From: Adineta vaga
Lineage: Eukaryota; Animalia; Rotifera
NCBI GenBank assembly: GCA_021613535.1
Contig: CP075492.1
Coordinates: forward strand, 8,261,653 to 8,325,652
Direction of reading: 5' to 3'
Length of the DNA: 64,000 nt
Part shown: positions 1 to 64,000 of the stretch, one piece after another
Position numbering within the stretch: position 1 is the stretch's first letter
Layout of the letters: the number at the start of each line of letters is the position of its first letter
Notes under the pieces: generated by a model
What the model saw: the letters and a program-made list of their open reading frames with translations, nothing else
Told to the model about the DNA's origin: nothing
Database searches by the model: none
Program-made: the position numbers and the translations under genes

Positions 1-2222
1 ATAATTCAACTTTGAAACGAGAAGCGAAGCAAATATCAGCATTTTCATTTATTTATGTTGCGTGCATATGAAAATTTTTCTTTTTTTACCTAGCAGATGC
101 TCCTGTTTTTAGATGAACTAATGTTTTTTTTTATTAAATTTTTCTAGCGTTAATCTCTAATTGAAATCCATATAAAAACTTGATTACAAAACCTTGAATT
201 TCTAATCACAAACAGCTTCGCTTCTTACATGAATTTGTTTTCTTGTTTCATACACTTCTAGTTATTCTAATTTGAAAAAAAAAATTGTTTACAACAATAT
301 CCGAAGAATACTTTCGTTCAACACATTAATCAACAACAGACGATTTCACCTCCGCGAAAATATATTCTGATATATATGTTATTATATATTCAAATCTTTC
401 ATTAATATAATGTCTAGTTATGAGACAAAAGGAAAGAAATTATATATTCGAGATATTTTGAATTGCGTGTGCTCTATTTTGAAAAACTTAATATGTAATT
501 AAACAACCAGCATGTTGAGGAATGGAAGTCTTGCCGACGATCTATGCGTACATATGAATAGACCATAATTGCCACATAATGAAGAACTTCAGAGAAAATA
601 ATCAAAATATATTTGAAAAAAGAATTATGTGCAAGATTTCTTATGGATATTCAAGTTAAATTGACGTGGACATTTCTAATCTAATCAACAAAAGGTTCTG
701 TCCAACAGACACGTGATAAAATAGAATCTCGAGTTTAATTTATGATGACAAATACGCATTACACATCATCAAATTCATCATTTTTTTTCTAAGAAGGAAA
801 TGCGTCATCGAAAAGAAATTCATCTGGTGCTTTGTAGTTCTATCAACCGAAAACATTCGAACTGACAGTGGACTAATATGAAATGAATATATCTCTGATA
901 ACTAGTGCACCAATCAGTAATGAAGACATCAGAAGTAATACGTAAACGTGTTACATGTCATGATATTTTTCATAGATAGGAATACTAAAATCAAACAGTG
1001 ACGTCAATCTATTTTCAAATACGTAATTAAAAGAAAACTCGTCAGTAAATTTTATTTTTAGTTAGCAATTATGATTATTTTTGACATCATTATCATTAAT
1101 CATTCGGAAATAAAATGATTTTTACTTGAAAATTCCGATCGATACTCATGTTTTGAATATTTCATGAGAATCAAAAAAAAGAATAAGTCATTGTTTTAGA
1201 ATTCTTCTTGCCGTTCATTTTCTCGGGTAAATATCAATAGTTAAAAGTCAATGGTGATTTTACATAACCTTAATTGTTTTTTACTAAAAGGACGAAGCAG
1301 ACAGAAAATGCTTTTGGTTATTATGATTTTCTAATTGAAAAAAAAATATATATATTCAATGTTCTATAAAGCGTTGTAAAACGATTCTTGTCCTGAAATA
1401 GGACACCTATATTTCTTGTCTTAAAAAAGATCACGAAAATTATTTTCCCTGGATAAAAACAAATTCCACATGAATGATTAGCATATCGTTAGAAGCTTAC
1501 GGAAATAGACAGATAATTGGAGAGAAGTCTGTTAGAAGTTCTATATTAAATGAGAAAATTAATACTTAGAAAGAATTTCCTAGAAGAAGAAAAAACAATA
1601 TCTTTTGTTAGTTTTTTAATGAAATTCTAGACGAGAAAAGATTTTCTTTTATGCCATTGCAGTTCAATATTAGAAGAGTTTATACGTGTGCATATTTATT
1701 GTCGGCTAGTTCCGCATATCAAATATCATCTCCTTGTAAATATGTACTTTATGATAAGTAATATTGTTATAAATAAGAAACATGTTCGCACTGTTTTTTT
1801 TTCTATGAATTTTTATTGACATACAGAAAGTCAGGAGACTTTCAAACAACAACAAGAAAAAAAGAGAAAAAGAAAGAAGAGAAACGAGTTCACCGGGTGA
1901 TCGCGCACAGTTTTGCTTTTCATGGATTACTAACAACATCGACAGAAACCAAAAAAAAAAGAATTCGATTACAGACAATAAGCTAATAGAGATTAAAATA
2001 AAGAATAAGAGTAAGAAGCAAAAAAAAACCAGAGAGAGAAAGAAGAAAGAGAGAAAGAAAGATAGAAGTTCGACAGCACCAGGCTTATCGAAGAAGCGTA
2101 ACGATCAATAGATTCGTTTAGCACAGACCTGCTGTAACAAAATCCGAAAATCGAATGAAAGTCAAAAAGCAATTTTTTCAAAAATTCGTGCGCGATCTAC
2201 AACTGTCTTTTGTTGCTCCAAT

Positions 2223-4157
2223 TTAAAATTCATTGATAAGTGCATCAATACTTGCTAATTCTTGTTCGAATTGATATTTCATATATGTATCATCGATTGT
2301 TTTGCTTGACCAGTAGTACATATTTGAGTTTGTTGAATATTGATTGTATTGATATTGGAACAATTGTGCTGTTTCATCGTCGAATATGAATGGTGCAACA
2401 ACATTTGAGAGGGATCGAGTGATAGGCGACGATTGTTGTTGTTGTTGGAAAGATTCATTACTGTTGTTGCTGTCGAACATGAGGAGACCCATGGAGAGTG
2501 ACGGACTATCGGCCACGATGGAATCTTCGCTCGATTTAGGCATTGGCGGGGAAACTAAAAGAATATGAAATTAGAAAATATGTTTTAATCAAAATCGCTC
2601 CTTTCGCTGCGCACCCAGATTTACTTGTTCGACTTTAATTGTTATTTGATTTGGTTCACATTCAGCATGAACATATTTCATAAATTCGTTTCGCATCAAT
2701 GGACTAAAAGAAAGTCATAGGAAAAACGAAGTTCTCACTAAAAGAACAAAACACTTACTCAATTAATTGAGCAACAATGGCATATTTAATTGATTTTGCA
2801 CGTCGTTCACGAGTTGGTCGAATTTGACATAAGAATGTCAAACGATGTTCACCGTTATTTGCATAGATATCGAAAACTTCGCAGACACTTTTTGGTGTTT
2901 GAAGTTCATTTTGAACTAGACAAACAAGAGAAAGAGAAACCGAATAAATTCTTTGATTATTTAAGTACAAATGACTTTTCATACAGTTTAATTGTCGAAT
3001 CTTTTCAAACTTTTCCAAATCTTCTGCTGATAAATAACGACCAAACCAATTTCCAATGATTTCATTTCGTGCATAACCAAGAATATCTTTAACACTGAAA
3101 GCAAAATTTTGTTGATCTGAATCATCTTCTTCGTTTTTTATTCATCGAAAACTTACTTTGATGAGACCATACTAACTGTCATATCATCATTTAAAGTTAT
3201 TTTCATTATTGATGAATTTGTTAAAGTTGTTTGGGATGAACTCGTTTCGTTTGTTGTTCCAGAAACTAACGCTTGACAACGAGCAACAAATAAACGATCA
3301 TAACATGAGTTATGACATGAATAGAAATGGCCAGCCATTGTAATTGCCTAAAATTATTAATTTTACATCCAGGTTTCAAAAGGAAAAACAAAACAATTAA
3401 GATTTTTCTTTACCTTGATGTCTTCACGTGTTCGACTTGGTCGTTTACCTTTTGGCAAACGGAAAGTACAAACAAGTTGATGTTCTCGATTTGTCAAGTC
3501 ACCTGATGATTCTAAAATTGTATGTAATTTTTCTCCATCAGTTTTATCGAGACAATCATAAAGATTCATGCATTGAGTGTACAATGAACGCTAAAAGAAA
3601 AACATGATGATTTTTTCGAAGAAATATATAAAGCAAGATTTTCATACCATTGTTTTGCCTAAGTGATTTTCAACTTCATCACTCATAGCGACGATTCGAC
3701 CATCCGTACGGAGGACAAGAATGAAATCGCCATTATTTACATTAGTTTGAATGCCACGTACAAGGTCAATATCACCTAAAACAAAAGAAAATATTTCAAT
3801 AATGAATTGAAGAGAAAGAAAAAAGATGAAATTTAGATAGTTACGTGAATATTTTTCACCATTTAAATGCATATCTTTGATAAGACGAGCATTTGTTAAA
3901 CCTAAAATTTCGTTCTTGTTTTTTCGTCCACCTACACGAACGACTTCACGTTGACCTGGTCGACGTACTAATGTAGCATCGAAAAGTTGATTGATGATGT
4001 CATTTGTATCATCTCGACGTTTTCGTAATGGCTTGGCGCCATCATATTCTTCTTGTTGTGGACCTGCGTAGCAGTTAGAATAAGCGAATTGCTTTATCGA
4101 TCCAGCCGATAAATCAAAGAAAGAGTTTTGTGATTGCCAGTATTGTTGTGAAGACAT
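2223..4157 (-). CDS. bHLH-PAS transcription factor. Multi-exon, about 7 coding exons. Exon 1 (about 3845-4157) encodes the bHLH, exons at 3660-3785 and 3400-3590 encode PAS-A, exons at 3153-3345 and 2757-3100 encode PAS-B, a small exon lies at about 2610-2695, and the C-terminal Q-rich exon is 2223-2550.
   Basis: Exon 1 translation RKRRDDTNDIINQLFDATLV...KNKNEILGLTNARLIKDMHL fits the basic/helix1/loop/helix2 pattern of bHLH-PAS factors (compare ARNT/SIM/CLOCK). GDFILVLRTDGRIVAMSDEVENHLGK followed by SLYTQCMNLYDCLDKTDGEKL is a PAS-A signature. GT donors and AG acceptors chain the exons in a consistent reading phase through to the stop after ...ASIDALINEF. Confidence 0.7.
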
Positions 4158-6550
4158 GGTTTTGTTTTCTTTTGATTTTATTTGATTTGATTTGATTGAA
4201 GTTTAGTTAGGGATAATCGCCTGCGATATGTTATTGGGAAAACTCTGCCGCCAGCAGCAGAGAACAACCTTTGTTGAATACGTTTACCGTCAAAATGATC
4301 GTTATTAAAATTACCATACCTTTCTATAATTTTTCTCTCTTTCTCTTATTCTCTCTCTCACCCTCTCTCGTCTTGTTTTTGTACTGAAGTCAAATAAACC
4401 TTTCTTAGTCTCTCTTGTTCTGTTCTTTTCTTTTCTTCTTTTTTTCCACGTATTTCTAATAAGCATATTATATTTTTCTTCATCATGTGTTGTTATAGAC
4501 TTCCGTTTTTCTCCTCCAGTCTCGTATTTCATTGGAGACAAGTTTAGTAAGGTGGTAAAAGAAGAGAAAGAAAACTAATATAAAGGTAAAGAAAAATAAC
4601 ACTCTTCACAATTTTCTCTTCTCCTGTTTCTTCTATAAAACATAAGTATAAATATTTTATAGTTGCTCTTAGAAAGGTAACTCGGAGAAGAAGGAGAAAG
4701 AAATGGTGTCGCTCGTTTTATATAATTACTTTCTCTTATTTTCTCGGGGTAAAAGAATGTAAACATCCGACGAGCAAATGACATGAAAGTTCTCTTTTTT
4801 GAAGATATTTTTTTTAAATCTGAAAAATTTGTTTGATGAATGAAAGAGAAAAGGTGACTAATCGTAATTGCGTTAATCCGTTTTTGAATTGCTTTACTTC
4901 CATTATTCATCTAAAACATCGATAGAACTCATTTTTGTTTCATTCAAGCAAATTTAGGAACAGTTGGTATGGTCATATATACACACCTACTTATTTTATG
5001 ATATATGATTACATAGAAAACATTTGTAAAACGGAAACTAAATGCAAGACTTTCCCCAGAACAATAAATATTCTATGAAGGAAATAGTGAGATGAATTAT
5101 AGATGACGTATCCTTAAGTAAAATGTTGAAGATGTTTTAAAATTCACATTTTGAGCAGACAATGAATATAGAATGTCTAATTATTTTATATAACATACAT
5201 TTGTTAGAATGTCCTTTTCCATAAATCGATTTGAACATCCGATCCTATTTCTTTGGAAAACAGTTACGAATATTTTCATTGATCGATGAATTATCATGAA
5301 ATGACTTCAATGTATTATGTGTTCTTGGTTTTGGTCGATCACATGAGATTTGAAATGGAGAAAATTGATTCAATGCTGTATTGCTTTGACTGAATATATA
5401 TAGATATAATTTTACAGTTTACCTGAAGGTGTTTTATCTCGTATGTATTAATACTTTTATCCTCGAGGTACATGGAAGAAATTTGTCGAGTATCAAACAT
5501 ACCTGTTCTCATTATACTCATGTTTACAGATGCCGGAAATACTGTCTATTGTTAGTGTTTCTGTTGAAAAAGATCCGAATTTAATTGATTGTGGTCTGGC
5601 TATCTAGATAATCCGTCATCTGATAGTTTTAATAAGTGAGAATAACGTACTCGATTTATTTTTAATACTTCTATAAAAAGTGATACAGTGTTTTTTTTGT
5701 CATGTATATAACTTTGTGAAAAAGAACTTCAATGATTAATCAAATATTCGTTTTGAATTATGAATATAAGAATATTTTTCTATACAATGTCATTTCCGTG
5801 TAGGTAGTTGATCGACATTACGTACTACACTTTGTCAATGCCAAATATGGAAACAATCTAGATGTCATTGGATTTAATCCTACATGAAACAAGATCATGA
5901 ATAGAAATATCATATGGGACAGAGTACGATCGAGTTAGTTTTAATTAATTCACATCTTTTCTTATTGTATGACGCTAGTTCCATGAATTATTTTGAAATA
6001 CATAAAAGACATTAGATATATTTGAGATATTTAAAACCTATTTTATCTGTTGTCATTAATCGACTGTTCGTCAGTGTGATGTTACTTCTCGCAAAGAAAT
6101 TAAGAATCATATGCTTCTAACTTTTTTTTTTAAAACTGGTTGTTCATATAGTGAATATGAAAGAAAATATCTGAACAATAATGTAAATACAAAAATACTT
6201 GAAGAAAAACTTGATGAGATATTTTGCATATGTTATTCTTTGATATAAAATGAGATGCATTAAATTAAAACTTGTTTCAACATTTTTTTCATGTGTATAC
6301 ACTTAAGAAAGAACGAAAAAAAATCTGCTTGTTTAGTTAACATAACCACCATCAATAGTCGAACGATGATGATGATGTCCGAACTAAACGACATAACAAA
6401 ATCAAGGGTTTCATATTCAATGTTTAACAAGCATACTTTTTATTTTCAATTCATTGAAGAGAAAAGAATTCGTTTTTTTCCTCTTCTTCTTGTATATTTC
6501 AATAATAAAATCAATAAGCTTTGTTTTTCGAATAAGAAAAAGACAAACAT

Positions 6551-7538
6551 TTGACACAAATGCAATCGACTCAGCATATCGATACACAGATTTTTAATAA
6601 GTACGGATGGCATCTACAGTGGCCACGTGTTTGGATAACTTTTCTTGGAATAATTCTATTTTGTCTTGGTTTAAATATCATTGGTATGGAAATAGGACAT
6701 ACCGTTTTCGATTCATATCGATCCACAGCATTCGCTGGTTTTATCGTTTTTATACCTCTGATGATTTGCACTATCTTCATTTTTATTACTGGTAAGTTGT
6801 AAATCTCACTTTTAAATATTAATGATAGAACGTTTGTTCATAGCATGTTTACCCAAATTACTTCTTCTTCGTATTGCTACGATTTTATGTTTGTGTATGA
6901 TTTTCTTGTGCACTTTATTAATAATCTATGATGTTTTTGTACTGATTGATCCAAGTCGATGTTTCTTTCTAAATTGTGCTAATGCAAATGTAAATTATCT
7001 TGAAAATTCAACGTTTCATATCAGTCTAACTGGTTGGCCATTGACTATTATGTGGCCGGATAATTTTCGAAATTCTATGAATACGAAACGATTCTTTCAA
7101 AGTGTTCAATTATTTTCTGCATGTTTATCCATTCTATGTTGTTCCGTATACATATCAATTTATTTTATTTACCGCCATTTGAACTTACATCGATCGCTCA
7201 TATACGAATCTCCGAAACTAACGACAACTTCCATCTATACACCTTACGCCTATCCAGAAAAATGTCTCGTATCAAACTACGATATTATGTATAATCATGT
7301 AGCACTAACACAAGAAATCGAAATAAGAAAAGATGTACTATCACGTATGACTTCAGTAAATTCGAATCGAATTTGTCGACGATGTATGAAACAACCACGA
7401 ATGAGTCTAACAAATGATTATAATCCGAGAACTCTTTTTTCGTACATCTGTACTAATTGTAATAATGAATTAATGAATACTCAACGAAAATCACCGATTA
7501 TCTATCGAATTACAATTCCAAAATATACATCGTGTTAA
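6551..7538 (+). CDS. Hypothetical four-transmembrane protein with a C-terminal Cys-rich tail. Two exons: 6551-6792 and 6843-7538.
   Basis: Two long ORFs are joined by a 50-bp GTAAGT..CATAG intron with phase continuity. Four hydrophobic segments are predicted (VWITFLGIILFCLGLNIIGM, AFAGFIVFIPLMICTIFIFI, IATILCLCMIFLCTLLIIYDVFVLI, LFSACLSILCCSVYISIYFIY). The C-terminus has RICRRC...(about 20 aa)...ICTNCN, a CxxC...CxxC zinc-ribbon-like pair. I do not recognise a family. Confidence 0.45.
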
Positions 7539-7965
7539 TATGTGATTCAATCAGTTATCAAAAATGAATATTTTCATCTTTCATTTTCCACCTTTTATAA
7601 GCATATAACATTACTGATTCCAGTAAATAAAAAATAACAACACATACACATACGTTAATTAACTCTATTCATTCAGAACCGAACAAAAAAAATACATAGA
7701 TATTGAATGTCTGTTCTATCTGTGTTAGATGAATACATAGATGAACATACTATCTAACACGTAGAAGATATTGCTTTTCTTTTCTTCATCTTAAAATAGA
7801 AAGATAATAGATGACACAAAAAAGATCCCGATTAACTAATGTCACTGTTTGTTTTTTTGTTGCACGTTTTGTTTTCGAGTTTTTATATAAATACTGTCCA
7901 TAGAATAAATAAAAAGTAAAAAGAATGGAATGAGAGTAGAAAGCAAAAAAAATTATTTCAACGAT

Positions 7966-10900
7966 GTTTGAATCTCTTCCAATAAATTCGAGAGAAAATG
8001 TGTTTCTGTTGATTTACCATTAATTGATATATTAGTTGGAGAATTCTAAACAAGAGAAAGTGAAATAAAGTCTTGTCCGAAAAATAAAAATAACATACTG
8101 TAGATTTTAATAAAAGTGCAATCGGATGTCCTAAAATCGTTTCTGCATATAAAGATGCAGCTGAATTGATTTTTTCTACGACTAAAATAAGAAATCGTAT
8201 CGATAAGATGAATTGTTCTTTATAAATAGTCTACAAACCAGTTAGTCGAAAAGATTGACAAATATTATTAAGTATTGATGTAAAATCTTGATTCGATGAA
8301 GAGAGATTTATATTTGATTGAGATGTCAATGTTCCAGAACTCATCAGATCAGTAAAAGCATCACTAAATGAAATAATAAGACGAGAGAAAAAGAAACGAG
8401 AAGAATCAACTTACGAAGCGAGATTTTTTCTCCTTAAATATTGTGAACATGGTAGATTAAGTTTAAATTCAAGTGTATCACTTTCTGTTTTATTAGATTT
8501 CTAAAAAAGAAGAAGAAAATATTCTAACCGGATTGTTTTCTTATAAAACATACATTGACGGAATAAGTTAAAATTGTTTTTAATTTTTGAGGAAATGATA
8601 TTGCATTGATAGCAAAATAAATATGAAGATAATTTTGTGCATGAGGAAAAAGACTTATCGTTGAGAATGATATACGATTTGCACTTGTTGTATTTAGTAA
8701 TTTTGAACTCATACTATCGATAATATGAATATCAATATGATCAATGATTGATGATGTTTGATTTTTCAAAAGAAAAGTTATATCAAGTTCAGCTGTTGAT
8801 GGTTTTGGAGTTATCGAATATTCCTAAAAGATTTGATATACATTTAGAATTAACGATTTTCTCATTTTCAAATATGAGATAACTTACAATAGTTAGATTG
8901 TCAGATTGCGCAGCGAATTTGTAAGAATCTTTTTCAATATATTGTTGATTAGATTGATTTGTTGGAAGAATATCATCGCTCATTATATCGAATAGAAGTG
9001 GAGCAGATTTATTTGGATCTATTGTGGTAGTTTTTGATGTTGATTTTTTCTCTTTAGTTTTCTTTTTCTTTGATTTTTCTTCAGAAGTCGTTGAAGGAAT
9101 AGGAGACGATGATACAGGTTTTTCTTCTTCATCCGCTGGTGATAATAATTCTTTGTAATCATTACGTTCTGGTTCTTTCAGTTTCGATTTCAAAGTCGTC
9201 GATGTAGTCTTTTTCTCTATTGTTTTTTTCTTGGATTTTTTCGGTTTTTCACTTGATATAGACGAAGGAGGAGTTTCTACGGATTTTTGAGGTGATTCAT
9301 TAGGTCGAGATATGGGTTCAGGAGGTACAGATGTAGGTGGTTGTTTAGGTATTTCGTTTAAATCAATATTCAATGCTCGATGTGGATCATATTTTTTATT
9401 TTTCTGAATAATTCTATTGTCATCATCATTATCTTCATTACCACTTTCTGCTATACCTTCAGGTAATTCACCACCACGTGTCACTTTGATTGATGGATAA
9501 ATGTCATCATCATTATCATCAGCCGTTACTGTATCGGATTTTTTCGAAGATTTTTTGCCTTTCTTCGATGAAGTACCATCCGTTTTCGATTTTTTCTTCA
9601 AACGTCGATTTTCTTCGTCAATTTTAGTTTGACGATATAATTGATCTGAAAGAGAAGTTTGTAAGTTATTCGGAATCGTTCCTTTGTATGATGTAGCCGA
9701 AGGATTTTCATTGCCATTTGTCATATTCATCGATGTTTCAGGCTAGAATTTAGAGAAAAAAGAATTCGATAGTGATCAATCTTTAAAAACAAAACGTACC
9801 TTCGATGTACTTTTACTTTTTTTCGTATCTTTCAAATAGAATGGATTCATTTTTTCACTTTGTTTTCTTGATTCTCGTTGTTGTTCTAATTCGTCAGATG
9901 TCGGTTCAACATAATTTTTCGTCTTTTGGTAAGTTGATGTATCATTCATATATGAATTCGAATTATAACTATCTTCATTATTTTCATAAAACAATCCCTT
10001 ATTATCATAACGTGTGCTTTCTCACAACTGATTCATCTTCACTTTCCGAGGGTGGTTCATTGATCCAAGCATCCAAATCCAAACTAGAAAAAAAAGTCAT
10101 TTACAAATGAGGATTATTCAATCAAAATCAATCACTAATTTACCCATTTGGTACAGCAACTTTACGTTGAGCTTTCGCAGCAACTGGATTAAGAACACCA
10201 TCGAATAATACTGATAATTCATTGACATTAAATTCCGATTTTTCGAGAAGTTTTAATACTGTTTTGAGAATATGTAAAATAACACTTGCCTAAAAACGTA
10301 GATTGCGTTCTCTTTTCTCTCTATTCGATGAATTAAACATACGCGTTCTTGTGCTTCAACATCGCCACTTGATAAAAATGTTGACATTTTTTCAATGGTC
10401 ATTGAAATCAATTGTTTAGCTAAAATTTCATCATTATTCGATGATTGAATTAAATACGTGATAATTTTTAGAATATTTTGATAATAAACAGATTGAATAT
10501 GACCAGGAAAGACAATAATTTTTGTATTTAATATTGCTTGAAGTGTTTCCTGTGGTTCTTTCAAATATCTATCAAAACATTTTTCTCGTATAGAATAAAA
10601 AAAACAAAGAAATAGTTTTTCATTGATTACTTACGAACAAAATTCTCCACAAATCCATGCCGCAGCATATAAAACTTCTGCAACAGTTGTAGTATTTGAA
10701 CCGATAATAAAAACATGCGCATTTGCAAGAAGAATTGCCTGAAAAAAAAGAATGATTTTTTGTTTCTATTTATATTTGACAAATACTTACCATTTGGTTA
10801 CATGCAAATGGACGAATTGATTCAACACGAACAGCAACATCTAACATTTGTAAAGCAATGAGATTTCCATGTTTTGTTCCTTCGAGACGTGTTAATTCAA

Positions 10901-12750
10901 CTAAGATACTTATATACCTATTGAGAAGAAAAGATTCATTGAAAATTCGATGAACAAACAAATAAATGATTGACAAACCATTCAAAATTAGTGATATGTT
11001 GATAATCACTTTGACTGCAAATTTCAATAATTTTTGAAAGTAACTCATCACGATAATGAGAACCTTCAGATTTATCCATATGAATCATTAATTTACGAAC
11101 AATATCCATTAAATTCTTTCTTGATACCTAGAACGAGAAGAAGAAAACACTTTCAAATAAGAAAATTTCCTATTTGAAATCTTACCATGCCAGATAAAAG
11201 ATCAAGTGCTCGTAAACGTATGGATTCATCTTTATCATCGAGACATTGTAGTATTAAATCATTATGTGCTTGAACACTTTTTGGATGTGTTTGTAAAATC
11301 TTTGACATGGCTAATAATCCCAAATATTTCACTAAATGAAAAGAGTTTCTAAATCTTCTAAATTCCATTTTTCAATTTCTTACAATTTTGATCGGAATCT
11401 TCAATAAGTATTCGAAGTTTTTGTACACATAATTGAATCGATGCATTATGATTAGGTAAACCAGATGAAATCGAAACAAGAACTTTAAAAAAATGAAACT
11501 GTATTGTATCGGAATTTATCTTGTTATATTTTACTTACCAGCAATCACAGTATTGATACATTCGTATAGAAGTGACATGGCTGATGTACTATGAATTAAA
11601 TTAGTCAATGGTTCGATTAATTTTTTGCCTAATCGAGGTTCTAATGGTGTTAATGCACCAAACTAAAGAAGAAAGGAGAAGAATTGTTTGAAAAGAAGAT
11701 TATCGAGGTTAAATTTACTAGTTTGATAATTTTAATCAACACCCAATTGTTAGTTGAGGTTGTCATTAAACGGAAAAAAATTGGAGCTAAAGCAAGATAA
11801 TTTTTTGGATTACGTCGTGCTAATTCACAAATAACATTCACAGCAGCAGCTTGAACACCTGAATCAGGATCTTCGAGTTTGTCTTTTAGTCGTGGAAACG
11901 CTGGTTTTAATGCATCAGGATTATTCAAAAATACTTTATATAAAAGTAGAACAGCTCGTTTACGTATATATGGTTTAGTTGATGTCATCTTAAAACATAT
12001 GAAGTATTTCAAAAGAAACAATTGAAGATCTTTTTCTTACCAATATCATTATATCATTTGCTAAATCATGAGCCAGATCACCATTTATAAAACATGAAAG
12101 TCCATTCATTGCCGTTGCAGCTTCATACATTGATGAACTATTTAGATCCTAAAATATTCCTTTCATTAACGATGAAAATTGATCGAAGAAAAACATCATT
12201 TACTTTTCGAATCATATTAGTTGTTAACATTAAAACATCTGTTCCTTCATGAAAACATTGTGAAGCAGCAAGATAACCAATTCGCTAGACAAACCAAACG
12301 ATTGTTATACATTAAAATAATTTTTTAACACCAATCACTTACTTTAAAAGTAAATTTATTTGAACTCATTACTTCAATGATATTAAACGCACTCCATGAT
12401 ATATCATATCCAAGCATTTGAAGCTAAATTGTAAAAGAAAAGACATAATTTTCTGAATCAAAAGTACATGTCTATTTTTACATAAGTTAATTTATTCACA
12501 GCATTTGCTTTAACTGCAATATTATCTTGTTTAAGTTCTTGTTTAATTTCATCAATAGCTTCATTGATATATTTCGCCTGAAATTGAAAATTAAAGATAA
12601 GTTTTTCTTTCGAGAATATTTTACTTCATTATCTTTATGATTTCGGATGCCTCGAACGAGATCATGAAGACTTTTATCAAACATTTGTCCGAAACTATCT
12701 TTCGCTCGTTTGACGACTTGATCCATCGTTGTCGACATATTCAAAGCCAT
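7966..12750 (-). CDS. AP3D1: AP-3 adaptor complex delta subunit (AP3D1/apd-3 homolog). More than 15 exons. The N-terminus is at 12750 and the lysine-rich hinge exon is 8789-9730.
   Basis: Translated exons match AP-3 delta along its full length: FDKSLHDLVRGIRNHKDNEVKY (N-terminus), TSTKPYIRKRAVLLLYKVFLNNPDALKPAFPRLKDKLEDPDSGVQAAAVNVICELARRNPKNYLALAPIFFRLMTTSTNNWVLIKIIKL, YLGLLAMSKILQTHPKSVQAHNDLILQCLDDKDESIRLRALDLL, YISILVELTRLEGTKHGNLIALQMLDVAVRV, a lysine/serine-rich hinge, and the C-terminal SDAFTDLMSSGTLT...HFLSNLLEEIQTSLK*. Confidence 0.9.
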
Positions 12751-12992
12751 TTCTTTTTCGTTTTTTACTACAACAAAATGGAAAAACGTCTAATCATTCA
12801 TTCACTCAGCCATTTATCTTTATCATAAACCTTTCTATGTTGTCTATAGATGTCAGAGTACCGCTTTGCTCGCTCATATTTGATTGCTTCTTGTTCTTTC
12901 CATTCGACAGACTGACAAGTTTCTACCACGTACTAAACTAATACTAAAATCTAACTTAGAATTCTCATTTTAATCTCGATTTCTCCGTTGTA
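12751..12992. promoter_or_regulatory. Short divergent (bidirectional) promoter region between the AP-3 delta gene (minus) and the SLC35B1 gene (plus).
   Basis: Only about 240 bp separate the two start codons, which are in head-to-head orientation. The assignment is by inference; I did not identify specific motifs. Confidence 0.4.
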
Positions 12993-14282
12993 ATTGTAAT
13001 CATGGGTGACGAAACTAAAACCAATGAAAAACATCATCATCATCATCGTCAGCATAAAACACAATCATTTCTCATGTCACCAACTGTTAAATTATTCGTT
13101 TGTTTTCTTGGAATTTTTGGTGCATATCTTCTCTTTGGAATCGTTCAAGAATCTATGTAAGAAGTAGAAAGTTTTCTTTAGAAAATAATCCAGGATTTTT
13201 CTTTTGATTAGAGTCAAAGGCAAATATGGCAAGAATGATAAATTTACTTATATTATATCACTTGTATTTTTTCAATGTATTTTTAATGCAATCGTTTCAA
13301 AAGTCATACTTGTCATACGTAAAACTCATAGAGATACAACTCCATCAAAAATGTATGCATTTGCTTCGTTTACGTATCTATTTGCGATGCTAGCAAGTAA
13401 TTATGCATTAGAATTTGTTAGTTATCCAATGCAGGTAAGAAAAATAATATTGCAATATTGAATTAGTGAAATATTGTTTTTCTGTGTGAAGGTGTTAGGA
13501 AAGTCAGTGAAACCTGTACCAGTGATGCTATTAGGTGTATTAGTCGCAAGAAAAAGATATCCGTTAGTGAAATATTTATATGTTTTATTAATTGTTGCTG
13601 GTAAGAAATGAGTGAATTTTGACAAATGATTGAATTTTATTTATTAGGAGTTGTTTTGTTTATGTACAAAAAACCTGAGAAAGCAACAAAAGCGACGGAA
13701 GCAAATGCAATTATTGGTATTGGTGAATTTCTTTTGGTAAGTCTTTAATTAGAAAGAAACTTAGAATACATATTGATATATAGATTGTTTCACTTGCATT
13801 TGATGGTCTTACGGGTGGTATACAAGATAGAATTCGTGATTCACATAGAGTTCAAGCTTATCATATGATGTATTCAATGAATATTTGGTCATGTTTATGG
13901 GCATTGATTGGTGTAGTAGCAACTGGTGAAATCTATGGTTTATATAATTTTCTTACTGCTTATCCTGATGTTATAACTAAAATGTTTTTACTTGGTTTAA
14001 CTGGTGCAATCGGTCAAGTATGTTAATCAAAATCTAGTTTTTTCTTGTTAACAGTTTTGAAAATGTTATCCTAATTCTTTTAGAATTTTATCTTTCTTAC
14101 GATTGAATGGTTTGGTCCATTGACTTGTTCGATTTTTACAACAACACGAAAATTTTTTACTATCCTTTGTTCAGTTATTATTTTCGGTAATCCAATATCA
14201 ACGCAACAAATGCTTGGAACAGGACTTGTATTTATTGGACTGTTTATGGAACAATTATATGGAAAGAAGAAACATAAATAGA
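12993..14282 (+). CDS. SLC35B1: SLC35B1-type (UDP-galactose transporter-related, HUT-1-like) nucleotide-sugar/ATP-ADP ER transporter. Six exons: 12993-13156, 13211-13436, 13487-13601, 13651-13737, 13785-14017, 14086-14282.
   Basis: The exon chain gives [20 protein letters not shown]...[21 protein letters not shown]...[70 protein letters not shown]...[15 protein letters not shown]...[22 protein letters not shown]. This is collinear with human SLC35B1, which I recall as [21 protein letters not shown]...[36 protein letters not shown]...[21 protein letters not shown]. Confidence 0.85.
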
Positions 14283-15179
14283 TTGATTTTAGTCATTGTT
14301 TTGACCTGCTTTGTTTTTTTCCTCTTAGGATAATATATGATAGACAAACCTTTAAACATTGTTATAGTATGTTTTCTATTGCAATGTATCCAGAAATGTA
14401 ATAAATGATAAAAAAACAAAAGAATGTGAAAAGAAGCAAACAATAATTTGTAATTGATGAATATATGATTGAATCATTATAAACTGAGTACATCGTATGA
14501 AGGTTCGATATGATGAGTCATTTGAAAATATACAATTTAATTCATGACGTAGTGTTTCAACAAAGTTAGAATCTCACCAGATTCCGTATTCAATGCTTTG
14601 TTTTATTAAACTGAAAAAAATGAATTTAATGATCGTATAATTCGTACTTTTAGGTAGATTAGTTCTTTTAGTAAAAACATTATTTTTCGACGTGTATTTT
14701 ACCCATTCGCTTAACACCAATCGTACCTTATCTTCGTTTTTTTTGTCAAGATTTATTACGTATCTAGTTCTTTTCTGTATCAGTCGCATATATTTCATTT
14801 GATTTATATTTGTTTTCTAATCTTAGAAACTCTTCCACACATTTCACGCATGATTTCTATTTTGATAATATGATAAGTAATAGCTTTTCGTATTTTGTTC
14901 GTTTAATGCTCTGTTTTCTTTGATGCTCTATACCCTAGATGTTTAATCACGTGGTTTTACGTTGTCGAAAATAGAAGAACGACAAACATCCATTTCGATG
15001 GTATATAAAGGAATACAAAATACGTGTGCGTTTCTTCTTCTTTTCCATTTCTTTCTCTTGTTCGTTGTTTTTGCTAGCAAAGTATGAAAGCATAGTTTTT
15101 TTCTTTTCATTGTTTATTATAGAACATTTGAGTACATTACTCTATCGTTTAGATTCTAACTAAAACTTTCGATTAAATT

Positions 15180-18100
15180 ATGTCGAAACCATCGACTAAA
15201 GTTCCACTAACAGATAAAGATCGTCGTAAACAGATCTCTATTCGTGGTTTACCATTACTTGAAAATGTTGCATCTGTGAAAAAAACTTTTAATCGTCATT
15301 TACATTTTACAATTGTTAAAGATCGAAATGTTGCTACCAATCGAGATTATTTTTTATCAACAGCTTATACTGTTCGCGATCATCTTGTTGGTCGATGGAT
15401 TCGTACTCAACAACATTATTATGATACTGATCCCAAACGAGTTTATTATTTATCATTAGAATATTACATGGGACGATCATTATCGAATATGATGATCAAT
15501 TTGGGTATTGAATCGGAATTAGATGAATCTTTATATGAGGTAAAATGAAATGAAATCTATTATTCTTTAATTGTATTTTAATATAAATTTCGTTGATTTA
15601 GCTTGGATTATCTATTGAAGAATTAGAAGAATTCGAAGAAGATGCTGGATTAGGTAATGGTGGTCTTGGTCGACTTGCTGCTTGTTTTCTTGATTCTATG
15701 GCAACACTTGGTCTGGCTGGTTATGGCTATGGATTACGATATGAATTCGGTATTTTTCAACAAACAATCAAAGATGGTTTTCAATGTGAAGAACCTGATG
15801 ATTGGTAAGATTAAGGTATATAAAAAAGTTCTTTCTATTTCTCTGAGACCTATATTTAGGTTACGTTATGGAAATCCATGGGAAATACCACGACCAGAAT
15901 ATCAAATTCCTGTTAATCTTTATGGTCATGTTATTCAACAAAATGGAAAATCAAAATGGGTTGATACCAAAGTGATTATGGCTATGCCTTATGATACTCC
16001 CGTTCCAGGTTTTAATAACAACGTTCGTACTACGATTTCAAATAACGACATATAACTTTTCTGAATCTTTTAGGTTGTTAATACACTTCGATTATGGAGT
16101 GCTAAAGCACCACAAAAGTTTAACTTTCAATTTTGTACGTTACTTTTTATTTTCTCGTTTGTCGTCGTTGAACTATTCTTGTATCTTTAGTTAATGATGG
16201 AGAGTATTTAAATGCAGTCAGCGAACAAAGTTTAGCTGAAAATGTCACTCGCGTATTATATCCGAATGATAATGTAAGTGTATAATTTTCTTTTTGCTTG
16301 TGCAAAATATGTGGATGTTTCTTAATAGTATATGCAAGGTAAAGAACTTCGTCTTAAACAAGAATATTTTCTTGTTGCTGCAACACTTTCGGATATTATT
16401 CGACGATATAAACATTCGAAATTTGGTGTTCCTAATGCAACACGAGACGACTTTAATACTTTTCCGGATAAGGTAAGACAAAAACGTTCATATCTGTTGT
16501 CTATTAATCATGATAACACATAATCGTTCTATTTCAAGGTTGCTATTCAACTGAATGACACTCATCCAGCATTAACTGTCGCTGAATTAATGCGTTTATT
16601 AGTCGATATTGAAGGTTTAGAATGGAATGCTGCATGGGATGTAACAACACGTGCATGTGCTTATACCAATCATACATTGATGCCGGAAGCTGTCGAACGT
16701 TGGTCAGTTGGTTTATTAGAACATGTTTTACCACGACATTTACAAATTATTTACGAAATCAATTTACGTCATCTTCAAGTAAAAGAATTCTTCATTTTTG
16801 TTGCATAGAAACATTTTCCTTTAGGAAGTTGCTGCTCGTTATCCTGGTGATGATAATCGTATTCGTGATTTATCAATTGTTGAAGAAGGTGGAGAAAAAC
16901 GCATTAATATGGCTTATTTAGCTATTGTGGTTCGTAATGAAAATGAACCTGAACTATTTGAAGATAAAATTTTGTTAATAAAATATTATAGGGTTCACAT
17001 GCAGTTAATGGTGTTGCAGAAATTCATTCTGAACTTTTAAAAACAACTCTGTAAGAGAATAAATCATTTCTTTAAGAATATCTATTTCATTCTATTTATT
17101 TAATTTTAGTTTTAAATCCTTTTATGAATTAACTCCTGAGAAATTTCAAAATAAAACTAATGGTATTACACCTCGTCGTTGGTTAGTTCTCAGTAATCCA
17201 AATTTAAGTGATGCTATTGCTGAAGTAATGAATATTATCTTTATCAATCATTTTCTTATTTATTCTTGTCTAGAAAATTGGTGAAGAATGGATTACAAAA
17301 CTTGATGAACTTAAACGTTTAAGAGAGTTTGTTAATAATGAAGCATTTGTACGTGATATTCAACAAGTCAAACAAGAAAATAAACATCGATTAGCAGAAT
17401 GGCTTTTGAAAACTCAACATCAACAAATTAATCCAATGTCAATCTATGATATGCAAGTTAAACGTATTCATGAATATAAACGACAGTTATTAAATGTTTT
17501 ACATATTATTACATCATACAATCGTATTAAAGCACATCCAGATGGAAAATTTGTTCCACGTACAGTGATGATTGGTGGAAAGGTTTGATTGAAATGAGTT
17601 TGAATAAAAGATTAATATGTCATTTTTTCCCATAGGCTGCACCAGGTTATCATATGGCTAAGAAGATTATTAAATTGGTAATAAATGAGACATATGAAAC
17701 AATTCATGTCTATTTTCTTTCTTTCTTTCTTTTTTTGTTAGGTTAATAGTGTTGGTAAAGTAGTAAACAATGATCCAGTTATTGGTGATCGTCTTAAAGT
17801 TGTCTTTCTTGAAAATGTGAGTCTTCATTCGATGAAATGAAATTCATAAATGAATATCTTTTAGTATCGTGTAACCATGGCTGAACAAATCATACCTGCT
17901 GCTGATTTATCTGAACAGATTTCGCTGGCTGGTATGGAAGCAAGTGGTACATCGAATATGAAATTTATGTTAAATGGTGCTTTAACAATATGCACATTAG
18001 ATGGTGCGAATGTTGAAATGGCAGAAGAAGTTGGTAATGAAAATATTTTTGTCTTTGGTATGACTGTTGATGAAGTTGAAAAACGTAAACAAGCAGGGTA

Positions 18101-18693
18101 TGTAAAAAAAAGAACATATTGACGACAAAGATTCGAATTTGTGTTATGTTTAGATATCGTTCAAGAGAATTCTATGAAAAAAATGCTGAACTCAAACAAG
18201 CTCTTGATCAAATTCGTGATGGATTCTTCTCACCAGAAAATCCTGAATTATTTCATGATGTTGTTGATAGTTTATTAAATGATCATGGTGATAAGTAAGT
18301 TTTATTTTTGATTCGAAGACAAATCAATTAAATGTTTCCATTCTTTTAGTTATATGCTTTTAGCTGATTATGAAAGTTATATTAAATGTCAAGAGAGAGT
18401 TAGCGAACTTTTTAAAGTGAGTTTATTTGAAAGAATTTTCGTTTTTTTTTTAAATTTCTCAAGCGTTTGTTTAGGATCCAATTGCTTGGACAAAGAAATG
18501 TATTTTAAATATTGCTGCATCGGGTAAATTTTCTAGCGATCGTACAATTGCTGAATATGCTCGTGAAATTTGGGGTGTTACGCCAACACTTCAGCCCTTA
18601 CCTCATCCACATGAAGGTCGTCCAGGAACGAAAAATGAAGGTGAAGCAACTCATGGTTCATCAGCTTCACTTCATGATCAAGGAAAAAAATAG
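15180..18693 (+). CDS. PYG: Glycogen phosphorylase, with about 17 short exons. Exon 1 is 15180-15542 and the PLP-lysine exon is 17877-18100.
   Basis: The N-terminal exon translates to [44 protein letters not shown]...[33 protein letters not shown], nearly identical to muscle phosphorylase. A later exon [41 protein letters not shown] contains the pyridoxal-phosphate lysine motif. The C-terminus is [13 protein letters not shown]. Confidence 0.95.
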
Positions 18694-18809
18694 GACTCGA
18701 ATTTTGATTTATTCTTTTTCTTTATCTATGACGTAGGAAAATAGTTGATATGGTTCCAGTAGTGTCAGTTTTCTTTTTCTTTTTATAGAAATCATTTTAT
18801 CACATCTTT

Positions 18810-19013
18810 TCAAAAAAATAAAGTTTCATATGCCGGTGGAAAATCTTCTTCATTGGATGATAATCGAATAATTCGAAGATAATTTTCTTGATTTTGTCGT
18901 TTTCGTCGTTGAAGTATAGAATTACGAATACATTCGATAATATAAGCGAAAATAAATGATAGAATAGGTATAATTACCAATGGATATACCAAAATAATCA
19001 TACCATCGAACAT
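18810..19013 (-). CDS. Possible 67-aa single-pass membrane micro-protein with a C-terminal PPxY (WW-domain binding) motif. It lies between the 3' ends of the two convergent neighbouring genes.
   Basis: The ORF is MFDGMIILVYPLVIIPILSFIFAYIIECIRNSILQRRKRQ...EEDFPPAYETLFF. It has a hydrophobic helix followed by a basic stretch and a PPAY motif. This is an ORF-only call with no homolog support. Confidence 0.2.
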   Translation of the reverse strand: MFDGMIILVYPLVIIPILSFIFAYIIECIRNSILQRRKRQNQENYLRIIRLSSNEEDFPPAYETLFF

Positions 19014-19383
19014 AATTCATAAGCAAATCAATGATTGCCGACAAAATAAAAGTTGATTTGTTTTATTCTCTTTCTTTCGTTTTTGATTATCTTTCATGAT
19101 TATTCAAATACATTCACCAAGAGACTTGACATGTGTTTCCTTTCATTTTTGATAGAGTGTTTCTCTATCCGCTCTATGAATTATTAAATAAAAAGATTCT
19201 TGATAGAAGACAATCTTAAATAAAGTCTACCAATATACATTTCTCTACCATAATAGTCGATTTGAAATTAGGAACAGATATATTAATAACATCACTAGCG
19301 AATATTCTTTCTTTTATTAATAGCTTCGCATTCTCGGTTATAAAAATAACTTTTCATCTTATATCGATAAAAACAACAATATT

Positions 19384-20148
19384 AAGATGTTTCCATTCGT
19401 TTCCATTCTTCAAGTACATCAGCTTTGCCTCCTCTGGTATGTGAAAAATAATCCAATTTTTCTATTTCGCCACCACGAATAGATTCAGCTAATTTTTTCA
19501 ATGATTGATAATAATCTTTTTGTCCAAATAACCACATACATTTACCAGCTTTATACAAACGTACAGGCCAATACGACCATTTTTGTTTATTATCAAGTGA
19601 ATGAAAATACTCATGATTATCAATATCCTTAAAAAATTAATCATGAATTTAATTTCAAATTAAGATATTAACATACCCATCCCCAACTGGTCACCATCAT
19701 ACGAACACCATGTCGAAGTTTAGCAATAAATTGTTCATCCTGTTTTAATTCAGCTAATACATTTGGAGGTAATTGATAGGCTTTACCTCGACTACTGATT
19801 TCATCAACTAAAAATAGATATTTCTGTCTGATAATATTTCGTAGAAGAAATATTCGAACTAGATAACTTACTAGGAAACATCCACCAATCATAGTGATGA
19901 TGATGAAAAGCCAGCCAATCTCGTTCTTTATACCAGTCTTCGAATTCTTTCATTTGTTTGTTGAAATATTCGAGAAGTTTTTCTTTGCCAACGAATTCAT
20001 CGTCACTATCACCATTACTAGTATCTCTTCCTCTTCCTTTGTCGTCTTTATGTTCTCCGACATTTGTTAATTCACCTGTTTGTCTATTGAAATTTCTATT
20101 GATATTAGACGCCTGACTCATCTTCAAAAGTTCATATTTAGAAATCAA
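19384..20148 (-). CDS. OGFR (opioid growth factor receptor) N-terminal-domain-like protein. Three exons, approximately 19873-20148, 19680-19806 and 19384-19632.
   Basis: The translation EKLLEYFNKQMKEFEDWYKERDWLAFHHHHYDWWMFP resembles the OGFr_N motif (human ...NYDLLEDNHSYIQWLFPL). The exons join through GT/AG junctions (...VTSWGW|gt, ...ttttag|VDEISS). The family assignment is from memory and only moderately confident. Confidence 0.4.
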
Positions 20149-20356
20149 TTAGTATACTTAGAAAATATATGAAGAAAAAAAAAACGAATTTTTTAATATC
20201 TGACTTTAGTTTTTATCTACATCAATAATAGTTCAACGGAAAAAAATATGCTTTGTTATATAAAAAAGAAAAGAAAAGAAAGAAACGAAGAAAACCCTTT
20301 GTTCGCCTAATCATAAATAACACGTATTCGTTTGTAATTTAGACTAGAGCAGATTA

Positions 20357-21491
20357 AAATGTATCTAAAGAATTATCATCAATCATTCCCATTGATGTTG
20401 TTGACGGATCAGATGTTGGATGATTGATATTTGTAGTTTGTGAGTATCCCTAGAAGAAGAAATGTTTTCTTTTTCAAAGATTAGTTTTTATTTTACTTAC
20501 AAGTGAATAATTCGTCCATACGGATCCACTTGGTGTATTGGGATCAGAACTTGGTCCTGCGTCTAGTCAAAATCATTAAATAGATAAGCAAAATAACTAT
20601 TTTCACTTACGACGAGTTGATTGAAATGGATTTGATGGAGATGATTGATAAATTAATTGACTGGTTGGTTGCATACTCATTTGATAATTCATATTCAATG
20701 GATAATTAACTCCAAGAGATTGACATTGTGCAAGTTGTTGAGTAATACCCATCAAACCACCTTCTTCAACGCTTGCTACCAACCAAATTGGATCTAGAAA
20801 AACAAGTTTCATATAAAATATAAGTAAACAATACGATAACTAACCTCCAAATGGTACACCAGCTGAAGTAAATAGTCGCCATTGTGATCGAATAATTCGT
20901 GTTCCATTTGGACTTGTTATATGAGCAGAAATATTTGTTTGTTCACCCGGTGATAGAGAACCAACATAAACTTCATCTCGTTCATGAAATCGATCACCAT
21001 TAACAAATCGTAAGGAACAACCACTTGGCCATCGTTCCGTCCCTATCAAAGAAACATGTCTTATTTTGTATGAAATACAAACATGAAATTCTACCAGAAT
21101 TTTCAACACGCCAAGTTTTAATAAATTTTGTATTTGGTGGAATAGCTTCACCATCACCTATGGTAACATCGGCAATAAATTTCATTTGAGGAATTTTATC
21201 TGTTGGCATTTCAGCATCATAATAAGCAAGAATTGCTTCATTTAAATTCCTACGGTAAAAGATTCATTTGATAAATAAAGAAAATTATTCTTTGAATCAT
21301 ATTTACCAATTGCTTAATTCGAGAAAAAAAGTGCAACCCTCATTGGTTAACATTGCATTGGTTGTCGAACGAAATTGTGCAATTAAATCTTCTCGATTAT
21401 TTGTTGTTATTGATCGCAATCGTCCCATTAAATCTTCATCTAAATGTGACATGCCAATTGTTGATGGTAACATTTCCGAATCAATATCCAT
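20357..21491 (-). CDS. ILRUN: ILRUN (C6orf106) homolog, with an N-terminal UBA-like domain followed by an NBR1-like (FW) domain. About 5 exons.
   Basis: Exon 1 MDIDSEMLPS...LIAQFRSTTNAMLTNEGCTFFLELSNW matches the ILRUN UBA-like N-terminus. The next exons give KFIADVTIGDGEAIPPNTKFIKTWRVENSG and ERWPSGCSLRFVNGDRFHERDEVYVGSLSPGEQTNISAHITSPNGTRIIRSQWRLFTSAGVPFG, and then DPIWLVASVEEGGLMGITQQL. This is collinear with human ILRUN, which I recall as FVEDVTIGEGESIPPDTQFVKTWRIQNSGAEAWPPGVCLKYVGGDQF...QGQWRMCTATGLYYGDVIWVILSVEVGGLLGVTQQL. Confidence 0.85.
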
Positions 21492-21694
21492 TTAATATAA
21501 TCTAAAACTCAAAATTTATTGACAATGTTTTCTCAATCAACAAAAAAACAAATAAACGTATACAATGTAATTTACATAATCACACGTTCGTATCGATATG
21601 AATATTTCTTTTGTTTCATCCATATAAAACATAAACGTAGAAAAGAAAAGTAACTTATAACAAAAGCGAACACGGTCATAGAGTTCGATATAGT

Positions 21695-21877
21695 TTACTG
21701 CACGAAAACGTCCGTCAGACTTGGCATGGCTGATTGAAGAATATTATGAACATGAAATGGAATAAAAACAATGGCAGAATAAGTAACGAGTGAAATAACA
21801 AGAAGAAAAATACTAATCATTAAACATCGTTCCCATGGTTCCATAACATAAAGTGTTGTTACTAATAGAAATTGCAT
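21695..21877 (-). CDS. SPTSSA: Small subunit of serine palmitoyltransferase (ssSPT/SPTSSA-like), paralog A. A further 5' coding segment may be spliced in at an AG acceptor near 21935.
   Basis: MQFLLVTTLYVMEPWERCLMISIFLLVISLVTYSAIVFIPFHVHNILQ matches human SPTSSA, which I recall as YYQYLLVTALYMLEPWERTVFNSMLVSIVGMALYTGYVFMPQHIMAIL. Confidence 0.7.
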   Translation of the reverse strand: MQFLLVTTLYVMEPWERCLMISIFLLVISLVTYSAIVFIPFHVHNILQSAMPSLTDVFVQ

Positions 21878-22791
21878 ATAAAGACGTTCAACTGTTTCAA
21901 CTAATGAATGATGCCATTGCCGTTCGGTTTTGTTCTACATAGAGAAAAAAAACAAGAAAGATGAGAAGGATTCTAAAGGGTATCTTGACATGGTTTATTG
22001 TTTTAAATCAAATTAGTTAGGTTTTTTAACATTGATTCATGCGAGATATATTACCGATAGGTGATCATTATTTGCCATTAAGGAGTCTAAATATGATGTA
22101 CGAATCATAGTATTCGTCGTTGTTAGTCTAAGTATGTAAGTAGTCTGTTTATCGTAATATGGTCTATTGCTCCGGTAATATATATATATACAGCACAGGG
22201 TGTAGTAAAAATGTGAATATGAAAAAAGGCAACCAGAGCAAATAACGAAGTCGAAAAAGCAGATCGTGTATACGTGTGAAGTGAAAATGGAAAGAAATCT
22301 GATCGTTGTCAAAAGTATGGAAAAGAATAAGAGCAATTTGTCAAGTAAGTTTGAGCAAAATCAAGGAGGTATGGCTGAGACTAAAAACGCATAGTTTTTC
22401 ATTCATATGTACAAAAAATCAAGGTAGAATGGGACGTAAAACAGCGAAAGGATAATGATAATGATGTATTATACTTATATTTAACGAGTGACAAGGAAAA
22501 GAAAAGAGACTATTATTGATGTATAGTAAACAATAGTAGATAAAATATCCTACTATCAGTGAATAGAACAGAAATTTAGTAACAGATGAATGAATAATAA
22601 TAAAAGAACGATGATACATTATTATTAAAAAGAAATATCGATAAACCTGAATATTTTCTCTTTCTTTATTTTAATCTCAACGAGGTATAAAGCAATAGAT
22701 AAATGTGTAAGTGAGTCATTAGAAATACATGTCATATATTCATTTAGGAAAAGAAAAGACCCCATTGATTCCAATCCATACTTGTATTTGG

Positions 22792-23013
22792 TTATGAATA
22801 CAAATCCATCATTGAACGAAGATGATGAGGTAGAAAAACCCAAGCTGAATAAATAGCTGTGGATATGATTGCGACAAGTAATGCTGAGAATAATGCACGT
22901 TCCCATGGTTCCAACATATACAATGCCGTATTAAGTAAATATTGTAAATAAAGCCAATGAACGAATTTAAAAAATCGACGTATTGTCGAAAGCATAGTGA
23001 TAATATTATTCAC
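22792..23013 (-). CDS. SPTSSA: Small subunit of serine palmitoyltransferase (ssSPT/SPTSSA-like), paralog B. It sits about 1 kb from paralog A in the same orientation.
   Basis: MNNIITMLSTIRRFFKFVHWLYLQYLLNTALYMLEPWERALFSALLVAIISTAIYSAWVFLPHHLRSMMDLYS. The full YLLxTALYMLEPWER core and two transmembrane helices are present. Confidence 0.75.
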   Translation of the reverse strand: MNNIITMLSTIRRFFKFVHWLYLQYLLNTALYMLEPWERALFSALLVAIISTAIYSAWVFLPHHLRSMMDLYS

Positions 23014-23619
23014 TCTTGATAAAAATACTGTTTGTCTAGAATAAGAAAAGAAGACAATCTTATTTCGTTGTATTTAAAAGGATAGAACTACGCAAATTAA
23101 AATGTAAAAAAAACGCTAGACAAACACAACATCATCTATGGTATAGTCAGTAAATACAGTGGGCAAAAGAAAGAAATAGAAGAACAAAAAATTCATTATG
23201 ATTAGATGACGGACAAGTACTAAACAAATATAAAGTGGTTTTTAAGAATTGATATCAAAATCAAATTCTTAGACGAGGAAAAACTATTGATAAATCGTAA
23301 TCAAACATTATCGAATGGAAATATTATTTCAATTGAGAAATAGAACAATAGATAAGAGTGACATCTTCTGAACAGAATCTTTCAAGCTCAAACTCTCTGT
23401 AAATTGTGCTGTATGGTATATGGAAATATATCGTTTTCACTACGATTAACGAAGAAAATTCTTCAAAGAATTTGTTTATAGCATTAAGAAAAAAAGGTGT
23501 TTAGTTATAAATTTATTAAATTTTGACACAAATACGAAACGCACAATAAACACAAATTTTTAATTGAGAAGAAAAAACCCGCTAAGCGACAAAACAATGA
23601 TTTTTTTATCAATTAAACT

Positions 23620-26600
23620 GGAATCGCATTCATTGATGTGGCAACTTCTTGTTGTCGACGAACCAAATTCTGAAATACAATCAAATTTGAATTCGTTTAT
23701 TTCTATTTATTAATAATGAAAAAGTTATACGAACTTCTTTAATTGCTGTTAATTGTTGAAGAATATGTTGCTGTTGAGATGGAGGCACATGATAAGGCGG
23801 TGCTTGCACATTGACATTGGATCGTCGTTGATGATCATCATACGTATATGTTGTAGGCTATAATTAGAAGACTTTATTCGATTGATTTTTCTTTTTATAG
23901 ACATACTTTTGATCGTTGAACATGAGCTGAAGATTCACGTGATTGTGGAAGAGGTGAAAATGCTCTCGCTGGATCAAGTATTTCATCTGATCTTGTATAT
24001 GGTATAAAATGTTCGTATTTATCTAATGATGACATATTACGAAAAGTTGGTTCACCATCTGTATTTGGCATAACAAATGTTTTTTCTTTATTTTGTCCTT
24101 TTGAGGAATCTACGTCGTGCTTTTGTGATTGTTGTTGATTATGTTTCGAAATAATCGAACGTGGTTGATTATTTGTCGTTACTTTAGTTTCTTTTCGTTG
24201 ATGTTGTAATTCACTATCACTATTCCATCGATTATATGCTGCTCTTTTTCGTGTAGCATCATTATGATCTACTGTTGGTCGTTCATTAGTAGGTTGTTTT
24301 GTATGTTGACGTTTTTCATAATTTGGATCACGTTTTGAATTTGGTACATATTCACGATGGGCACCATTTTGATAATTCCATAAAGGTCGATGAACAAGAT
24401 CATGTACACCATATTGATTACGATGAGTATTTTCATCCCGAGAATTATTATTCGAATGTGTTGTTGTAACAGATGAACGTCGTTGACGTTGATTATCTTC
24501 ATTAGAACGAATGCGAACATTCTTTTTATTTTGTTTAACATCACGAATAAGATGATTAGGAACTTGAGGAGGAAGATCAGATTCTTCTCGTGTATAATGA
24601 AACATTCGATTTTGAGGAATCATTCGAAGATCAGTTTGTACACCATTGTCACTAGATGATAAAATTCTTTTTTACTAAAAGTTTCGAAAACAAAAGCTAA
24701 AAAGTTTACCTTCGAAATGTTGAATCAATTGTATTAACAGCTTCATCTCGACGTATGTCAGTAGTTCGATACGATTGTTGGTATTCATTAACAGTATTTA
24801 AATGTAATGGTTCAACTTTTGTTGTTGATGTTGCTGCTGCTGCTGCTGTAGTTTTCTTTGGTGAGGTATCTTGAAACTTTTCCGTTGTTCTTTGAGTTGA
24901 TTGTGGAATAGGTGTTTTCATTTCTAAGGAGATAATGCAAATGGATCATGGAAAGATAATCTAATCTGATGAACAAACTACCTGGTAATGTTTTTGCTAA
25001 TAAATCTGTTTTATGTCCATTTCGTTTTAATTTTTCAATCAATTGTTGTTTCTTTTCATATTTTGCTAATTCAGCTGCTTCAACTATTTTCTCATAAGTT
25101 TGCTGAACTATTGCATCATGTTGACGAGATTTACTCGATTCTTGCCCAGTGGTATTAGTTGTTGGAGCATTCTTCGTTGGTATTGGTGATGGATCTTTCT
25201 GCTGTTGTGGAACATGACGATTAGCAGCTTCTTGTACAATAGGATGAACATTTTCATGTAGAAAATCTTGTCGACGTTCAGTTTCTTGTTGAGTGAATTT
25301 GTTTCGTTTATTATCTTCAATTTGCTTTTGTAAATCATCTAACCACTGTCGTCGTTCCATTTCTTTGGCGACTTTGACATCGTCTTCAAAACGAACATTG
25401 CCAAGTAAAAGATTCGTACGCATAGCTGCAGGCACATGTGTCTGATCATTGATAACAATATTAGATGTCACCGAAGAAGGATCAGGTGCGCGATATTGAA
25501 TAACACTATTCGATGCTGGTTGCTAAAAATAAAGCGTAAAAATTCAATAAATTGATGAAAAACAAAAGATTAATGCAATATACTGAGATTCTTTGTTCAA
25601 TTTCGTTCGCATTTGGAGCACCTGCACCTGGACGTCCGAAAGGATTCCATACAGGAGCTTTTTCCGCTATAAACAAAAAGATCATGCTAGAATAATTATT
25701 TGTATGAACTTACCATTTTCTTGTCTCCATTGTTGTTGTTTCTTTTCTATCAAACCTGTTTTGTAATAATCATTTTGTGAATTATCAAATTGTTTTCCGG
25801 TTGGTGGTATTGATGGTTGATTCGTTGATGAGTAATCTAAAGGAAATGCTAAACGTTCTAAATAAAGAAAGAAAATTCGATATCAATGTCTAGATGTCAT
25901 TTTTTACCTGGTGATGTAGAAGCTTTTTGATGAGCAGGAGTTAATTGATGTTTTAATTGATCATATTCAACTTCCAATCGCATTCGATCCATCTCAGCTA
26001 GAGAAAAGAAATCAAATAATAGAAAAATCGTTTCTCAAACACGTTCTTACCTCTTTCTCGCATCCATTTTCTACGTTTTTTATCAGCCATCATACCTAAT
26101 GCTTCGTCACGAGGTGAGATTTGACCTAAGGGTAGTACTGAAGACGGCTGTAGTGGTATATCTAATGGAGGAACAGGAATTGTTGATGAAACATCATTTG
26201 ATTGTTGTTGTGATGGTTCTGGTTGTGCCTGAATCGTTTGTGGTGGAGGTGGAGGTAGTGATATTTCTATATCATATATTCGAATATTTACATATTAGGT
26301 TCGATTTCAAATAGTACCTCTATGTTCTGATACTGCATTATTTGGAACTCTTGAAGTATCTTTTACTGCTTTGACAAGTTCTGCTATTTCTTCCATTGTC
26401 ATGAAAACACCAACTGAGGCATCGTTATCATTAACAACGATCTTGTGTGATTTTTTTGTTTGTTTATTCGTTACATTCTGTGGAGGAGGAGGAGGAGGAG
26501 GAAGAGGTTTTTGACTAGTTGACTTTGGCTTAGGTTGTACTGGAACACGCGTAGTATTTATTGCTCGACTATTACGTTTTCCTTTGATTTGTGGTTTTTC

Positions 26601-26826
26601 TTGAGGCTCTTCTGAAAAAGAAAAGAAAATTCTCTTCTACTACTGAATAGAAAAGAATTAATACAAACCAAATATTTCATCGAAATAAATTTGTGGTTTA
26701 CCATTGACCATTTGAGTACGAAAATGTGTCGTTCTATCTTCTGAAAAGGAACATTATGCAATTCAAACTTTTGATTCTTATGTATACATACCAATAGGAC
26801 CAGATTTAACAGCAGTTGCAGCAGCC
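23620..26826 (-). CDS. Large coiled-coil/low-complexity protein, possibly CCDC66-like. About 11 exons. Exon 1 (MAAATAVKSGPIG) is at about 26790-26826 and the last exon ends near 23622.
   Basis: Chained exons encode the polyproline stretch PLPPPPPPPQ, the coiled-coil segments AEMDRMRLEVEYDQLKHQL and LAKYEKKQQLIEKLKRNG, and the motif APVWNPFGRPGAGAPNANE, which resembles the conserved FGxxGxGAP core of the CCDC66 domain. Long basic/serine-rich tails follow. The family identity is tentative. Confidence 0.45.
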
Positions 26827-27173
26827 ATTTGTATGTTTTTGTAGTATCAGTTCAAAAGAAAAACTACATTCATTCACACAATTGTTATCGTTAGAATTAT
26901 TATTCTTGGCAGACATACATGCATGTTTTTTTTTCATTCTGTCATAACTGTTGAAATCAGACGTCTATCGCTTAACGGCGACCTTTGTGAAATGCATAAT
27001 GTAGTGCATAGGTATGCTATTACCTAGAAAGCTTTAACGATCAAATGATCGATCAATAGCATAGAATACTATTCAAGTATATTCATTTAATTCATATATT
27101 ATTGATTCTCCAAAAAATAAAGTGAAATCTGTTTGATATTTTTCCAGATCAACTAAATAGAAGTCAACGAACG

Positions 27174-27650
27174 ATGTCATCAACAACATCTTCAGCTTCT
27201 CCTAGTGCACAAACACGACGTTTAGTACTAGATTTAAATTCATATAATAAAAATCCATTACCGTACATTCGAGATCTTCAATATTCCGTGGATTCAGATG
27301 GTTTTAATCAATTGCATGGAATATTAATTGGTCCAGAGAAAAGTTCATACGAGAACGGTCAATTTCATTTTCGAATTAAATTTCTACTAGAGTATCCTTT
27401 TAAACCTCATGAATTCTACTTTCTGACACGAATCTGTCATCCAAATGTAGAAACAGAAACCGGTCATGCTTGTCATGATGAACTTCTTTCCTCATGGACA
27501 CCACAGGTATCAATCATGACTATATTTTCGAAAATGCATGGACTTCTTGCACAACCTGATTATAATAAATATTACGAACAAAAAGTCATTCCAGGAAAAG
27601 ATCCAAATACAGCTCGAGAATGGACAGAGAAATATGCAATGCCTGTTTAG
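27174..27650 (+). CDS. Ubiquitin-conjugating enzyme E2, UBE2L3 (UbcH7)-like and divergent. Single exon, 158 aa.
   Basis: The UBC fold is recognisable: GILIGPEKSSYENGQFHFRIKFLLEYPFKPHEFYFLTRICHPNVETETGHACHDELLSSWTP versus human UBE2L3, which I recall as [61 protein letters not shown]. The HPN motif and the catalytic Cys are aligned. Confidence 0.7.
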   Translation: MSSTTSSASPSAQTRRLVLDLNSYNKNPLPYIRDLQYSVDSDGFNQLHGILIGPEKSSYENGQFHFRIKFLLEYPFKPHEFYFLTRICHPNVETETGHACHDELLSSWTPQVSIMTIFSKMHGLLAQPDYNKYYEQKVIPGKDPNTAREWTEKYAMPV

Positions 27651-27837
27651 TCAACTGACTATATGGTAAACGATTTTCTGAATATAGTATTCAAATCAGC
27701 AGATAAAATGAACATTATATTTTAAATCAATAGATATATCTCTTGTAATAAACCTATATGTAACGTTATATGTCAGAAATTCGTTCATTGACTCCTAAAT
27801 CTATACAAGACATCATTTTATTTCTATACATTCATAT

Positions 27838-30255
27838 TTATCTGTTTACACTAGGAGAAATGTAAGTGTCAACTTGTTTCATTTGGTTTTTACATCGACA
27901 GAGTGTCGTTGGTACAAAAACTGTTTCATTATTACAATAATGTATCGGATTATTTTCTTGTTGATGTGCAAGTAGATTCTGTTGTAATTCAGATACACAT
28001 TCTTGATGATTCGGATAGATCAATTGACTTCCAACAATGAGTACTGCTTGACACGGCTGATGTACTTGTTGTTGCTGCTGTTGTTGTTGTTGTAAATTTG
28101 GTGATGAATAACCTTTCATCGTCGACAGATATTCATGTGCATTTGACGAATGACAACAATGATAATGACGAAATGATGGCGGATAGGGTGGCAAAGCTGG
28201 TGCATTCGTATTCATTAATTTTTTATCATTATATAGAAATGGTTGTTCACTATCGGATGATAAGGATGGTAATTGTTCATAGAGACTATCATTAACTGGA
28301 AGACTCTCTGGTGTTTTATGTATTGGTTGATGAAGAGTCGTATGATAATAATAATGATGTGAACGTTGTCGTTCAAGTTCAGCTGTTATATGACGACGAA
28401 GTTTTCGTCGACAAATCGCCAATGATATAAGTAATAAAAGGAAGAGTAAAACGAAGAAAAGAAGAAAAAAAACGATGACAATTAATGTTTGATTATGTTG
28501 AATAAGATTCGATGCTGTAAATGAATCATGATGAAAGATTGAAAAGAGTTTTGACGGATCTTTAACAGATACAAATGATGGATAAATACTTGTTGTATAA
28601 AATACAGCATCGAATGAGACTATTAAAATAAACAAATTCAAAATATGTTTGATTCAATTGAACTAAGGTTTTTAATCAATATGAAACAAACCTGTCGTCG
28701 ATGATTCTGTTGTTCGTATAACACGAATTAAATCATCATTTTGATCAATTTTCCATCCGTAACTAATTATTTCTCCTTCATTAACTTGTTCATTTGATAA
28801 AATAACATATTGCAAATTTTTTAAACATCCAAATAAATTATTCATATTCGGTAATATTCTCATTAGATTTGAATTGTAACTTAAATTAATTTCTTGTAAA
28901 TTTGTCGCAGCACAAAATGTTTCATTCGTAAAATTTCGTATATTATTTTTCGCTAAATTCAATTTTATTAATAAACTTTTACCAACAAATACAAATGGTT
29001 TGATTTGTTCGATACGATTTTCTTCATAATTAAGTTCAGTGATTGTTTCCGGTAAAAGGATATGAATATGAGAGAAATTTCCTTGTCGACATTTGACAGT
29101 ATGTTGTGACCAAAGAGTATCATGTGAACATAAACAGTCAGAAGGACATACTGAATGACAATCACATGCTTCAAAATCACAACATGTACAATCGGATGTA
29201 CAATGTCGAGTATAGAAACATTGAAAATCACTTGAAGAAACATCAAAGATTGAACGAGAATTACATTGAAGAAAAGATAAATCAGTAATATTAATTGACG
29301 ATGAATTCAATAATGAATTAAGCCAACAATCGCATATGAGAGGATTACCATAGAGTATAAGTTGAAGAATAGGAGTATTTAAAATCTACAGAAGAACAAA
29401 AAGAAACATCATAGTTTAGATAAAAACATTTTTTGATAAATCGAAAAAATTTACTTGATAATCATCATGAGTTGACTTGTTCAGTATATCTTTGAAGAAT
29501 TCTAATGAATTTATTTGATTAAATCGAAGATCGAGTACTTGTAAAGATTTATGTAACCATTTGTTATCAATCCATGTCAGAGCATTAGTTGATAGATTCA
29601 AATATTCAAGTTCTATACTTCGATCAAGTATAGGCAATCGTTCTAAATGATTATCAGCTAATGATAAATGAGTTAATTTTTTCAATGATTTTAATAATGA
29701 TACAAGAGATGATTGTGCTAAATTACAATCAGTTAAATCTAATTGCATTAAATTTCTTGGTAAAGATGATAATTGAAGATGTTTATTATGACGAAGACTA
29801 AGACCAACTAGTTGTTGTTGATGAATATGATTTGAACCAAATTTAATTTCACGTAGATTTGGATTATGATCAAGATATAGATATTTCAACTGGAATGGTA
29901 ACGGATAAGAAAGTATAAATGTTGATAAAAGATTGTAACTTAAATCAAGTGTTTCCAATGATGATGGTAGAGAAAATGGTAATTGACTTAATGTTAATAA
30001 TTGACATGAATTGATTTGAAAAGTTCGCATTGTATAATTGGAAGAAAATGAAAATAATGGAAGATTCGTCATTGTTAATGTATTTGTTGTACATATTTGC
30101 TTTTCATCTTGTTGTAAAGATAGATATTCAATTAAAATAGTGCACTGTTCAGTTATTCGATCATTTGAAAAAAGAAAATGTTTATTATCCGTACAATTCC
30201 ATTCAAATGATTGACTATTGTGAATAAGAAAGATGATCAAGAAAATAAACATCAT
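27838..30255 (-). CDS. Leucine-rich-repeat type I transmembrane receptor with two LRR blocks separated by an LRRCT/LRRNT-like cysteine cluster, and no TIR domain. Three exons: 29431-30255, 28680-29372, 27838-28608.
   Basis: Exon 1 carries the signal peptide MMFIFLIIFLIHNSQS and about 10 LRRs (LxxLxLSxNxL). Exon 2 carries GNPLICDCWL (LRRCT) and then CTSDCTCCDFEACDCHSVCPSDCLCSHD...VKC followed by more LRRs. Exon 3 carries the TM helix VIVFFLLFFVLLFLLLLISLAI, the stop-transfer RRKLRRH, and a 190-aa Q/H/Y-rich tail. Confidence 0.8.
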
Positions 30256-30682
30256 CTAAAAGATTTGATAAAAAAAATGAAATTATATTAAGAAAAAAGA
30301 AGAAAATGTTTAAAATATATATATTTGAACAAAAGAAACACTAGGCGTTCTCTTAGAAGAAAATAATTATAAACACTGCATGTCTCTATACATATACATA
30401 TATGTATATAGAAAAGTAGTATAAATTAATTCAAATAACCTTACGCAACAGTAGGAAAGTTGATGATGATGATGATGATGAAAACATTTTGATTAATATG
30501 CATGAAATCTTGATGTTATTACAGTGAGCCGACAATTAAAGAAGCCGGAAGACGACACCTTGTCGATAGTATTCAATTGCATTATATATACAAAAGCCTA
30601 TGATACTAATCGATGAGAAAACGAGAGAAGCGCTAACTGACCTTGACCAATATTGCCTTGCTCGGTTTTTTCTTCTTCTCCC

Positions 30683-30712
30683 TCTCTCTCTCTCTCTTCG
30701 TCTTTCTTTTCT
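30683..30712. repeat. (CT)n microsatellite
   Basis: ctctctctctctctctcttcgtc, read directly from the sequence. Confidence 0.9.
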
Positions 30713-32329
30713 TATCACTTCAATCCAATCAATGTTGACGATGTATGTCGGATGTTCAAAGATGTATATCTATTTGCTTTAGTACTAATGACAAGAACTG
30801 TTAGTGAATCTAATTTAAGGAAAGCTCACTTTTGTTTTCTGTTATTCTAATAGAAGATCTAAATGAAGCTTATAATAGTAAATAGATGAGTGAATGACAT
30901 TTCATTCGATCTTATGATTGAAAAGATGAAGCAAACTCATTGTTCATACATATGTATATGTCTGATAATTAACAAAAAGAATCATCAACATAACAAATGA
31001 AATGAGCAATGAGGGAAATGAAGTGAAACGAAAGCTGATTCCCTCTTGTATAGTTGTCGTCATCTTATCTTGAAGAAAGAGAATTGAAATGAAAATGTGT
31101 AGATGTCTATATCAAACTCAGTATTGAATGTAAGCGTGAAGCGTGACCACAGCTGTATTGATGATTAATCTCCAAGGATCTGCTCTTTCGTTTGATGTTA
31201 TGATTATACTTTTTTTAACACTTTCCTATTCTTCTCAAAATAATAACGACAATTTCCGTCTTAACCATCTGCTTGACCTCATTTTCTTCTAGTTTTCTTT
31301 TTGTGTTCTAGTAAAACACTACTCGTTGAATATGTCAATTCTCTCTCTCTGCCATTAAATGACCACTCACTTTTGCTCTTATTTTCAAAGATTCATTCTT
31401 TTTTCAATTGAAAAAGAAAATGAATTAAATCGAAACTTTTCAATTAGAAGTAGGCGAGGCACATGGCCTCTGTCCCCTTAACTTTTATAAGGCTACGTAG
31501 ATGAACGACGTGTGGCAGTATATAAACAAACGAAAGAATACTTTCAAGCGACACAATGTGACAAAAACTATTGGTATATATATATGTATACCCGAGAGTA
31601 TATGTTATATTCTCATGAAGAAAAGATTCTACAGATAGAATATCAAATCAAACTTTCTGCACCATCAAAGATGTCAATCGAAAGACCTTGCAAATAAGAT
31701 TTATGTAAAAAAACGATGAAGAAAGAATGATTGACACATAAAGAGAAGAAACACAACTGTGTAACAGTTGATTGATCATTTTGCGCATCTATAACACTTT
31801 TTTTTCTCACTTTTATAACACTTGAACGTCACTTAAGAGGCAAAGATTATTTGAAATTAGACAAATACTTCTTCATTCTTCACTCGACGACATGCAGTGC
31901 AAATGATATAACACATTCACCTGTTCCAATCTATTCACTATTACACTTCATCTGACCTCTTTCTGTTCTTGTTAATTTGATCCGCTAGAAAAGAAAAAGT
32001 AACATTGTACACACCGTTTTCTTTTTATTACAATACCTCCTTCTTCCGATAGTTTTATTGGAAACAAAAGAATAAAAATAACATGTTGAAGACTTCTGGC
32101 TGAATAAACTCACTTTCTACTCATATCATCCAATCAATTGTGGAACGACGATTGCGTGTACATGTACTATTAAAATGTAAATATATATAAGACACACACT
32201 TGCTTGCTTGCTGGCTTTATAATATATGTATATTAATATTACTACTGTATTGTGATAGAATGACTGACATATATAAAAGAAGATGACTTTTCAACATAGG
32301 CTCTTTCTTCTTCTTCATCTTCTTCTTCT

Positions 32330-32362
32330 CTTCCGTTCTCTCTCTCTCTCTCTCTCTTTCGT
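32330..32362. repeat. (CT)n microsatellite, adjacent to (TCT)n at 32301-32330
   Basis: cttcttcatcttcttcttc followed by ctctctctctctctctctttc. Confidence 0.9.
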
Positions 32363-33715
32363 TTGCTTGTTCAATCATTGATGTTCGAGTGGCACACATA
32401 TACATACATACATACACATACCCTTCTTTATTCTCTCTTCTCAAATATCGGAAGAGTGCATATAGCAGTCATACTACTGACATAGCGTGCTATTAGATCA
32501 TTAAAGTTTGCAGTCAATAGGTTCATATCTCATCGTCGCGACATTGCATGCTATGTTTCGGAAGATAGATTAATTTCGAAAGTCGTTAGTATTTGATGAA
32601 AATTTTCTTCTCATGTCATTCAGCTGCTTCTTTTTATTGGCGAAAAAAAAAACTTTTCTTTTCAATTAAATTTATCTTAAAAATCATTCAATCTTTTCAA
32701 AATTGTTTTTCACACGCTTCATTCAATACTTCTCAAGGTAGACTTTAAAACAATTATTTTCATGTTTTCATTCATTCCTATTGATTTGTCGATGTCTTTT
32801 TAATACGTCTATGTTGATCGCTATAATTATTTCAACATCATATACACACACAAACATGTAATCGTCTAACATTTAAAGCAAGACGTATGCTTCCGATATA
32901 TTGATCATTGCAGGAGGTTGCCTATGATCATAGCAATGAAGTATATAGAATGTATGCCTGCAGTTATGTATAAAGCAGACAAAATGTCACTGAAAGACAC
33001 TAATGACAACTAAATGTATAGACGTTGACTTATCAAATGCTCACAACGCGTTTTTTTTTGTCTTATGAACATTGTTTCCATCTGTGCTTTTCTATTTTCT
33101 TTCTATTACTCAATTAGAAATATGACGAGATGAATAAGAGTGGCTTTCTTTTTTCGAAAGAAGAATGAATGTATGAATGAATGAAAATAAGCGAGATCGA
33201 ACAATTATCATTCAAGGCAAACTTTAAAATAAAGAACGACAGTGATTAGAAATTCTATACGGTTAAATGATTTAAATATGGATGAAAAGAAGACAACGGC
33301 TGATATCAAAACGATATTTCCAGGTCAATAGATCTGAAAGTTTTTTGCCTCTATAACAATGTAGATATCTGATTGTAAATTTGTATGATCAAGTCATTTT
33401 CTTTGACATTATCTGTTCAAAGAATTATTGATGATCATATCAGAAGATTAATTCTTTTCGAAACTTTCCGTTACTTCTTATATTTAAGAATAGAATCATT
33501 ACGTCATCGTCTCATAGCTATTCACTGACATACAATAGGAACATGATGTGTTAATAGCATCTATTGACAAGAAAAGTGAGCTTGATATTACTGAAGAAGA
33601 TACTTTGATTAAGAATGAATGAGGAAGATTAGCTATTGTCTTTAAGAGTTAACCTTATAGATAATGGAGAATCAGTTTTGTTTTATCAACGAAAAGGCGC
33701 AAGTTAAAGAACATA

Positions 33716-33738
33716 GACACACCCACACACACACACAC
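33716..33738. repeat. (CA)n microsatellite
   Basis: cacccacacacacacacactt. Confidence 0.85.
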
Positions 33739-34318
33739 TTACAAAATCAACTCGATTGATTACTTTTCTTTTCTTGAGAGAAACTGGATGATGGCGTTTA
33801 ATTAAAAAACTAAGATTTAATCGGCACCATCAATCTTAACATGTGGTATTGTATTAGAGAGAGAATTTATCGCAGAAAATAATAGATTATCGAAGTATTC
33901 TATATAAAAAGACAAAAAAAAGCCTTGGACGAAATAAATTAACCATAGATAATTAATGAGTTTGTTTTAGATTGATGGGATAAAAAAGATTTGTTCGAAG
34001 CGCAAACTGTTATTGGGAAACAATGTTGTAGATATTGATTTTGTTGGATACAAAGAGATTGTTGTTCATTTATTCGCTATATAAAAGCGACCTTTCATCA
34101 TTTCGTGTGTATGAAAACTTAGAATTGAATTTAAAATCGAACTTGAATAATTCCAAGATTTAGGTGATAACATCGACACACTGATTTTTATTTATATATA
34201 TAGAATACATGAGAGTAGACAATGAATAAAAGAGGGAAGGAAAAGCTTGCTGATGTTTTCGAGAGTGATAAATCCATATAAAAGATTTTGTCGATTGAAA
34301 GAAGAAAAATTAGGAATG

Positions 34319-34340
34319 TGTTTATGTGTGTGTGTGTGTT
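34319..34340. repeat. (TG)n microsatellite
   Basis: tgtgtgtgtgtgtgtgtt. Confidence 0.85.
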
Positions 34341-34654
34341 AAGAAAAAGAACAAGATAAAGAAAAAGAAACAAAAAGGAAATTGACGTTTGACGAGAAGT
34401 TTTCCTGACTAGTCATCTCTCCTCGTCATCAAAGTTTTGTTTTAATTAATTGATCATCATTCTCACATTCGTCGTTAGTTAATACAGAAAGAGATTCTCA
34501 TCCGAAAACACACTCAAAGACAAATGTTGGTGTTGTTGTTGTTGTTATTGTTGAGAATATATAAAAGAAAAAAAAAGGAAATGCGTTACATTGAAACGAA
34601 AGAAAAGAAAAGAAAGAGAAGAAAATTGGGCTGTTTTTTAAACATCATGTTCAT

Positions 34655-35619
34655 TCACTTTTGTTCATCATCGACATCTTGCACTTCATTATGTGCGTTA
34701 TCATTATCACCAGGCATATCCGTTGTCCATAATGTGAGATTGTCACGTAAAAGTTGCATAATTAATGTTGAATCTAAATGAAGGAAAAGAAAATTTTCTT
34801 TACATAAATAAAAAAATCTATTAAAACAATTCAAACCTTTGTATGTATCTTCATTGAGTGTATCCAATTCAGCAATGGCATCATCGAAAGCCTTAGAAAA
34901 GATGAAATTTCATTAGAAAAATCAATACAAATGAAGTCTAAACAAATGACATACTTGTTTAGCCAATCGACAAGCTCGTTCAGGTGTATTGAGAATTTCA
35001 TAATAGAATACCGAAAAATTCAAAGCTAAACCAAGACGAATGGGATGGGTTGGTGGTAATTCATTTTGAGCAATATCATTCGCTTTTGTATAGGCGACGA
35101 GTGAATTTTCTGCTGCTTCTTTTCGATCCTCTTGGGTTGCAAATTCAGCTTTATATCGATGATAATCACCTTTCATTTTTAAGTAAAAGACTTTACTTTC
35201 ACCTGATGCGGCATTTGGTAAAAGATTTTTATCAAGTAAATCAAGAATATCTTGACAAATATCACGTAATTCTTTTTCAACCTGAGAACGATATTTCTTT
35301 ATCATAGCCATTTTTGTATTTTCCGATTTATTTTCTTCTTTACTTTCAATATTAGTAATAATTCGCCATGATGCACGTCGTGCTCCAATTAAATTTTTAT
35401 AGGCCACGGAAAGTAAATTACGTTCTTCAACGGTTAATTCTTGATCCATTTTAGCAACTTTTTTCATGGATTCAACCATTTCTGATAAATTAAAAAACAA
35501 AACAAAGCAAATTAATTTTACGTTGTTAATTAAATTAGTTGTCTTTTCTTACCTTCATATCGTTCAGCTTGTTCAGCCAATTTAGCTTGATAGACATCAT
35601 CATCACGTGAGGCAGGCAT
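34655..35619 (-). CDS. YWHAE: 14-3-3 protein, epsilon type. Four exons: 35554-35619, 34955-35482, about 34838-34892, 34655-34774.
   Basis: [22 protein letters not shown] | [42 protein letters not shown]...[80 protein letters not shown] | [18 protein letters not shown] | [24 protein letters not shown]. This is near-identical to 14-3-3 epsilon. Confidence 0.95.
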
Positions 35620-36419
35620 AATTTCGAATAAAATGATAACGTTATACTAAAGAAACAAATCAGACGAGTGTTTTGTATATTTGAAGAGAAAAACGAATAA
35701 ACAAAGAATCTTAGTTGCCGACTAACAACCATTTTGTCTCGTTGAACCATTCACTCATATTGAATTGAATAATGAGGCAGAGATAAGAAAATTTTTAATT
35801 TATTTATTTTAATAAAAATATTTTCAAATTCAATAAGAATTCGAAAGAAAATTTATTAGACTTTGATTTGTTTCATTTTTTAAAGACATCTATAGATGTC
35901 AGGAGTGACGAATATGACTAACTTACATTTTATTTCACACTAAACATAATACTTACTAAACAGTTTGTATATGAATGTTAAAGAATTTCTCTTTGGTAAG
36001 GTCATACGAGGTTATAAACATGACGTCATATTATTCTCGATTTCATTTGATTATCTTCTTTTACGATTTGACTGATCATGGACTATTTATTTCTTTAAAT
36101 GAATTTTTCTTGTATAGAAGAAGAATAAAGCGCAATAGCATCATCTTTTCCTTTCGATTTATGTATACATAACAGTTTAACCGTACGATTTCGTTTTTCA
36201 AAACACGAAACAAATGAAGTCTAATTTCGAATGATGTTTATTATATCTCATTGATCATAAACTCTTTTTTTTTGTATGCATCAAATCTAATGTTGAATTT
36301 GAAGAATCTTCTACTAACAAATAAATAATAATTAATAATAATGATACATGAAAGTGAAACGAAGAAAATTGCAATAATGGTCATTTTTTTATTTGACTAA
36401 TTCATATCATTTGAAACGA

Positions 36420-37518
36420 TTAATAAACCATTTGTTGAGCCACTGGATTAAATAATGATAATTGATTAGAAAACGTATTCGCTGGTGTTGATAGTGTTTG
36501 ACCAGCTGCCATCATTGGCATACCGTTTGGAATCATTCGACCTTGTTGCATCATTGGATGATAACCAAATGGCATACCTTGACGAGCCATAGGATACATA
36601 TAGTTTTGAGGAACATATGATGATGGCATTTGAACCGGTCGATACATCATTTGTTGTTGAGCTTGTTGTGGCATCATACTCATCGATTGTGGTTGTTGTG
36701 GTGGTGGTAACATCATCATATTCGATGGTGCTGCTGGAGCACCTGGATTCATAGATGTTGGCTGGATGTATTCATAACTTGAATCCGATGAAAAACTTGG
36801 ATTATGTTCAAGAGCATTATGAACTAAAGCTGGACGTCCAACAGAACCAGTAATAGATGGTGTATGATAGGGATTATACGAAGTCATAAGACCATTCGAA
36901 AATGATGGTAATGTATTACAAGGATGGTTGTATGGTGAACTTGGTTGACTAAAACCACTGCGAACTGGTCGATCAACTTTAATTACTCTAAAATAGAATA
37001 AGATACAGAGATCATTGACACATTAAAGTGAATATATACCGTGTTCGAACAATTGGTGGTGGTGCTTCTTCATGCATTTCTTTTTGAATAATACGTGGAG
37101 GTGGTGTACGTGGTTGTTCAATAACACGTTCAAGAATTTCTTGAGGTTGGGGTCGAATAATAACCTAGATAGTATGTAAGAAAAAAAGATTATTTCATTA
37201 GTTTTATCGCCATAGTTCAAAACTTACACGTTCCATAACAAGTGCTTCAGGAGTTGGAGCTCGTTCAACAACTCGTTTAATAATTGGTGGTGGTGTTTGA
37301 GCACGTACAACATCACGAGAACATTGCATATCTCGTGTTATTATTTGACCTTGATATTCATAACTATCTGTACTTTCACTATCCGATGAAAAGGATTCAG
37401 GCGAATAGGAACTTTGCCGATCATCATATGTATTTGGATAACCAGCTGACATTAATGTTGGATCAATATTGTAACCAAGTGCAGCTCCACCATTTGGATA
37501 GGCGAATCGATAAGACAT
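36420..37518 (-). CDS. Proline-rich, Q/M-rich low-complexity protein of unknown family. Three exons: 37229-37518, about 37040-37165, 36420-36990.
   Basis: The three ORF segments join in phase through GT/AG junctions (...LVMER|gtaagt; ttag|VIIRPQPQEILERVIEQPRTPPPRIIQKEMHEEAPPPIVRT|gtatat; ttttag|VIKVDRPV...). Short modules of the form xVxERxxTPPPxII recur. The C-terminal 150 aa is an M/Q/P-rich prion-like tail. Confidence 0.5.
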
Positions 37519-38046
37519 ATCTTATTTTGAGTTGAACGTTTGTATGAAAAGTGAATAGATAGTGAAAAGTGCTGTCTATTGTCACACATTTACTATCACC
37601 GATATGGTTCAATGCATTTTGAAAAAGACCAATCAAAAGGACATATTCAAATCAAAAAGAAAAACGATAGAACGACGGGACAATGACCTCGTTAATGAAA
37701 ATTTAAAATGAACCATTGCGCTGTTCAATGTCTTTCGCTCTCTTGATCAATTTAATCAGCACTTGAAGCTATCAATTAGTTTCTTTTTTTAAAACGAACA
37801 TCACACTATACACATAAAACTACTTCTCCCATATAACCATTCTTTATTAAATATCGATTTCTCTCTATGCATGATAAATTACAGAAAACTAGATAACAAT
37901 CATGAAGATTGATACTTGATTTCTTCTTTTTTTTTTATTTTGTTTATTTTGACTGAAGAAAGATAAAATAAAATTTTTGTTCATTGCTCACTCGATATTC
38001 TTATCAAGAGAAAAAAGGTAGAGACAAAATGTTGTTTATTTGTATT

Positions 38047-38391
38047 TTATTTGCCCAATCCTGATGCAAATTTAGCAGATGCAAGTCGTTTACCCAAACC
38101 GGAAGCAAATTTTGCATGTGATAAACGTTTGCCAAGACCGCTAGCAAATTTAGCTGAAGCTAAACGTTTACCAAGACCGCTAGCGAATTTAGCTGAAGCT
38201 AAGCGTTTGCCAAGACCACTGGCAAATTTTGCCGAAGCAAGACGTTTATCCAAATCAGATGAATCTTCTGAACTGGTAATAACATCCACTGATTCATCAC
38301 TGTCAAGGTAGGTTGTTGATTGAACAGTGTTGAAATTGAAAAGAAACAGGACGGCGAGAAGACCAACAAGAACAATTAATTTTGTCTGCAT
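38047..38391 (-). CDS. Secreted neuropeptide precursor with a signal peptide, an acidic spacer, and five tandem KR-flanked copies of LASAKFASGLG (one copy is a LSHAKFASGLG variant). The predicted mature peptides are LASAKFASGL-amide. Single exon.
   Basis: MQTKLIVLVGLLAVLFLFNFNTVQS is a typical signal peptide. It is followed by an acidic propeptide (DSDESVDVITSSEDSSDLD) and then (KR-LASAKFASGLG) x5, ending ...GLGK*. Dibasic cleavage sites and a C-terminal Gly as the amide donor are present on every copy. The 39-bp DNA units differ at synonymous positions while the peptides are identical. Confidence 0.7.
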   Translation of the reverse strand: MQTKLIVLVGLLAVLFLFNFNTVQSTTYLDSDESVDVITSSEDSSDLDKRLASAKFASGLGKRLASAKFASGLGKRLASAKFASGLGKRLSHAKFASGLGKRLASAKFASGLGK

Positions 38392-40711
38392 ATTGTTTGA
38401 TAATAGAATAGTATTAGTAATAAGTTAATCGTAGGAACTAAAATCAGAAGAACAACACAATCTTCGTGTACTCAATCGTTTTTAAAAGATATATGAAAAA
38501 AAACAAGCGAATTCTCTGGAGAAAACCGAAATGAAAATACGTAACTGAAAGGGAGTGATGATGATGTATGGGAAAATTATATTTAAGTATGAATTATTTT
38601 TATGAAGATTCTATATAGTAGTTCCCGGAAAGAAAAACAGTTCATTGTTTTTCTGATAATGAAAAAAAGAAAGACTAATCATTCATTGAATATGTACGTC
38701 ATCATTTATGATAAGTATTTTCATATTTGTATTTGTTCGATTAAAATCTCTTGAAGAAATAAAAAAAGAGATAGATTCTTTTGAATGATTGATTTACATA
38801 CATACGTAAAGAAAACATACGAAATAGAAAATTAATGATGATTAATGAATAAATAGTGGAGGTGGTAATTGAAAAAGTAGGCGAATCTTTTCATCTGTCG
38901 ATTAGATAAATATACGTAATAATAACAAAAAGAAAAAGATTTATCCATAATGAATGAAACTAGTTTTTCTTGTGTGCAAAAAGAAAAAGAATACTTCATA
39001 TCTCTACTAACACTAAGAGAAAGAAAACGTCACAAACAATGAGTTTCGGATGTATTCTTCGTAGGAGAAATTCTTGATCTTTTGTTCTCAACTTCAAGAG
39101 ACACCGCAAACGTAACACATTATTCTATTTCAGATGTCAACTACATATTCTCTTCCAAATCTGATTGATCGTTCACAGAAGACTATTCAGTTAGTTTAGA
39201 ACGACGAAAGATTTTCCTTTCTTTTTTTTATTCTTTGACTTCAAGCAAGATAAGATCTCGATGTTCAATTGAGCTCGTCTGATCAATTTAAGATAGTATC
39301 AATCAAGGAAAAGATTGATAAAAAAAAGAAAACTTTTTCGCTATATGTCAAAAAATATTATTTGAAAGATAAGATTATTTACTCAAGTAGAATATTCTAA
39401 CCAATTGAATTCGTGATATTTATTGAGATGTTATCTGATCGAATGATCATCAAAGTTTTTTATGCCCTTCATATCAGTTTGTTGAGAAAAGTAACATGAA
39501 GGTGTTTCATTTCCATATAGTTTAACTAACAGTATCAGAAAATAGAAAGCTTTTGGGATTCATTGCTTACTGAAGTCATTTGTAGTTGGAATTATTGCTG
39601 AATAGATTATGAATTTATTGTGTTGATAAAATACAAGGTTAAATATAAATGTAGCGGGTTAGTATGCTCCTTTTTCTGGAAGAAGATCACATAGAATAGG
39701 TACAACAACAGAGAAATTGTTTCATTAATCTGCTTTTATTAAACATTGAAAACCAGAGAGAAAATGTTATGGGAAATCTTATACGAAGAATATTAAGCAA
39801 AGAAACAATTCTAATTAAAATTTTACATTTGATTTATAAGATGTTTTGATGAGATAAGAGTTCATCATAGAAAAGTTTGATTTGATACGCTATGATGCTT
39901 TGTATCAAAAAACAATGTTATTTTCCCAACATACCTTTTTTGATTAAGCAAAAAAGAATTCGATTGGATCATGCTATATTGATATGTTGAAACAGGATAC
40001 ACCATTCATTGGTATTCACGGACTCTTTATGCTTGTAGGCAAACGTTTATATTCTTCTCTTCATTCGCAGATGATTTCTAGTGGCTAGACCACTATTTTA
40101 ATAAAGTGTGTGAGGGAGGAAAGAGTCAAATTACACTTCGACGTAATCAAACTGAGTGTATCGACCTTCTAAGTGGAAATAATCCATAGAAAGACTTTTG
40201 TCTACTATTTATTTCATATCGATGCGATATCTCCATAATCCGACGATGACAATACTTCAAACCAATAGATTTCGAACTTCCATTTGATACTTACTATTAC
40301 AAATATTGATGCAATAACTTTTCTTACGATCGCATATGTTCGAGAACGACAGAATAAACCTGTCACTTCAAATTTGAATTGATGTAAGAATGTGTCATGT
40401 AATCTTCGCAAGACATTTCATTTCTTCAACATAAAGAAATTTCAAACACATTATTTCATTATTATTGCTGAATAATACCCAGTCAATATTTGCTATAATT
40501 TATTGAATAAAATACTTCGATAAATTTCATTTGCATTCGATCCGAGAAAAAAAGGTAAATTTTTTTTAAAAAGAAACCTACTAACGTATGTCTATAGATC
40601 ACAACGATTGACTTTTCGATTGTAAATTTACATAATAACTAATAACAACGGTTGTATAAATGAACAAAAGAAAATCAAATCAACTTTTTTTTCTTTTTCG
40701 AATTGCAGACA

Positions 40712-40981
40712 ATGAATTCTACTCTAATAGATCTCCGTGAATTATCACAATCATCAGATATTTCCATTTCAGGAGGTATTAATACACGTCAATGGCTTGT
40801 AATTATTGGTATAGTCACAATCATTCTATTACTATTATCAATATGTATACGATGTATTTTTCATCTACGTCATATTTATCAACATATTGAAATTGACGAT
40901 CATAAATCGAAATGTGAATATTCAAACTATCAACCTATTTCATTGAATGATTTTTCTGCTAGATCTATCTATACTGTTTAA
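40712..40981 (+). CDS. Hypothetical small single-pass membrane protein of about 89 aa. It is preceded by an AG acceptor (ttgcag|acaATG), which suggests a 5' UTR intron.
   Basis: MNSTLIDLRELSQSSDISISGGINTRQWLVIIGIVTIILLLLSICIRCIFHLRH... contains one strong TM helix. This is an ORF-only call. Confidence 0.3.
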   Translation: MNSTLIDLRELSQSSDISISGGINTRQWLVIIGIVTIILLLLSICIRCIFHLRHIYQHIEIDDHKSKCEYSNYQPISLNDFSARSIYTV

Positions 40982-41402
40982 TGAAATCTTCTTCTTCTTC
41001 TTTTTTTCTATTGTATTGTTCAACTTTCTCATCAATTATATGCATGAAAAAATCCTTGGTAATCATTTAAATGAATTATTACCTATATTTCCTAATAGAT
41101 AAAATACTTTCATTGTCTTGTTTGACAATAGCATGATAATGAGTTCAAAAAATGTCTCTAAGGAATAAATCGCCTTTTCCGTTAACTAATGACAAACAAG
41201 TCTTTGTTATTGTTGTTGATGTTTTATTCAATATTTCTCAAAGAATGAATAGAATTGATGTTCTTAATTAAGAATTGCATGAATAAATCTAGAGAATAGA
41301 CGAGATGTTTTTTCTTTTTATTTAAAAATTTTCCTTTTTTTAAATAGAGTTCAAGATAATTGAATTAGAATGGAATTATTTTTTTGAATTTGGTCAAAGC
41401 AT

Positions 41403-41645
41403 TCATTCATTATTGGCCATGGATGCTGATCGTTTCCAAAAATGACGATATGGTGCACGTTTCCAAAAGCGTGATTTGGCAGCACGAACATCGAGTTGGT
41501 GAGATGGAGCATAGTTGTCTAAGTCCACCCAATCCATATGTGTAGCTGCATGATCATCATGGTCAAGCGAAACACTCGATGAAAGTGTAACACCAATGAT
41601 AAGAATGAAAAAACAGAGAATTGTATTGATGAAAATTGTACGCAT
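41403..41645 (-). CDS. Small secreted protein, possibly a second peptide-hormone precursor. It has a signal peptide and two KR dibasic sites after aromatic ...FW peptides.
   Basis: MRTIFINTILCFFILIIGVTLSSSVS is a signal peptide. The remainder is ...HQLDVRAAKSRFW-KR-APYRHFW-KR-SASMANNE*. There is no Gly amidation donor, so peptides would end in free Trp. Confidence 0.35.
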   Translation of the reverse strand: MRTIFINTILCFFILIIGVTLSSSVSLDHDDHAATHMDWVDLDNYAPSHQLDVRAAKSRFWKRAPYRHFWKRSASMANNE

Positions 41646-41774
41646 GATTACTAAATTGAATATCTAGAGAAGACCAAATGAACAAGAATATTCTTACCAA
41701 GTTTAGAGATGATAATCGATTGATTGAAGTTGTATCGAATGATGGTAAAATAGAAAATTTCTTCGAATAAAAGT

Positions 41775-41798
41775 CTCTCTCTCTCTCTCTTGACTTTT
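41775..41798. repeat. (CT)n microsatellite
   Basis: tctctctctctctctctctt. Confidence 0.85.
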
Positions 41799-42699
41799 CG
41801 GTAGTCAATGATCTCTCGTTTTTTTCTCTTTTCAAGATTTCTTCATATCGATTAGTAAATCCATTAATCTATTCAAATAAATCAAAAAGAAATGTCAACA
41901 ATTTTTTCTTCTTTTTGATTGTATAGTTATTTTCCGATGTTATTCAAGATTTTGATATAGAATCGGCAAATATCAAAATGAAAATAAGGAAGTTATTTGA
42001 ATCTCTTTGATAGAACTTTCAAGTATCCCACGCTTTTAAGTACTTTTTCATTACAATCATTTTCATCACCAATTAGTTCAAATGACTAAACGACTAAATT
42101 ATTGAATTTATTTTGTATTATTATCATCACAGAAATCGATTAAAAATAGTTAAATATTGCTAACATTTGACATCTGTAAAACAGCTAGTGCATTTTTTTA
42201 TCACTAATGATCATCTTGAAATAAATGAGAAAACATTATTCATCTTTACATAATTATATTTATTATCTCACCCTTCCTTCGTTTTTTTTCTCTTTACGCA
42301 TGATTTATATTGATCAATTGAAATGAAACGATATGTTTTGTCTTGTCTTTTGACCATGAAGTGTATTATTCATCATCAGATAAATGAAGTTTTTTTTTGT
42401 CTAAACTATTCTTGATGGTCAATGAATTACCTTTTTTCTCAAATGCCTCAAGCAATTTCGTACCTATTTTCATTATGAAGTTTATGCACATAAAACAAAC
42501 TGCTCTTCTCACACTCGATAACAGACATCATGATTTCTTCATTTTGACCATGCTAAATGCAATAGAAACCCTTCAAGTTACACGTTTCATATCATTATCA
42601 TTAAAGAAATGACTCTATATAAATATCAGGTATCTTCAGCATATATTACTTTTTTCGTGAAATTTGTTTTCATCATCTATACACGTAAACCTATCAAAT

Positions 42700-43236
42700 C
42701 ATGCAATTTCCTCAACAACAACAACAATACGGTGCCTTACCAGCCCAAGTAAGATATTTTCAAAAGGAGATTTCGAATTAATTCTCTATTTCATTTAGTG
42801 TCAACAATGTCTCTTAACACCTGGTTATTCACAACCACAGCAACAATATTTTCCCAATAGTGGATACTATCCGCAACAAAACTTCAACAATCCATACCAG
42901 CAACAGCAATATCCATTCTATCCTCAACAGCAACAACAACAACAATATCCATTCTATCCTCAGCAACAACAACAACAATATCCATTCTATCCTCAACAGC
43001 AGCAACAATATTCATTTTATCCTCAACAACAATTTCAATTCTACCCACAACAACAGCAACAACAACAATGGCCAAATTTAGCTCAAGGACTTCTAGGACA
43101 AAATGCATATGGTTATCAACAATATTGGCCACAACAACAACACCGAGTTTTTGAACGCCGAAAAACTCCTACAACATCACCTGCTCGTCATGAACAAGAA
43201 AAACCGAAGAAAGTCTATGAACGACTTTATTCTTAG
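42700..43236 (+). CDS. Glutamine-rich repeat protein with about 6 QQQQ(Q)YPFYP units. Two exons: 42700-42750 and about 42806-43236.
   Basis: MQFPQQQQQYGALPAQ|gtaagat ... ttcatttag|CQQCLLTPGYSQPQQQYFPNSGYYPQQNFNNPYQQQQYPFYPQQQQQQQYPFYPQQQQQQYPFYPQQQQQYSFYPQQQFQFYPQQQQQQQWPNL...RVFERRKTPTTSPARHEQEKPKKVYERLYS*. Confidence 0.5.
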
Positions 43237-44129
43237 GGATTTTTCCATATGAATCAAAATAACATTCACTTATTCTTCTTCGTTTTTTTTTCTTACATTC
43301 ATAGGATTCATTTTTAAAACTTTTTAACTCATTTATTTTCTCAGCAGAATAAAAGATTTTCTTTTTATCAAATCACTTTATTTTACCGTCTAATCGATTG
43401 TCAAGAGTTCGACATTTACATGAAAGAGTATTTCTCCCTTTTTGATCTCTACTAGAAAAGACTTCTTTCTTTGCTGATTTGTGAAAAGAGGGAAAAAAAA
43501 TCAATTAGATTTCTGTCAATAAAACGTCATATGAAATATTCAAAAATAAATTTCTCTTAAGGTAACATAGTTAACAATCAAGTGTGTGTTTTTTTTTTCT
43601 CTTTTTTGAATCAACATGACTAGATTTGATAATTAATCATTGATTAAGTTTTTCTCTTCTTGAAAAAAAAAGGAAGAAGGAAAAATGTTCAAACAATACA
43701 TTTTAAATGAAAGGTCAATCAAACAACTTGTAGAAAGAAGAAGAATGATTTTTTCCAATGAATAATTCCATTGCATGTCTGATTTGATATTCATTTCGAC
43801 ATGTTCAATTTCTTCATTTACCTTTATCTTTTCCAAAAAAAAAGAAGAAAAAAAATCAAAGAAAATTGAACAGTAATGAGCGCAAGAAAACAAAACGAGA
43901 CAAAAATGACAATGACAAAAAAAACGAATGAATGAATGAATGATTGAATAGCAAATAAAAATGAAGAGAAAAAAAGTAAATACATAAGTCTGTTTTCCCT
44001 CCTTCTCTCTCTCTCTCTCTGCTTTGCTCTTTTTCTTTATACTTCATGCACATACACCGGGGTATCTGCTCGTAGCCTAGTCGAAAAAAAGAGGAATGAA
44101 TGATAACCATGACAAGCAAGAGAGTGAGA

Positions 44130-47100
44130 GATTTTAAACAGCAAACATTTGAGGAATATATAAATCTGATTCATTCAACGATTGAGATAAATCATCCAGA
44201 GCAACTAGATTTGTATTCATAGATGATGAAGGATCGACTGGCATTCCAGTTGGATCAGTAGTTCCATTTGTTGCATACATACTTGCGTACAGACGACGCT
44301 AAATTAATTTTGAGAAAAAGAATATAGACTATAATGATAAAGTTTCGCATACCTTCTTAGCTTCATTCTCCATCACTTCATAATGGTCGGCATAATGTAC
44401 ATTTGGATTCGTCGTTGTTCCATACATACGATAATGTTGTTGTTGCTGTTGTTGCTGTTGCTGTTGTTGTTGTAAAATATGACGAGAATGTTGTTGTTGC
44501 TGTTGTTGAGAAGGATCAAGATAAGGTAATTCAATCAGTCCATTCTTTCCTTTATTTGTGGTCACTAATGTTCGTCGAACGATAGGTCGTAATTTATACA
44601 ATGGAGGTTCAGGGGCGTTTGCTGTTATACATTTTGGACATAACCATGTCTCTGGGATATCATCACTAAATACACCTTCATTAGTAGGAGCATCTGTATG
44701 AGAAGACTAGAAAGAAGAAAAATACATTGTCAAGAAGTTTGTTCGATGTTACTATGAATAAGAAAACTATTGGATTTACATGAAAACATGGTAAATGATG
44801 AATTTCCATACAACGTTCACATTCATAAAGAATTTCTTCAGGTTTTAATTGAGATAATTTTCGAGAACCTTTCTTTTTCAAGCAAACTTGACATGATGCT
44901 GTTGAAGGTAGAATTGGAGCAATACATTGTTTAGTTAAACAACATTGTTTCATTTTTCCAACGCCACCAAATTTAGGCATATCTTTACAATGTACACATT
45001 CGGAACAATCATCTCGACAACATGGTTCACATTGTTTACATCTAGAAGATGAACAAAAACAAATCAGCATATAAAACGAAAATAATTGGCAAAATTCATA
45101 CCGAACACGTTTATGTCGATCTTTTGCAGTGGTACTTTTATCGGTTTGATAGTGTTGTTGAGTGGGAGATGTAGTTGGATTGTATTGATTATAATTATTA
45201 ACATACTGTTGTTGTTGTTGTTGTTGTTGCTGTTGCTGTTGTGGAGAATAATAATTTGAAGAATTAGAACTAGCTAATGGTCCACTTAATAGGACAGTTG
45301 TTGATGGATGTAATGTAACAACACTTGAACTTGGTTGTTGCATTGACAATGTATCATATTGATGAGAAGGATGAAGATGATGAAAAGATGGTTGTTGCAT
45401 ATCGTTGTCAACAGGATTTTTACGTTTTATGCCTTGAAAAGACTCCGTTTCGTTCTAAGAGAAAGAAAGATATACGCAATGAATGTTATATCATCAATGA
45501 AGAGAAGAAGAAAAAACACCATGTCGAAACACGATGACTTTTGTAATAGTTTATTTAGAGCTCCGACTTTATGTACATGTGTCTATCTCTATTGTTTTTC
45601 TTCAGCTTACTTGATTGTTAGTTGAATCGAACGAATAGTGATGATGATTATAGTTGTAATGAATTAGTGATTGACCAGTTACTGATAAATGGGGATCATC
45701 AGAAGCATGATCAATAAGAAGACGCTAGAAATAAGATTCACTTATATATTTATATTAAAGTCCAAGGTTAACAACAAATAGAATGAGAGGTCAAGTGAAT
45801 TTGACGTGTAAATATCTATTCAGAGGATATATAGACATTGTCATAGTTCTTTTCTATTGATCAGATTCTTTTAAATAGAAATTATTTAAACAGATGAAAT
45901 ATTAACGAGAGTATTTTATGTATATATTATCGAGGTCAAATAACTAACCCTCAAGAGAGAGTGAGTGAGTGAGAGAGAGAGAGATTTTGTTGGGTAAATT
46001 CTTTCAATTTAATTTACTATACCTCCATAGATTCCAAAAGTTGTTGTGGTTGAACGAGATCTTCCGGGATCGATTTGTCTTTTAATTTGCGTAAGAGAGC
46101 ACATAATGTTTTCAAACCGTCTAGTTCAAATTGAGTCAAATGTTGATGTGTTACTTCAATGTCTTTATTATTATTATGATTGTTCACTAGCAACAATTGA
46201 CTTGTTTGACAAGGTTTCAGATCTAAAGGCAGAGCAATAATATATATATATATATGTGGAAGAAATTGAGACAAAAGGGCTTCCTATTTGCTGCTCATCA
46301 TTTGAACAGAATAACAATGGACCTCTCGAAATACGAAGAAGGATAGTGAATATGAATAAGAAAAGAAAAAAACATCATAGTTTTCAAAAGAAAACGAGAG
46401 AGAAGAGATACCTTGATTTACAAACATATGTCTACCTGTCTGCACTAATCGATCGCAATTATAAAGATTTTTTACAGAACTAAAACTGCATACAACTAGA
46501 AATAAATCGAAGCAATGAACAAAGCAAAAAGGAGAGACAGAAACAGAGAGAGAAAAAAGACGACGAGTTTTTCCCTTTTTCGCTCCTATGCGCTCATTCA
46601 TAAAAGATTTGAGTAATTTGCACACAGATTTCTTTTCTTCTCTCTCTCCCTCTCTGTCTCTCTCTCTCTTTTCTTTGAGTGATCAGAAGACAGCAATAGC
46701 ATAGGAAAAGAGGGAAGGAAAAATTTTGAACAAAGAACAAGGCACAAGCGCGCATTGTGTAGCGAGAACATATTATTATGATTGTGTGTGTGTGATTGCA
46801 CAAGCGAGAGAAAGTGATTGACGAGTGAGAGAAAGAAACGAGAACGTCGAATGATCAGGTTGTAATAGCGGTAGTGCGTATTAATTATTCTCTTCTTTTT
46901 CCTTCTAGTTTTTTTTGTCATTTCAAATAAGAATTTCAAATTGATGGTCTTCACCTACTTCTCGAGATTTCCAAGTGCAATACATAGGCACTACTTGAAA
47001 ATTTATAATAAATATATGCGTAGTAGTTTGGCCAAGAAAAGAGAAGAAAAGAGAGAGAGAGAGTGGGTGAAAGATTTCATTTATTAATTAGCAAACACAA

Positions 47101-50100
47101 ACGTTTTTTCTTCTGCTTCTTCTTCTGTTTCTTAACAAAGAAAAATTAACAACAAAAATCAATGTTCTCATTGATGTTGATTCTTCTTTGATTTCTTTTC
47201 TTTTATTTACTAATGTTTGAGATTGTCAAATACGAGATAAACCAGAAGCAAAAAGAATTGAACTAAGTTAGTTCACTAAAACACGAACTATTTACTGCGA
47301 AGAGAAAAATACGTAAAATATTTGAAGAAAAAGAAATGTCATATTTCGTTGTTGATTATTTTCGGTTGGATGGACGATATAAAAAGAAATTCTTGCCTTT
47401 TTTTCTCCTTCTTCTTCTCCTTCTTCTTTTTCTCTTGGTTCGTTCTTTCCTTTCTCATTCAATTGAATGACAATTGTTCACAAAGTTAATCGATACATTT
47501 TTTTTTTATTTAGTCAATATAAAGAAAAGAAAGAAGAAAATCCTTGAAAAGCTGCTTACTAAAGCTGACTCGTTCGAATACATATCGACATGCTTTTCAA
47601 ACAATATTTTTCTATATACATACATATATCTTAAAAAGATGACGGTGATGATATTATCAATATACGAAATCATTCAGCATGCTAGTGATGATCGTCGATG
47701 TTGACGACAACATGCTTTTGTGTGCACTATACATTCGTCTCCTGAGACAGTATAAAATGTATTGACGTATGCAGGAAATAGTAACAGCAAAAAAATCATT
47801 ATGATCACCATCTTATTTTATCGTTTTCCTTCATCATTCTATACCCAAAGAGACTATTATCTGATTATCTTAACTATTTGCGCATTTCTCAATATAAAAT
47901 ACCAACTATTACCTCTAGAGCATTCTTCTTCTCATGTTCAAGAACAAACACGATTACAAATGACTATATATATCTCTATTTCTATTTCTATTGAAATCAT
48001 TCAACAAATACATCGAGCGATTCTCTAAGAAAAGACAATGTCAATATCGAACTTAAATAAAGTTTTTGTACAACGAAATGGATACTTCCATGTTTGCTAT
48101 CATCATGAGACAAGCACTTGCTAGATTACATACATACAAATATATGAAAAGAGGAAGAAGAGTAGATCCGTTCCGGAATAATTCGAAGAGGAAGACATCT
48201 AGAATTGATAATTGACATCATGAGGAAAAGAGGAAGAAGCATGCTTGACAAGAGAGAATATGTACGCTCTCTTACACTTGACGAAATCGATGATCGACAA
48301 CGATGATCAATAAGAGAGCGTAGTTCAAGAAAAAAAAGTTAGTTTCTTCTCTTCGGTTTCTTCATCTACATCGATTGATTATGCAAAAAGACAATTTCAT
48401 TCCTAATTCACTTATTTCCTAACTAATCTTCTAATTTTGCATAAAATTTACTTCGAAAAATCTATTTCAAGTCTTACACTTACTTTTTCGCTTGTCTGCA
48501 TATTTGCTCCAAATAAAGAGCAAATGCCGGAAAAATTAGGAGAGGAAGTGCTGAAAAAAATCAAAGCGATGTTAATCTTTATTCTTTTTTCTTGCTAATA
48601 ATAATAATAATAACAAGACTTTCCGATTAACTTTTATTCATAAGATACAATTGAGTTCATTCAAATAGTTCGTATACAAAAGCTTGTATACCTTCTTCTT
48701 TGATTTGAATTTGTTCTCAATAGAAGAAAAAAATGAATAAACTTGCTGTCTTAATTGACGAGATAGAACAGAGTACTCCTAATTCGATTATCTCGGATTG
48801 CAGTCTTCAAATTAACATGTTTGATTTTTTCAACGATTAAATAACATTCTCATAATTTATAGAGATCAAAGTGATGAGGACGGCGATCGAACGATCAAAT
48901 ACTTGGAATAAGTAATTCTCGCTCGCACCCACTTATTTCTATGAGTAAATCAAAAAAAAATAAATCTGTTCTACATCAATAATAGAAACAGCGTTAAAAG
49001 GCCCACTAACAACATCATCTTGTAAACGTATGTGTGCACGCAATAGAGAAAGAGAGAGAGAGAGAGGGAGAGAGGGAGAAAGATGGAAAAAGAAAGTCAG
49101 AATGAAACTACATATAAGAGGTAGATGACGGCGTCACTATTGTTTGATGTCTTTATCTTTCTTGATAATATTGTTCAAAAAAATTGAATGAAACGAACAA
49201 ATTTGAAAAGCAATCATCTTTTACCGGAAGAAAAACCTTCTTAAGAGTTTTGCTTTAATTGATTCTTTTATCTTTACCTGAAAGATTGATTGGAAGATCT
49301 TGACTACTTGCATCTGTTTCTTGTTGTTGCTGCTGCTCGGCATATTCCAAACTGAAATAGAAGTTCAAGAACAGATTCAATAAGAAGACTGGTTTTTATT
49401 GACAATGTCATAGTTTCTGTTTGTTTTCATTGATGAAGAAAAAACAATAACTACAAATTCTTTTCTAATAAATTGAATAAATGAAAGATGATTAACTCAA
49501 ATAGTGATAGAGAAAATATCTCGATTGATTGAATTTCAATTAAGATATGACTTAGAACTGAAATCTTACCAATCATCTGCAATATGTGTGATACCAGTAA
49601 GACGATGTACATAACGTTGAATAACATACCACATACTTTCAATAAAGTACGGATATCGAAATCGATCAGGAACTCGAACTTTTCTTTCAATTGTCCATAC
49701 TTGAATTTGCATGGGAATTTTGAAAGAATTTAAAAAATTGCCACCAAACACAAGAGAATCTTCTAGTGTATATACCGCATGTATCCAACCTGATGGTAGA
49801 AAAAATGTCCATCCAGCTTCGAGAATAATCATTTGACAATCATTGGATGCGCATATATCAGCAAAAAAACATTCATTTTGTCTGCCAGATAAAATCCATT
49901 CTTCATACAAACGTAAATGAGATTCAGTTGGAGGTAATAACCAAAAAACTTTCTTTCCTTTCAATACATGATACCATACAGATGATCCACCTGATGAAAT
50001 AGAATTCAGTTAGTCAATCATAACAGATCATCATTTATATATATATATATATATACCCATATCAATATGAAAATCGGTGAAACATTTGGCAACAGACATG

Positions 50101-51437
50101 AGAACATACCTATAAAACGATATTTATATTCATAGAGAATTGATTTGTTTTTACTTTCGAGTTTTTGGATAATACATATGATCTTGTTTGAGATTCTTTT
50201 GCAATTGTGCTTGAACATCTAACCAATAATCAGGCCATGTATTTGTTATCCAATCAATTTCACGTACCTGAAAATGAGCTTATTCAAAACTTTTTGAAAT
50301 AGAAACATGTCTATTAAACTTACAATGGACGGTGATTCAACATATTTTTCTAATGCTGTATGACTAAATTCTAATGAAATAACATTTAATAGTTTCGTTC
50401 GTTTTTCTGCTGGCTGATCATAATAATCTGTCCAAGATTTCATGGTCATTTGTAAGGATTCTTGTGTATCAACATTGACAACATCAATTAAACGTTGAGA
50501 ACCTATACATGTTCGAACTTCATGGATACTAAATTGAGATGTTGGAAGCCGTAAGCCCAAACCACGATGTTGTTTAATTACAACCGGATTTGGAAAACCA
50601 GTACGTTGGATATACGATATATTGAATTCTATATAGAATGAATATATAGTTCATTATCGATGGTGATTCTCGAATGAGTGAGACAGTATCCTGCTATATG
50701 ATGTCAAAAGGTATGAAGAAATTTGTTTTCTCGTTTTCTAAAGATCTATACTGACCATCAACAGTGAGTTCTTCAACAAATTTGCCTTGATAATTATTTG
50801 AAGCAGCAAATTTCTGTTCAATATTCCATGTTTGTCCTTTTTCCAATATTGCTTTAAAGAAAATATCATTGTCATCGTCTGTATAATTCTTCTTTTCCCG
50901 TGTACGCTGAAAAATTAAAATTAAATTAATAATCGTATGTATTTACGATATGTTAGTTTGTTTCTCTATATAGAACGGATATCTTTATCATTTAGAAAAA
51001 GAACACGAATGTACCCGTTGTGATTCGCAATATCTGCTATTAATCATTTCAAATGCATCTGACCTTTAGTTACTCTAACAGATTCCTTCTTTATCTTAAG
51101 AGAGTGTTCTGAAATGAAGAAAGAGAAGTTTTCATATGGACATTCTTGCTGTTCGTACACTGAGTGATTCATCAATGTCATTGATCGAGGATTTCGGATA
51201 GAAAAACCTTGAGCATATACAGAGTAACTCAAAATAACATCTTATTGTATACAACGCGCTTATAATTCTACTTAAAAGACGTTTTTGAAAATGTATTATC
51301 CTTTAATTAATGTGAACTCTTCTGTTTTAACTGGTTTATTTCTCTCCAATCCACTCGATAATTTACTATTTATTTAATTTTCCTTGAAAATATTATATTA
51401 TACATACCAAACGACGACCTTCTTTATTCGAAGACAT
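44130..51437 (-). CDS. KDM2: KDM2-type (KDM2A/B, JHDM1) JmjC histone demethylase with CXXC zinc finger and PHD finger. About 14 exons. The N-terminus MSSNKEGRRL is at about 51408-51437 and the JmjC exons are at 49566-50900. A roughly 3 kb intron (46300-49260) is rich in microsatellites. The linker exons are 46022-46274 and about 45610-45725, the CXXC-PHD exon is 44700-45456, and the C-terminus is at 44130-44601.
   Basis: JmjC: YVLMSVAKCFTDFHIDMG | [102 protein letters not shown], against human KDM2A which I recall as ...[84 protein letters not shown]. Linker: HLTQFELDGLKTLCALLRKL (human HLTHFELEGLRCLVDKLE). CXXC: KQCEPCCRDDCSECVHCKDMPKFGGVGKMKQCCLTKQC (CXXC1/KDM2-type, with KFGG). PHD: YECERCMEIHHLPC...ETWLCPKC. 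Confidence 0.85.
49052..49082. repeat. (GA)n microsatellite inside the large KDM2 intron
   Basis: agagagagagagagagggagagagggagaaag. Confidence 0.85.
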
Positions 51438-52809
51438 GATAAGAGAGATTGTTGATTTTTAAAAATTCATTTTAATACTCATTTTTACAAAAAAGAAATA
51501 GTTAAGAATATTTTTCTGTTTTTGCTATGACTCAATATATTATTAACAAAAACAAGTCTGTCTACACGAACAGACGAAGAAGGAAGATATATCTGAAGAA
51601 TTTAATTATACACCTGATAAAAAAGATTAGTTATCACTTGTTTGATGATATTAAAGAATTAGTTTTTTGTACAAAAAAATTGAATCTTAGTTTTTCATAA
51701 TTCTTATTGAGTGAAAATAAACGAAAAATAAACAGTATATTCAACTTAATAGGGGGCGCTAGTCAACAGTAATAGTCATTATTACTAAATGTCATTAGTA
51801 TAAACAAATAAATACAAGTAACTTTTGTATTAAAAATACACATTTTATTAGTTGTGACAGTTACCTTCTGAAATCATATAAATCTAAACAACATCATCAT
51901 CTATAATCGAATAGGACTCATTTAATAGTGTGCACTATGTTATCTCTCACTTCTTGGATGCAAGATAATTTCAATCATAGTAGCTTATAATCAATATGTG
52001 AAACGTTAGTATGGAAATGTATCTGTAACGATCGATTGCAATTTTCAAATCCATCAAGCACGCAACAGATTTAAACATGACACAGATCATTCAATTTTAA
52101 ACGGGAGTTATTCTCGACAATAGTTGAACTGGTGTTACACAAACGAGGGATAATGTATCAATGTCAGAATAGTACTATTTTATAACTTCACACATTGTAT
52201 CATAAATACCACATAAAACTCAAAAGACTAGAAAAGTTTCTTATACCTCTATAAATGTCAGTATCAGAACATAATCGAGTTTGAGAAATTCTTGAAAAGT
52301 ACTATTGGTTTCAAAACAATAACCACCTGTCGCAAACAGAACACGAAAATATTGGATATAATCAAAAGATATGATTGGTCTATACCGTTCGTTTTGGTTG
52401 ATTGAAACTTGAGTATCTATGGTTATCTTTCATAAAGATTTGTCAATATCTATGTGTTATATTTAGATATTTTATTGACTTGGTGGTATCTAGAATGTCT
52501 TTTCGATATAGATCGTTTTTATGTTATATGTTCTTCATTGTATCCATTAATCTAGATAGAAAAACTATCCGAGATGAATAGTAGCTGAGCATATTTGTTA
52601 GCTCTAAAAGTTTCTGATTTAGGTGACAATCTGCTTCTTTAGGATGTCTGCTGAAATTTAAAACACATCTTTTGACTTATGTTTATTTTCAAAAAGAGTT
52701 GATCATGACGAGGTGTCATTATGATAAATCATTCATTGAAATCGTACAGGGACACGATACAGTGTTCGATTTCGAACATTTTCGACGAGTTCATATAACA
52801 TTGTATTGA

Positions 52810-53265
52810 CTATATGATATGATATTCATTATCAGATACAAATATTGACATTCGTCGTTCTTTCAATTGTTTTTCATCTATGCAAAAGTCTAGTTGCAAA
52901 AAGCTTGAATCGGATTCCATTATGTCATACAGTTTATTTTTTATATTTTCCAAAAATTTCTGATTTGTAGACCGACTACAAAAAGAGAGAAAAATATAAT
53001 CATATGTTATATTACTTATTGTAAGGAAGCATAAACTTTTTGCGTTTCTTCTAAATTTCACTCTTCGATTTTTGTAATTAAAAAACTTCTTTCGACGAGT
53101 CTCAGACTTTAATACAATATTTTTTGACAATTTCTCTTGCAAATCTGTATTTTTAACAACATAAAACAATTGAAAGTCTTTTTTACACAAGTATGAGAGG
53201 CCGTTTCTGAGTAGAAGTGTATTTAACTCCGCAATATTTCTGTCTTGGATTATAAATTGGTTCAC
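52810..53265 (-). CDS. Hypothetical 151-aa protein from an ORF-only call. It lies upstream of and divergent from the RdRP gene.
   Basis: A 453-nt ORF is unusual in AT-rich sequence where stop codons are frequent. The protein is K/N/F-rich with no recognisable domain. It could also be a transposon relic or a chance ORF. Confidence 0.25.
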   Translation of the reverse strand: MNQFIIQDRNIAELNTLLLRNGLSYLCKKDFQLFYVVKNTDLQEKLSKNIVLKSETRRKKFFNYKNRRVKFRRNAKSLCFLTISNITYDYIFLSFCSRSTNQKFLENIKNKLYDIMESDSSFLQLDFCIDEKQLKERRMSIFVSDNEYHII

Positions 53266-54388
53266 ATTTCTTCTTTAGATTCCTCCTTTTTTCAACGATA
53301 GTCGATCATTTCAAAAACATTCTTCTTTTTTATTCAGGTGAAATATAATCGATTCTTTCTAGAAACACCGAAAGGCATTCATTTCTCCGTCGCAGACCAT
53401 ACAAAATGCTTCACAGGTAAGACAGTTACGCAGGTATTTTCATGGTAACAGAGAGTAACCGCAATAGATGCGAATATATTTATTTTAGTACAATGTTTTA
53501 TAATTTTCACTACTAGATTGTGAAATGTTACTTCTTGAGATAATAATTCTGTCTATTCAAATAATTTGAATTCAAGGAATCGTAAAATTATATAGAGCTT
53601 GTATATGTACGTAAATGTTAATCTGACGAAGACTTTGAATTCTTTTGAAACTATCGTTTTGTTATTTATGTCTATCGCATTAGTTATGATCAAGACATAA
53701 GAGTTCTCAAATTCATAAAAATATATGACAAACAATCGGAGACACTTTCTTCTTTGATACTGTCAAAAAAAACAATTTACTTTGCTATCCAATATTGACA
53801 TTAGAAATTCATAAGTGCTGAAGAATTGACAAAAGAATTTTTACCGGGAGGAATAGATTTACTCACAAGAAAGCGTTCTCAAAACCACTACATCCACACA
53901 TCCGGTTTGAGGAGACAGCTAATTTAGGTTAATGGAAGTTTTAAAAACATATTTGAGTAACGAGCCTTTTGAAAGTATATAAAAAAAGGTTTGAAAGAAC
54001 GATTCAGATATTGAGATCGATAATTATGACCAAGTATTAGAAACCATTATTGCAAAATCAGATGTATAAATTGTAGCTATTGTATATATTAATGATAAAA
54101 GATTACACTTCTATAAGACAGATGGAGAATACATTCTGTAATTTCTCTATTGTGAAAAAGTGATTGATTCAGTTTTAAAGTATACAAACGTCGTCTTTAC
54201 AAAATACGATCTACTAAGTAGCTTTTTGGATACTTTGGTGTGATTCGCTCTAAGGACCTGTTCTCATGAGCATTTTAAGGAGAAATTAGACACTTGTTTT
54301 TTTTCTTTCGAATAGAAGTCGATCAGTTGATGGTGATTCTGTACCATGTGAATTTAAGAATCTTCGTATAAATTCAAATGCAAGTTAT

Positions 54389-57300
54389 ATGATATGCAAA
54401 AATATTAATACGAAATTAAGATCACAAAGAGAAATTAAAGGAGATCCCATAGAGCAGTCTAATATAGAACAATTAAGCAGTTATGAACGTAAAATGGCAT
54501 ATTTTATACGTTTTCATCTACGAGATATTTTAACCAGTGATCATCTTCATGTTTGGTTTAATATTCAGACAAAATCATTAGAAGAAATTCAAGATCGAAG
54601 TCAAATATTGAGAAATGTTCCGGAAGACATCGATGTTGTCTATTGTTTTGGATCGATGCTTTCATATGATACATTTATTGAACACTCTAATGATCGTTCT
54701 CTTGCTCGTATTTGTCTTCAAAAACGCTCTAAAGCAATTCAATTAAAAATAGGATCATGTGTTATATTGATTGAACTCAGAAATATTGATTCACAACTTC
54801 TAATCAATCATTCAACTAAGGATAACTCTATACAAGTTATTTTTATGCTTAAATCACCACCGATTATCGAACAACTACAAGGACAAATTCATCGGTAAGT
54901 TAGAGAAGTATTTCATTGGATATAAATCATCTTTACTAGACTGTGTCTTTTCTCATCGTAAATTCGAACGTAAAAACAAAATACGAAATATTTTCTTCTT
55001 GAAGTTTTTATATCTTCTAACTGCATGACATCATTCTTCAAACTAAAATCCTAAAAATGTCATAGGTTAATTTCTATAATTTATGTATTTAGTGATAGAA
55101 AAGCAATGATCGAAGGAATTCCACATTGCAGTGATTTGCTCATTCGTTTCTTTCCAGCAAGTCATGCATGGATATTCTTACGAGAATTACCAATTGCTGG
55201 ATATACTCGCAGACCATCCGGTAATTTATTTCATATAAATTTTGCTATATTTGCATGGCAAAAAGATCCCAGTTATTTACTTCCTATGGGTAAACCAACG
55301 TACAATTCGTACTATGAATCTTATGCTATGGAAATGCTCTGGTCATTGGGTTATATCTATCAAGATAAATACAATGCTGATTCACAAGTGATGAACAATA
55401 TGCGAAATAAGAATTTCTATGATTTAGGTTGTAAAATTTGGCATAATTTAAAAATAAATCACTGTTATCGTCTTCGAGATGCATTAAATGATCGAAAATC
55501 ACAAAATAATACTAAGAATTCAAGTGGATCATCAGAATTGAAAGAAGTAGCATTTGTAATATTAACACCATCTCGTATTGAATATCAACCAATGCCAACA
55601 ACAATTTCTCATCGAGGTTTTAATTTTTACGATTCTGAACAGTGGTTGCTTGTTCATATACGAGATCATAATGGAATGGATAAGATTCGTGAATTAGATT
55701 TACAGAATAAAGTACGATTCAAGAATTTCATGATACAAGGTATTCGTCGAAATGATCGTTTGTATCGATATTTTGGTTCATCGAATAGTCAAATGAAAGA
55801 TCAAGCTGGTTGGTTTTTATCTCTTCCTCAAGGAGAAACGATAGAAAAAGCACGTGAAAAACTTGGTGAATTATCAAAAATACCCAATGTATCTACATAC
55901 ACGGCAAGACTTGGTTTGTATCTATCAACATCACGATCTGCTGAAGTAAGATTACTTTTCAATTAACTTGATTCTTTCTAAAAGATTATATGGTATGATA
56001 ATTAATATTCATTTTTCACATCTAGATCAAGCTAGTGAAGAAAGGCGAAGCACAAGATAAAGACGGAGGATCATATATAAACCAATCATCAGGATTCTTT
56101 TCTTCTCTGATAACGTTCCAAGAAGGTATTATAAATGAAGTCTGAATGAAGTATTTCTCAGGGAGATATTTTTAGGTTTTTAAATCTGAAAATAAACCAA
56201 TAGAATATATGGCTATTATTATACCGGATGAGAAGCATAATGACTTTAACTTTACTGATGGTTGTGGTAAAATTTCATGGGCTCTTGCCAAAAAGGTTGC
56301 GTTGAATATCGGTATAAAAATTAGCGAGAATGTAAGTTGTATCAAAGCTTTTCAAACATTCTACTCAATGTATGATTCTAGTCGGATGTACCATCGGCGT
56401 TTCAAGTTCGAATAGCTGGCTGCAAAGGCATGTTATCTATAGATCCCAAATCAAAAGGCAAAGGCAAATTGTACTATATTTTGGTTCGAAAGAGTATGGT
56501 CAAGTTTGATAGTGATGATTGGACTCTGCACATTGTCGACCATTCGCGTCCTAGTAAGTGCTCAATAAAGCAGACAATCTTCATAAACTTTCTATTTAGT
56601 GCCACTAAGCTTGAACAATCAAGTTATTCGTTTATTGAGCGACTTGGGTATTAGTAATGGTATGTTCGAATCGATTCAACAACGATGTATCGACCAGAAA
56701 GAATTCTGGCATCCACCACCAAAAAGTTATCTGAATGCAATGGATTCTCTTGATCAACAAGCAATTGAGGATAAACGAAAACAATACAAAAATGCGTATG
56801 TTTCTTGTTTTTTTTATAGTATCCATATACTAGAATGCAGTTGAAACTTTTCAGAAAACATTTTCTTGAACGAAATAAAATACCATTACCATTAAATGAT
56901 GGTCGATTCCTATTTGGAATTGCAGATGAAACAGGAACATTGAAACCAGGACAATGTTTTATCCAGTATCGGGATCTCAGGAATTCACCAAGATCAAAAA
57001 TATATCATGTACATGAAGGTACAATTGTAACAGTCCATATTTCTAAAACATGATTCATTGTTCGAAACAAATTTATTCTAGGAACTGTTATAGTGACAAA
57101 AAATCCATGTCTTCATCCTGGAGATGTACGTAAACTTGAGGCAGTTTGGGTAGAAGCACTAGAGTCTTGTATACGCGATTGTATTGTATTCAGTACACAA
57201 GGTCTTCGGCCAAGTTTCAATGAAATGGCTGGTTCCGATTTAGACGGCGATCAATACTGGGTCTATTGGGGCGATGAACTCAAAGTTACACGACCCGTTG

Positions 57301-57905
57301 AACCACTATTATATCCATCAGCCGAGAAAAAGCCTAGCGGTTCTATAACTAATGATCTCATTGTCGATCATGTACTTAATTCATTTACAAATAGTGTCGT
57401 CGGTACGATCGGTAATTTACACAAGGTTATTGCTGACAAAGATCCACGTGGCACCCTCTCTCCAGAATGCAAAGAATGTGCATCACTCTTTGCTCGAGCA
57501 ATTGACGCATGCAAAACCGGTGAAGAAATTCCCAAAAATCGAATTAATCAACTGAAGGAAAAATATTATCAAACATGTCCAACCTGGATGATGAAATTTG
57601 ATAAACCAGTTATGGATCCACCAAGTACATCAATCAACGAAATTCTTTTTCGCAAAGCTCAAGAATCATGGCTAGATGAAGATTGCTATCATGATATTGT
57701 TCGACCATTTCAAGGTGTTGAATTTCCTGAAGAATTAATTGCAATTGATATTGACGATACAAATGAAACAGAAGGAACTCAAGATGAAAGTCAAATCCAA
57801 CGTATGGCTATTATATTATGCTGCAAATCATGCTGTTTATGCATATTTTGGACTGCAATCGTAATAGTCCTTTTATACGGTATTTTAAATTGGTGGAAAA
57901 AGTAA
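54389..57905 (+). CDS. Cellular RNA-dependent RNA polymerase of the RDR family (as in RRF/EGO-1/QDE-1), with 8 or more exons. Approximate exons: 54389-54895, 55093-55943, about 56026-56140, about 56185-56336, 56384-56554, 56598-56794, about 56822-56994, 57082-57905.
   Basis: The last exon contains GTVIVTKNPCLHPGDVRKLEAVWVEAL...VFSTQGLRPSFNEMAGSDLDGDQYWVYWGDEL. DLDGD is the RDR catalytic signature, and ...KNPCLHPGD... is the conserved motif preceding it. Upstream exons give RLYRYFGSSNSQMKDQAGWFLS, IIPDEKHNDFNFTDGCGKISWALAKKV, DVPSAFQVRIAGCKGMLSIDP, LNNQVIRLLSDLGISNGMFESIQQ and LNDGRFLFGIADETGTLKPGQCFIQY. All are canonical RDR blocks, and they join with consistent phases. The exon 3/4 junction is the only one I could not resolve cleanly. 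Confidence 0.9.
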
Positions 57906-59333
57906 CAATAATACACTGTTTGGTTGATTTCATTAGTATGTTAAATATGTCGCATGGATTGAAATTTCATATAATATACAAAAAATCAGAATTCTTTAGC
58001 ATTTAGATTCCTCTCACATAATTAATTGACCAAGTCTTTTTTTTCTGTACTAATGAGTATTATTCAATAAACTTATTCATAAATCTATAGTTTTCACTGT
58101 AATAAAACGGTTTTAAAATACGATAAAAGACAATTCTTGCAGCTCATGTATATTATCATGCAAGAAAAGAAAAGAATATCCTTATATCATATAGCAGTTG
58201 GTGCCTCTGTATAAATGCAAATGAACTACATCATCATTGATACAACAGCAGTAGTCACCACATATATAAGTGTTTCACTTCGCTCATTCTTCATTTTCTT
58301 TCGGTCACGTACGACACTTAACTTGATAGATATGGTTCATTAACAGATCAACCACATCATCTTAAAATCATAAACAAATTGTCAAAAAAGATGAGCATGT
58401 CTTCGAAGAAAAACGATTAGTCAATTTTTCTGAATAATCAACCTGTCTTCGTTTATTTATCTAAACGAGTTCATCTCTTTTTCGTTGGTGAAAAGAAATC
58501 AATGATGCAGCAAACGTTGGCACTATATAAATAGCTCAATTTTTCTTCAATATTTCAGAATCAATTGTCAATCCGTAAGTACCATTCAATATGAGGTTAA
58601 TCTTCGAACAGGTTCACATTTGTTTGCTGATGATTAACAAAAAATTCATAGAAGCAAGGATCTGTGTACCTGCACGATATTAGCCGAGATTTGACGATAT
58701 ACTTCTTTTTAAACCATATAATTTATCCGAAAAAAATTGGAATTAAACAGATTTTCAAGAAATAGGCTCATCACCTGTAAACTGAACGGATTCGATCTAT
58801 TTTCAGTTGCCAGGTCTTTGGCCCTCTTGCGAGAATCTCTTTGCATCGATGATAGATATATTTTCTTTTTCTTTCTTTAATAGATCATTGTCTGAAAGAA
58901 AATCTGCGCTTAAAAATGCTAATTTTTTTAAGAATATATATACAAACAGATGTATTTTTACATATGATCAAGGAAAGATGGAAATCAATTGTTCGTATAG
59001 ATTTGCTGTTGACTTTATTTTATTACACAACATTGTCGAAAGTAGATATTTAAATTTTTTTATTTTTGAATAGCAAATGATGAAACTAATGAATTCTTCT
59101 TCTTCTTCTTCGTCTTTATTTACAATCAAAAAACCATTGCACATGAAAAAATGTTCGAAAAACACGAAGGATAAATTGATTCTATTTACAGACAAGAAAA
59201 ACGAGACAAACAATGAGAATTAGGCTCAGATAAACACATTGTTATATATATATATATTAATTACATTCAATAACAAATTTGACAATAGATATCACAAGAT
59301 GGAGAATTCAATTGATTTTTAGTCAGAAAAATT

Positions 59334-61602
59334 AACCTTGTGATGAAATTTGTGGTGGACGTAATAATTCTTTCTCTTGATCTTTAGTTAGTGCATACAA
59401 CAGATGTTTATTAACTTGACGCTAAAAAAAACACCGAAAGATATAATTATAATATGCACTCGAACGAAAATCTTACTCTTCGGTTAAAAAAGAATAATTC
59501 TATGACGACAATAATAGCAATCAATGATAGTAATGCAATGATGATGTAAACTAATTTCATCGATTCATAGCCGTAACGACCTTTTTCAAGAATCATACTA
59601 GCACGTTGCAATCGATGTAATGTTTCATTGTTCAGTGTAATTGTCTGAAAAGATAATCATAAAAAAAACAGAAATAGTAAAAGAAATGATTGATCCAATC
59701 TTTACTTGATCAATCCACATCATTGGAATCAATCGTCGAACAGCACGTGTATGAGTAGGTCTAAACATACCAACGAATTCGGTGTCTTTCTTGAGAAAAG
59801 AAAAATCTTTCGTCTTACTCAGTCGATCCATCTGGATTAAGTCTAAGACGATCAATCCAAGCATTTGTACTTAATTGAATACGTAATTGAGCTCGAACTG
59901 GTGTACCAGAGATTGGTTCGAAATATATAGTTGATTCATGTTTATTAAAATCCGGTTGAAAATTAATATTTGTCAATGATGAATTATGACCATACATATG
60001 TGGTTTTGATAAAAAGACAGTTTCCGTAGGAATTTCAGCTATAAAGACAAGTATGAATAAATAATTTAGATCAAGAAATTTTCTCATACCAGAAAGACAT
60101 TTTGTAATATCGAGTTTATCTGCTTCGGGACAAGTTTCATCCATTTGTGGACATTGTTCTACATCAATTAATTTTAAAACATATTCATGTAACATATCAA
60201 AACCAAATTTAGACACTGTTCGATTGTATCGAAGTTGGACAGGTCTAAAAGTATCAAATTAAATATTAACGAAATTTTCTATTCTATCTGTACAAACCGA
60301 CAAAAATCAGGTTGAAATACATTGAGAACTTTTCGATTGGGTGGATTTCCCAATGGTGGAAAAGTTAAACCATCTAAAATCAAACCAAACAAATTCTTTT
60401 CAATCGTTCGAAATATATATTTTCTTACCAAAAATATCCGTTCGCCAATCGTGATTTGTTGTTTTAAATGGTGTACTAAATTAAATATTATATTCATATA
60501 ACATAAAACTAGTAAATCAAATTATATTCTTTACTATTCAGTTTCAAAATCAATCATTTGTCCTTTCATTGAAGAATTATTAATACCAGTATGAATAGTA
60601 AAATTAAATCCATTTGTTCCATTGTACTAAAGAAGTAATGATAATCATTAATCGAATTTTTCGTATTTGATCGATTCTTACTCGATAGATAAATCCATAT
60701 TTATCTCTGTTAGGTCCTTGCATTCGTGATGAAATTGCAGCAAATATGGGAGAAATATATCCTTCTAATTTATCAATCGCTTTTGAATAGTTAAAGGCAT
60801 TATTTCCACCAAGAATATAGAAGATAGGATCAGCCACACGACCAAATTTTGTTCGAAACATCTATAAAAATCATTGCTTTTTCTTCAACAAAACAATTAT
60901 GTGTCTTTAAGAAATTAACTTACAACACGAAGTATATCAACGAAGGCACCTTCTTGGTTGAGTATAGTTTCATTGTAATCACCAACGAGTGAATATACGT
61001 TCAATTGAGTAATGAATTTTCGAATTATTATTTAACCATTTAACATTATTCTTTTTAACGGTAACTCTATAATATACAAAAATTGCAATCATAATACTTG
61101 TTCACAATTTCATAGCAATCTAAAGACAACTTACCTGTACATAAACGGCAGTGTCTCTTCAAAATTCATCATTGGATTATTTGTATCGGTCATAATATCC
61201 ATATAATTTGTTATATTAAATAGCCGATAAGCACGTATGGTTTGAATCGGTGGAATAGTCCAACTCTCATTTCCATCGGATGAGGGTGCTAAACGTATTT
61301 TCTAAACAATGATGAAAAAAAAAGAATCAATTGCTTTTCATCTGAAAAAATGGATTTTGATTTACTTGAAGAACTTTTTCTTGAATAATATGTTCGACAC
61401 GTGGCCATGTTGATACAAAAATAATAAAAGGTACAAAAAGTAACAGTAGAAATAATACTTCACATGTTACACGAGCAGGAAGTGAACATATTCTTAGATT
61501 TCTTTTCGTTGGAATTGTACTATAAAAAGAAGAAGAGAAAAAAACGAATTACAATTAAAGAAAATCTTCAGAAATAAACACTCACGGAGTAGTCGATTGT
61601 GA
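59334..61602 (-). CDS. CD36/SCARB-family scavenger receptor (class B; croquemort/LIMP-2-like), about 9 exons. It has an N-terminal TM, a large ectodomain and a C-terminal TM.
   Basis: Exon 1 is MEQQSQSTT. Exon 2 is ...VLFLLLLFVPFIIFVSTWPRVEHIIQEKVLQ (the TM1 segment). Exon 3 is KIRLAPSSDGNESWTIPPIQTIRAYRLFNITNYMDIMTDTNNPMMNFEETLPFMYR, compared with human CD36 which I recall as [44 protein letters not shown]. Later exons give EPISGTPVRAQLRIQLSTNAWIDRLRL (CD36 [22 protein letters not shown]) and a C-terminal TM IIALLSLIAIIVVIELFFF. Confidence 0.85.
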
Positions 61603-63740
61603 TTGTTGTTCCATTGTGTTTTTCTATAGATGTGCTTTAACCTTATGCTCGCTGAGGTTAATGATAAGAATAGGAAAAAAAGTACATACACAGATACATA
61701 CAGTATATCTTGAAAGAAGAAAAGAAAGTTATTGTTTTCACTGTAAATATCAGAATGTATATCAGCGACACTCGTTATCCAGTAGAATAGGTTTTCACAT
61801 CAATAGTCTCAATAAACAAAAAATTACACTGACATTTGTGGATTAAGATATTCTGTTTAATCTTTACTTTCGGTTCATTACATACAATTGAAAAAGTCTG
61901 GATATCATTATGAAGTTTATCAGAATTATATCTTTGAACATGAATCAGATACTAAATACAAGTTAATTTTTAGATCTGTGACATTACAATATAGAATATG
62001 AAGATACAAACTCGAGTATACTGAGTAATTCGATCTATATTTCAGCTCATATAACAAGACACAACTAAGTGTACGTTGTCCTCGTTCTTCTTCGTCTTCT
62101 TCTTCTCCTTCTCCATTCACACATACATGTCTATTGAAAATTCGAGATGCAATCTATCCTTTTCTTTCTTAAAACTTATCAATTGTGGAAAAAAGCATCT
62201 TCTTTCGAGAGTTACTTAATCTACATACTAATTGTGTTCCGCAATATAATCCTTGAGTGTATGTTCTGTTAGATGAAATAAGCAAACAAAGCGAATAGCA
62301 GAGGTCAAAATACATCCGTTTTATCTTTCATATAATGAAAAGGAAGTATTAGAGATAATTCAATCAACATTAAAGCGCTCAATTGATAATAGAGATCTTC
62401 TACTTAAAGTAGTTTCATGGTAGATTGTTCAAAATTTCTTCATTGGGTTCAAGTAATCGGATCAATTGTATTGATTAGTACATTCATCTTCTTTTTTATA
62501 CTTCTTTGGCATGCTGATTGTTTACTCATATTAAATTCGATGAGTAATGTGGAACAATCTGAATGTTTTTGGTAGATAATAAACAATTATAGTGTTGAAA
62601 ATATCGATGTTATTTTATATTTCGTTAAACGAATACTAATCTAAGTTAAGATAGATCTTTGAATCTATCATATACAAAGTAATCTCAAGCAAAACCATAT
62701 ACTTAGAATTCAAGTTTGACAAGCTGTCAAGTTTCATATTTATTATCTTGTAACAGATCACATCGTAATTTTGTGTAGTATTTGTTTATCGATATTCTAC
62801 GCGAATGTTTCTTTCCTTAGTCAACATGAAATATCTGTATTGTGTCACATATACTGTTATTTATTGTTGATTATTTCGCGGTACTCGGTAACTGTCAGTT
62901 TTCTCGGATTGATTTCGAAATACTTAGACACATCTTGACATATATCAGATTTATCTATTTATTTATAGGAACTAATCGAGTGAGTTATACTATATGGATG
63001 ATATGATTTCGCTTGACTACGTTACTATCAATTGTGTCCTTAATTTGACAAGGTTTTCAAACAGATCTATAAGTTGATTAGATATAAGTATCAAGTTTCA
63101 TCTTTCATGAACGAGATTGGTTTTCGAATCTATGAACATATGAATCACTAAACAGCTTTTGTATTGAGAGGTTTTTTTTTGTATCTTAGATAAAATCAAT
63201 AGATTTCACTGCAACATAAATCTTAATCAGTGTTTAGGATTTCAAAAAGGTAATCGTTATTTTTAATTATATAATAAATTTTATCAAGTGTAATCATTCA
63301 CTTTTTATAATAATCAATCTTATAATTTCAAGTGTTATAAATAAACAAACTATCTCAAATTCGATTTTTTCCAATAAATATATCTATCTATATTTCTCTG
63401 TAACTCCCTCTTTCGTCATAATGTTTACCAGCATTCTAATAATTCTCTTTTTTATCTATCTGTCCCTCGCTCTCTCTCTCTATACACATAAATACATCTA
63501 TCTTTCCATATATATATATATCATCTTGTTCTTTTTCCATGGTTTGCTTTTATCAACAATCTCGAGACGATATCAGAAGAAAAGAGAGAAAAAACCTCTT
63601 CTCTGTCGTCATTGCACATGAAGAAAAGAAAATAATGAGGTTAGAGAGAATAGTACATAGCAATAATCGACGTCAATAACTAGGAAATATCTTCCGTTTT
63701 TTTCACTGATACAAGGTCAGAACGAAATAAACTATTTGTT

Positions 63741-63951
63741 CAGATTATCATGGAAAAACAACAATCATTGCAAATTATTTGTCTTCAAACACACTTGTCT
63801 CAATCCCATTATCAATCCTATCCAATCCTTAAGCAATATCTTCTTCAACGTATTCGTCTTAGCCTAAAAACTCAATCATCAACAAGTAATACACGATCCA
63901 TTGAAGAAAATGATCAACAACCGACTTTAGTTATACTTCCAGAGTGTACAG
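63741..63951 (+). CDS. First exon of a possible carbon-nitrogen hydrolase (nitrilase/NIT2-like) gene, cut off by the window edge.
   Basis: MEKQQSLQIICLQTHLSQSHYQSYPILKQYLLQRIRL...QPTLVILPECTG|gtacatgg. The pattern hydrophobic-IxLQ...(about 30 aa)...LV(I/S)LPEC resembles the N-terminus of NIT2/nitrilase-fold enzymes (LALIQLQ...IVSLPECFN). This is tentative. Confidence 0.3.
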
Positions 63952-64000
63952 GTACATGGTTGTATTATATGTGTGTGCCGATGCCGAATTTTCTACATAA

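What the first reader, a model, noticed from the sequence alone, without database searches (positions are those of the whole stretch)
27838..30255. Toll-like LRR ectodomain architecture without a TIR domain
The ectodomain has an N-terminal LRR block, then an internal LRRCT (GNPLICDCWL), then a dense cysteine cluster (CTSDCTCCDFEACDCHSVCPSDCLC) that acts as an internal LRRNT, and then a second LRR block. This layout is characteristic of protostome multiple-cysteine-cluster Toll receptors and of Slit-like proteins. The 190-aa cytoplasmic tail is Q/H/Y-rich with a polyQ run and has no recognisable TIR domain. It could be a decoy or co-receptor, or a novel signalling tail.
Basis: partly seen in the sequence, partly recalled or inferred. 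Interest (0 to 1): 0.55.

Follow-up and report, generated by a model that had tools for sequence, protein, structure and literature searches.

The report
Rotifer Toll-type receptor lacking TIR
This bdelloid rotifer gene encodes a membrane protein whose outside part clearly descends from the Toll-6/7/8 ("long Toll") receptors, but its normal TIR signalling domain is replaced by a disordered tail with one extremely conserved short motif; this is a real, moderately interesting variant of something already noted in general terms for rotifers.

Summary
Window 27838-30255 (- strand) is a three-exon gene of Adineta vaga encoding a 758-aa type-I membrane protein. It is identical to the annotated 'hypothetical protein I4U23_013364'.

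The layout is: signal peptide, about 9-10 LRRs, a 4-Cys LRRCT, a 10-Cys cap, about 4 LRRs, a Cys-free stalk, a TM helix and a 190-aa tail.

The Cys signature (C-x3-C-x-CC-x4-C-x-C-x3-CP-x2-C-x-C) is that of long Tolls (Toll-6/7/8, C. elegans TOL-1). Of 102 non-family database representatives that carry it, 91 have a TIR, and 10 of the other 11 are truncated.

No TIR was found in the tail, in the 64-kb window, or at two orthologous loci. The tail is predicted to be disordered.

All named relatives are bdelloid (Adineta, Rotaria), and none has a TIR. The most conserved stretch of the whole protein is cytoplasmic: N-D/E-S-L-Y-E-Q-L-P-S-L-S-S-D-S-E-Q-P-F-L. The polyQ run is a species-specific CAA microsatellite.

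By definition this is a TIR-less 'LRR-only TLR-like' protein, a class already reported for rotifers. I read it as a long-Toll derivative that works without a TIR. I infer that it binds a surface partner through the ectodomain (latrophilin is the lead candidate) and signals or traffics through short tail motifs. The mechanism is untested.

The parts
27838..30255 (-). Whole gene (ATG 30255 to stop 27838-27840); 758-aa type-I membrane protein
   Evidence: 100% identical to NCBI I4U23_013364.
29455..30255 (-). Exon 1 (residues 1-267)
   Evidence: GT donor directly after codon Q267.
29386..29454 (-). Intron 1, 69 nt, GT-AG, phase 0
   Evidence: The spliced product equals the annotated protein.
28692..29385 (-). 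Exon 2 (residues 268-498 plus the first base of codon 499)
28620..28691 (-). Intron 2, 72 nt, GT-AG, phase 1
27838..28619 (-). Exon 3 (rest of codon 499 to residue 758, plus stop)
30208..30255 (-). Signal peptide (residues 1-16, MMFIFLIIFLIHNSQS)
   Evidence: Hydrophobic N-terminus present in all orthologs. The cleavage site is inferred.
30031..30207 (-). N-terminal cap with invariant C21, C38 and C55 (residues 17-75)
   Evidence: Invariant cysteines in alignment A1. This part of the AF2 model has low confidence.
29371..30030 (-). N-terminal LRR solenoid, about 9 repeats (residues 76-272; spans intron 1)
   Evidence: LRR pattern hits at residues 76, 100, 134, 169, 194, 216 and 238. Pfam LRR_4 and LRR_8. 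AF2 pLDDT mostly 65-90.
29218..29370 (-). Last LRR plus internal LRRCT (residues 273-323; GNPLICDCWL; C285, C287, C308, C323)
   Evidence: Aligned to the TOL-1 N-LRR C-cap. AF2 model of residues 268-498.
29089..29217 (-). Cys-rich N-cap of the second LRR domain (residues 324-366). Carries the long-Toll signature C-x3-C-x-CC-x4-C-x-C-x3-CP-x2-C-x-C. Includes the DFEA loop (residues 337-340, window 29167-29178), which aligns with the QYGN loop of TOL-1
   Evidence: 53% of columns invariant. In TOL-1 this cap is the latrophilin-lectin binding site.
28711..29088 (-). Second (C-terminal) LRR domain, about 4 repeats, capped by a beta-hairpin at 478-491; no LRRCT (residues 367-492)
   Evidence: Pfam LRR_8 best stretch 382-438. 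AF2 pLDDT mostly about 90 or higher. No cysteine after C454.
28486..28710 (-). Poorly conserved Ser/Thr-rich stalk (residues 493-543; spans intron 2)
   Evidence: 33% mean identity and 2% invariant columns. pLDDT below 50.
28411..28485 (-). Transmembrane helix (residues 544-568), followed by RRKLRR
   Evidence: Kyte-Doolittle peak of 3.7. AF2 helix 536-590. 84% mean identity.
27841..28410 (-). Cytoplasmic tail, 190 aa, predicted disordered, no TIR (residues 569-758)
28219..28296 (-). Invariant tail motif V-N-D-S-L-Y-E-Q-L-P-S-L-S-S-D-S-E-Q-P-F-L-Y-N-D-K-K (residues 607-632)
   Evidence: 92% mean identity and 77% invariant columns, the highest of any segment. Kept in the divergent short-tailed members P0020 and P0043.
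28177..28197 (-). Pro-rich motif A-L-P-P-Y-P-P (residues 640-646). P-x-L-P-P-x-P is conserved; Y is replaced by H in the paralog clade
28066..28093 (-). PolyQ run, a (CAA)9 microsatellite; species-specific and not part of the conserved design
   Evidence: Absent from or much shorter in orthologs.

Best explanation
**What it is.** The gene encodes a cell-surface glycoprotein descended from the 'long Toll' branch of protostome-type (multiple-cysteine-cluster) Toll receptors, that is Toll-6/7/8/18-wheeler and nematode TOL-1.

**What changed.** In the bdelloid rotifer lineage it has lost three things: the TIR domain, the membrane-proximal LRRCT, and about half of the N-terminal LRR solenoid.

[quoted passage not shown] It carries a disordered cytoplasmic tail with an invariant roughly 20-residue Tyr/Ser/acidic motif (SLYEQLPSLSSDSEQPFL) and a Pro-rich motif. 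These statements are shown by sequence and structure comparison.

**How it probably works (inferred).** It acts as a TIR-independent recognition or adhesion receptor, in the way long Tolls do in fly and worm morphogenesis.
- The ectodomain binds a surface partner. The best candidate is a latrophilin-type adhesion GPCR, which docks on exactly this Cys-rich cap and C-LRR in TOL-1.
- The tail recruits cytosolic factors or sorting machinery through short linear motifs. Candidates are a YxxL site (an SH2 ligand after phosphorylation, or an AP-2 sorting signal), an adjacent CK2-type acidic serine cluster, and a proline-rich site.
For: **Descent from long Tolls.**
- The best solved relative is the TOL-1 ectodomain, 8suf (E 1.1e-20), with the LRRCT, all cap cysteines and the following LRRs aligned.
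- The AF2 model of residues 268-498 (pLDDT 86.8) matches TOL-1 over all 230 columns at E 1.4e-8. The next hit is at 2.5e-4 and covers only about 120 columns.
- An exhaustive profile search shows a score gap after the rotifer family. Of the next 132 representatives, 102 carry the exact Cys signature and 91 of those have a TIR a median of 307 residues downstream. Ten of the other 11 are truncated.
- Named hits are Tollo, toll-like receptor 6 and toll-like receptor 7.

**Loss of the TIR.**

**Selective constraint.**
- Orthologs occur in A. ricciae, A. steineri and Rotaria species, and there is an A. vaga paralog. All lack a TIR.
- Microsynteny with a 14-3-3 gene is conserved.
- The tail motif is the most conserved segment (92% identity), ahead of the Cys cap (76%).
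- The motif survives in members whose tails are only about 58-90 aa long.

**Precedents for TIR-independent function in the closest relatives.**
- The cytoplasmic domains of Toll-8, Toll-6 and Toll-2 are dispensable for myosin polarisation, which goes through Cirl/latrophilin (PMC8207821).
- The LAT-1 lectin domain binds the Cys-rich N-cap plus the C-LRR of TOL-1, and the C-LRR alone suffices (bioRxiv 10.1101/2023.05.04.539414).
- Toll-2 signals through Src-phosphorylated non-TIR C-terminal tyrosines (PMC11034934).
Against: - No binding partner, expression data or phosphorylation data exist for this protein.
- The TOL-1 loop whose mutation abolishes LAT-1 binding (QYGN) is DFEA here. TOL-1 K802 aligns with an acidic residue (E422). 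The interface is therefore not conserved at residue level.
- I could not test whether bdelloids have a latrophilin.
- The tail profile shows no significant similarity to the post-TIR extensions of Tolls (best E 0.04), so the tail may be a new invention rather than a retained Toll segment.
- Assigning the YxxL/acidic motif to SH2, AP-2 or CK2 is pattern matching only.
- No phylogeny was built, so 'derived from long Tolls by loss' rests on the shared signature and on score ranking.
Confidence: 0.6

Rival explanations
1. It is the LRR half of a split Toll receptor. [quoted passage not shown]
For: - Rotifers other than Epiphanes senta lack canonical TLRs but have LRR-only and TIR-only 'TLR-like' proteins. 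The Hydra precedent is cited as a possible solution for such animals (PMC8609888).
- A. vaga is reported to have about 120 proteins with TIR Pfam matches (bioRxiv 10.1101/2021.09.04.458992).
- The TM helix is unusually conserved (84% identity), which would fit an intramembrane partner.
Against: - No partner has been identified.
- No TIR gene lies nearby in the 64-kb window.
- High TM identity may only reflect the L/F-rich low-complexity composition.
- A pure ligand-binding subunit would not need a 20-residue invariant cytoplasmic motif.
- The closest relatives are the developmental long Tolls rather than immune Toll-1-type receptors.
Confidence: 0.2
2. It is a decoy or negative regulator, like the mammalian TIR-less TLR homolog RP105/CD180. 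It soaks up a ligand or blocks a signalling receptor without signalling itself.
For: It has a Toll-type ectodomain without a TIR. RP105 appears among the fold matches of the full-length model.
Against: - The tail is long (190 aa) and contains the most strongly conserved segment of the protein, which a passive decoy would not be expected to keep.
- No canonical Toll that it could regulate is reported in A. vaga (PMC6043800).
- No rotifer TIR-bearing relative appeared in the homolog searches.
Confidence: 0.1
3. It is an unrelated LRR adhesion protein (Slit-, Slitrk- or chondroadherin-like) whose cysteine cluster only resembles that of Tolls.
For: Generic LRRNT plus LRR matches to Slit2, VLRs, LRFN and IGFALS at E 1e-9 to 1e-13.
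Against: - Those matches cover only single blocks.
- The full 25-residue, 10-Cys signature together with the preceding LRRCT is matched only by Tolls.
- There are no EGF, Ig or FN3 domains.
Confidence: 0.05
4. It is a conventional Toll whose TIR exon was missed, or the gene is a decaying pseudogene.
For: None beyond the prior expectation that Toll-type ectodomains come with a TIR.
Against: - No TIR in any frame of the 64-kb window, of A. ricciae locus L001 or of metagenomic locus L002.
- A convergent E2 gene lies 188 bp after the stop.
- The C-terminus is conserved across species.
- The reading frame is intact, with conserved motifs, in more than 20 sequences.
Confidence: 0.03

Closest known systems
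Long Toll receptors: Drosophila Toll-6, Toll-7, Toll-8/Tollo and Toll-2/18-wheeler, and C. elegans TOL-1 (P-type / multiple-cysteine-cluster TLRs)
   Same: - Two LRR solenoids joined by an LRRCT plus a Cys-rich N-cap.
- An identical cysteine signature, C-x3-C-x-CC-x4-C-x-C-x3-CP-x2-C-x-C, with the flanking F-x-C-x-Y-x-x-H-C and H-D-x-x-W-S.
- A type-I membrane topology.
- These are the best sequence and fold matches.
- These relatives have documented TIR-independent functions.
   Different: - No TIR and no detectable post-TIR extension.
- No membrane-proximal LRRCT.
- The C-LRR has about 4 repeats.
- The N-terminal region before the signature is 328 aa, against a median of 717 aa in Tolls.
- The tail carries a rotifer-specific invariant motif.
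LRR-only 'TLR-like' proteins (for example Hydra HyLRR proteins acting with TIR-only HyTRR; the category defined in PMC8609888)
   Same: LRR ectodomain plus TM without a TIR, in an animal lineage reported to lack canonical TLRs.
   Different: - Here the ectodomain can be traced specifically to the long-Toll architecture.
- No TIR partner is known.
- The tail is long and strongly constrained.
RP105/CD180 (mammalian TIR-less TLR4 homolog)
   Same: A Toll-family ectodomain without a TIR. It appears among the fold matches.
   Different: RP105 has a single-cluster (vertebrate-type) ectodomain and a very short tail (from my own knowledge). This protein has an mcc-type ectodomain and a 190-aa tail with an invariant motif.
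Slit proteins
   Same: Tandem LRR domains, each with Cys caps. There is a local match to the Slit2 LRRNT plus LRRs (E 1.2e-9).
   Different: Slit is secreted and has EGF, LamG and CTCK domains (from my own knowledge). It lacks the CC-x4-CDC signature. This protein has a TM helix and no such domains.

Membership tests
Toll/TLR family (definition in PMC8609888: LRR + TM + TIR) | At least one extracellular LRR | tested here: met
   Pfam LRR_8, E 2.7e-18, plus LRR_4. AF2 solenoids.
Toll/TLR family (definition in PMC8609888: LRR + TM + TIR) | Single transmembrane helix, type-I topology | tested here: met
   One hydrophobic segment at 544-568 followed by RRKLRR, plus an N-terminal signal-like segment. 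AF2 helix.
Toll/TLR family (definition in PMC8609888: LRR + TM + TIR) | Intracellular TIR domain | tested here: not met
   - No Pfam TIR or TIR_2 hit at E<=1.
- The Toll-TIR HMM scores the tail at 0.7 bits, and the best hit in the window is E 0.57.
- hhalign probability 0.13%.
- The tail is predicted disordered.
P-type / multiple-cysteine-cluster Toll ectodomain | Internal LRRCT followed by an internal Cys-rich LRRNT between two LRR blocks | tested here: met
   C285/C287/C308/C323 followed by the 10-Cys cap, aligned to TOL-1. The model matches TOL-1 and Drosophila Toll across the junction.
P-type / multiple-cysteine-cluster Toll ectodomain | Membrane-proximal LRRCT after the second LRR block | tested here: not met
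   No cysteine between C454 and the TM. A beta-hairpin at 478-491 and a disordered stalk take its place.
Long Toll clade (Toll-6/7/8/18w, TOL-1) | Cap signature C-x3-C-x-CC-x4-C-x-C-x3-CP-x2-C-x-C | tested here: met
   Residues 329-353. The same signature occurs in 102 of 132 top non-family representatives, and 91 of those have a TIR.
Long Toll clade (Toll-6/7/8/18w, TOL-1) | Groups with this clade in a phylogeny | tested here: inconclusive
   The named best hits are all Tollo, TLR6 or TLR7, but no tree was built.
Long Toll clade (Toll-6/7/8/18w, TOL-1) | Long N-terminal solenoid (about 700 aa before the cap) | tested here: not met
   328 aa, against a median of 717 aa.
Latrophilin-binding Toll (TOL-1/LAT-1, Toll-8/Cirl) | C-LRR domain with a Cys-rich N-cap, which is the binding site in TOL-1 | tested here: met
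Latrophilin-binding Toll (TOL-1/LAT-1, Toll-8/Cirl) | Conservation of the contact residues (TOL-1 Q712-N715 loop, K802) | tested here: inconclusive
   The loop is DFEA (invariant in bdelloids; DFDA in many arthropod Tolls) against QYGN in TOL-1. K802 aligns with E422.
Latrophilin-binding Toll (TOL-1/LAT-1, Toll-8/Cirl) | A latrophilin with a lectin domain exists in the same organism and binds this protein | not testable with these tools
   No taxon-restricted proteome search or binding assay is available. The literature search found nothing for Adineta.
Split LRR-only / TIR-only receptor (Hydra type) | Physical and functional pairing with a TIR-only membrane protein | not testable with these tools
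   The only support is the reported abundance of TIR proteins in A. vaga.
RP105-type decoy | Short, unconstrained cytoplasmic tail | tested here: not met
   The tail is 190 aa, and its segment 607-632 is 92% identical across bdelloids.
Slit | Secreted, with EGF/LamG/CTCK domains after four LRR domains | tested here: not met
   Only LRR Pfam families are found, and a TM helix is present.

The most novel reading that the evidence does not exclude
Bdelloid rotifers offer a natural 'TIR-deletion experiment' on a long Toll. Selection has kept the latrophilin-binding cap/C-LRR module and replaced the TIR with a new invariant phosphotyrosine/acidic-serine docking motif. Under this reading, the ancestral and indispensable job of this Toll branch is cell-cell recognition through adhesion GPCRs, with a lineage-specific non-TIR output, rather than TIR/NF-kB signalling.
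Probability: 0.25. Interest if true: 0.6.

Novelty: new variant of a known kind. Interest (0 to 1): 0.4.

Why it matters
Whether Toll receptors began as developmental adhesion or recognition molecules or as immune sensors is an old question, and so is how animals without canonical TLRs manage. This protein bears on both.

It is conserved across bdelloid genera. It keeps the exact structural module that nematode TOL-1 uses to bind latrophilin, while lacking a TIR altogether. That makes the TIR-independent function of long Tolls testable in a natural setting.

It also points to a specific 20-residue tail motif as a candidate replacement output. Practically, it gives a precise identity to one of the 'LRR-only TLR-like' genes that rotifer genome surveys have mentioned without describing.

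Tried and rejected
1. **TIR exon downstream or elsewhere.** A Toll-TIR HMM built from four TIR-bearing hits was run against six-frame ORF fragments of the whole window, A. ricciae L001 and metagenomic L002. Nothing scored better than E about 0.5.
2. **Cryptic TIR in the tail.** Rejected by hmmsearch, hhalign and AF2.
3. **Tail retained from the long-Toll post-TIR extension.** The tail HMM against 96 post-TIR extensions gave nothing significant (best E 0.04). A loose [LIVMF]-Y-x-x-[LIVM]-P pattern ('HVYSTIPE') occurs in 14 of the 96. I keep this only as a lead.
4. **Tail-only homolog search for other proteins with the motif.** The word index returned a single candidate, so the search was uninformative.
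5. **Members outside Bdelloidea.** A search with the most divergent member, P0043, returned only bdelloid-named relatives and generic LRR proteins. The taxa of P0020 and P0043 remain unknown.
6. **Locus of the A. vaga paralog P0011.** Not on record, so ohnology by synteny was not tested.
7. **Flot et al. 2013 (the A. vaga genome paper).** Not held. Its statement that A. vaga has no canonical TLR is cited second-hand from PMC6043800.
8. **Latrophilin in bdelloids.** No literature was found.
9. **Pfam SIT hit.** The weak hit (E 0.049) covers only the TM helix and was dismissed as noise.
10. **Full-length AF2 model.** It was of low overall confidence (pLDDT 56, 11-sequence alignment). Its whole-chain fold matches have poor TM-scores and were used only qualitatively.
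Full report
**1. What is in the sequence**

The window is AT-rich (about 30% GC). On the - strand, three ORFs at 30255-29416, 29310-28672 and 28641-27838 join through two short GT-AG introns. Intron 1 is 29454-29386 (69 nt, phase 0). Intron 2 is 28691-28620 (72 nt, phase 1). Together they give a 2277-nt CDS.

The 758-aa product is 100% identical over its full length to NCBI 'hypothetical protein I4U23_013364 [Adineta vaga]'. The organism is therefore the bdelloid rotifer Adineta vaga, and the gene model is independently supported.

GNPLICDCWL is residues 280-289. CTSDCTCCDFEACDCHSVCPSDCLC is residues 329-353.

**2. Anatomy**

The parts, from N- to C-terminus, are:
- a hydrophobic signal-like N-terminus;
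- a Cys-containing N-cap (invariant C21, C38, C55);
- about nine LRRs (pattern hits at residues 76-238);
- a last LRR plus a four-Cys LRRCT (C285, C287, C308, C323);
- a ten-Cys cap (residues 324-366);
- about four LRRs (residues 382-470) closed by a beta-hairpin at 478-491;
- a poorly conserved Ser/Thr-rich stalk with no cysteine;
- one TM helix (residues 544-568) followed by RRKLRR;
- a 190-aa tail.

Pfam reports only LRR families. It finds no LRRNT or LRRCT model and no TIR. The cap assignments therefore rest on homology to solved Toll ectodomains.

The tail has Q 12%, H 7%, Y 6% and P 8%, roughly double the ectodomain frequencies. The polyQ run is a (CAA)9 microsatellite that the orthologs lack.

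**3. The ectodomain is Toll-type, specifically long-Toll-type**

- *Sequence against solved structures.* The best match is 8suf_A (E 1.1e-20), the C. elegans TOL-1 ectodomain. The alignment runs through the LRRCT, every cysteine of the cap and the following LRRs.
- *Homolog search.* After the rotifer family, the next hits are 1200-1330-aa proteins with Pfam TIR at 26-27% identity. Their sequences show the same F-x-C-x-Y-x-x-H-C-x3-C-x-CC-x-F-x-x-CDC-x3-CP-x2-C-x-C-x-H-D-x-x-W-S pattern.
- *Exhaustive profile search* against 1.84 billion representatives. Family members score 220 bits or more. Below them come mostly 1100-1700-aa proteins whose best stretch is profile positions of about 190-470.
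- *Signature and TIR counts.* Of those 132 non-family representatives, 102 carry the exact signature C-x3-C-x-CC-x4-C-x-C-x3-CP-x2-C-x-C. Of these, 91 have a TIR starting a median of 307 residues later. Ten of the 11 without a TIR end before or at the point where a TIR would begin. The 25 hits with neither the signature nor a TIR are mostly giant LRR proteins, plus a few fragments.
- *Names of the hits.* Those that carry names are 'toll-like receptor Tollo', 'toll-like receptor 6' and 'toll-like receptor 7' of crustaceans, insects and mites, Trichinella Tollo, and an oyster cluster.
- *Structure.* An AF2 model of the exon-2 module (residues 268-498, 28-sequence alignment, pLDDT 86.8, pTM 0.81) matches TOL-1 over all 230 columns at E 1.4e-8. 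The next hit, Nogo receptor, is at 2.5e-4 and covers about 120 columns. Drosophila Toll covers 216 columns.

Slit and other LRR proteins match only single blocks.

**4. Differences from long Tolls**

- The region before the signature is 328 aa, against a median of 717 aa in Tolls.
- There is no membrane-proximal LRRCT.
- There is no TIR.

**5. The TIR is absent, not merely missed**

- Pfam finds none at E<=1.
- A TIR HMM built from the four TIR-bearing hits scores the tail at 0.7 bits. In 1469 six-frame ORF fragments of the whole 64-kb window, it finds nothing better than E 0.57.
- Profile-profile comparison of the tail alignment with the TIR alignment gives 0.13% probability.
- AF2 gives pLDDT of about 25 for residues 582-758.
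- A convergent ubiquitin-conjugating-enzyme gene (27174-27650, +; Pfam UQ_con, E 7.5e-23) ends 188 bp after the stop.
- All 11 full-length relatives lack a TIR, and 9 of them end at the same ...P-x-V-H-R terminus.
- The A. ricciae locus and a metagenomic orthologous locus have no TIR in any frame.

**6. Family and constraint**

All named members are bdelloids: Adineta vaga, A. ricciae, A. steineri, and Rotaria sordida, R. magnacalcarata and two further Rotaria strains. They are 53-78% identical to the query. A. vaga also has a 53%-identical paralog, I4U23_029814.

Two divergent unnamed members exist. P0020 is 599 aa, comes from an activated-sludge metagenome and is intronless. P0043 is 487 aa and comes from an SRA assembly. 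A search seeded with P0043 found no monogonont or other named relatives.

A 14-3-3 gene lies just upstream on the same strand in A. vaga (34655-35500), in A. ricciae and at the P0020 locus. These are therefore true orthologs.

Conservation by segment, as mean identity to A. vaga and share of invariant columns among 11 sequences:

| Segment | Mean identity | Invariant columns |
|---|---|---|
| Tail motif 607-632 | 92% | 77% |
| TM helix | 84% | 52% |
| Cys cap | 76% | 53% |
| LRR blocks | about 66% | about 35% |
| Stalk | 33% | 2% |

The tail motif, N-D/E-S-L-Y-E-Q-L-P-S-L-S-S-D-S-E-Q-P-F-L, is (near-)identical in all but two of the 27 tails examined. It survives as GIYEQVSSDSEQPFLY in P0020 (tail of about 90 aa) and as TLYEELNSISSDNETHFF in P0043 (tail of about 58 aa). 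In both it is followed by P-x-L-P-x-x-P. The distal tail keeps invariant C653-C654-H655, C688 and C739-x-C741.

**7. How it most likely works**

*Shown.* It is a long-Toll-derived ectodomain on a membrane anchor. It has no TIR. Its disordered tail carries strongly constrained short motifs.

*Inferred from the closest relatives.*
- In Drosophila, Toll-8, Toll-6 and Toll-2 lacking their cytoplasmic domains still polarise myosin-II. Toll-8 does this with the adhesion GPCR Cirl/latrophilin (PMC8207821).
[quoted passage not shown] That domain alone suffices for binding, and mutating the Q712-N715 loop abolishes it (bioRxiv 10.1101/2023.05.04.539414). That loop lies between the 'CC' and 'CDC' of the signature. 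The rotifer equivalent is DFEA, which is invariant in bdelloids and close to the DFDA of many arthropod long Tolls.
- Toll-2 signals through Src-phosphorylated tyrosines in its non-TIR C-terminal region (PMC11034934).

The module that bdelloids have kept is thus the one known to bind latrophilin. A tyrosine-based non-TIR output also has precedent.

*Proposed mechanism.* I propose a TIR-independent recognition or adhesion receptor. The tail motif would act either as a phosphotyrosine docking site (YEQL/YEEL resembles Src-family SH2 ligands) or as a YxxL sorting signal. Next to it lies a CK2-type acidic serine cluster, and further along a proline-rich site. These motif assignments are pattern-based inference only.

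*Caveats.*
- The contact residues are not conserved. QYGN in TOL-1 is DFEA here, and TOL-1 K802 aligns with E422.
- The presence of latrophilin in bdelloids could not be checked.

**8. Rival explanations**

- *Split receptor.* A Hydra-type pairing with a TIR-only membrane protein is plausible. Rotifers are reported to have TIR-only and LRR-only proteins, and A. vaga has about 120 TIR-domain proteins. The conserved TM helix would fit this. Nothing here identifies a partner.
- *Passive decoy (RP105-like).* This is disfavoured by the invariant tail motif.
- *Unrelated LRR protein, or a missed TIR exon.* Both are essentially excluded (sections 3 and 5).

**9. Novelty**

The literature already states that canonical TLRs are not found in A. 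vaga and in most rotifers surveyed, and that LRR-only 'TLR-like' proteins are present (PMC6043800, PMC8609888). The bare observation is therefore known in kind, and the gene is annotated, though only as hypothetical.

I found no description of the following:
- its specific identity as a truncated long Toll that keeps the cap/C-LRR module;
- its conservation and microsynteny across bdelloids;
- the invariant cytoplasmic motif.

I rate it a new variant of a known kind and of moderate interest.

Noticed in passing
window 34655-35500 (-); L001 2636-3619; L002 6257-7083: A 14-3-3 gene (Pfam 14-3-3, E 1.7e-81) sits immediately upstream of the TIR-less Toll gene, on the same strand. The arrangement is the same in A. 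vaga, A. ricciae and a divergent activated-sludge metagenome ortholog, so the microsynteny is conserved. No functional link was tested.
   Followed up: partly
window 27174-27650 (+): A single-exon ubiquitin-conjugating enzyme (UQ_con, E 7.5e-23) is convergent with the gene. Its stop lies 188 bp from the LRR gene's stop. The A. ricciae locus has a different downstream neighbour, an 891-aa product with no Pfam hit.
   Followed up: partly
window 28066-28093: The polyQ run in the tail is a (CAA)9 trinucleotide microsatellite (TRF score 42). It is much shorter or absent in orthologs, so it is a species-specific expansion inside a disordered region.
   Followed up: yes
window 27886-28155 (protein residues 653-741): The distal tail keeps invariant C653-C654-H655, C688 and C739-x-C741 across 11 bdelloid sequences, although the surrounding sequence is poorly conserved. 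This could be a metal-binding or palmitoylation site. AF2 gives no confident fold there.
   Followed up: no
L002 8001-9800 (ENA ERZ937805, activated-sludge metagenome contig): The divergent ortholog P0020 (599 aa, 45% identity) is an uninterrupted ORF with no introns and has a tail of only about 90 aa. The source organism is unknown; the contig is 34% GC.
   Followed up: partly
window 55106-55966 and 57093-57905 (+): Two ORFs match eukaryotic RNA-dependent RNA polymerase (PF05183, E 1.5e-16 and 7.5e-44). They are probably exons of one RdRP gene.
   Followed up: no
window 8789-9730 (-) and 44681-45400 (-): An ORF with an AP-3 delta subunit C-terminal domain (E 1e-10) and an ORF with a CXXC zinc finger (E 1.1e-7). 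These are ordinary eukaryotic neighbours.
   Followed up: no
post-TIR extensions of long Tolls (for example P0063, P0075, P0168 and nematode P0119): A recurrent H-[VL]-Y-S-T-I-P-E motif (nematodes: L-Y-S-D-I-Y-G-I-V-P-S) lies near the C-terminus of 14 of 96 TIR-bearing long Tolls. It loosely resembles the rotifer L-Y-E-Q-L-P, but the similarity is not statistically supported.
   Followed up: partly

Follow-up and report, generated by a model that had tools for sequence, protein, structure and literature searches.

Within the window analysed here, a stretch of 64,000 nucleotides from the genome of the bdelloid rotifer Adineta vaga, the minus strand of positions 38047 to 38391 carries a complete, single-exon gene for a 114-residue prepropeptide, which is probably the A. 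vaga orthologue of the bdelloid Allatostatin-A_1 precursor and a buccalin-type member of the allatostatin-A (AST-A)/buccalin superfamily. The anatomy of the predicted protein and its conservation among bdelloids support the view that it is a neuropeptide precursor. The family itself is not new, and the additions made by this locus are modest: an apparently unannotated A. vaga copy of the gene, the orthology of its individual repeat units across genera, and the observation that an arthropod-based Pfam model is blind to the family.

The open reading frame list and the translation place the start codon (ATG) at 38389-38391 and the stop codon (TAA) at 38047-38049, and the orthologue of Rotaria socialis is likewise called as a single uninterrupted gene, of 342 nt. 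The first 25 residues (MQTKLIVLVGLLAVLFLFNFNTVQS; 38317-38391, minus strand) make up a predicted signal peptide composed of the n-region MQTK, a 14-residue hydrophobic core (residues 5-18) and a terminal V-Q-S that is followed by TT; by the -3/-1 rule, applied to V-Q-S, cleavage is predicted after Ser25. Signal peptides have been marked on the bdelloid orthologues with SignalP 6 (bioRxiv 10.1101/2024.07.20.604414). Next comes an acidic propeptide (residues 26-48, TTYLDSDESVDVITSSEDSSDLD; 38248-38316, minus strand), in which there are eight Asp or Glu residues and neither Lys nor Arg, and then the first Lys-Arg dibasic site (residues 49-50; 38242-38247, minus strand), with further Lys-Arg sites at residues 62-63, 75-76, 88-89 and 101-102. 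From the first of these sites onward the protein is an array of five directly abutting units, each made of Lys-Arg plus 11 residues and each ending in Gly. Units 1 (38209-38241), 2 (38170-38202) and 3 (38131-38163), all on the minus strand, read LASAKFASGLG, from which LASAKFASGL-NH2 is the predicted product. Unit 4 (38092-38124, minus strand) is a variant, LSHAKFASGLG, with LSHAKFASGL-NH2 as its predicted product, and its counterpart in the closest relative found (P0001) has LSSA instead of LSHA. Unit 5 (38050-38085, minus strand) is again LASAKFASGLG, here joined to the terminal Lys114, so that the open reading frame closes as G-K-stop. At the DNA level the array is detected by Tandem Repeats Finder at 38066-38254 as a tandem repeat with a period of 39 bp, 4.8 copies and 76% matches. 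A six-frame motif scan of the 64-kb window found no second copy of the precursor.

This prohormone layout had been described by the first-pass annotation, and the signal peptide, the acidic propeptide, the Lys-Arg sites and the Gly amide donor are all present in the translation. Some of its details need adjustment. What it called five identical units are four copies of LASAKFASGLG and one of LSHAKFASGLG, a variant that it had itself mentioned; the Lys-Arg flanks that it assigned to both sides of each unit are found around units 1 to 4, with unit 5 ending in a single Lys before the stop codon; and the DNA strings that it quoted for the units are plus-strand sequence, hence the reverse complement of the coding strand, as the gene lies on the minus strand.

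From this anatomy, and from established prohormone biochemistry, a route of maturation can be proposed. The signal peptide would take the 114-residue prepropeptide into the endoplasmic reticulum and be cut off after Ser25, prohormone convertases would cleave after each Lys-Arg, a carboxypeptidase E-like enzyme would remove the basic residues, and peptidylglycine alpha-amidating monooxygenase (PAM) would take the terminal Gly as amide donor. The expected products are four LASAKFASGL-NH2 peptides, one LSHAKFASGL-NH2 peptide and the acidic N-terminal propeptide; the predicted [M+H]+ masses of the two amidated forms are 963.562 and 1029.584, respectively. We infer neuronal expression, cleavage, amidation and bioactivity for the gene and its products. 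By family analogy, peptidergic cells may release the peptides, which would then act on a G protein-coupled receptor of the galanin/allatostatin-A type; if they behave as AST-A and buccalin do, they would probably have an inhibitory, modulating effect on feeding or on muscle activity.

A search of 5.8 billion protein clusters returned 35 homologues, which throughout come from bdelloid rotifers or environmental contigs, are labelled as hypothetical and carry no Pfam domain. The bdelloid sources are Rotaria socialis, R. magnacalcarata, R. sordida, Adineta steineri, A. vaga and Didymodactylos carnosus. The string K-F-A-S-G-L-G-(K)-R-L is invariant in all 19 aligned bdelloid sequences; the variable parts of this alignment are the propeptide and the first four residues of the unit (LASA, LSSA, LTSA, LANM or LAPA), and the number of units ranges from three to five. 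The conservation extends to the locus. The order precursor, 331-aa gene, 14-3-3 gene and LRR gene is common to the window and to the R. socialis locus of the homologue P0002, where the 331-aa, 14-3-3 and LRR genes come after the precursor on the same strand, and positions 28729-38958 of the window are collinear with the R. socialis locus at 68-75% nucleotide identity in blastn. The window precursor itself is 79-80% identical to this syntenic orthologue.

The exact 114-residue product is absent from the gene-position index and from a collection of 15 billion proteins. The protein collection does contain a second A. vaga copy, UJR37113.1 (I4U23_029817), a protein of 104 residues that has a ...GLGKRSLE tail and is encoded on a 13.9-Mb contig. 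As this second copy is present and the window precursor is not, the deposited annotation apparently overlooked the window copy.

Evidence for transcription of homologues comes from Rotaria, a sister genus. KFASGLG precursors of R. tardigrada, R. sordida and R. socialis occur in sequence datasets built from SRA transcriptomes (De Oliveira et al. 2019, PMC6425005), and assemblies of the RNA-seq runs SRR2430028, SRR2430030 and SRR2430032 from Rotaria contain such precursors (PMC6425005, Datasets S2/S3). The Logan contigs L006 and L007 were also considered as transcripts and were rejected; with about 500-900 nt of flanking sequence on both sides they look genomic.

The first-pass annotation did not recognise the peptide as belonging to a named family, and the novelty that this implied has to be given up, for the bdelloid precursors are already listed as Allatostatin-A in the NP-HMMer preprint (Figs S7, S9 and S10; bioRxiv 10.1101/2024.07.20.604414). 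Comparison with the supplement of this preprint showed that the syntenic orthologue P0002 is identical to its entry 'Rotaria_socialis_Allatostatin-A_1 / Rsoc7983'; likewise, the entry Rsoc31746 corresponds to our homologue P0017, and Dcar12455 and Dcar11442 correspond to P0032 and P0035. The list also includes Aric33919 of Adineta ricciae, together with a Brachionus plicatilis precursor that contains AIDKMRFYGGLG, LDRMRYFGALG and LDKMKYFGGLG, and its authors term all assignments predictions pending functional work (bioRxiv 10.1101/2024.07.20.604414). The window precursor and the bdelloid entries of the preprint (Rsoc7983, Rsoc31746, Aric33919, Dcar12455 and Dcar11442) are members of the same gene family, sharing the signal peptide, the acidic propeptide, four to five abutting 11-mers flanked by Lys-Arg, and KFASGLG. 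The window precursor differs in coming from A. vaga, a species outside the preprint survey, in having an exact sequence that is absent from the databases searched, and in having one LSHA unit.

In the earlier transcriptome survey, too, the KFASGLG sequences close the AST-A block (Dataset S2, PMC6425005). The peptide strings (FASGLG, SGLamide and similar forms) have no occurrence in the main texts covered by full-text searches of PMC open access and bioRxiv and are carried by two supplements; a search of the literature for buccalin in Rotaria found no paper. An 'FCAP-related' 11-mer described from Rotaria (De Oliveira et al. 2019, PMC6425005) was considered as a possible product of the same gene and was rejected as belonging to a different precursor. 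The FCAP-related Rotaria peptides, 11-mers of the SLDSLSGNDFF type that are flanked by KK or KR and are non-amidated, differ from those predicted for the window gene.

The nucleotide sequences of the repeat units have diverged far more than the peptides that they encode. Any two units differ at 3 to 14 of their 39 nt, and over the ten pairs of units there are 63 synonymous codon differences against eight non-synonymous ones, all eight of which involve unit 4. Among the synonymous changes are two-step switches between the AGY and TCN codons of Ser, as well as Leu switches among CTT, TTA and TTG. By the Nei-Gojobori method, dN/dS of the repeat is about 0.10 in comparison with R. socialis and about 0.045 with the bdelloid locus L008, and the corresponding values for the propeptide are about 0.15 and 0.52. 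Against more distant bdelloids, for which dS is saturated, dN is 0.12-0.20 in the repeat and 0.6-0.9 in the propeptide, the fastest-evolving region of the protein. These values support purifying selection that is concentrated on the peptide units and is stronger there than on the propeptide. Moreover, when the units of A. vaga are compared with the same-numbered units of R. socialis, they differ at 3, 6, 5, 7 and 5 nt, in contrast to mostly 8-15 nt off the diagonal. Each unit thus has a positional orthologue in the other genus, from which it follows that the five-unit array is older than the split between Adineta and Rotaria and that its units have been kept separately; the array is ancient and has been maintained unit by unit.

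In these respects the first-pass annotation had judged well. It had noted that the units differ at synonymous sites and encode the same peptide, had ascribed this to purifying selection on the peptide, and had denied a recent slippage event, and the codon counts, the dN/dS ratios of the repeat and the positional orthology with R. socialis bear it out on each point. It had also suggested a check on whether orthologues in related species preserve the units, and Rotaria, Adineta and Didymodactylos do retain them at the peptide level, without any change in KFASGLG-(K)R.

The Pfam model PF05953 (Allatostatin) gave no match to the window precursor at E <= 10, with a Drosophila AstA control scoring 3.2e-15, and a search with Pfam overall returned sub-threshold noise only. 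This absence of a match places the precursor outside the arthropod Y/FxFGLamide definition. The same model matches neither the Didymodactylos nor the Brachionus precursors, and since it misses the latter as well it is arthropod-specific. The core of the window peptide is K-F-A-S-G-L-amide, with Ser at position -3, where AST-A has Phe. Set against the buccalin-type core, for which F-V-G-G-L, F-A-G-S-L and Y-F-G-G-L may be compared, the sequence F-A-S-G-L, with its Phe at -5, has a single deviation, Ser for Gly at -3. Judged by these residues, the bdelloid peptide fits the buccalin-type pattern of an aromatic residue at -5, small residues and a G-L-amide terminus, and the peptides of monogonont rotifers bridge it to the classical forms.

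A profile built from the bdelloid alignment was searched against 1.84 billion representative proteins at E <= 1e-3. It yielded 140 matches, 137 of them non-bdelloid, and the latter were classified by the residues that precede G-[KR][KR]. The largest class, with 50 sequences, is that of FGLamide AST-A precursors. Another 45 carry F-x-(G/S/A/Q)2-(L/I/M/V)amide and include mollusc-type buccalins, Brachionus-type precursors and a large copepod group with AWNSGFAGGMamide, and five are MGFamide precursors, which we take to resemble nematode NLP-5/6. The other 37 were left as 'other', several of them being buccalin-like. Of all the non-bdelloid matches, only a few fall into other amidated families. 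Among the matches that bear a name or a taxon are 'allatostatin-A [Urechis unicinctus]', a Brachionus calyciflorus protein and a Caligus rogercresseyi transcript. When the bdelloid and monogonont alignments were compared directly with hhalign, the probability was 98.6% and E = 1e-15.

Since the G-K-R signal and the periodicity of the repeat add to profile scores, the seven-residue cores were also compared alone; for this, the seven residues before Gly were taken with G-KR removed and scored without gaps as the mean best BLOSUM62 score. The monogonont rotifer peptides reached 18.0, above the 99th percentile of a null made from shuffled units (15). Copepod FxGGXamide peptides scored 14.2, mollusc-type buccalins 13.4 and arthropod AST-A 11.7, and the control families FMRFamide, Wamide and CAPA lay between -7 and 4. 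The low score of Urechis AST-A (3.7), an ungapped value, is attributed to the length of its peptides, which have one residue fewer and so are out of register in a comparison without gaps.

The likeness can be followed from one group to the next. In the monogononts Brachionus plicatilis (Bpli20339) and B. calyciflorus (CAF0847132.1) the peptide has the same length as in bdelloids, and in both groups it has an N-terminal Leu, a basic residue followed by an aromatic one, and a ...G-L-amide end, as can be seen when the monogonont LDKMKYFGGLa is placed beside LANMKFASGLa of Didymodactylos and LASAKFASGLa of A. vaga. The two groups differ in the arrangement of the copies, which in monogononts have acidic spacers between them and in bdelloids abut directly, and in the core, where YFGGL or FYGGL of monogononts corresponds to FASGL of bdelloids. 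Among lophotrochozoans, buccalin is taken to be the equivalent of AST-A. The molluscan buccalin and annelid AST-A precursors (Urechis unicinctus QUP52014.1; mollusc-type P0127 and P0046) are multi-copy and amidated as the window precursor is predicted to be, and their peptides, such as LDRYGFAGSLa, RFGFAGGIa and AMRFAGLa, resemble those of bdelloids in that an aromatic residue at -5 or -4 is followed by small residues and by a terminal G-L/I-amide. The bdelloid peptides differ from them in being without the xDRY/F motif at the N-terminus of buccalin and in having Ser at -3. With arthropod AST-A (Y/FxFGLamide) the bdelloid precursors share their architecture and a G-L-amide ending, but the Phe at -3 that defines the arthropod peptides is Ser in the bdelloid one.

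How far this likeness reflects descent is the main point on which other readings may be advanced. The gene could encode a genuine amidated neuropeptide of a rotifer-specific family that converged on the ...GLamide ending, acts on a different receptor and has no homology to AST-A or buccalin. Such an origin would agree with the absence of the canonical FGLamide core and of a PF05953 match, and with the low score of the ungapped cores against Urechis AST-A; there is little phylogenetic signal in short peptides, a GLamide ending can be reached by convergence, and the combination of G-KR and repeat periodicity inflates every profile score. We nevertheless consider convergence unlikely, as LDKMKYFGGLa and LDRMRYFGALa bridge LANMKFASGLa of Didymodactylos to classical buccalin, with agreement in the length of ten residues, the N-terminal Leu, the M-K positions and the G-L ending. 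The hhalign probability also stands against it, as does the core score of the monogonont peptides, which lies above the 99th percentile for shuffled units and far above the control families. Nor are the profile matches a random mix, about three-quarters of them (100 of the 137) being AST-A, buccalin-type or NLP-5/6-like MGFamide precursors. A different division of the same material is quite unlikely: the bdelloid KFASGLamide, the buccalin-type peptides of monogononts and molluscs, and the FXGGXamide-like AWNSGFAGGMamide of copepods might together represent an old family apart from FGLamide AST-A, in which case KFASGLamide would be no ligand of an AST-A receptor. Protostomes would then ancestrally have had two related systems, and the almost complete constancy of KFASGL among bdelloids would be a mark of its co-evolution with a distinct orphan receptor. 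Copepods have both FGLamide AST-A and FXGGXamide-like peptides.

A further possibility is that the product is a secreted multi-copy peptide that is processed in the same manner and serves a non-neuronal role, as an antimicrobial, mucus or defence component, with no part in signalling. Multi-copy precursors flanked by Lys-Arg are indeed also known for antimicrobial peptides, but this peptide has only ten residues, carries a net charge close to +1 and lacks an amphipathic design; its six C-terminal residues do not vary among the bdelloid genera, a pattern expected of a receptor ligand and unlike that of fast-evolving defence peptides; and it resembles known neuropeptide families. A non-neuronal role is thus very improbable. 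There is, finally, the question of whether a resident gene exists at all. The region is a tandem DNA repeat, and a chance open reading frame over a 39-bp satellite, or a product of recent slippage, might be suspected; alternatively, bdelloids carry many foreign genes, and Lys-Arg-bounded repeats after a signal peptide recall the alpha-factor-like layout of a Kex2-processed repeat protein, which might have been acquired horizontally from a fungus. The positional orthology of the units across genera rules out recent slippage and a chance reading frame, and conservation in about 35 bdelloid proteins is far beyond what chance would produce. For the fungal alternative, the close homologues are all rotifer sequences or metagenome contigs, the distant matches are predominantly neuropeptide precursors of animal type (most of them without a taxon label), and Gly precedes every cleavage site. 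With the synonymous excess between units, the orthology of the units, the synteny with R. socialis and the Rotaria transcripts taken together, a spurious reading frame, recent slippage and a fungal Kex2-type transfer are effectively excluded. The reading preferred here remains that of a buccalin-type precursor within the AST-A/buccalin superfamily.

The significance of the locus is modest, and no long-standing question depends on the A. vaga precursor. A. vaga is the main bdelloid laboratory model, and the locus, the predicted peptides and their masses would be useful for receptor deorphanisation or for the mapping of peptidergic neurons.

The non-coding flanks contain several candidate signals. 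A motif scan found two AATAAA hexamers on the minus strand, candidate poly(A) signals at 38046-38051, where the hexamer overlaps the stop codon, and at 38035-38040; neither is more than 20 nt away from the stop codon of the precursor. About 40 nt upstream of the ATG, at 38433-38443 on the minus strand, there is a TTTTAG/TTCCT motif (consensus TTTYAG/TTCCT), which an alignment of upstream regions showed to be conserved in A. vaga, in R. socialis L001 and in L007. This motif resembles a splice acceptor and could be a spliced-leader trans-splice site or the end of an intron in the 5'-UTR; together with the poly(A) hexamers it fits what might be expected of a compact expressed gene. Scans for Rfam families and tRNAs across the whole window returned zero matches. 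The window is otherwise eukaryotic and AT-rich in character, with 30.7% GC, and its genes include 14-3-3, E2, LRR, zf-CXXC, AP3D1 and RdRP, the E2 open reading frame at 27174-27650 being 100% identical to the A. vaga hypothetical protein I4U23_013363.

The 114-amino-acid precursor encoded at 38047-38391 (minus strand) has no exact match in a collection of 15 billion proteins, and the deposited A. vaga annotation has probably missed this copy. A second A. vaga copy of the precursor, UJR37113.1 (I4U23_029817), which lies on a separate contig of 13.9 Mb, is present in that collection. The placement of the two copies on different contigs fits with the ohnologue pairs that are expected in a degenerate tetraploid.

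About 40 nt 5' of the ATG, on the same strand, the sequence TTTTAG/TTCCT (38433-38443, with the boundary after TTTTAG) has been kept in Rotaria socialis (L001) and in the short Logan contig L007. This element looks like a 3' splice acceptor, and it may serve spliced-leader (SL) trans-splicing or terminate an intron in the 5' UTR. A second conserved block, ACGATTGAGTA, is located on the minus strand about 40 nt farther upstream. Directly downstream of the precursor is a minus-strand gene (36420-37518) orthologous to a 331-amino-acid protein of R. socialis, and its position is conserved across genera. Its product, for which Pfam returned no match, has a high content of Q, P, and M, along with two similar SSDS...YEY segments.

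Among the best non-rotifer matches to the bdelloid profile, with E-values of 1e-16 to 1e-9, are copepod precursors of AWNSGFAGGMamide-type peptides (P0037, P0041, P0043, P0047, P0048, P0050-P0053, P0057, and others), including a transcript of Caligus rogercresseyi (P0052). These precursors match the 'FXGGXamide' family of copepods. True allatostatin-A (AST-A) is likewise present in copepods, as the xFGIamide peptides of Calanus, and because of this co-occurrence the AWNSGFAGGMamide family may be a buccalin-like AST-A paralogue in crustaceans. Among the non-rotifer matches examined in full, the motif nearest to the bdelloid KFASGLamide core is that of P0142, a precursor on a 390-kb ENA contig with the peptides AFKYSSLamide, LKYASLamide, and AFKYGGLamide.

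A different multi-copy precursor is found in Rotaria species, and its 11-residue peptides (SLDSLSGNDFF), which KK or KR sites flank, are not amidated; the authors of PMC6425005 (supplementary note S4) name it FCAP-related, and it is absent from the 64,000-nt A. vaga window. Other genes in the window include, on the plus strand, a gene for a eukaryotic RNA-dependent RNA polymerase with several exons (55106-57905), two ORF fragments of which match Pfam PF05183 (E = 1.5e-16 and 7.5e-44), and a single-exon E2 ubiquitin-conjugating enzyme (27174-27650), a JGI homologue of which is labelled peroxin-4. The minus strand carries a C-terminal fragment of AP3D1 (8789-9730), LRR genes (28672-31533), a 14-3-3 gene (34163-35794), and a gene whose zf-CXXC product contains a poly-Q tract (44681-45400).

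Follow-up and report, generated by a model that had tools for sequence, protein, structure and literature searches.

Gene content of the locus and structure of the RdRP gene

The window analysed here, a 64-kb stretch of the Adineta vaga genome, carries on its + strand a gene for an RNA-dependent RNA polymerase (RdRP) of the cellular RDR family. It is flanked downstream by a CD36-family gene (PF01130, E 2e-10) and upstream by a KDM2-like gene with JmjC-helical and CXXC domains, both on the − strand, the two neighbours that the preliminary description of this DNA had named; genes for 14-3-3, glycogen phosphorylase and further host proteins lie in the same window. GC content was uniform at 29–35% over the window, the composition of the RdRP gene was host-like, and no second RdRP copy was found within the 64 kb. 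The synteny comparison that had been proposed at the outset showed that the RdRP(+)/CD36(−) order is common to this locus and Adineta steineri.

The gene models and splice choices given below are predictions from the sequence and from comparison with homologues. Joining eight GT..AG-bounded exons within positions 54389–57905 (+ strand) gave an uninterrupted frame of 980 codons, and the gene is predicted to start about 1 kb further upstream, in a mini-exon at 53406–53416 (ATGCTTCACAG followed by GTAAGA) that is joined to 54316. The short spliceosomal introns proposed in the preliminary description were retained, with GT..AG boundaries, while its count of at least eight exons became nine, the 11-nt exon included, with eight spliceosomal introns. 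The predicted features are as follows.

53406–53416, + strand: exon 1, 11 nt, ATG CTT CAC AG followed by the donor GTAAGA
54316–54894, + strand: exon 2, acceptor gaatag, coding for RSRSVDGDSVPCEFKNL... and the earlier-proposed first exon; donor GTAAGT
55093–55945, + strand: exon 3, in which the bdelloid-specific N-terminal region ends and the Pfam RdRP domain starts (about 55562)
56026–56125, + strand: exon 4 as it ends in model A (to 56139 in model B); IKL..K.GE....G.PY......FFS is kept in homologues
56204–56331, + strand: exon 5 as it starts in model A (from 56176 in model B)
56382–56553, + strand: exon 6, with conserved SDVPSAFQVRIAGCKGMLSIDP...
56600–56795, + strand: exon 7, from splice joining and homologue alignment
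56855–57018, + strand: exon 8, from splice joining and homologue alignment
57082–57905, + strand: exon 9, a single exon for the catalytic core, C-terminal region and tail, with the stop codon at 57903–57905 included
58066–58071, + strand: candidate poly(A) signal AATAAA, a sequence match 160 nt past the stop, with a second at 58101

The ATG of exon 1 is the first in-frame ATG past a stop codon at 53346–53348, the frame being open only from 53349. Support for exon 1 at 53406–53416 comes from a block of 21 nt that is almost unchanged at the A. steineri locus, where ATACAAAATGCTTCA[C/A]AG|GTA is kept (L001 8854–8864) between poorly conserved flanks, from the amino acids SV[D/E]GDxVPCxFKNL, which lie upstream of the ATG at 54389 and are kept in Adineta and Rotaria homologues, and from an independently annotated Adineta ricciae protein that reads ...LHRSRSVDGD... 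and has an identical exon 1/2 junction (LH|RSRSVDGD). The predicted protein has 1008 aa in model A and 1022 aa in model B rather than the approximately 880 aa first proposed, and the long N-terminal region that it had been thought to lack is present, without a recognisable domain.

Splicing and reading frame at the exon 4/5 junction

The two models differ at the exon 4/5 junction, which is ambiguous as judged from the sequence. In A. steineri the donor and the acceptor of this junction are both in phase 0. Here, the homologous acceptor (56175|56176) is retained in phase 0 while the strong donor (56125|56126) is in phase 1; joining the two leads to a stop two codons on, and with the ancestral pair 56125/56176 out of frame the stop falls at codon 517. 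The frame would be saved only by alternative splicing, through the choice either of a weak acceptor (1008 aa) or of a 36-nt intron (1022 aa). In the second case (model B), exon 5 begins at the ancestral acceptor 56175|56176 and adds the conserved VFKSENKPI.

The preliminary description had named frame disruption as something that would weaken a functional reading, and this junction touches that point in part, the homologous splice pair being out of frame while in-frame alternatives exist. A change of 1 nt that breaks the frame with the ancestral sites could mean that the gene has only very recently become a pseudogene or that the locus is mis-assembled, a reading favoured by the phases (0/0 in A. 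steineri versus a phase-1 donor and an early stop here) and by a run of five T just inside exon 5, directly after acceptor 56175|56176: four T would restore the frame, and a homopolymer miscount such as T5/T4 is typical of long-read assembly error. We nevertheless consider this very improbable, given the two in-frame splice choices (1008 and 1022 aa), an annotated protein of Rotaria sp. Silwood1 with a comparably short exon 4/5 junction, the integrity of all remaining exons and of every catalytic motif, and a dN/dS of 0.30 over 720 codons, including exon 9, the last exon, downstream of the junction. The RdRP gene is under purifying selection.

The polymerase domain

A Pfam scan of the 980-codon frame gave a single match, to PF05183 (393.9 bits, cut-off 23.8, E 1.8e-117, covering positions 1–581 of the 582 in the profile), and viral palm-type RdRP families gave none. 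This agrees with the original assignment to the cellular RDR family with a DLDGD motif, and the blocks on which that description had drawn were present in exon 9.

57099–57131, + strand: KNPCLHPGDVR, an RDR motif aligning to vtknpclhpgdir of RDR2
57231–57263, + strand: GSDLDGDQYWV, aligning to sGgDLDGDQffV of RDR2
57237–57251, + strand: catalytic DLDGD, with D787, D789 and D791 (1008-aa numbering)

The three aspartates were nearly invariant in an 11-sequence bdelloid alignment, and chance cannot account for the RDR-family match together with these motifs. Among solved structures, Arabidopsis RDR2 (PDB 7eu0/7roz) was the best match (E 2e-55); it is of the DLDGD type and shares tKNPClHPGDiR and the surrounding blocks, although the match is limited to the polymerase domain, in three stretches that are about 28–30% identical overall, and the N-terminal region is not alignable. 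Neurospora QDE-1 (PDB 2j7n, E 1.5e-13) belongs to the same superfamily and its catalytic loop aligns, but it is far more distant, with about 135 residues aligned. By homology to these two solved proteins, a double-psi beta-barrel fold is predicted; the full-length AlphaFold2 model, built from a 7-sequence alignment, reached a mean pLDDT of only 38. The corresponding motif of QDE-1 is DYDGD, not DLDGD.

The possibility that the sequence is viral, a transposon or a contaminant, and not a host gene, found no support and is effectively refuted. Its sole Pfam match is to a cellular family, it has eight spliceosomal introns, it sits among CD36, KDM2-like, 14-3-3, glycogen phosphorylase and further host genes in a window of uniform GC content that is syntenic with A. 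steineri, and zero viral-RdRP HMM hits were obtained in bdelloid proteomes (Nowell et al., PMC7943196). With ordinary metazoan neighbours, conserved synteny and purifying selection, the earlier view of a genuine intron-containing host gene stands.

The N-terminal region and comparison with other RDRs

A region of about 350 aa (~353 aa) precedes the Pfam domain, and no homologue of it was detectable outside bdelloids. Pfam gave no match to PF25359 (PH_met_RdRP), the PH-like domain that lies N-terminal to the polymerase in metazoan RdRPs, at E ≤0.01 in the N-terminal 365 aa, while the Globodera RDR matched it at 9.6e-42 and a spider RDR matched it weakly. A profile of the region returned nothing at E ≤10 from PDB sequences, and an iterative HMM search that started from the PH region of Globodera returned only its seed. 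When the N-terminal 337 aa (MICKNIN start) were modelled, pLDDT was 46 overall, with a beta-rich module at about residues 105–200 (pLDDT 65–81). A Foldseek comparison of this model with the PDB produced lectin-type matches (TM ~0.12, rmsd ~14 Å), which were rejected as meaningless; the region may still conceal a cryptic PH-like fold.

Plant RDRs (RDR1, RDR2, RDR6) are soluble and carry an N-terminal RRM, and to our knowledge they have no C-terminal transmembrane segment; a plant-type N-terminal RRM was not detected in the bdelloid protein. Metazoan RDRs (Globodera A0A183CBH6, of the RRF-1/EGO-1 type, and those of spider, crinoid, bivalve, hemichordate and amphioxus) were the top non-bdelloid profile hits, at about 290–318 bits, and share the Pfam domain. 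They differ in being 1200–2000 aa long and in carrying PF25359, to which nematodes add DUF7752 and DUF7636, none of these being detected in the bdelloid protein. They are also without a hydrophobic C-terminal tail, and their monophyly with the bdelloid RdRP lacks support in either of the two trees described below.

Relatives and origin

The nearest proteins were bdelloid RdRPs, from A. steineri (67% identity) and Rotaria (61–64%), with bdelloid orthologues overall at 59–67%. A word-indexed search of 5.8 billion proteins returned the same 7–8 proteins whether the query was the single protein, a 7-sequence profile or an 11-sequence profile, and an exhaustive search of representative sequences reached RDRs beyond the bdelloid set. 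No identical protein was found in the databases searched; the A. vaga protein UJR27363.1 is a paralogue (32–49% identity) and not the same gene. The A. steineri orthologue, As10x_p|g14064.t1 (UniRef 'RNA-dependent RNA polymerase'), is 67% identical over 95% of the length and shares with this gene the exon layout, as far as it was compared, the CD36 neighbour on the downstream side, the N-terminal region and, in its genomic sequence, the Cys-rich hydrophobic tail. It differs in species (dS ~0.8) and at the exon 4/5 donor, which is one phase off here. The public model of this orthologue has neither exon 1 nor the tail, both being annotation choices.

In a neighbour-joining (NJ) tree of 142 sequences and 393 columns, bdelloid-only clades of 7, 10 and 12 tips holding this RdRP had bootstrap values of 100, and the gene grouped with Adineta (63), then Rotaria (100), then Didymodactylos (70), so that the orthologues in these genera follow the species tree. 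No candidate sister to the bdelloid clade had a bootstrap value above 26, the nominal sisters at this level being metagenome proteins, another Didymodactylos RdRP and a sponge. In the published maximum-likelihood (ML) tree, As10x_p|g14064.t1 is among the tips of a 28-tip clade made up solely of bdelloid sequences (support 100), which meets the remaining tree at a node with 33% support. The gene is a member of either RDR I or RDR II, the two RDR clades that Nowell et al. (2021) described as specific to bdelloids. It is a further member of the published bdelloid expansion of about 39 RdRPs per genome (Nowell et al. 2021, eLife 10:e63194, PMC7943196), since the alignment and tree of that study include its A. 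steineri orthologue. The preliminary description had called RDRs patchily distributed among animals; for a bdelloid gene that emphasis was overstated, and because earlier work had shown RdRP genes to be very abundant in this group, the find itself is largely ordinary.

An ancient horizontal gene transfer (HGT), in which a non-metazoan RDR was captured by the bdelloid ancestor and domesticated, would leave the present function unchanged, and Nowell et al. (PMC7943196) explicitly keep open 'an ancient HGT gain' for bdelloid RDRs. It would fit the position of the 28-tip clade, which is not nested in the amphioxus/nematode group and joins at the node with 33% support in the published ML tree, the distances, by which plant RDRs are as close as animal ones, and the N-terminal 350 aa without homologue outside bdelloids, in which PF25359 was not detectable. 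A long branch may, however, explain the placement of the clade, and the top non-bdelloid profile hits with a nameable source were crinoid, bivalves, spider, hemichordate and amphioxus. The gene moreover has 8 spliceosomal introns and a host-like composition, occurs in every bdelloid genus sampled, the early-branching Didymodactylos included, and Pinzon et al. (2019, PMC6396948) found little to support the idea that animals gained eukaryotic RdRPs by HGT. We regard such an acquisition as unlikely.

A conserved hydrophobic C-terminal tail

The protein ends in a strongly hydrophobic segment preceded by a cysteine cluster.

57804–57902, + strand: C-terminal tail MAIILCCKSCCLCIFWTAIVIVLLYGILNWWKK, a predicted tail anchor, with the Cys cluster (57819–57842), the hydrophobic helix (57843–57896) and a basic end

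The Kyte–Doolittle (KD) mean over 19 residues was 2.65 at residues 985–1003 of 1008, with no value above 1.26 in the rest of the protein, and the residues that follow the helix are NWWKK, then the stop. A KD of at least 2.0 at the C-terminus arose in 57 of 20000 shuffles. The N-terminal 30 residues are hydrophilic (mean KD −0.43), and by the hydropathy scale alone there is neither a signal peptide nor a second transmembrane segment, no 19-mer outside the tail exceeding KD 1.26. In the AlphaFold2 model the tail helix had a pLDDT of 70–76. The hydrophobic tail is kept in A. steineri genomic DNA, in Rotaria, in Didymodactylos and in one A. vaga paralogue; its layout is the same in orthologues and sister paralogues, with the preceding Cys cluster in the orthogroup, and it was absent from the non-bdelloid RDRs retrieved.

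The tail has the layout of a tail anchor, namely a single hydrophobic helix no more than about 40 residues from the C-terminus with a very short basic end, and judging from hydropathy and conservation it looks like a membrane anchor. The hepatitis C virus NS5B protein is an RNA-copying polymerase that a lone helix at its C-terminus fixes to the cytosolic side of a membrane. The likeness to NS5B is an analogy only, without homology: that enzyme has an unrelated right-hand palm fold as against the double-psi beta-barrel, and serves viral replication rather than host silencing. The searchable literature yielded neither a eukaryotic-type RdRP that is anchored in a membrane nor a description of this tail. 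The published bdelloid analyses (Nowell et al. 2021, PMC7943196) were confined to the Pfam-domain region, so that the tail would have escaped them.

Proposed function

We consider it likely that the locus holds a nuclear, vertically maintained bdelloid gene for a PF05183 RdRP of about 1008–1022 aa, for which its family suggests a role in small-RNA silencing and its sequence suggests a membrane tether. By analogy with plant RDR1/2/6, nematode RRF-1/EGO-1 and fungal QDE-1, the enzyme would copy single-stranded target RNAs into complementary RNA, and the product would, as in the family at large, feed Argonaute/Piwi-bound small RNAs that silence transposons and foreign genes. The bdelloid RdRP route possibly stands in for a missing ping-pong piRNA amplification; according to published work, the ping-pong signature is absent in A. 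vaga, and in bdelloids RdRP and Argonaute/Piwi genes are expanded together and the transposable element (TE) load is low. If its sequence is a guide, the Cys-rich hydrophobic tail would insert post-translationally in the ER or the mitochondrial outer membrane, and the polymerase would then be active while bound to the cytosolic side of that membrane.

Among animals, an RdRP does not in every case produce secondary siRNAs that can be detected, and RdRP function is labile (Pinzon et al. 2019, PMC6396948), so that a role as an RNAi amplifier extrapolates from the family. The protein might instead be a functional RDR that is not a secondary-siRNA amplifier, making long dsRNA for another use, regulating specific mRNAs or sensing viruses at a membrane. 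Besides this lability, there are reported precedents, a tick RdRP pathway that controls an ERK component and not TEs (PMC10062562) and Paramecium RDRs with non-amplifier roles (PMC12876857), and a membrane tether would place the enzyme at the replication sites of +RNA viruses. We find this alternative somewhat unlikely, as the co-expansion of RdRP and Argonaute/Piwi genes, the low TE load and the lack of ping-pong in A. vaga fit an amplifier.

Taking the amplifier and the predicted anchor together, we put forward, tentatively and with somewhat less than even confidence, that the RDRs of this orthogroup and of its sister paralogue lineage (Adineta, Rotaria, Didymodactylos) make up a subfamily of integral-membrane enzymes. 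Bound to the cytosolic side of the ER or the mitochondrial outer membrane by a tail anchor, to which the orthogroup would add a palmitoylatable Cys cluster, they would amplify small RNAs on a membrane platform, which could replace the mitochondria-associated ping-pong/Zucchini machinery that is seemingly missing in A. vaga.

Within an expansion that was already known, what is new here is a corrected gene model (a hidden 11-nt exon 1 and a protein of about 1008–1022 aa), the tails missed by public annotations, the splice and frame ambiguity at exon 4/5, and a conserved tail-anchor-like C-terminus common to one subclade. Should the anchor prove real, no cellular RDR before these would have been known as an integral membrane protein, and they would open to experiment the question of the site and the partners of small-RNA amplification without ping-pong in bdelloids, which bears on the control of transposons in an anciently asexual lineage that carries much foreign DNA.

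An intact gene for a cellular RNA-dependent RNA polymerase

Positions 54389–57905 of the forward strand hold a succession of ORFs with GT..AG borders which, when spliced together, gave a frame of 980 codons without interruption. The product matched the Pfam family PF05183 (cellular RdRP) over the whole profile (positions 1–581 of 582, 393.9 bits, E 1.8e-117). Its matches among solved structures were Arabidopsis RDR2 (7eu0/7roz, E 2e-55), Neurospora QDE-1 (E 1.5e-13) and another two RdRP entries, 7w82 and 7w84. The RDR-family gene claimed in the preliminary description was thus confirmed, and the two motifs reported with it were located. The polymerase domain is canonical, and the window contains one RdRP copy.

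Features of the RdRP gene (window positions)
53406–53416, forward strand: coding mini-exon of 11 nt (exon 1), ATGCTTCACAG|GTAAGA
57099–57131, forward strand: KNPCLHPGDVR motif
57231–57263, forward strand: GSDLDGDQYWV motif
57804–57902, forward strand: C-terminal tail, ...QRMAIILCCKSCCLCIFWTAIVIVLLYGILNWWKK-stop, at the extreme C-terminus

Upstream of the ATG first proposed as the start (54389), the reading frame is open and codes for RSRSVDGDSVPCEFKNL, a stretch kept in Adineta and Rotaria homologues. The acceptor in front of it (gaatag|A, 54315|54316) agrees in position and phase with that of the A. steineri locus. The mini-exon lies 899 nt upstream of this acceptor, within a 21-nt block (ATACAAAATGCTTCA[C/A]AG|GTA) that is near-identical in A. 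steineri, while its flanks are poorly conserved, and the predicted exon 1/2 junction (...LH|RSRSVDGD...) is present in an independently annotated A. ricciae protein. Since the upstream frame is conserved and the mini-exon is supported, the gene has nine exons, with introns of 899, 198, 80, 78, 50, 46, 59 and 63 nt (GC 21–30 % in introns vs 35 % in exons). Of the earlier estimate of at least eight exons with short introns, the multi-exon structure stood, while the count is nine and the first intron is long. The protein has 1008 or 1022 aa, depending on the splicing of exons 4 and 5 (models A and B), instead of about 880, and the long N-terminal region thought to be missing is present as ~353 residues ahead of the Pfam domain.

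No Pfam match was found in the N-terminal ~350 aa, and no relatives of this region were detectable among solved structures. In this the protein differs from a nematode RDR, which has the 'metazoan RdRP-associated PH-like domain' (PF25359), and from a spider RDR, which matches PF25359 weakly. An AlphaFold2 model built from a 7-sequence alignment was too poor for fold assignment.

The exon 4/5 junction

At the exon 4/5 junction of A. steineri, both splice sites are in phase 0 and enclose an intron of 51 nt. The homologous acceptor is retained in the window (56175|56176, phase 0), followed by the conserved VFKSENKPIEY. Because the window's strong donor (56125|56126) has phase 1, joining the ancestral pair runs into a stop at codon 517. 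In model A a downstream AG (56203|56204) preserves the frame at the cost of nine conserved residues, and the resulting junction is similar to the one annotated in Rotaria sp. Silwood1; model B preserves it through a weak donor (56139|56140) and a 36-nt intron. A T5 homopolymer opens the exon directly after acceptor 56175|56176; since T4 at this place would bring the reading back into frame, the assembly may be in error here.

Relatives, neighbourhood and selection

The nearest proteins were all bdelloid (A. steineri, 67 %; Rotaria spp., 61–64 %; A. ricciae, 59 %), and no identical protein was found in the protein collections searched. An exhaustive HMM search gave 4847 matches at E 1e-3 or better and brought in Didymodactylos carnosus and one A. 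vaga protein, a paralogue with 32–49 % identity. An A. ricciae protein of 925 aa (P0007), which carries the annotation 'Ion transport domain-containing' (PF00520 and others), matched 22–24 % of the RdRP at 59–60 % identity; the gene model is probably chimeric, joining an RdRP fragment to the adjoining channel gene, or else the fusion is real.

Other genes in the window
8500–12800, reverse strand: adaptin N-terminal region (PF01602)
13189–14023, forward strand: UAA-family transporter (PF08449)
15177–18733, forward strand: glycogen phosphorylase, multi-exon (PF00343, E 3.2e-155)
20843–21263, reverse strand: NBR1-type Ig domain (PF16158)
27174–27650, forward strand: ubiquitin-conjugating-enzyme-like (UBC E2), single ORF (PF00179)
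27841–30255, reverse strand: leucine-rich-repeat protein with transmembrane segment (PF13855)
34658–35548, reverse strand: 14-3-3 protein (PF00244, E 6.5e-86)
44684–50009, possibly to 53274, reverse strand: KDM2-like gene
59628–60861, reverse strand: CD36-family gene (PF01130, E 2e-10), downstream of the RdRP and convergent

Both flanking genes that had been named, CD36 and KDM2, were recovered, the latter by a Jumonji helical domain (JHD; PF17811, E 2.6e-07, ORF 49569–50009), a CXXC zinc finger (PF02008, E 2.2e-06, ORF 44684–45454) and JmjC-like sequence between these two ORFs. As in the window, a CD36 gene follows the A. steineri orthologue on the opposite strand (16768–19970 of L001, the orthologous locus in CAJNOI010000030.1), so the RdRP–CD36 order is shared with A. 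steineri; it was absent in Rotaria socialis, where the neighbours are others. A reverse-strand ORF ending at 53274, possibly part of the KDM2-like gene, lies only ~130 nt from the RdRP start codon, and the two may share a divergent promoter. The remainder of the window is, by its Pfam matches, ordinary gene-dense host DNA, with uniform GC (29–35 %); for the UBC-like protein, the gene-position index gave no exact match. Comparison with A. steineri gave a dN/dS of 0.30 (dS ~0.8; 720 codons, last exon included). Taken together, the eight GT..AG introns, the host-gene neighbours, the synteny and the dN/dS bear out a genuine host gene: the locus is an intact, conserved gene for a cellular RDR, under purifying selection in an Adineta-like bdelloid.

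Three other loci were noted. A reverse-strand ORF (38050–38424) has a signal-peptide-like start (MQTKLIVLVGLLAVLFLFNFNTVQS) and then five tandem copies of L(A/S)(S/H)AKFASGLGKR, each peptide ending in Gly followed by Lys-Arg; it has no Pfam match and fits the pattern of a putative amidated neuropeptide precursor, and a forward-strand ORF (37967–38308) is its mirror image. A low-complexity Q/P/Y-rich ORF (42799–43233, forward strand; ...QQQYPFYPQQQQQQQYPFYPQQQ...) overlaps further ORFs, both in different frames and on the reverse strand, and GC skew dips sharply there to -0.25 (bin 42001–44000). Three consecutive reverse-strand ORFs (19385–20148), with the motif HHHHYDWWMFP among them, gave no Pfam match within the E 1e-5 cut-off and look like a conserved gene.

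A hydrophobic C-terminal tail

The tail is the only strongly hydrophobic segment of the RdRP (Kyte–Doolittle 19-mer mean 2.65, at most 1.26 elsewhere), and of 20000 shuffles only 57 had a C-terminal 19-mer averaging at least 2.0; no signal-peptide-like N-terminus was found in the protein. One exon codes for both the tail and the catalytic motif. The layout of the tail, in which a Cys cluster is followed by ~20 hydrophobic residues and then by two to four basic ones before the stop, recurs in Rotaria sp. Silwood1, R. socialis, two environmental fragments and the A. steineri genome. In the public A. steineri annotation, an intron called at L001 ~13560–13740 makes protein P0001 end in ...NERLDTFD, where the genomic frame continues to ...RCRSCCTCICCLLFVIIIVSFFFAFWKKK-stop without interruption, and the annotation therefore loses the conserved tail; P0001 also begins at an internal Met, missing exon 1. 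In Didymodactylos and the A. vaga paralogue the C-terminal tail is hydrophobic but has no Cys cluster; the more distant bdelloid paralogues retrieved have no such tail, and only 1 of ~130 non-bdelloid RDRs retrieved comes close (P0073, Kyte–Doolittle 1.64). By the usual criteria the segment is a predicted tail anchor, a reading we hold tentatively, at somewhat below an even chance. No mention of it was found in Nowell et al. or other searchable literature.

Phylogenetic position

We built a distance tree from 393 columns of the catalytic region in 142 sequences, with 100 bootstraps. In it the window RdRP clustered with its A. steineri and A. ricciae counterparts (bootstrap 63), then with Rotaria (100) and Didymodactylos (70), followed by two bdelloid paralogue lineages (100 each); no sister of this bdelloid-only clade had a bootstrap above 26. 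Ranked by profile score, the top non-bdelloid matches with a nameable source came from animals (crinoid, oyster, scallop, clam, spider, hemichordate and amphioxus); by distance, plant RDRs were as close as animal RDRs. The A. steineri orthologue is As10x_p|g14064.t1 in the alignment of Nowell et al. 2021 (PMC7943196), whose ML tree, when parsed, placed it in a bdelloid-only clade of 28 tips (support 100, stem 0.48). The assemblage that this clade joins brings together plant RDR1/2/6 with fungal, amphioxus, nematode, monogonont and other bdelloid sequences, and is supported as monophyletic at only 33 %. Given these low values in both trees, the origin of the clade, a question already posed in print, may be vertical or horizontal.

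The preliminary description had called RDRs patchily distributed among animals. Bdelloids have a mean of 38.9 RdRP genes, most of them in two bdelloid-specific clades, RDR I and RDR II (Nowell et al. 2021, PMC7943196); the family is known, large and published, and the orthologue is already in the literature. The biological surprise is thus small, though the core call was right.

Proposed function

Extrapolating from the RDR family, we infer a role in small-RNA silencing, in which the enzyme would copy single-stranded RNA into complementary RNA that would feed the silencing pathway. The function of RdRPs is labile among animals (Pinzon et al. 2019, PMC6396948). It has been suggested in print (Nowell et al. 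2021, PMC7943196) that their expansion in bdelloids makes up for the ping-pong piRNA amplification that A. vaga lacks. The most interesting feature of the window RdRP is its tail, with which, judging from sequence, the tailed subfamily would work tethered to an organelle membrane.
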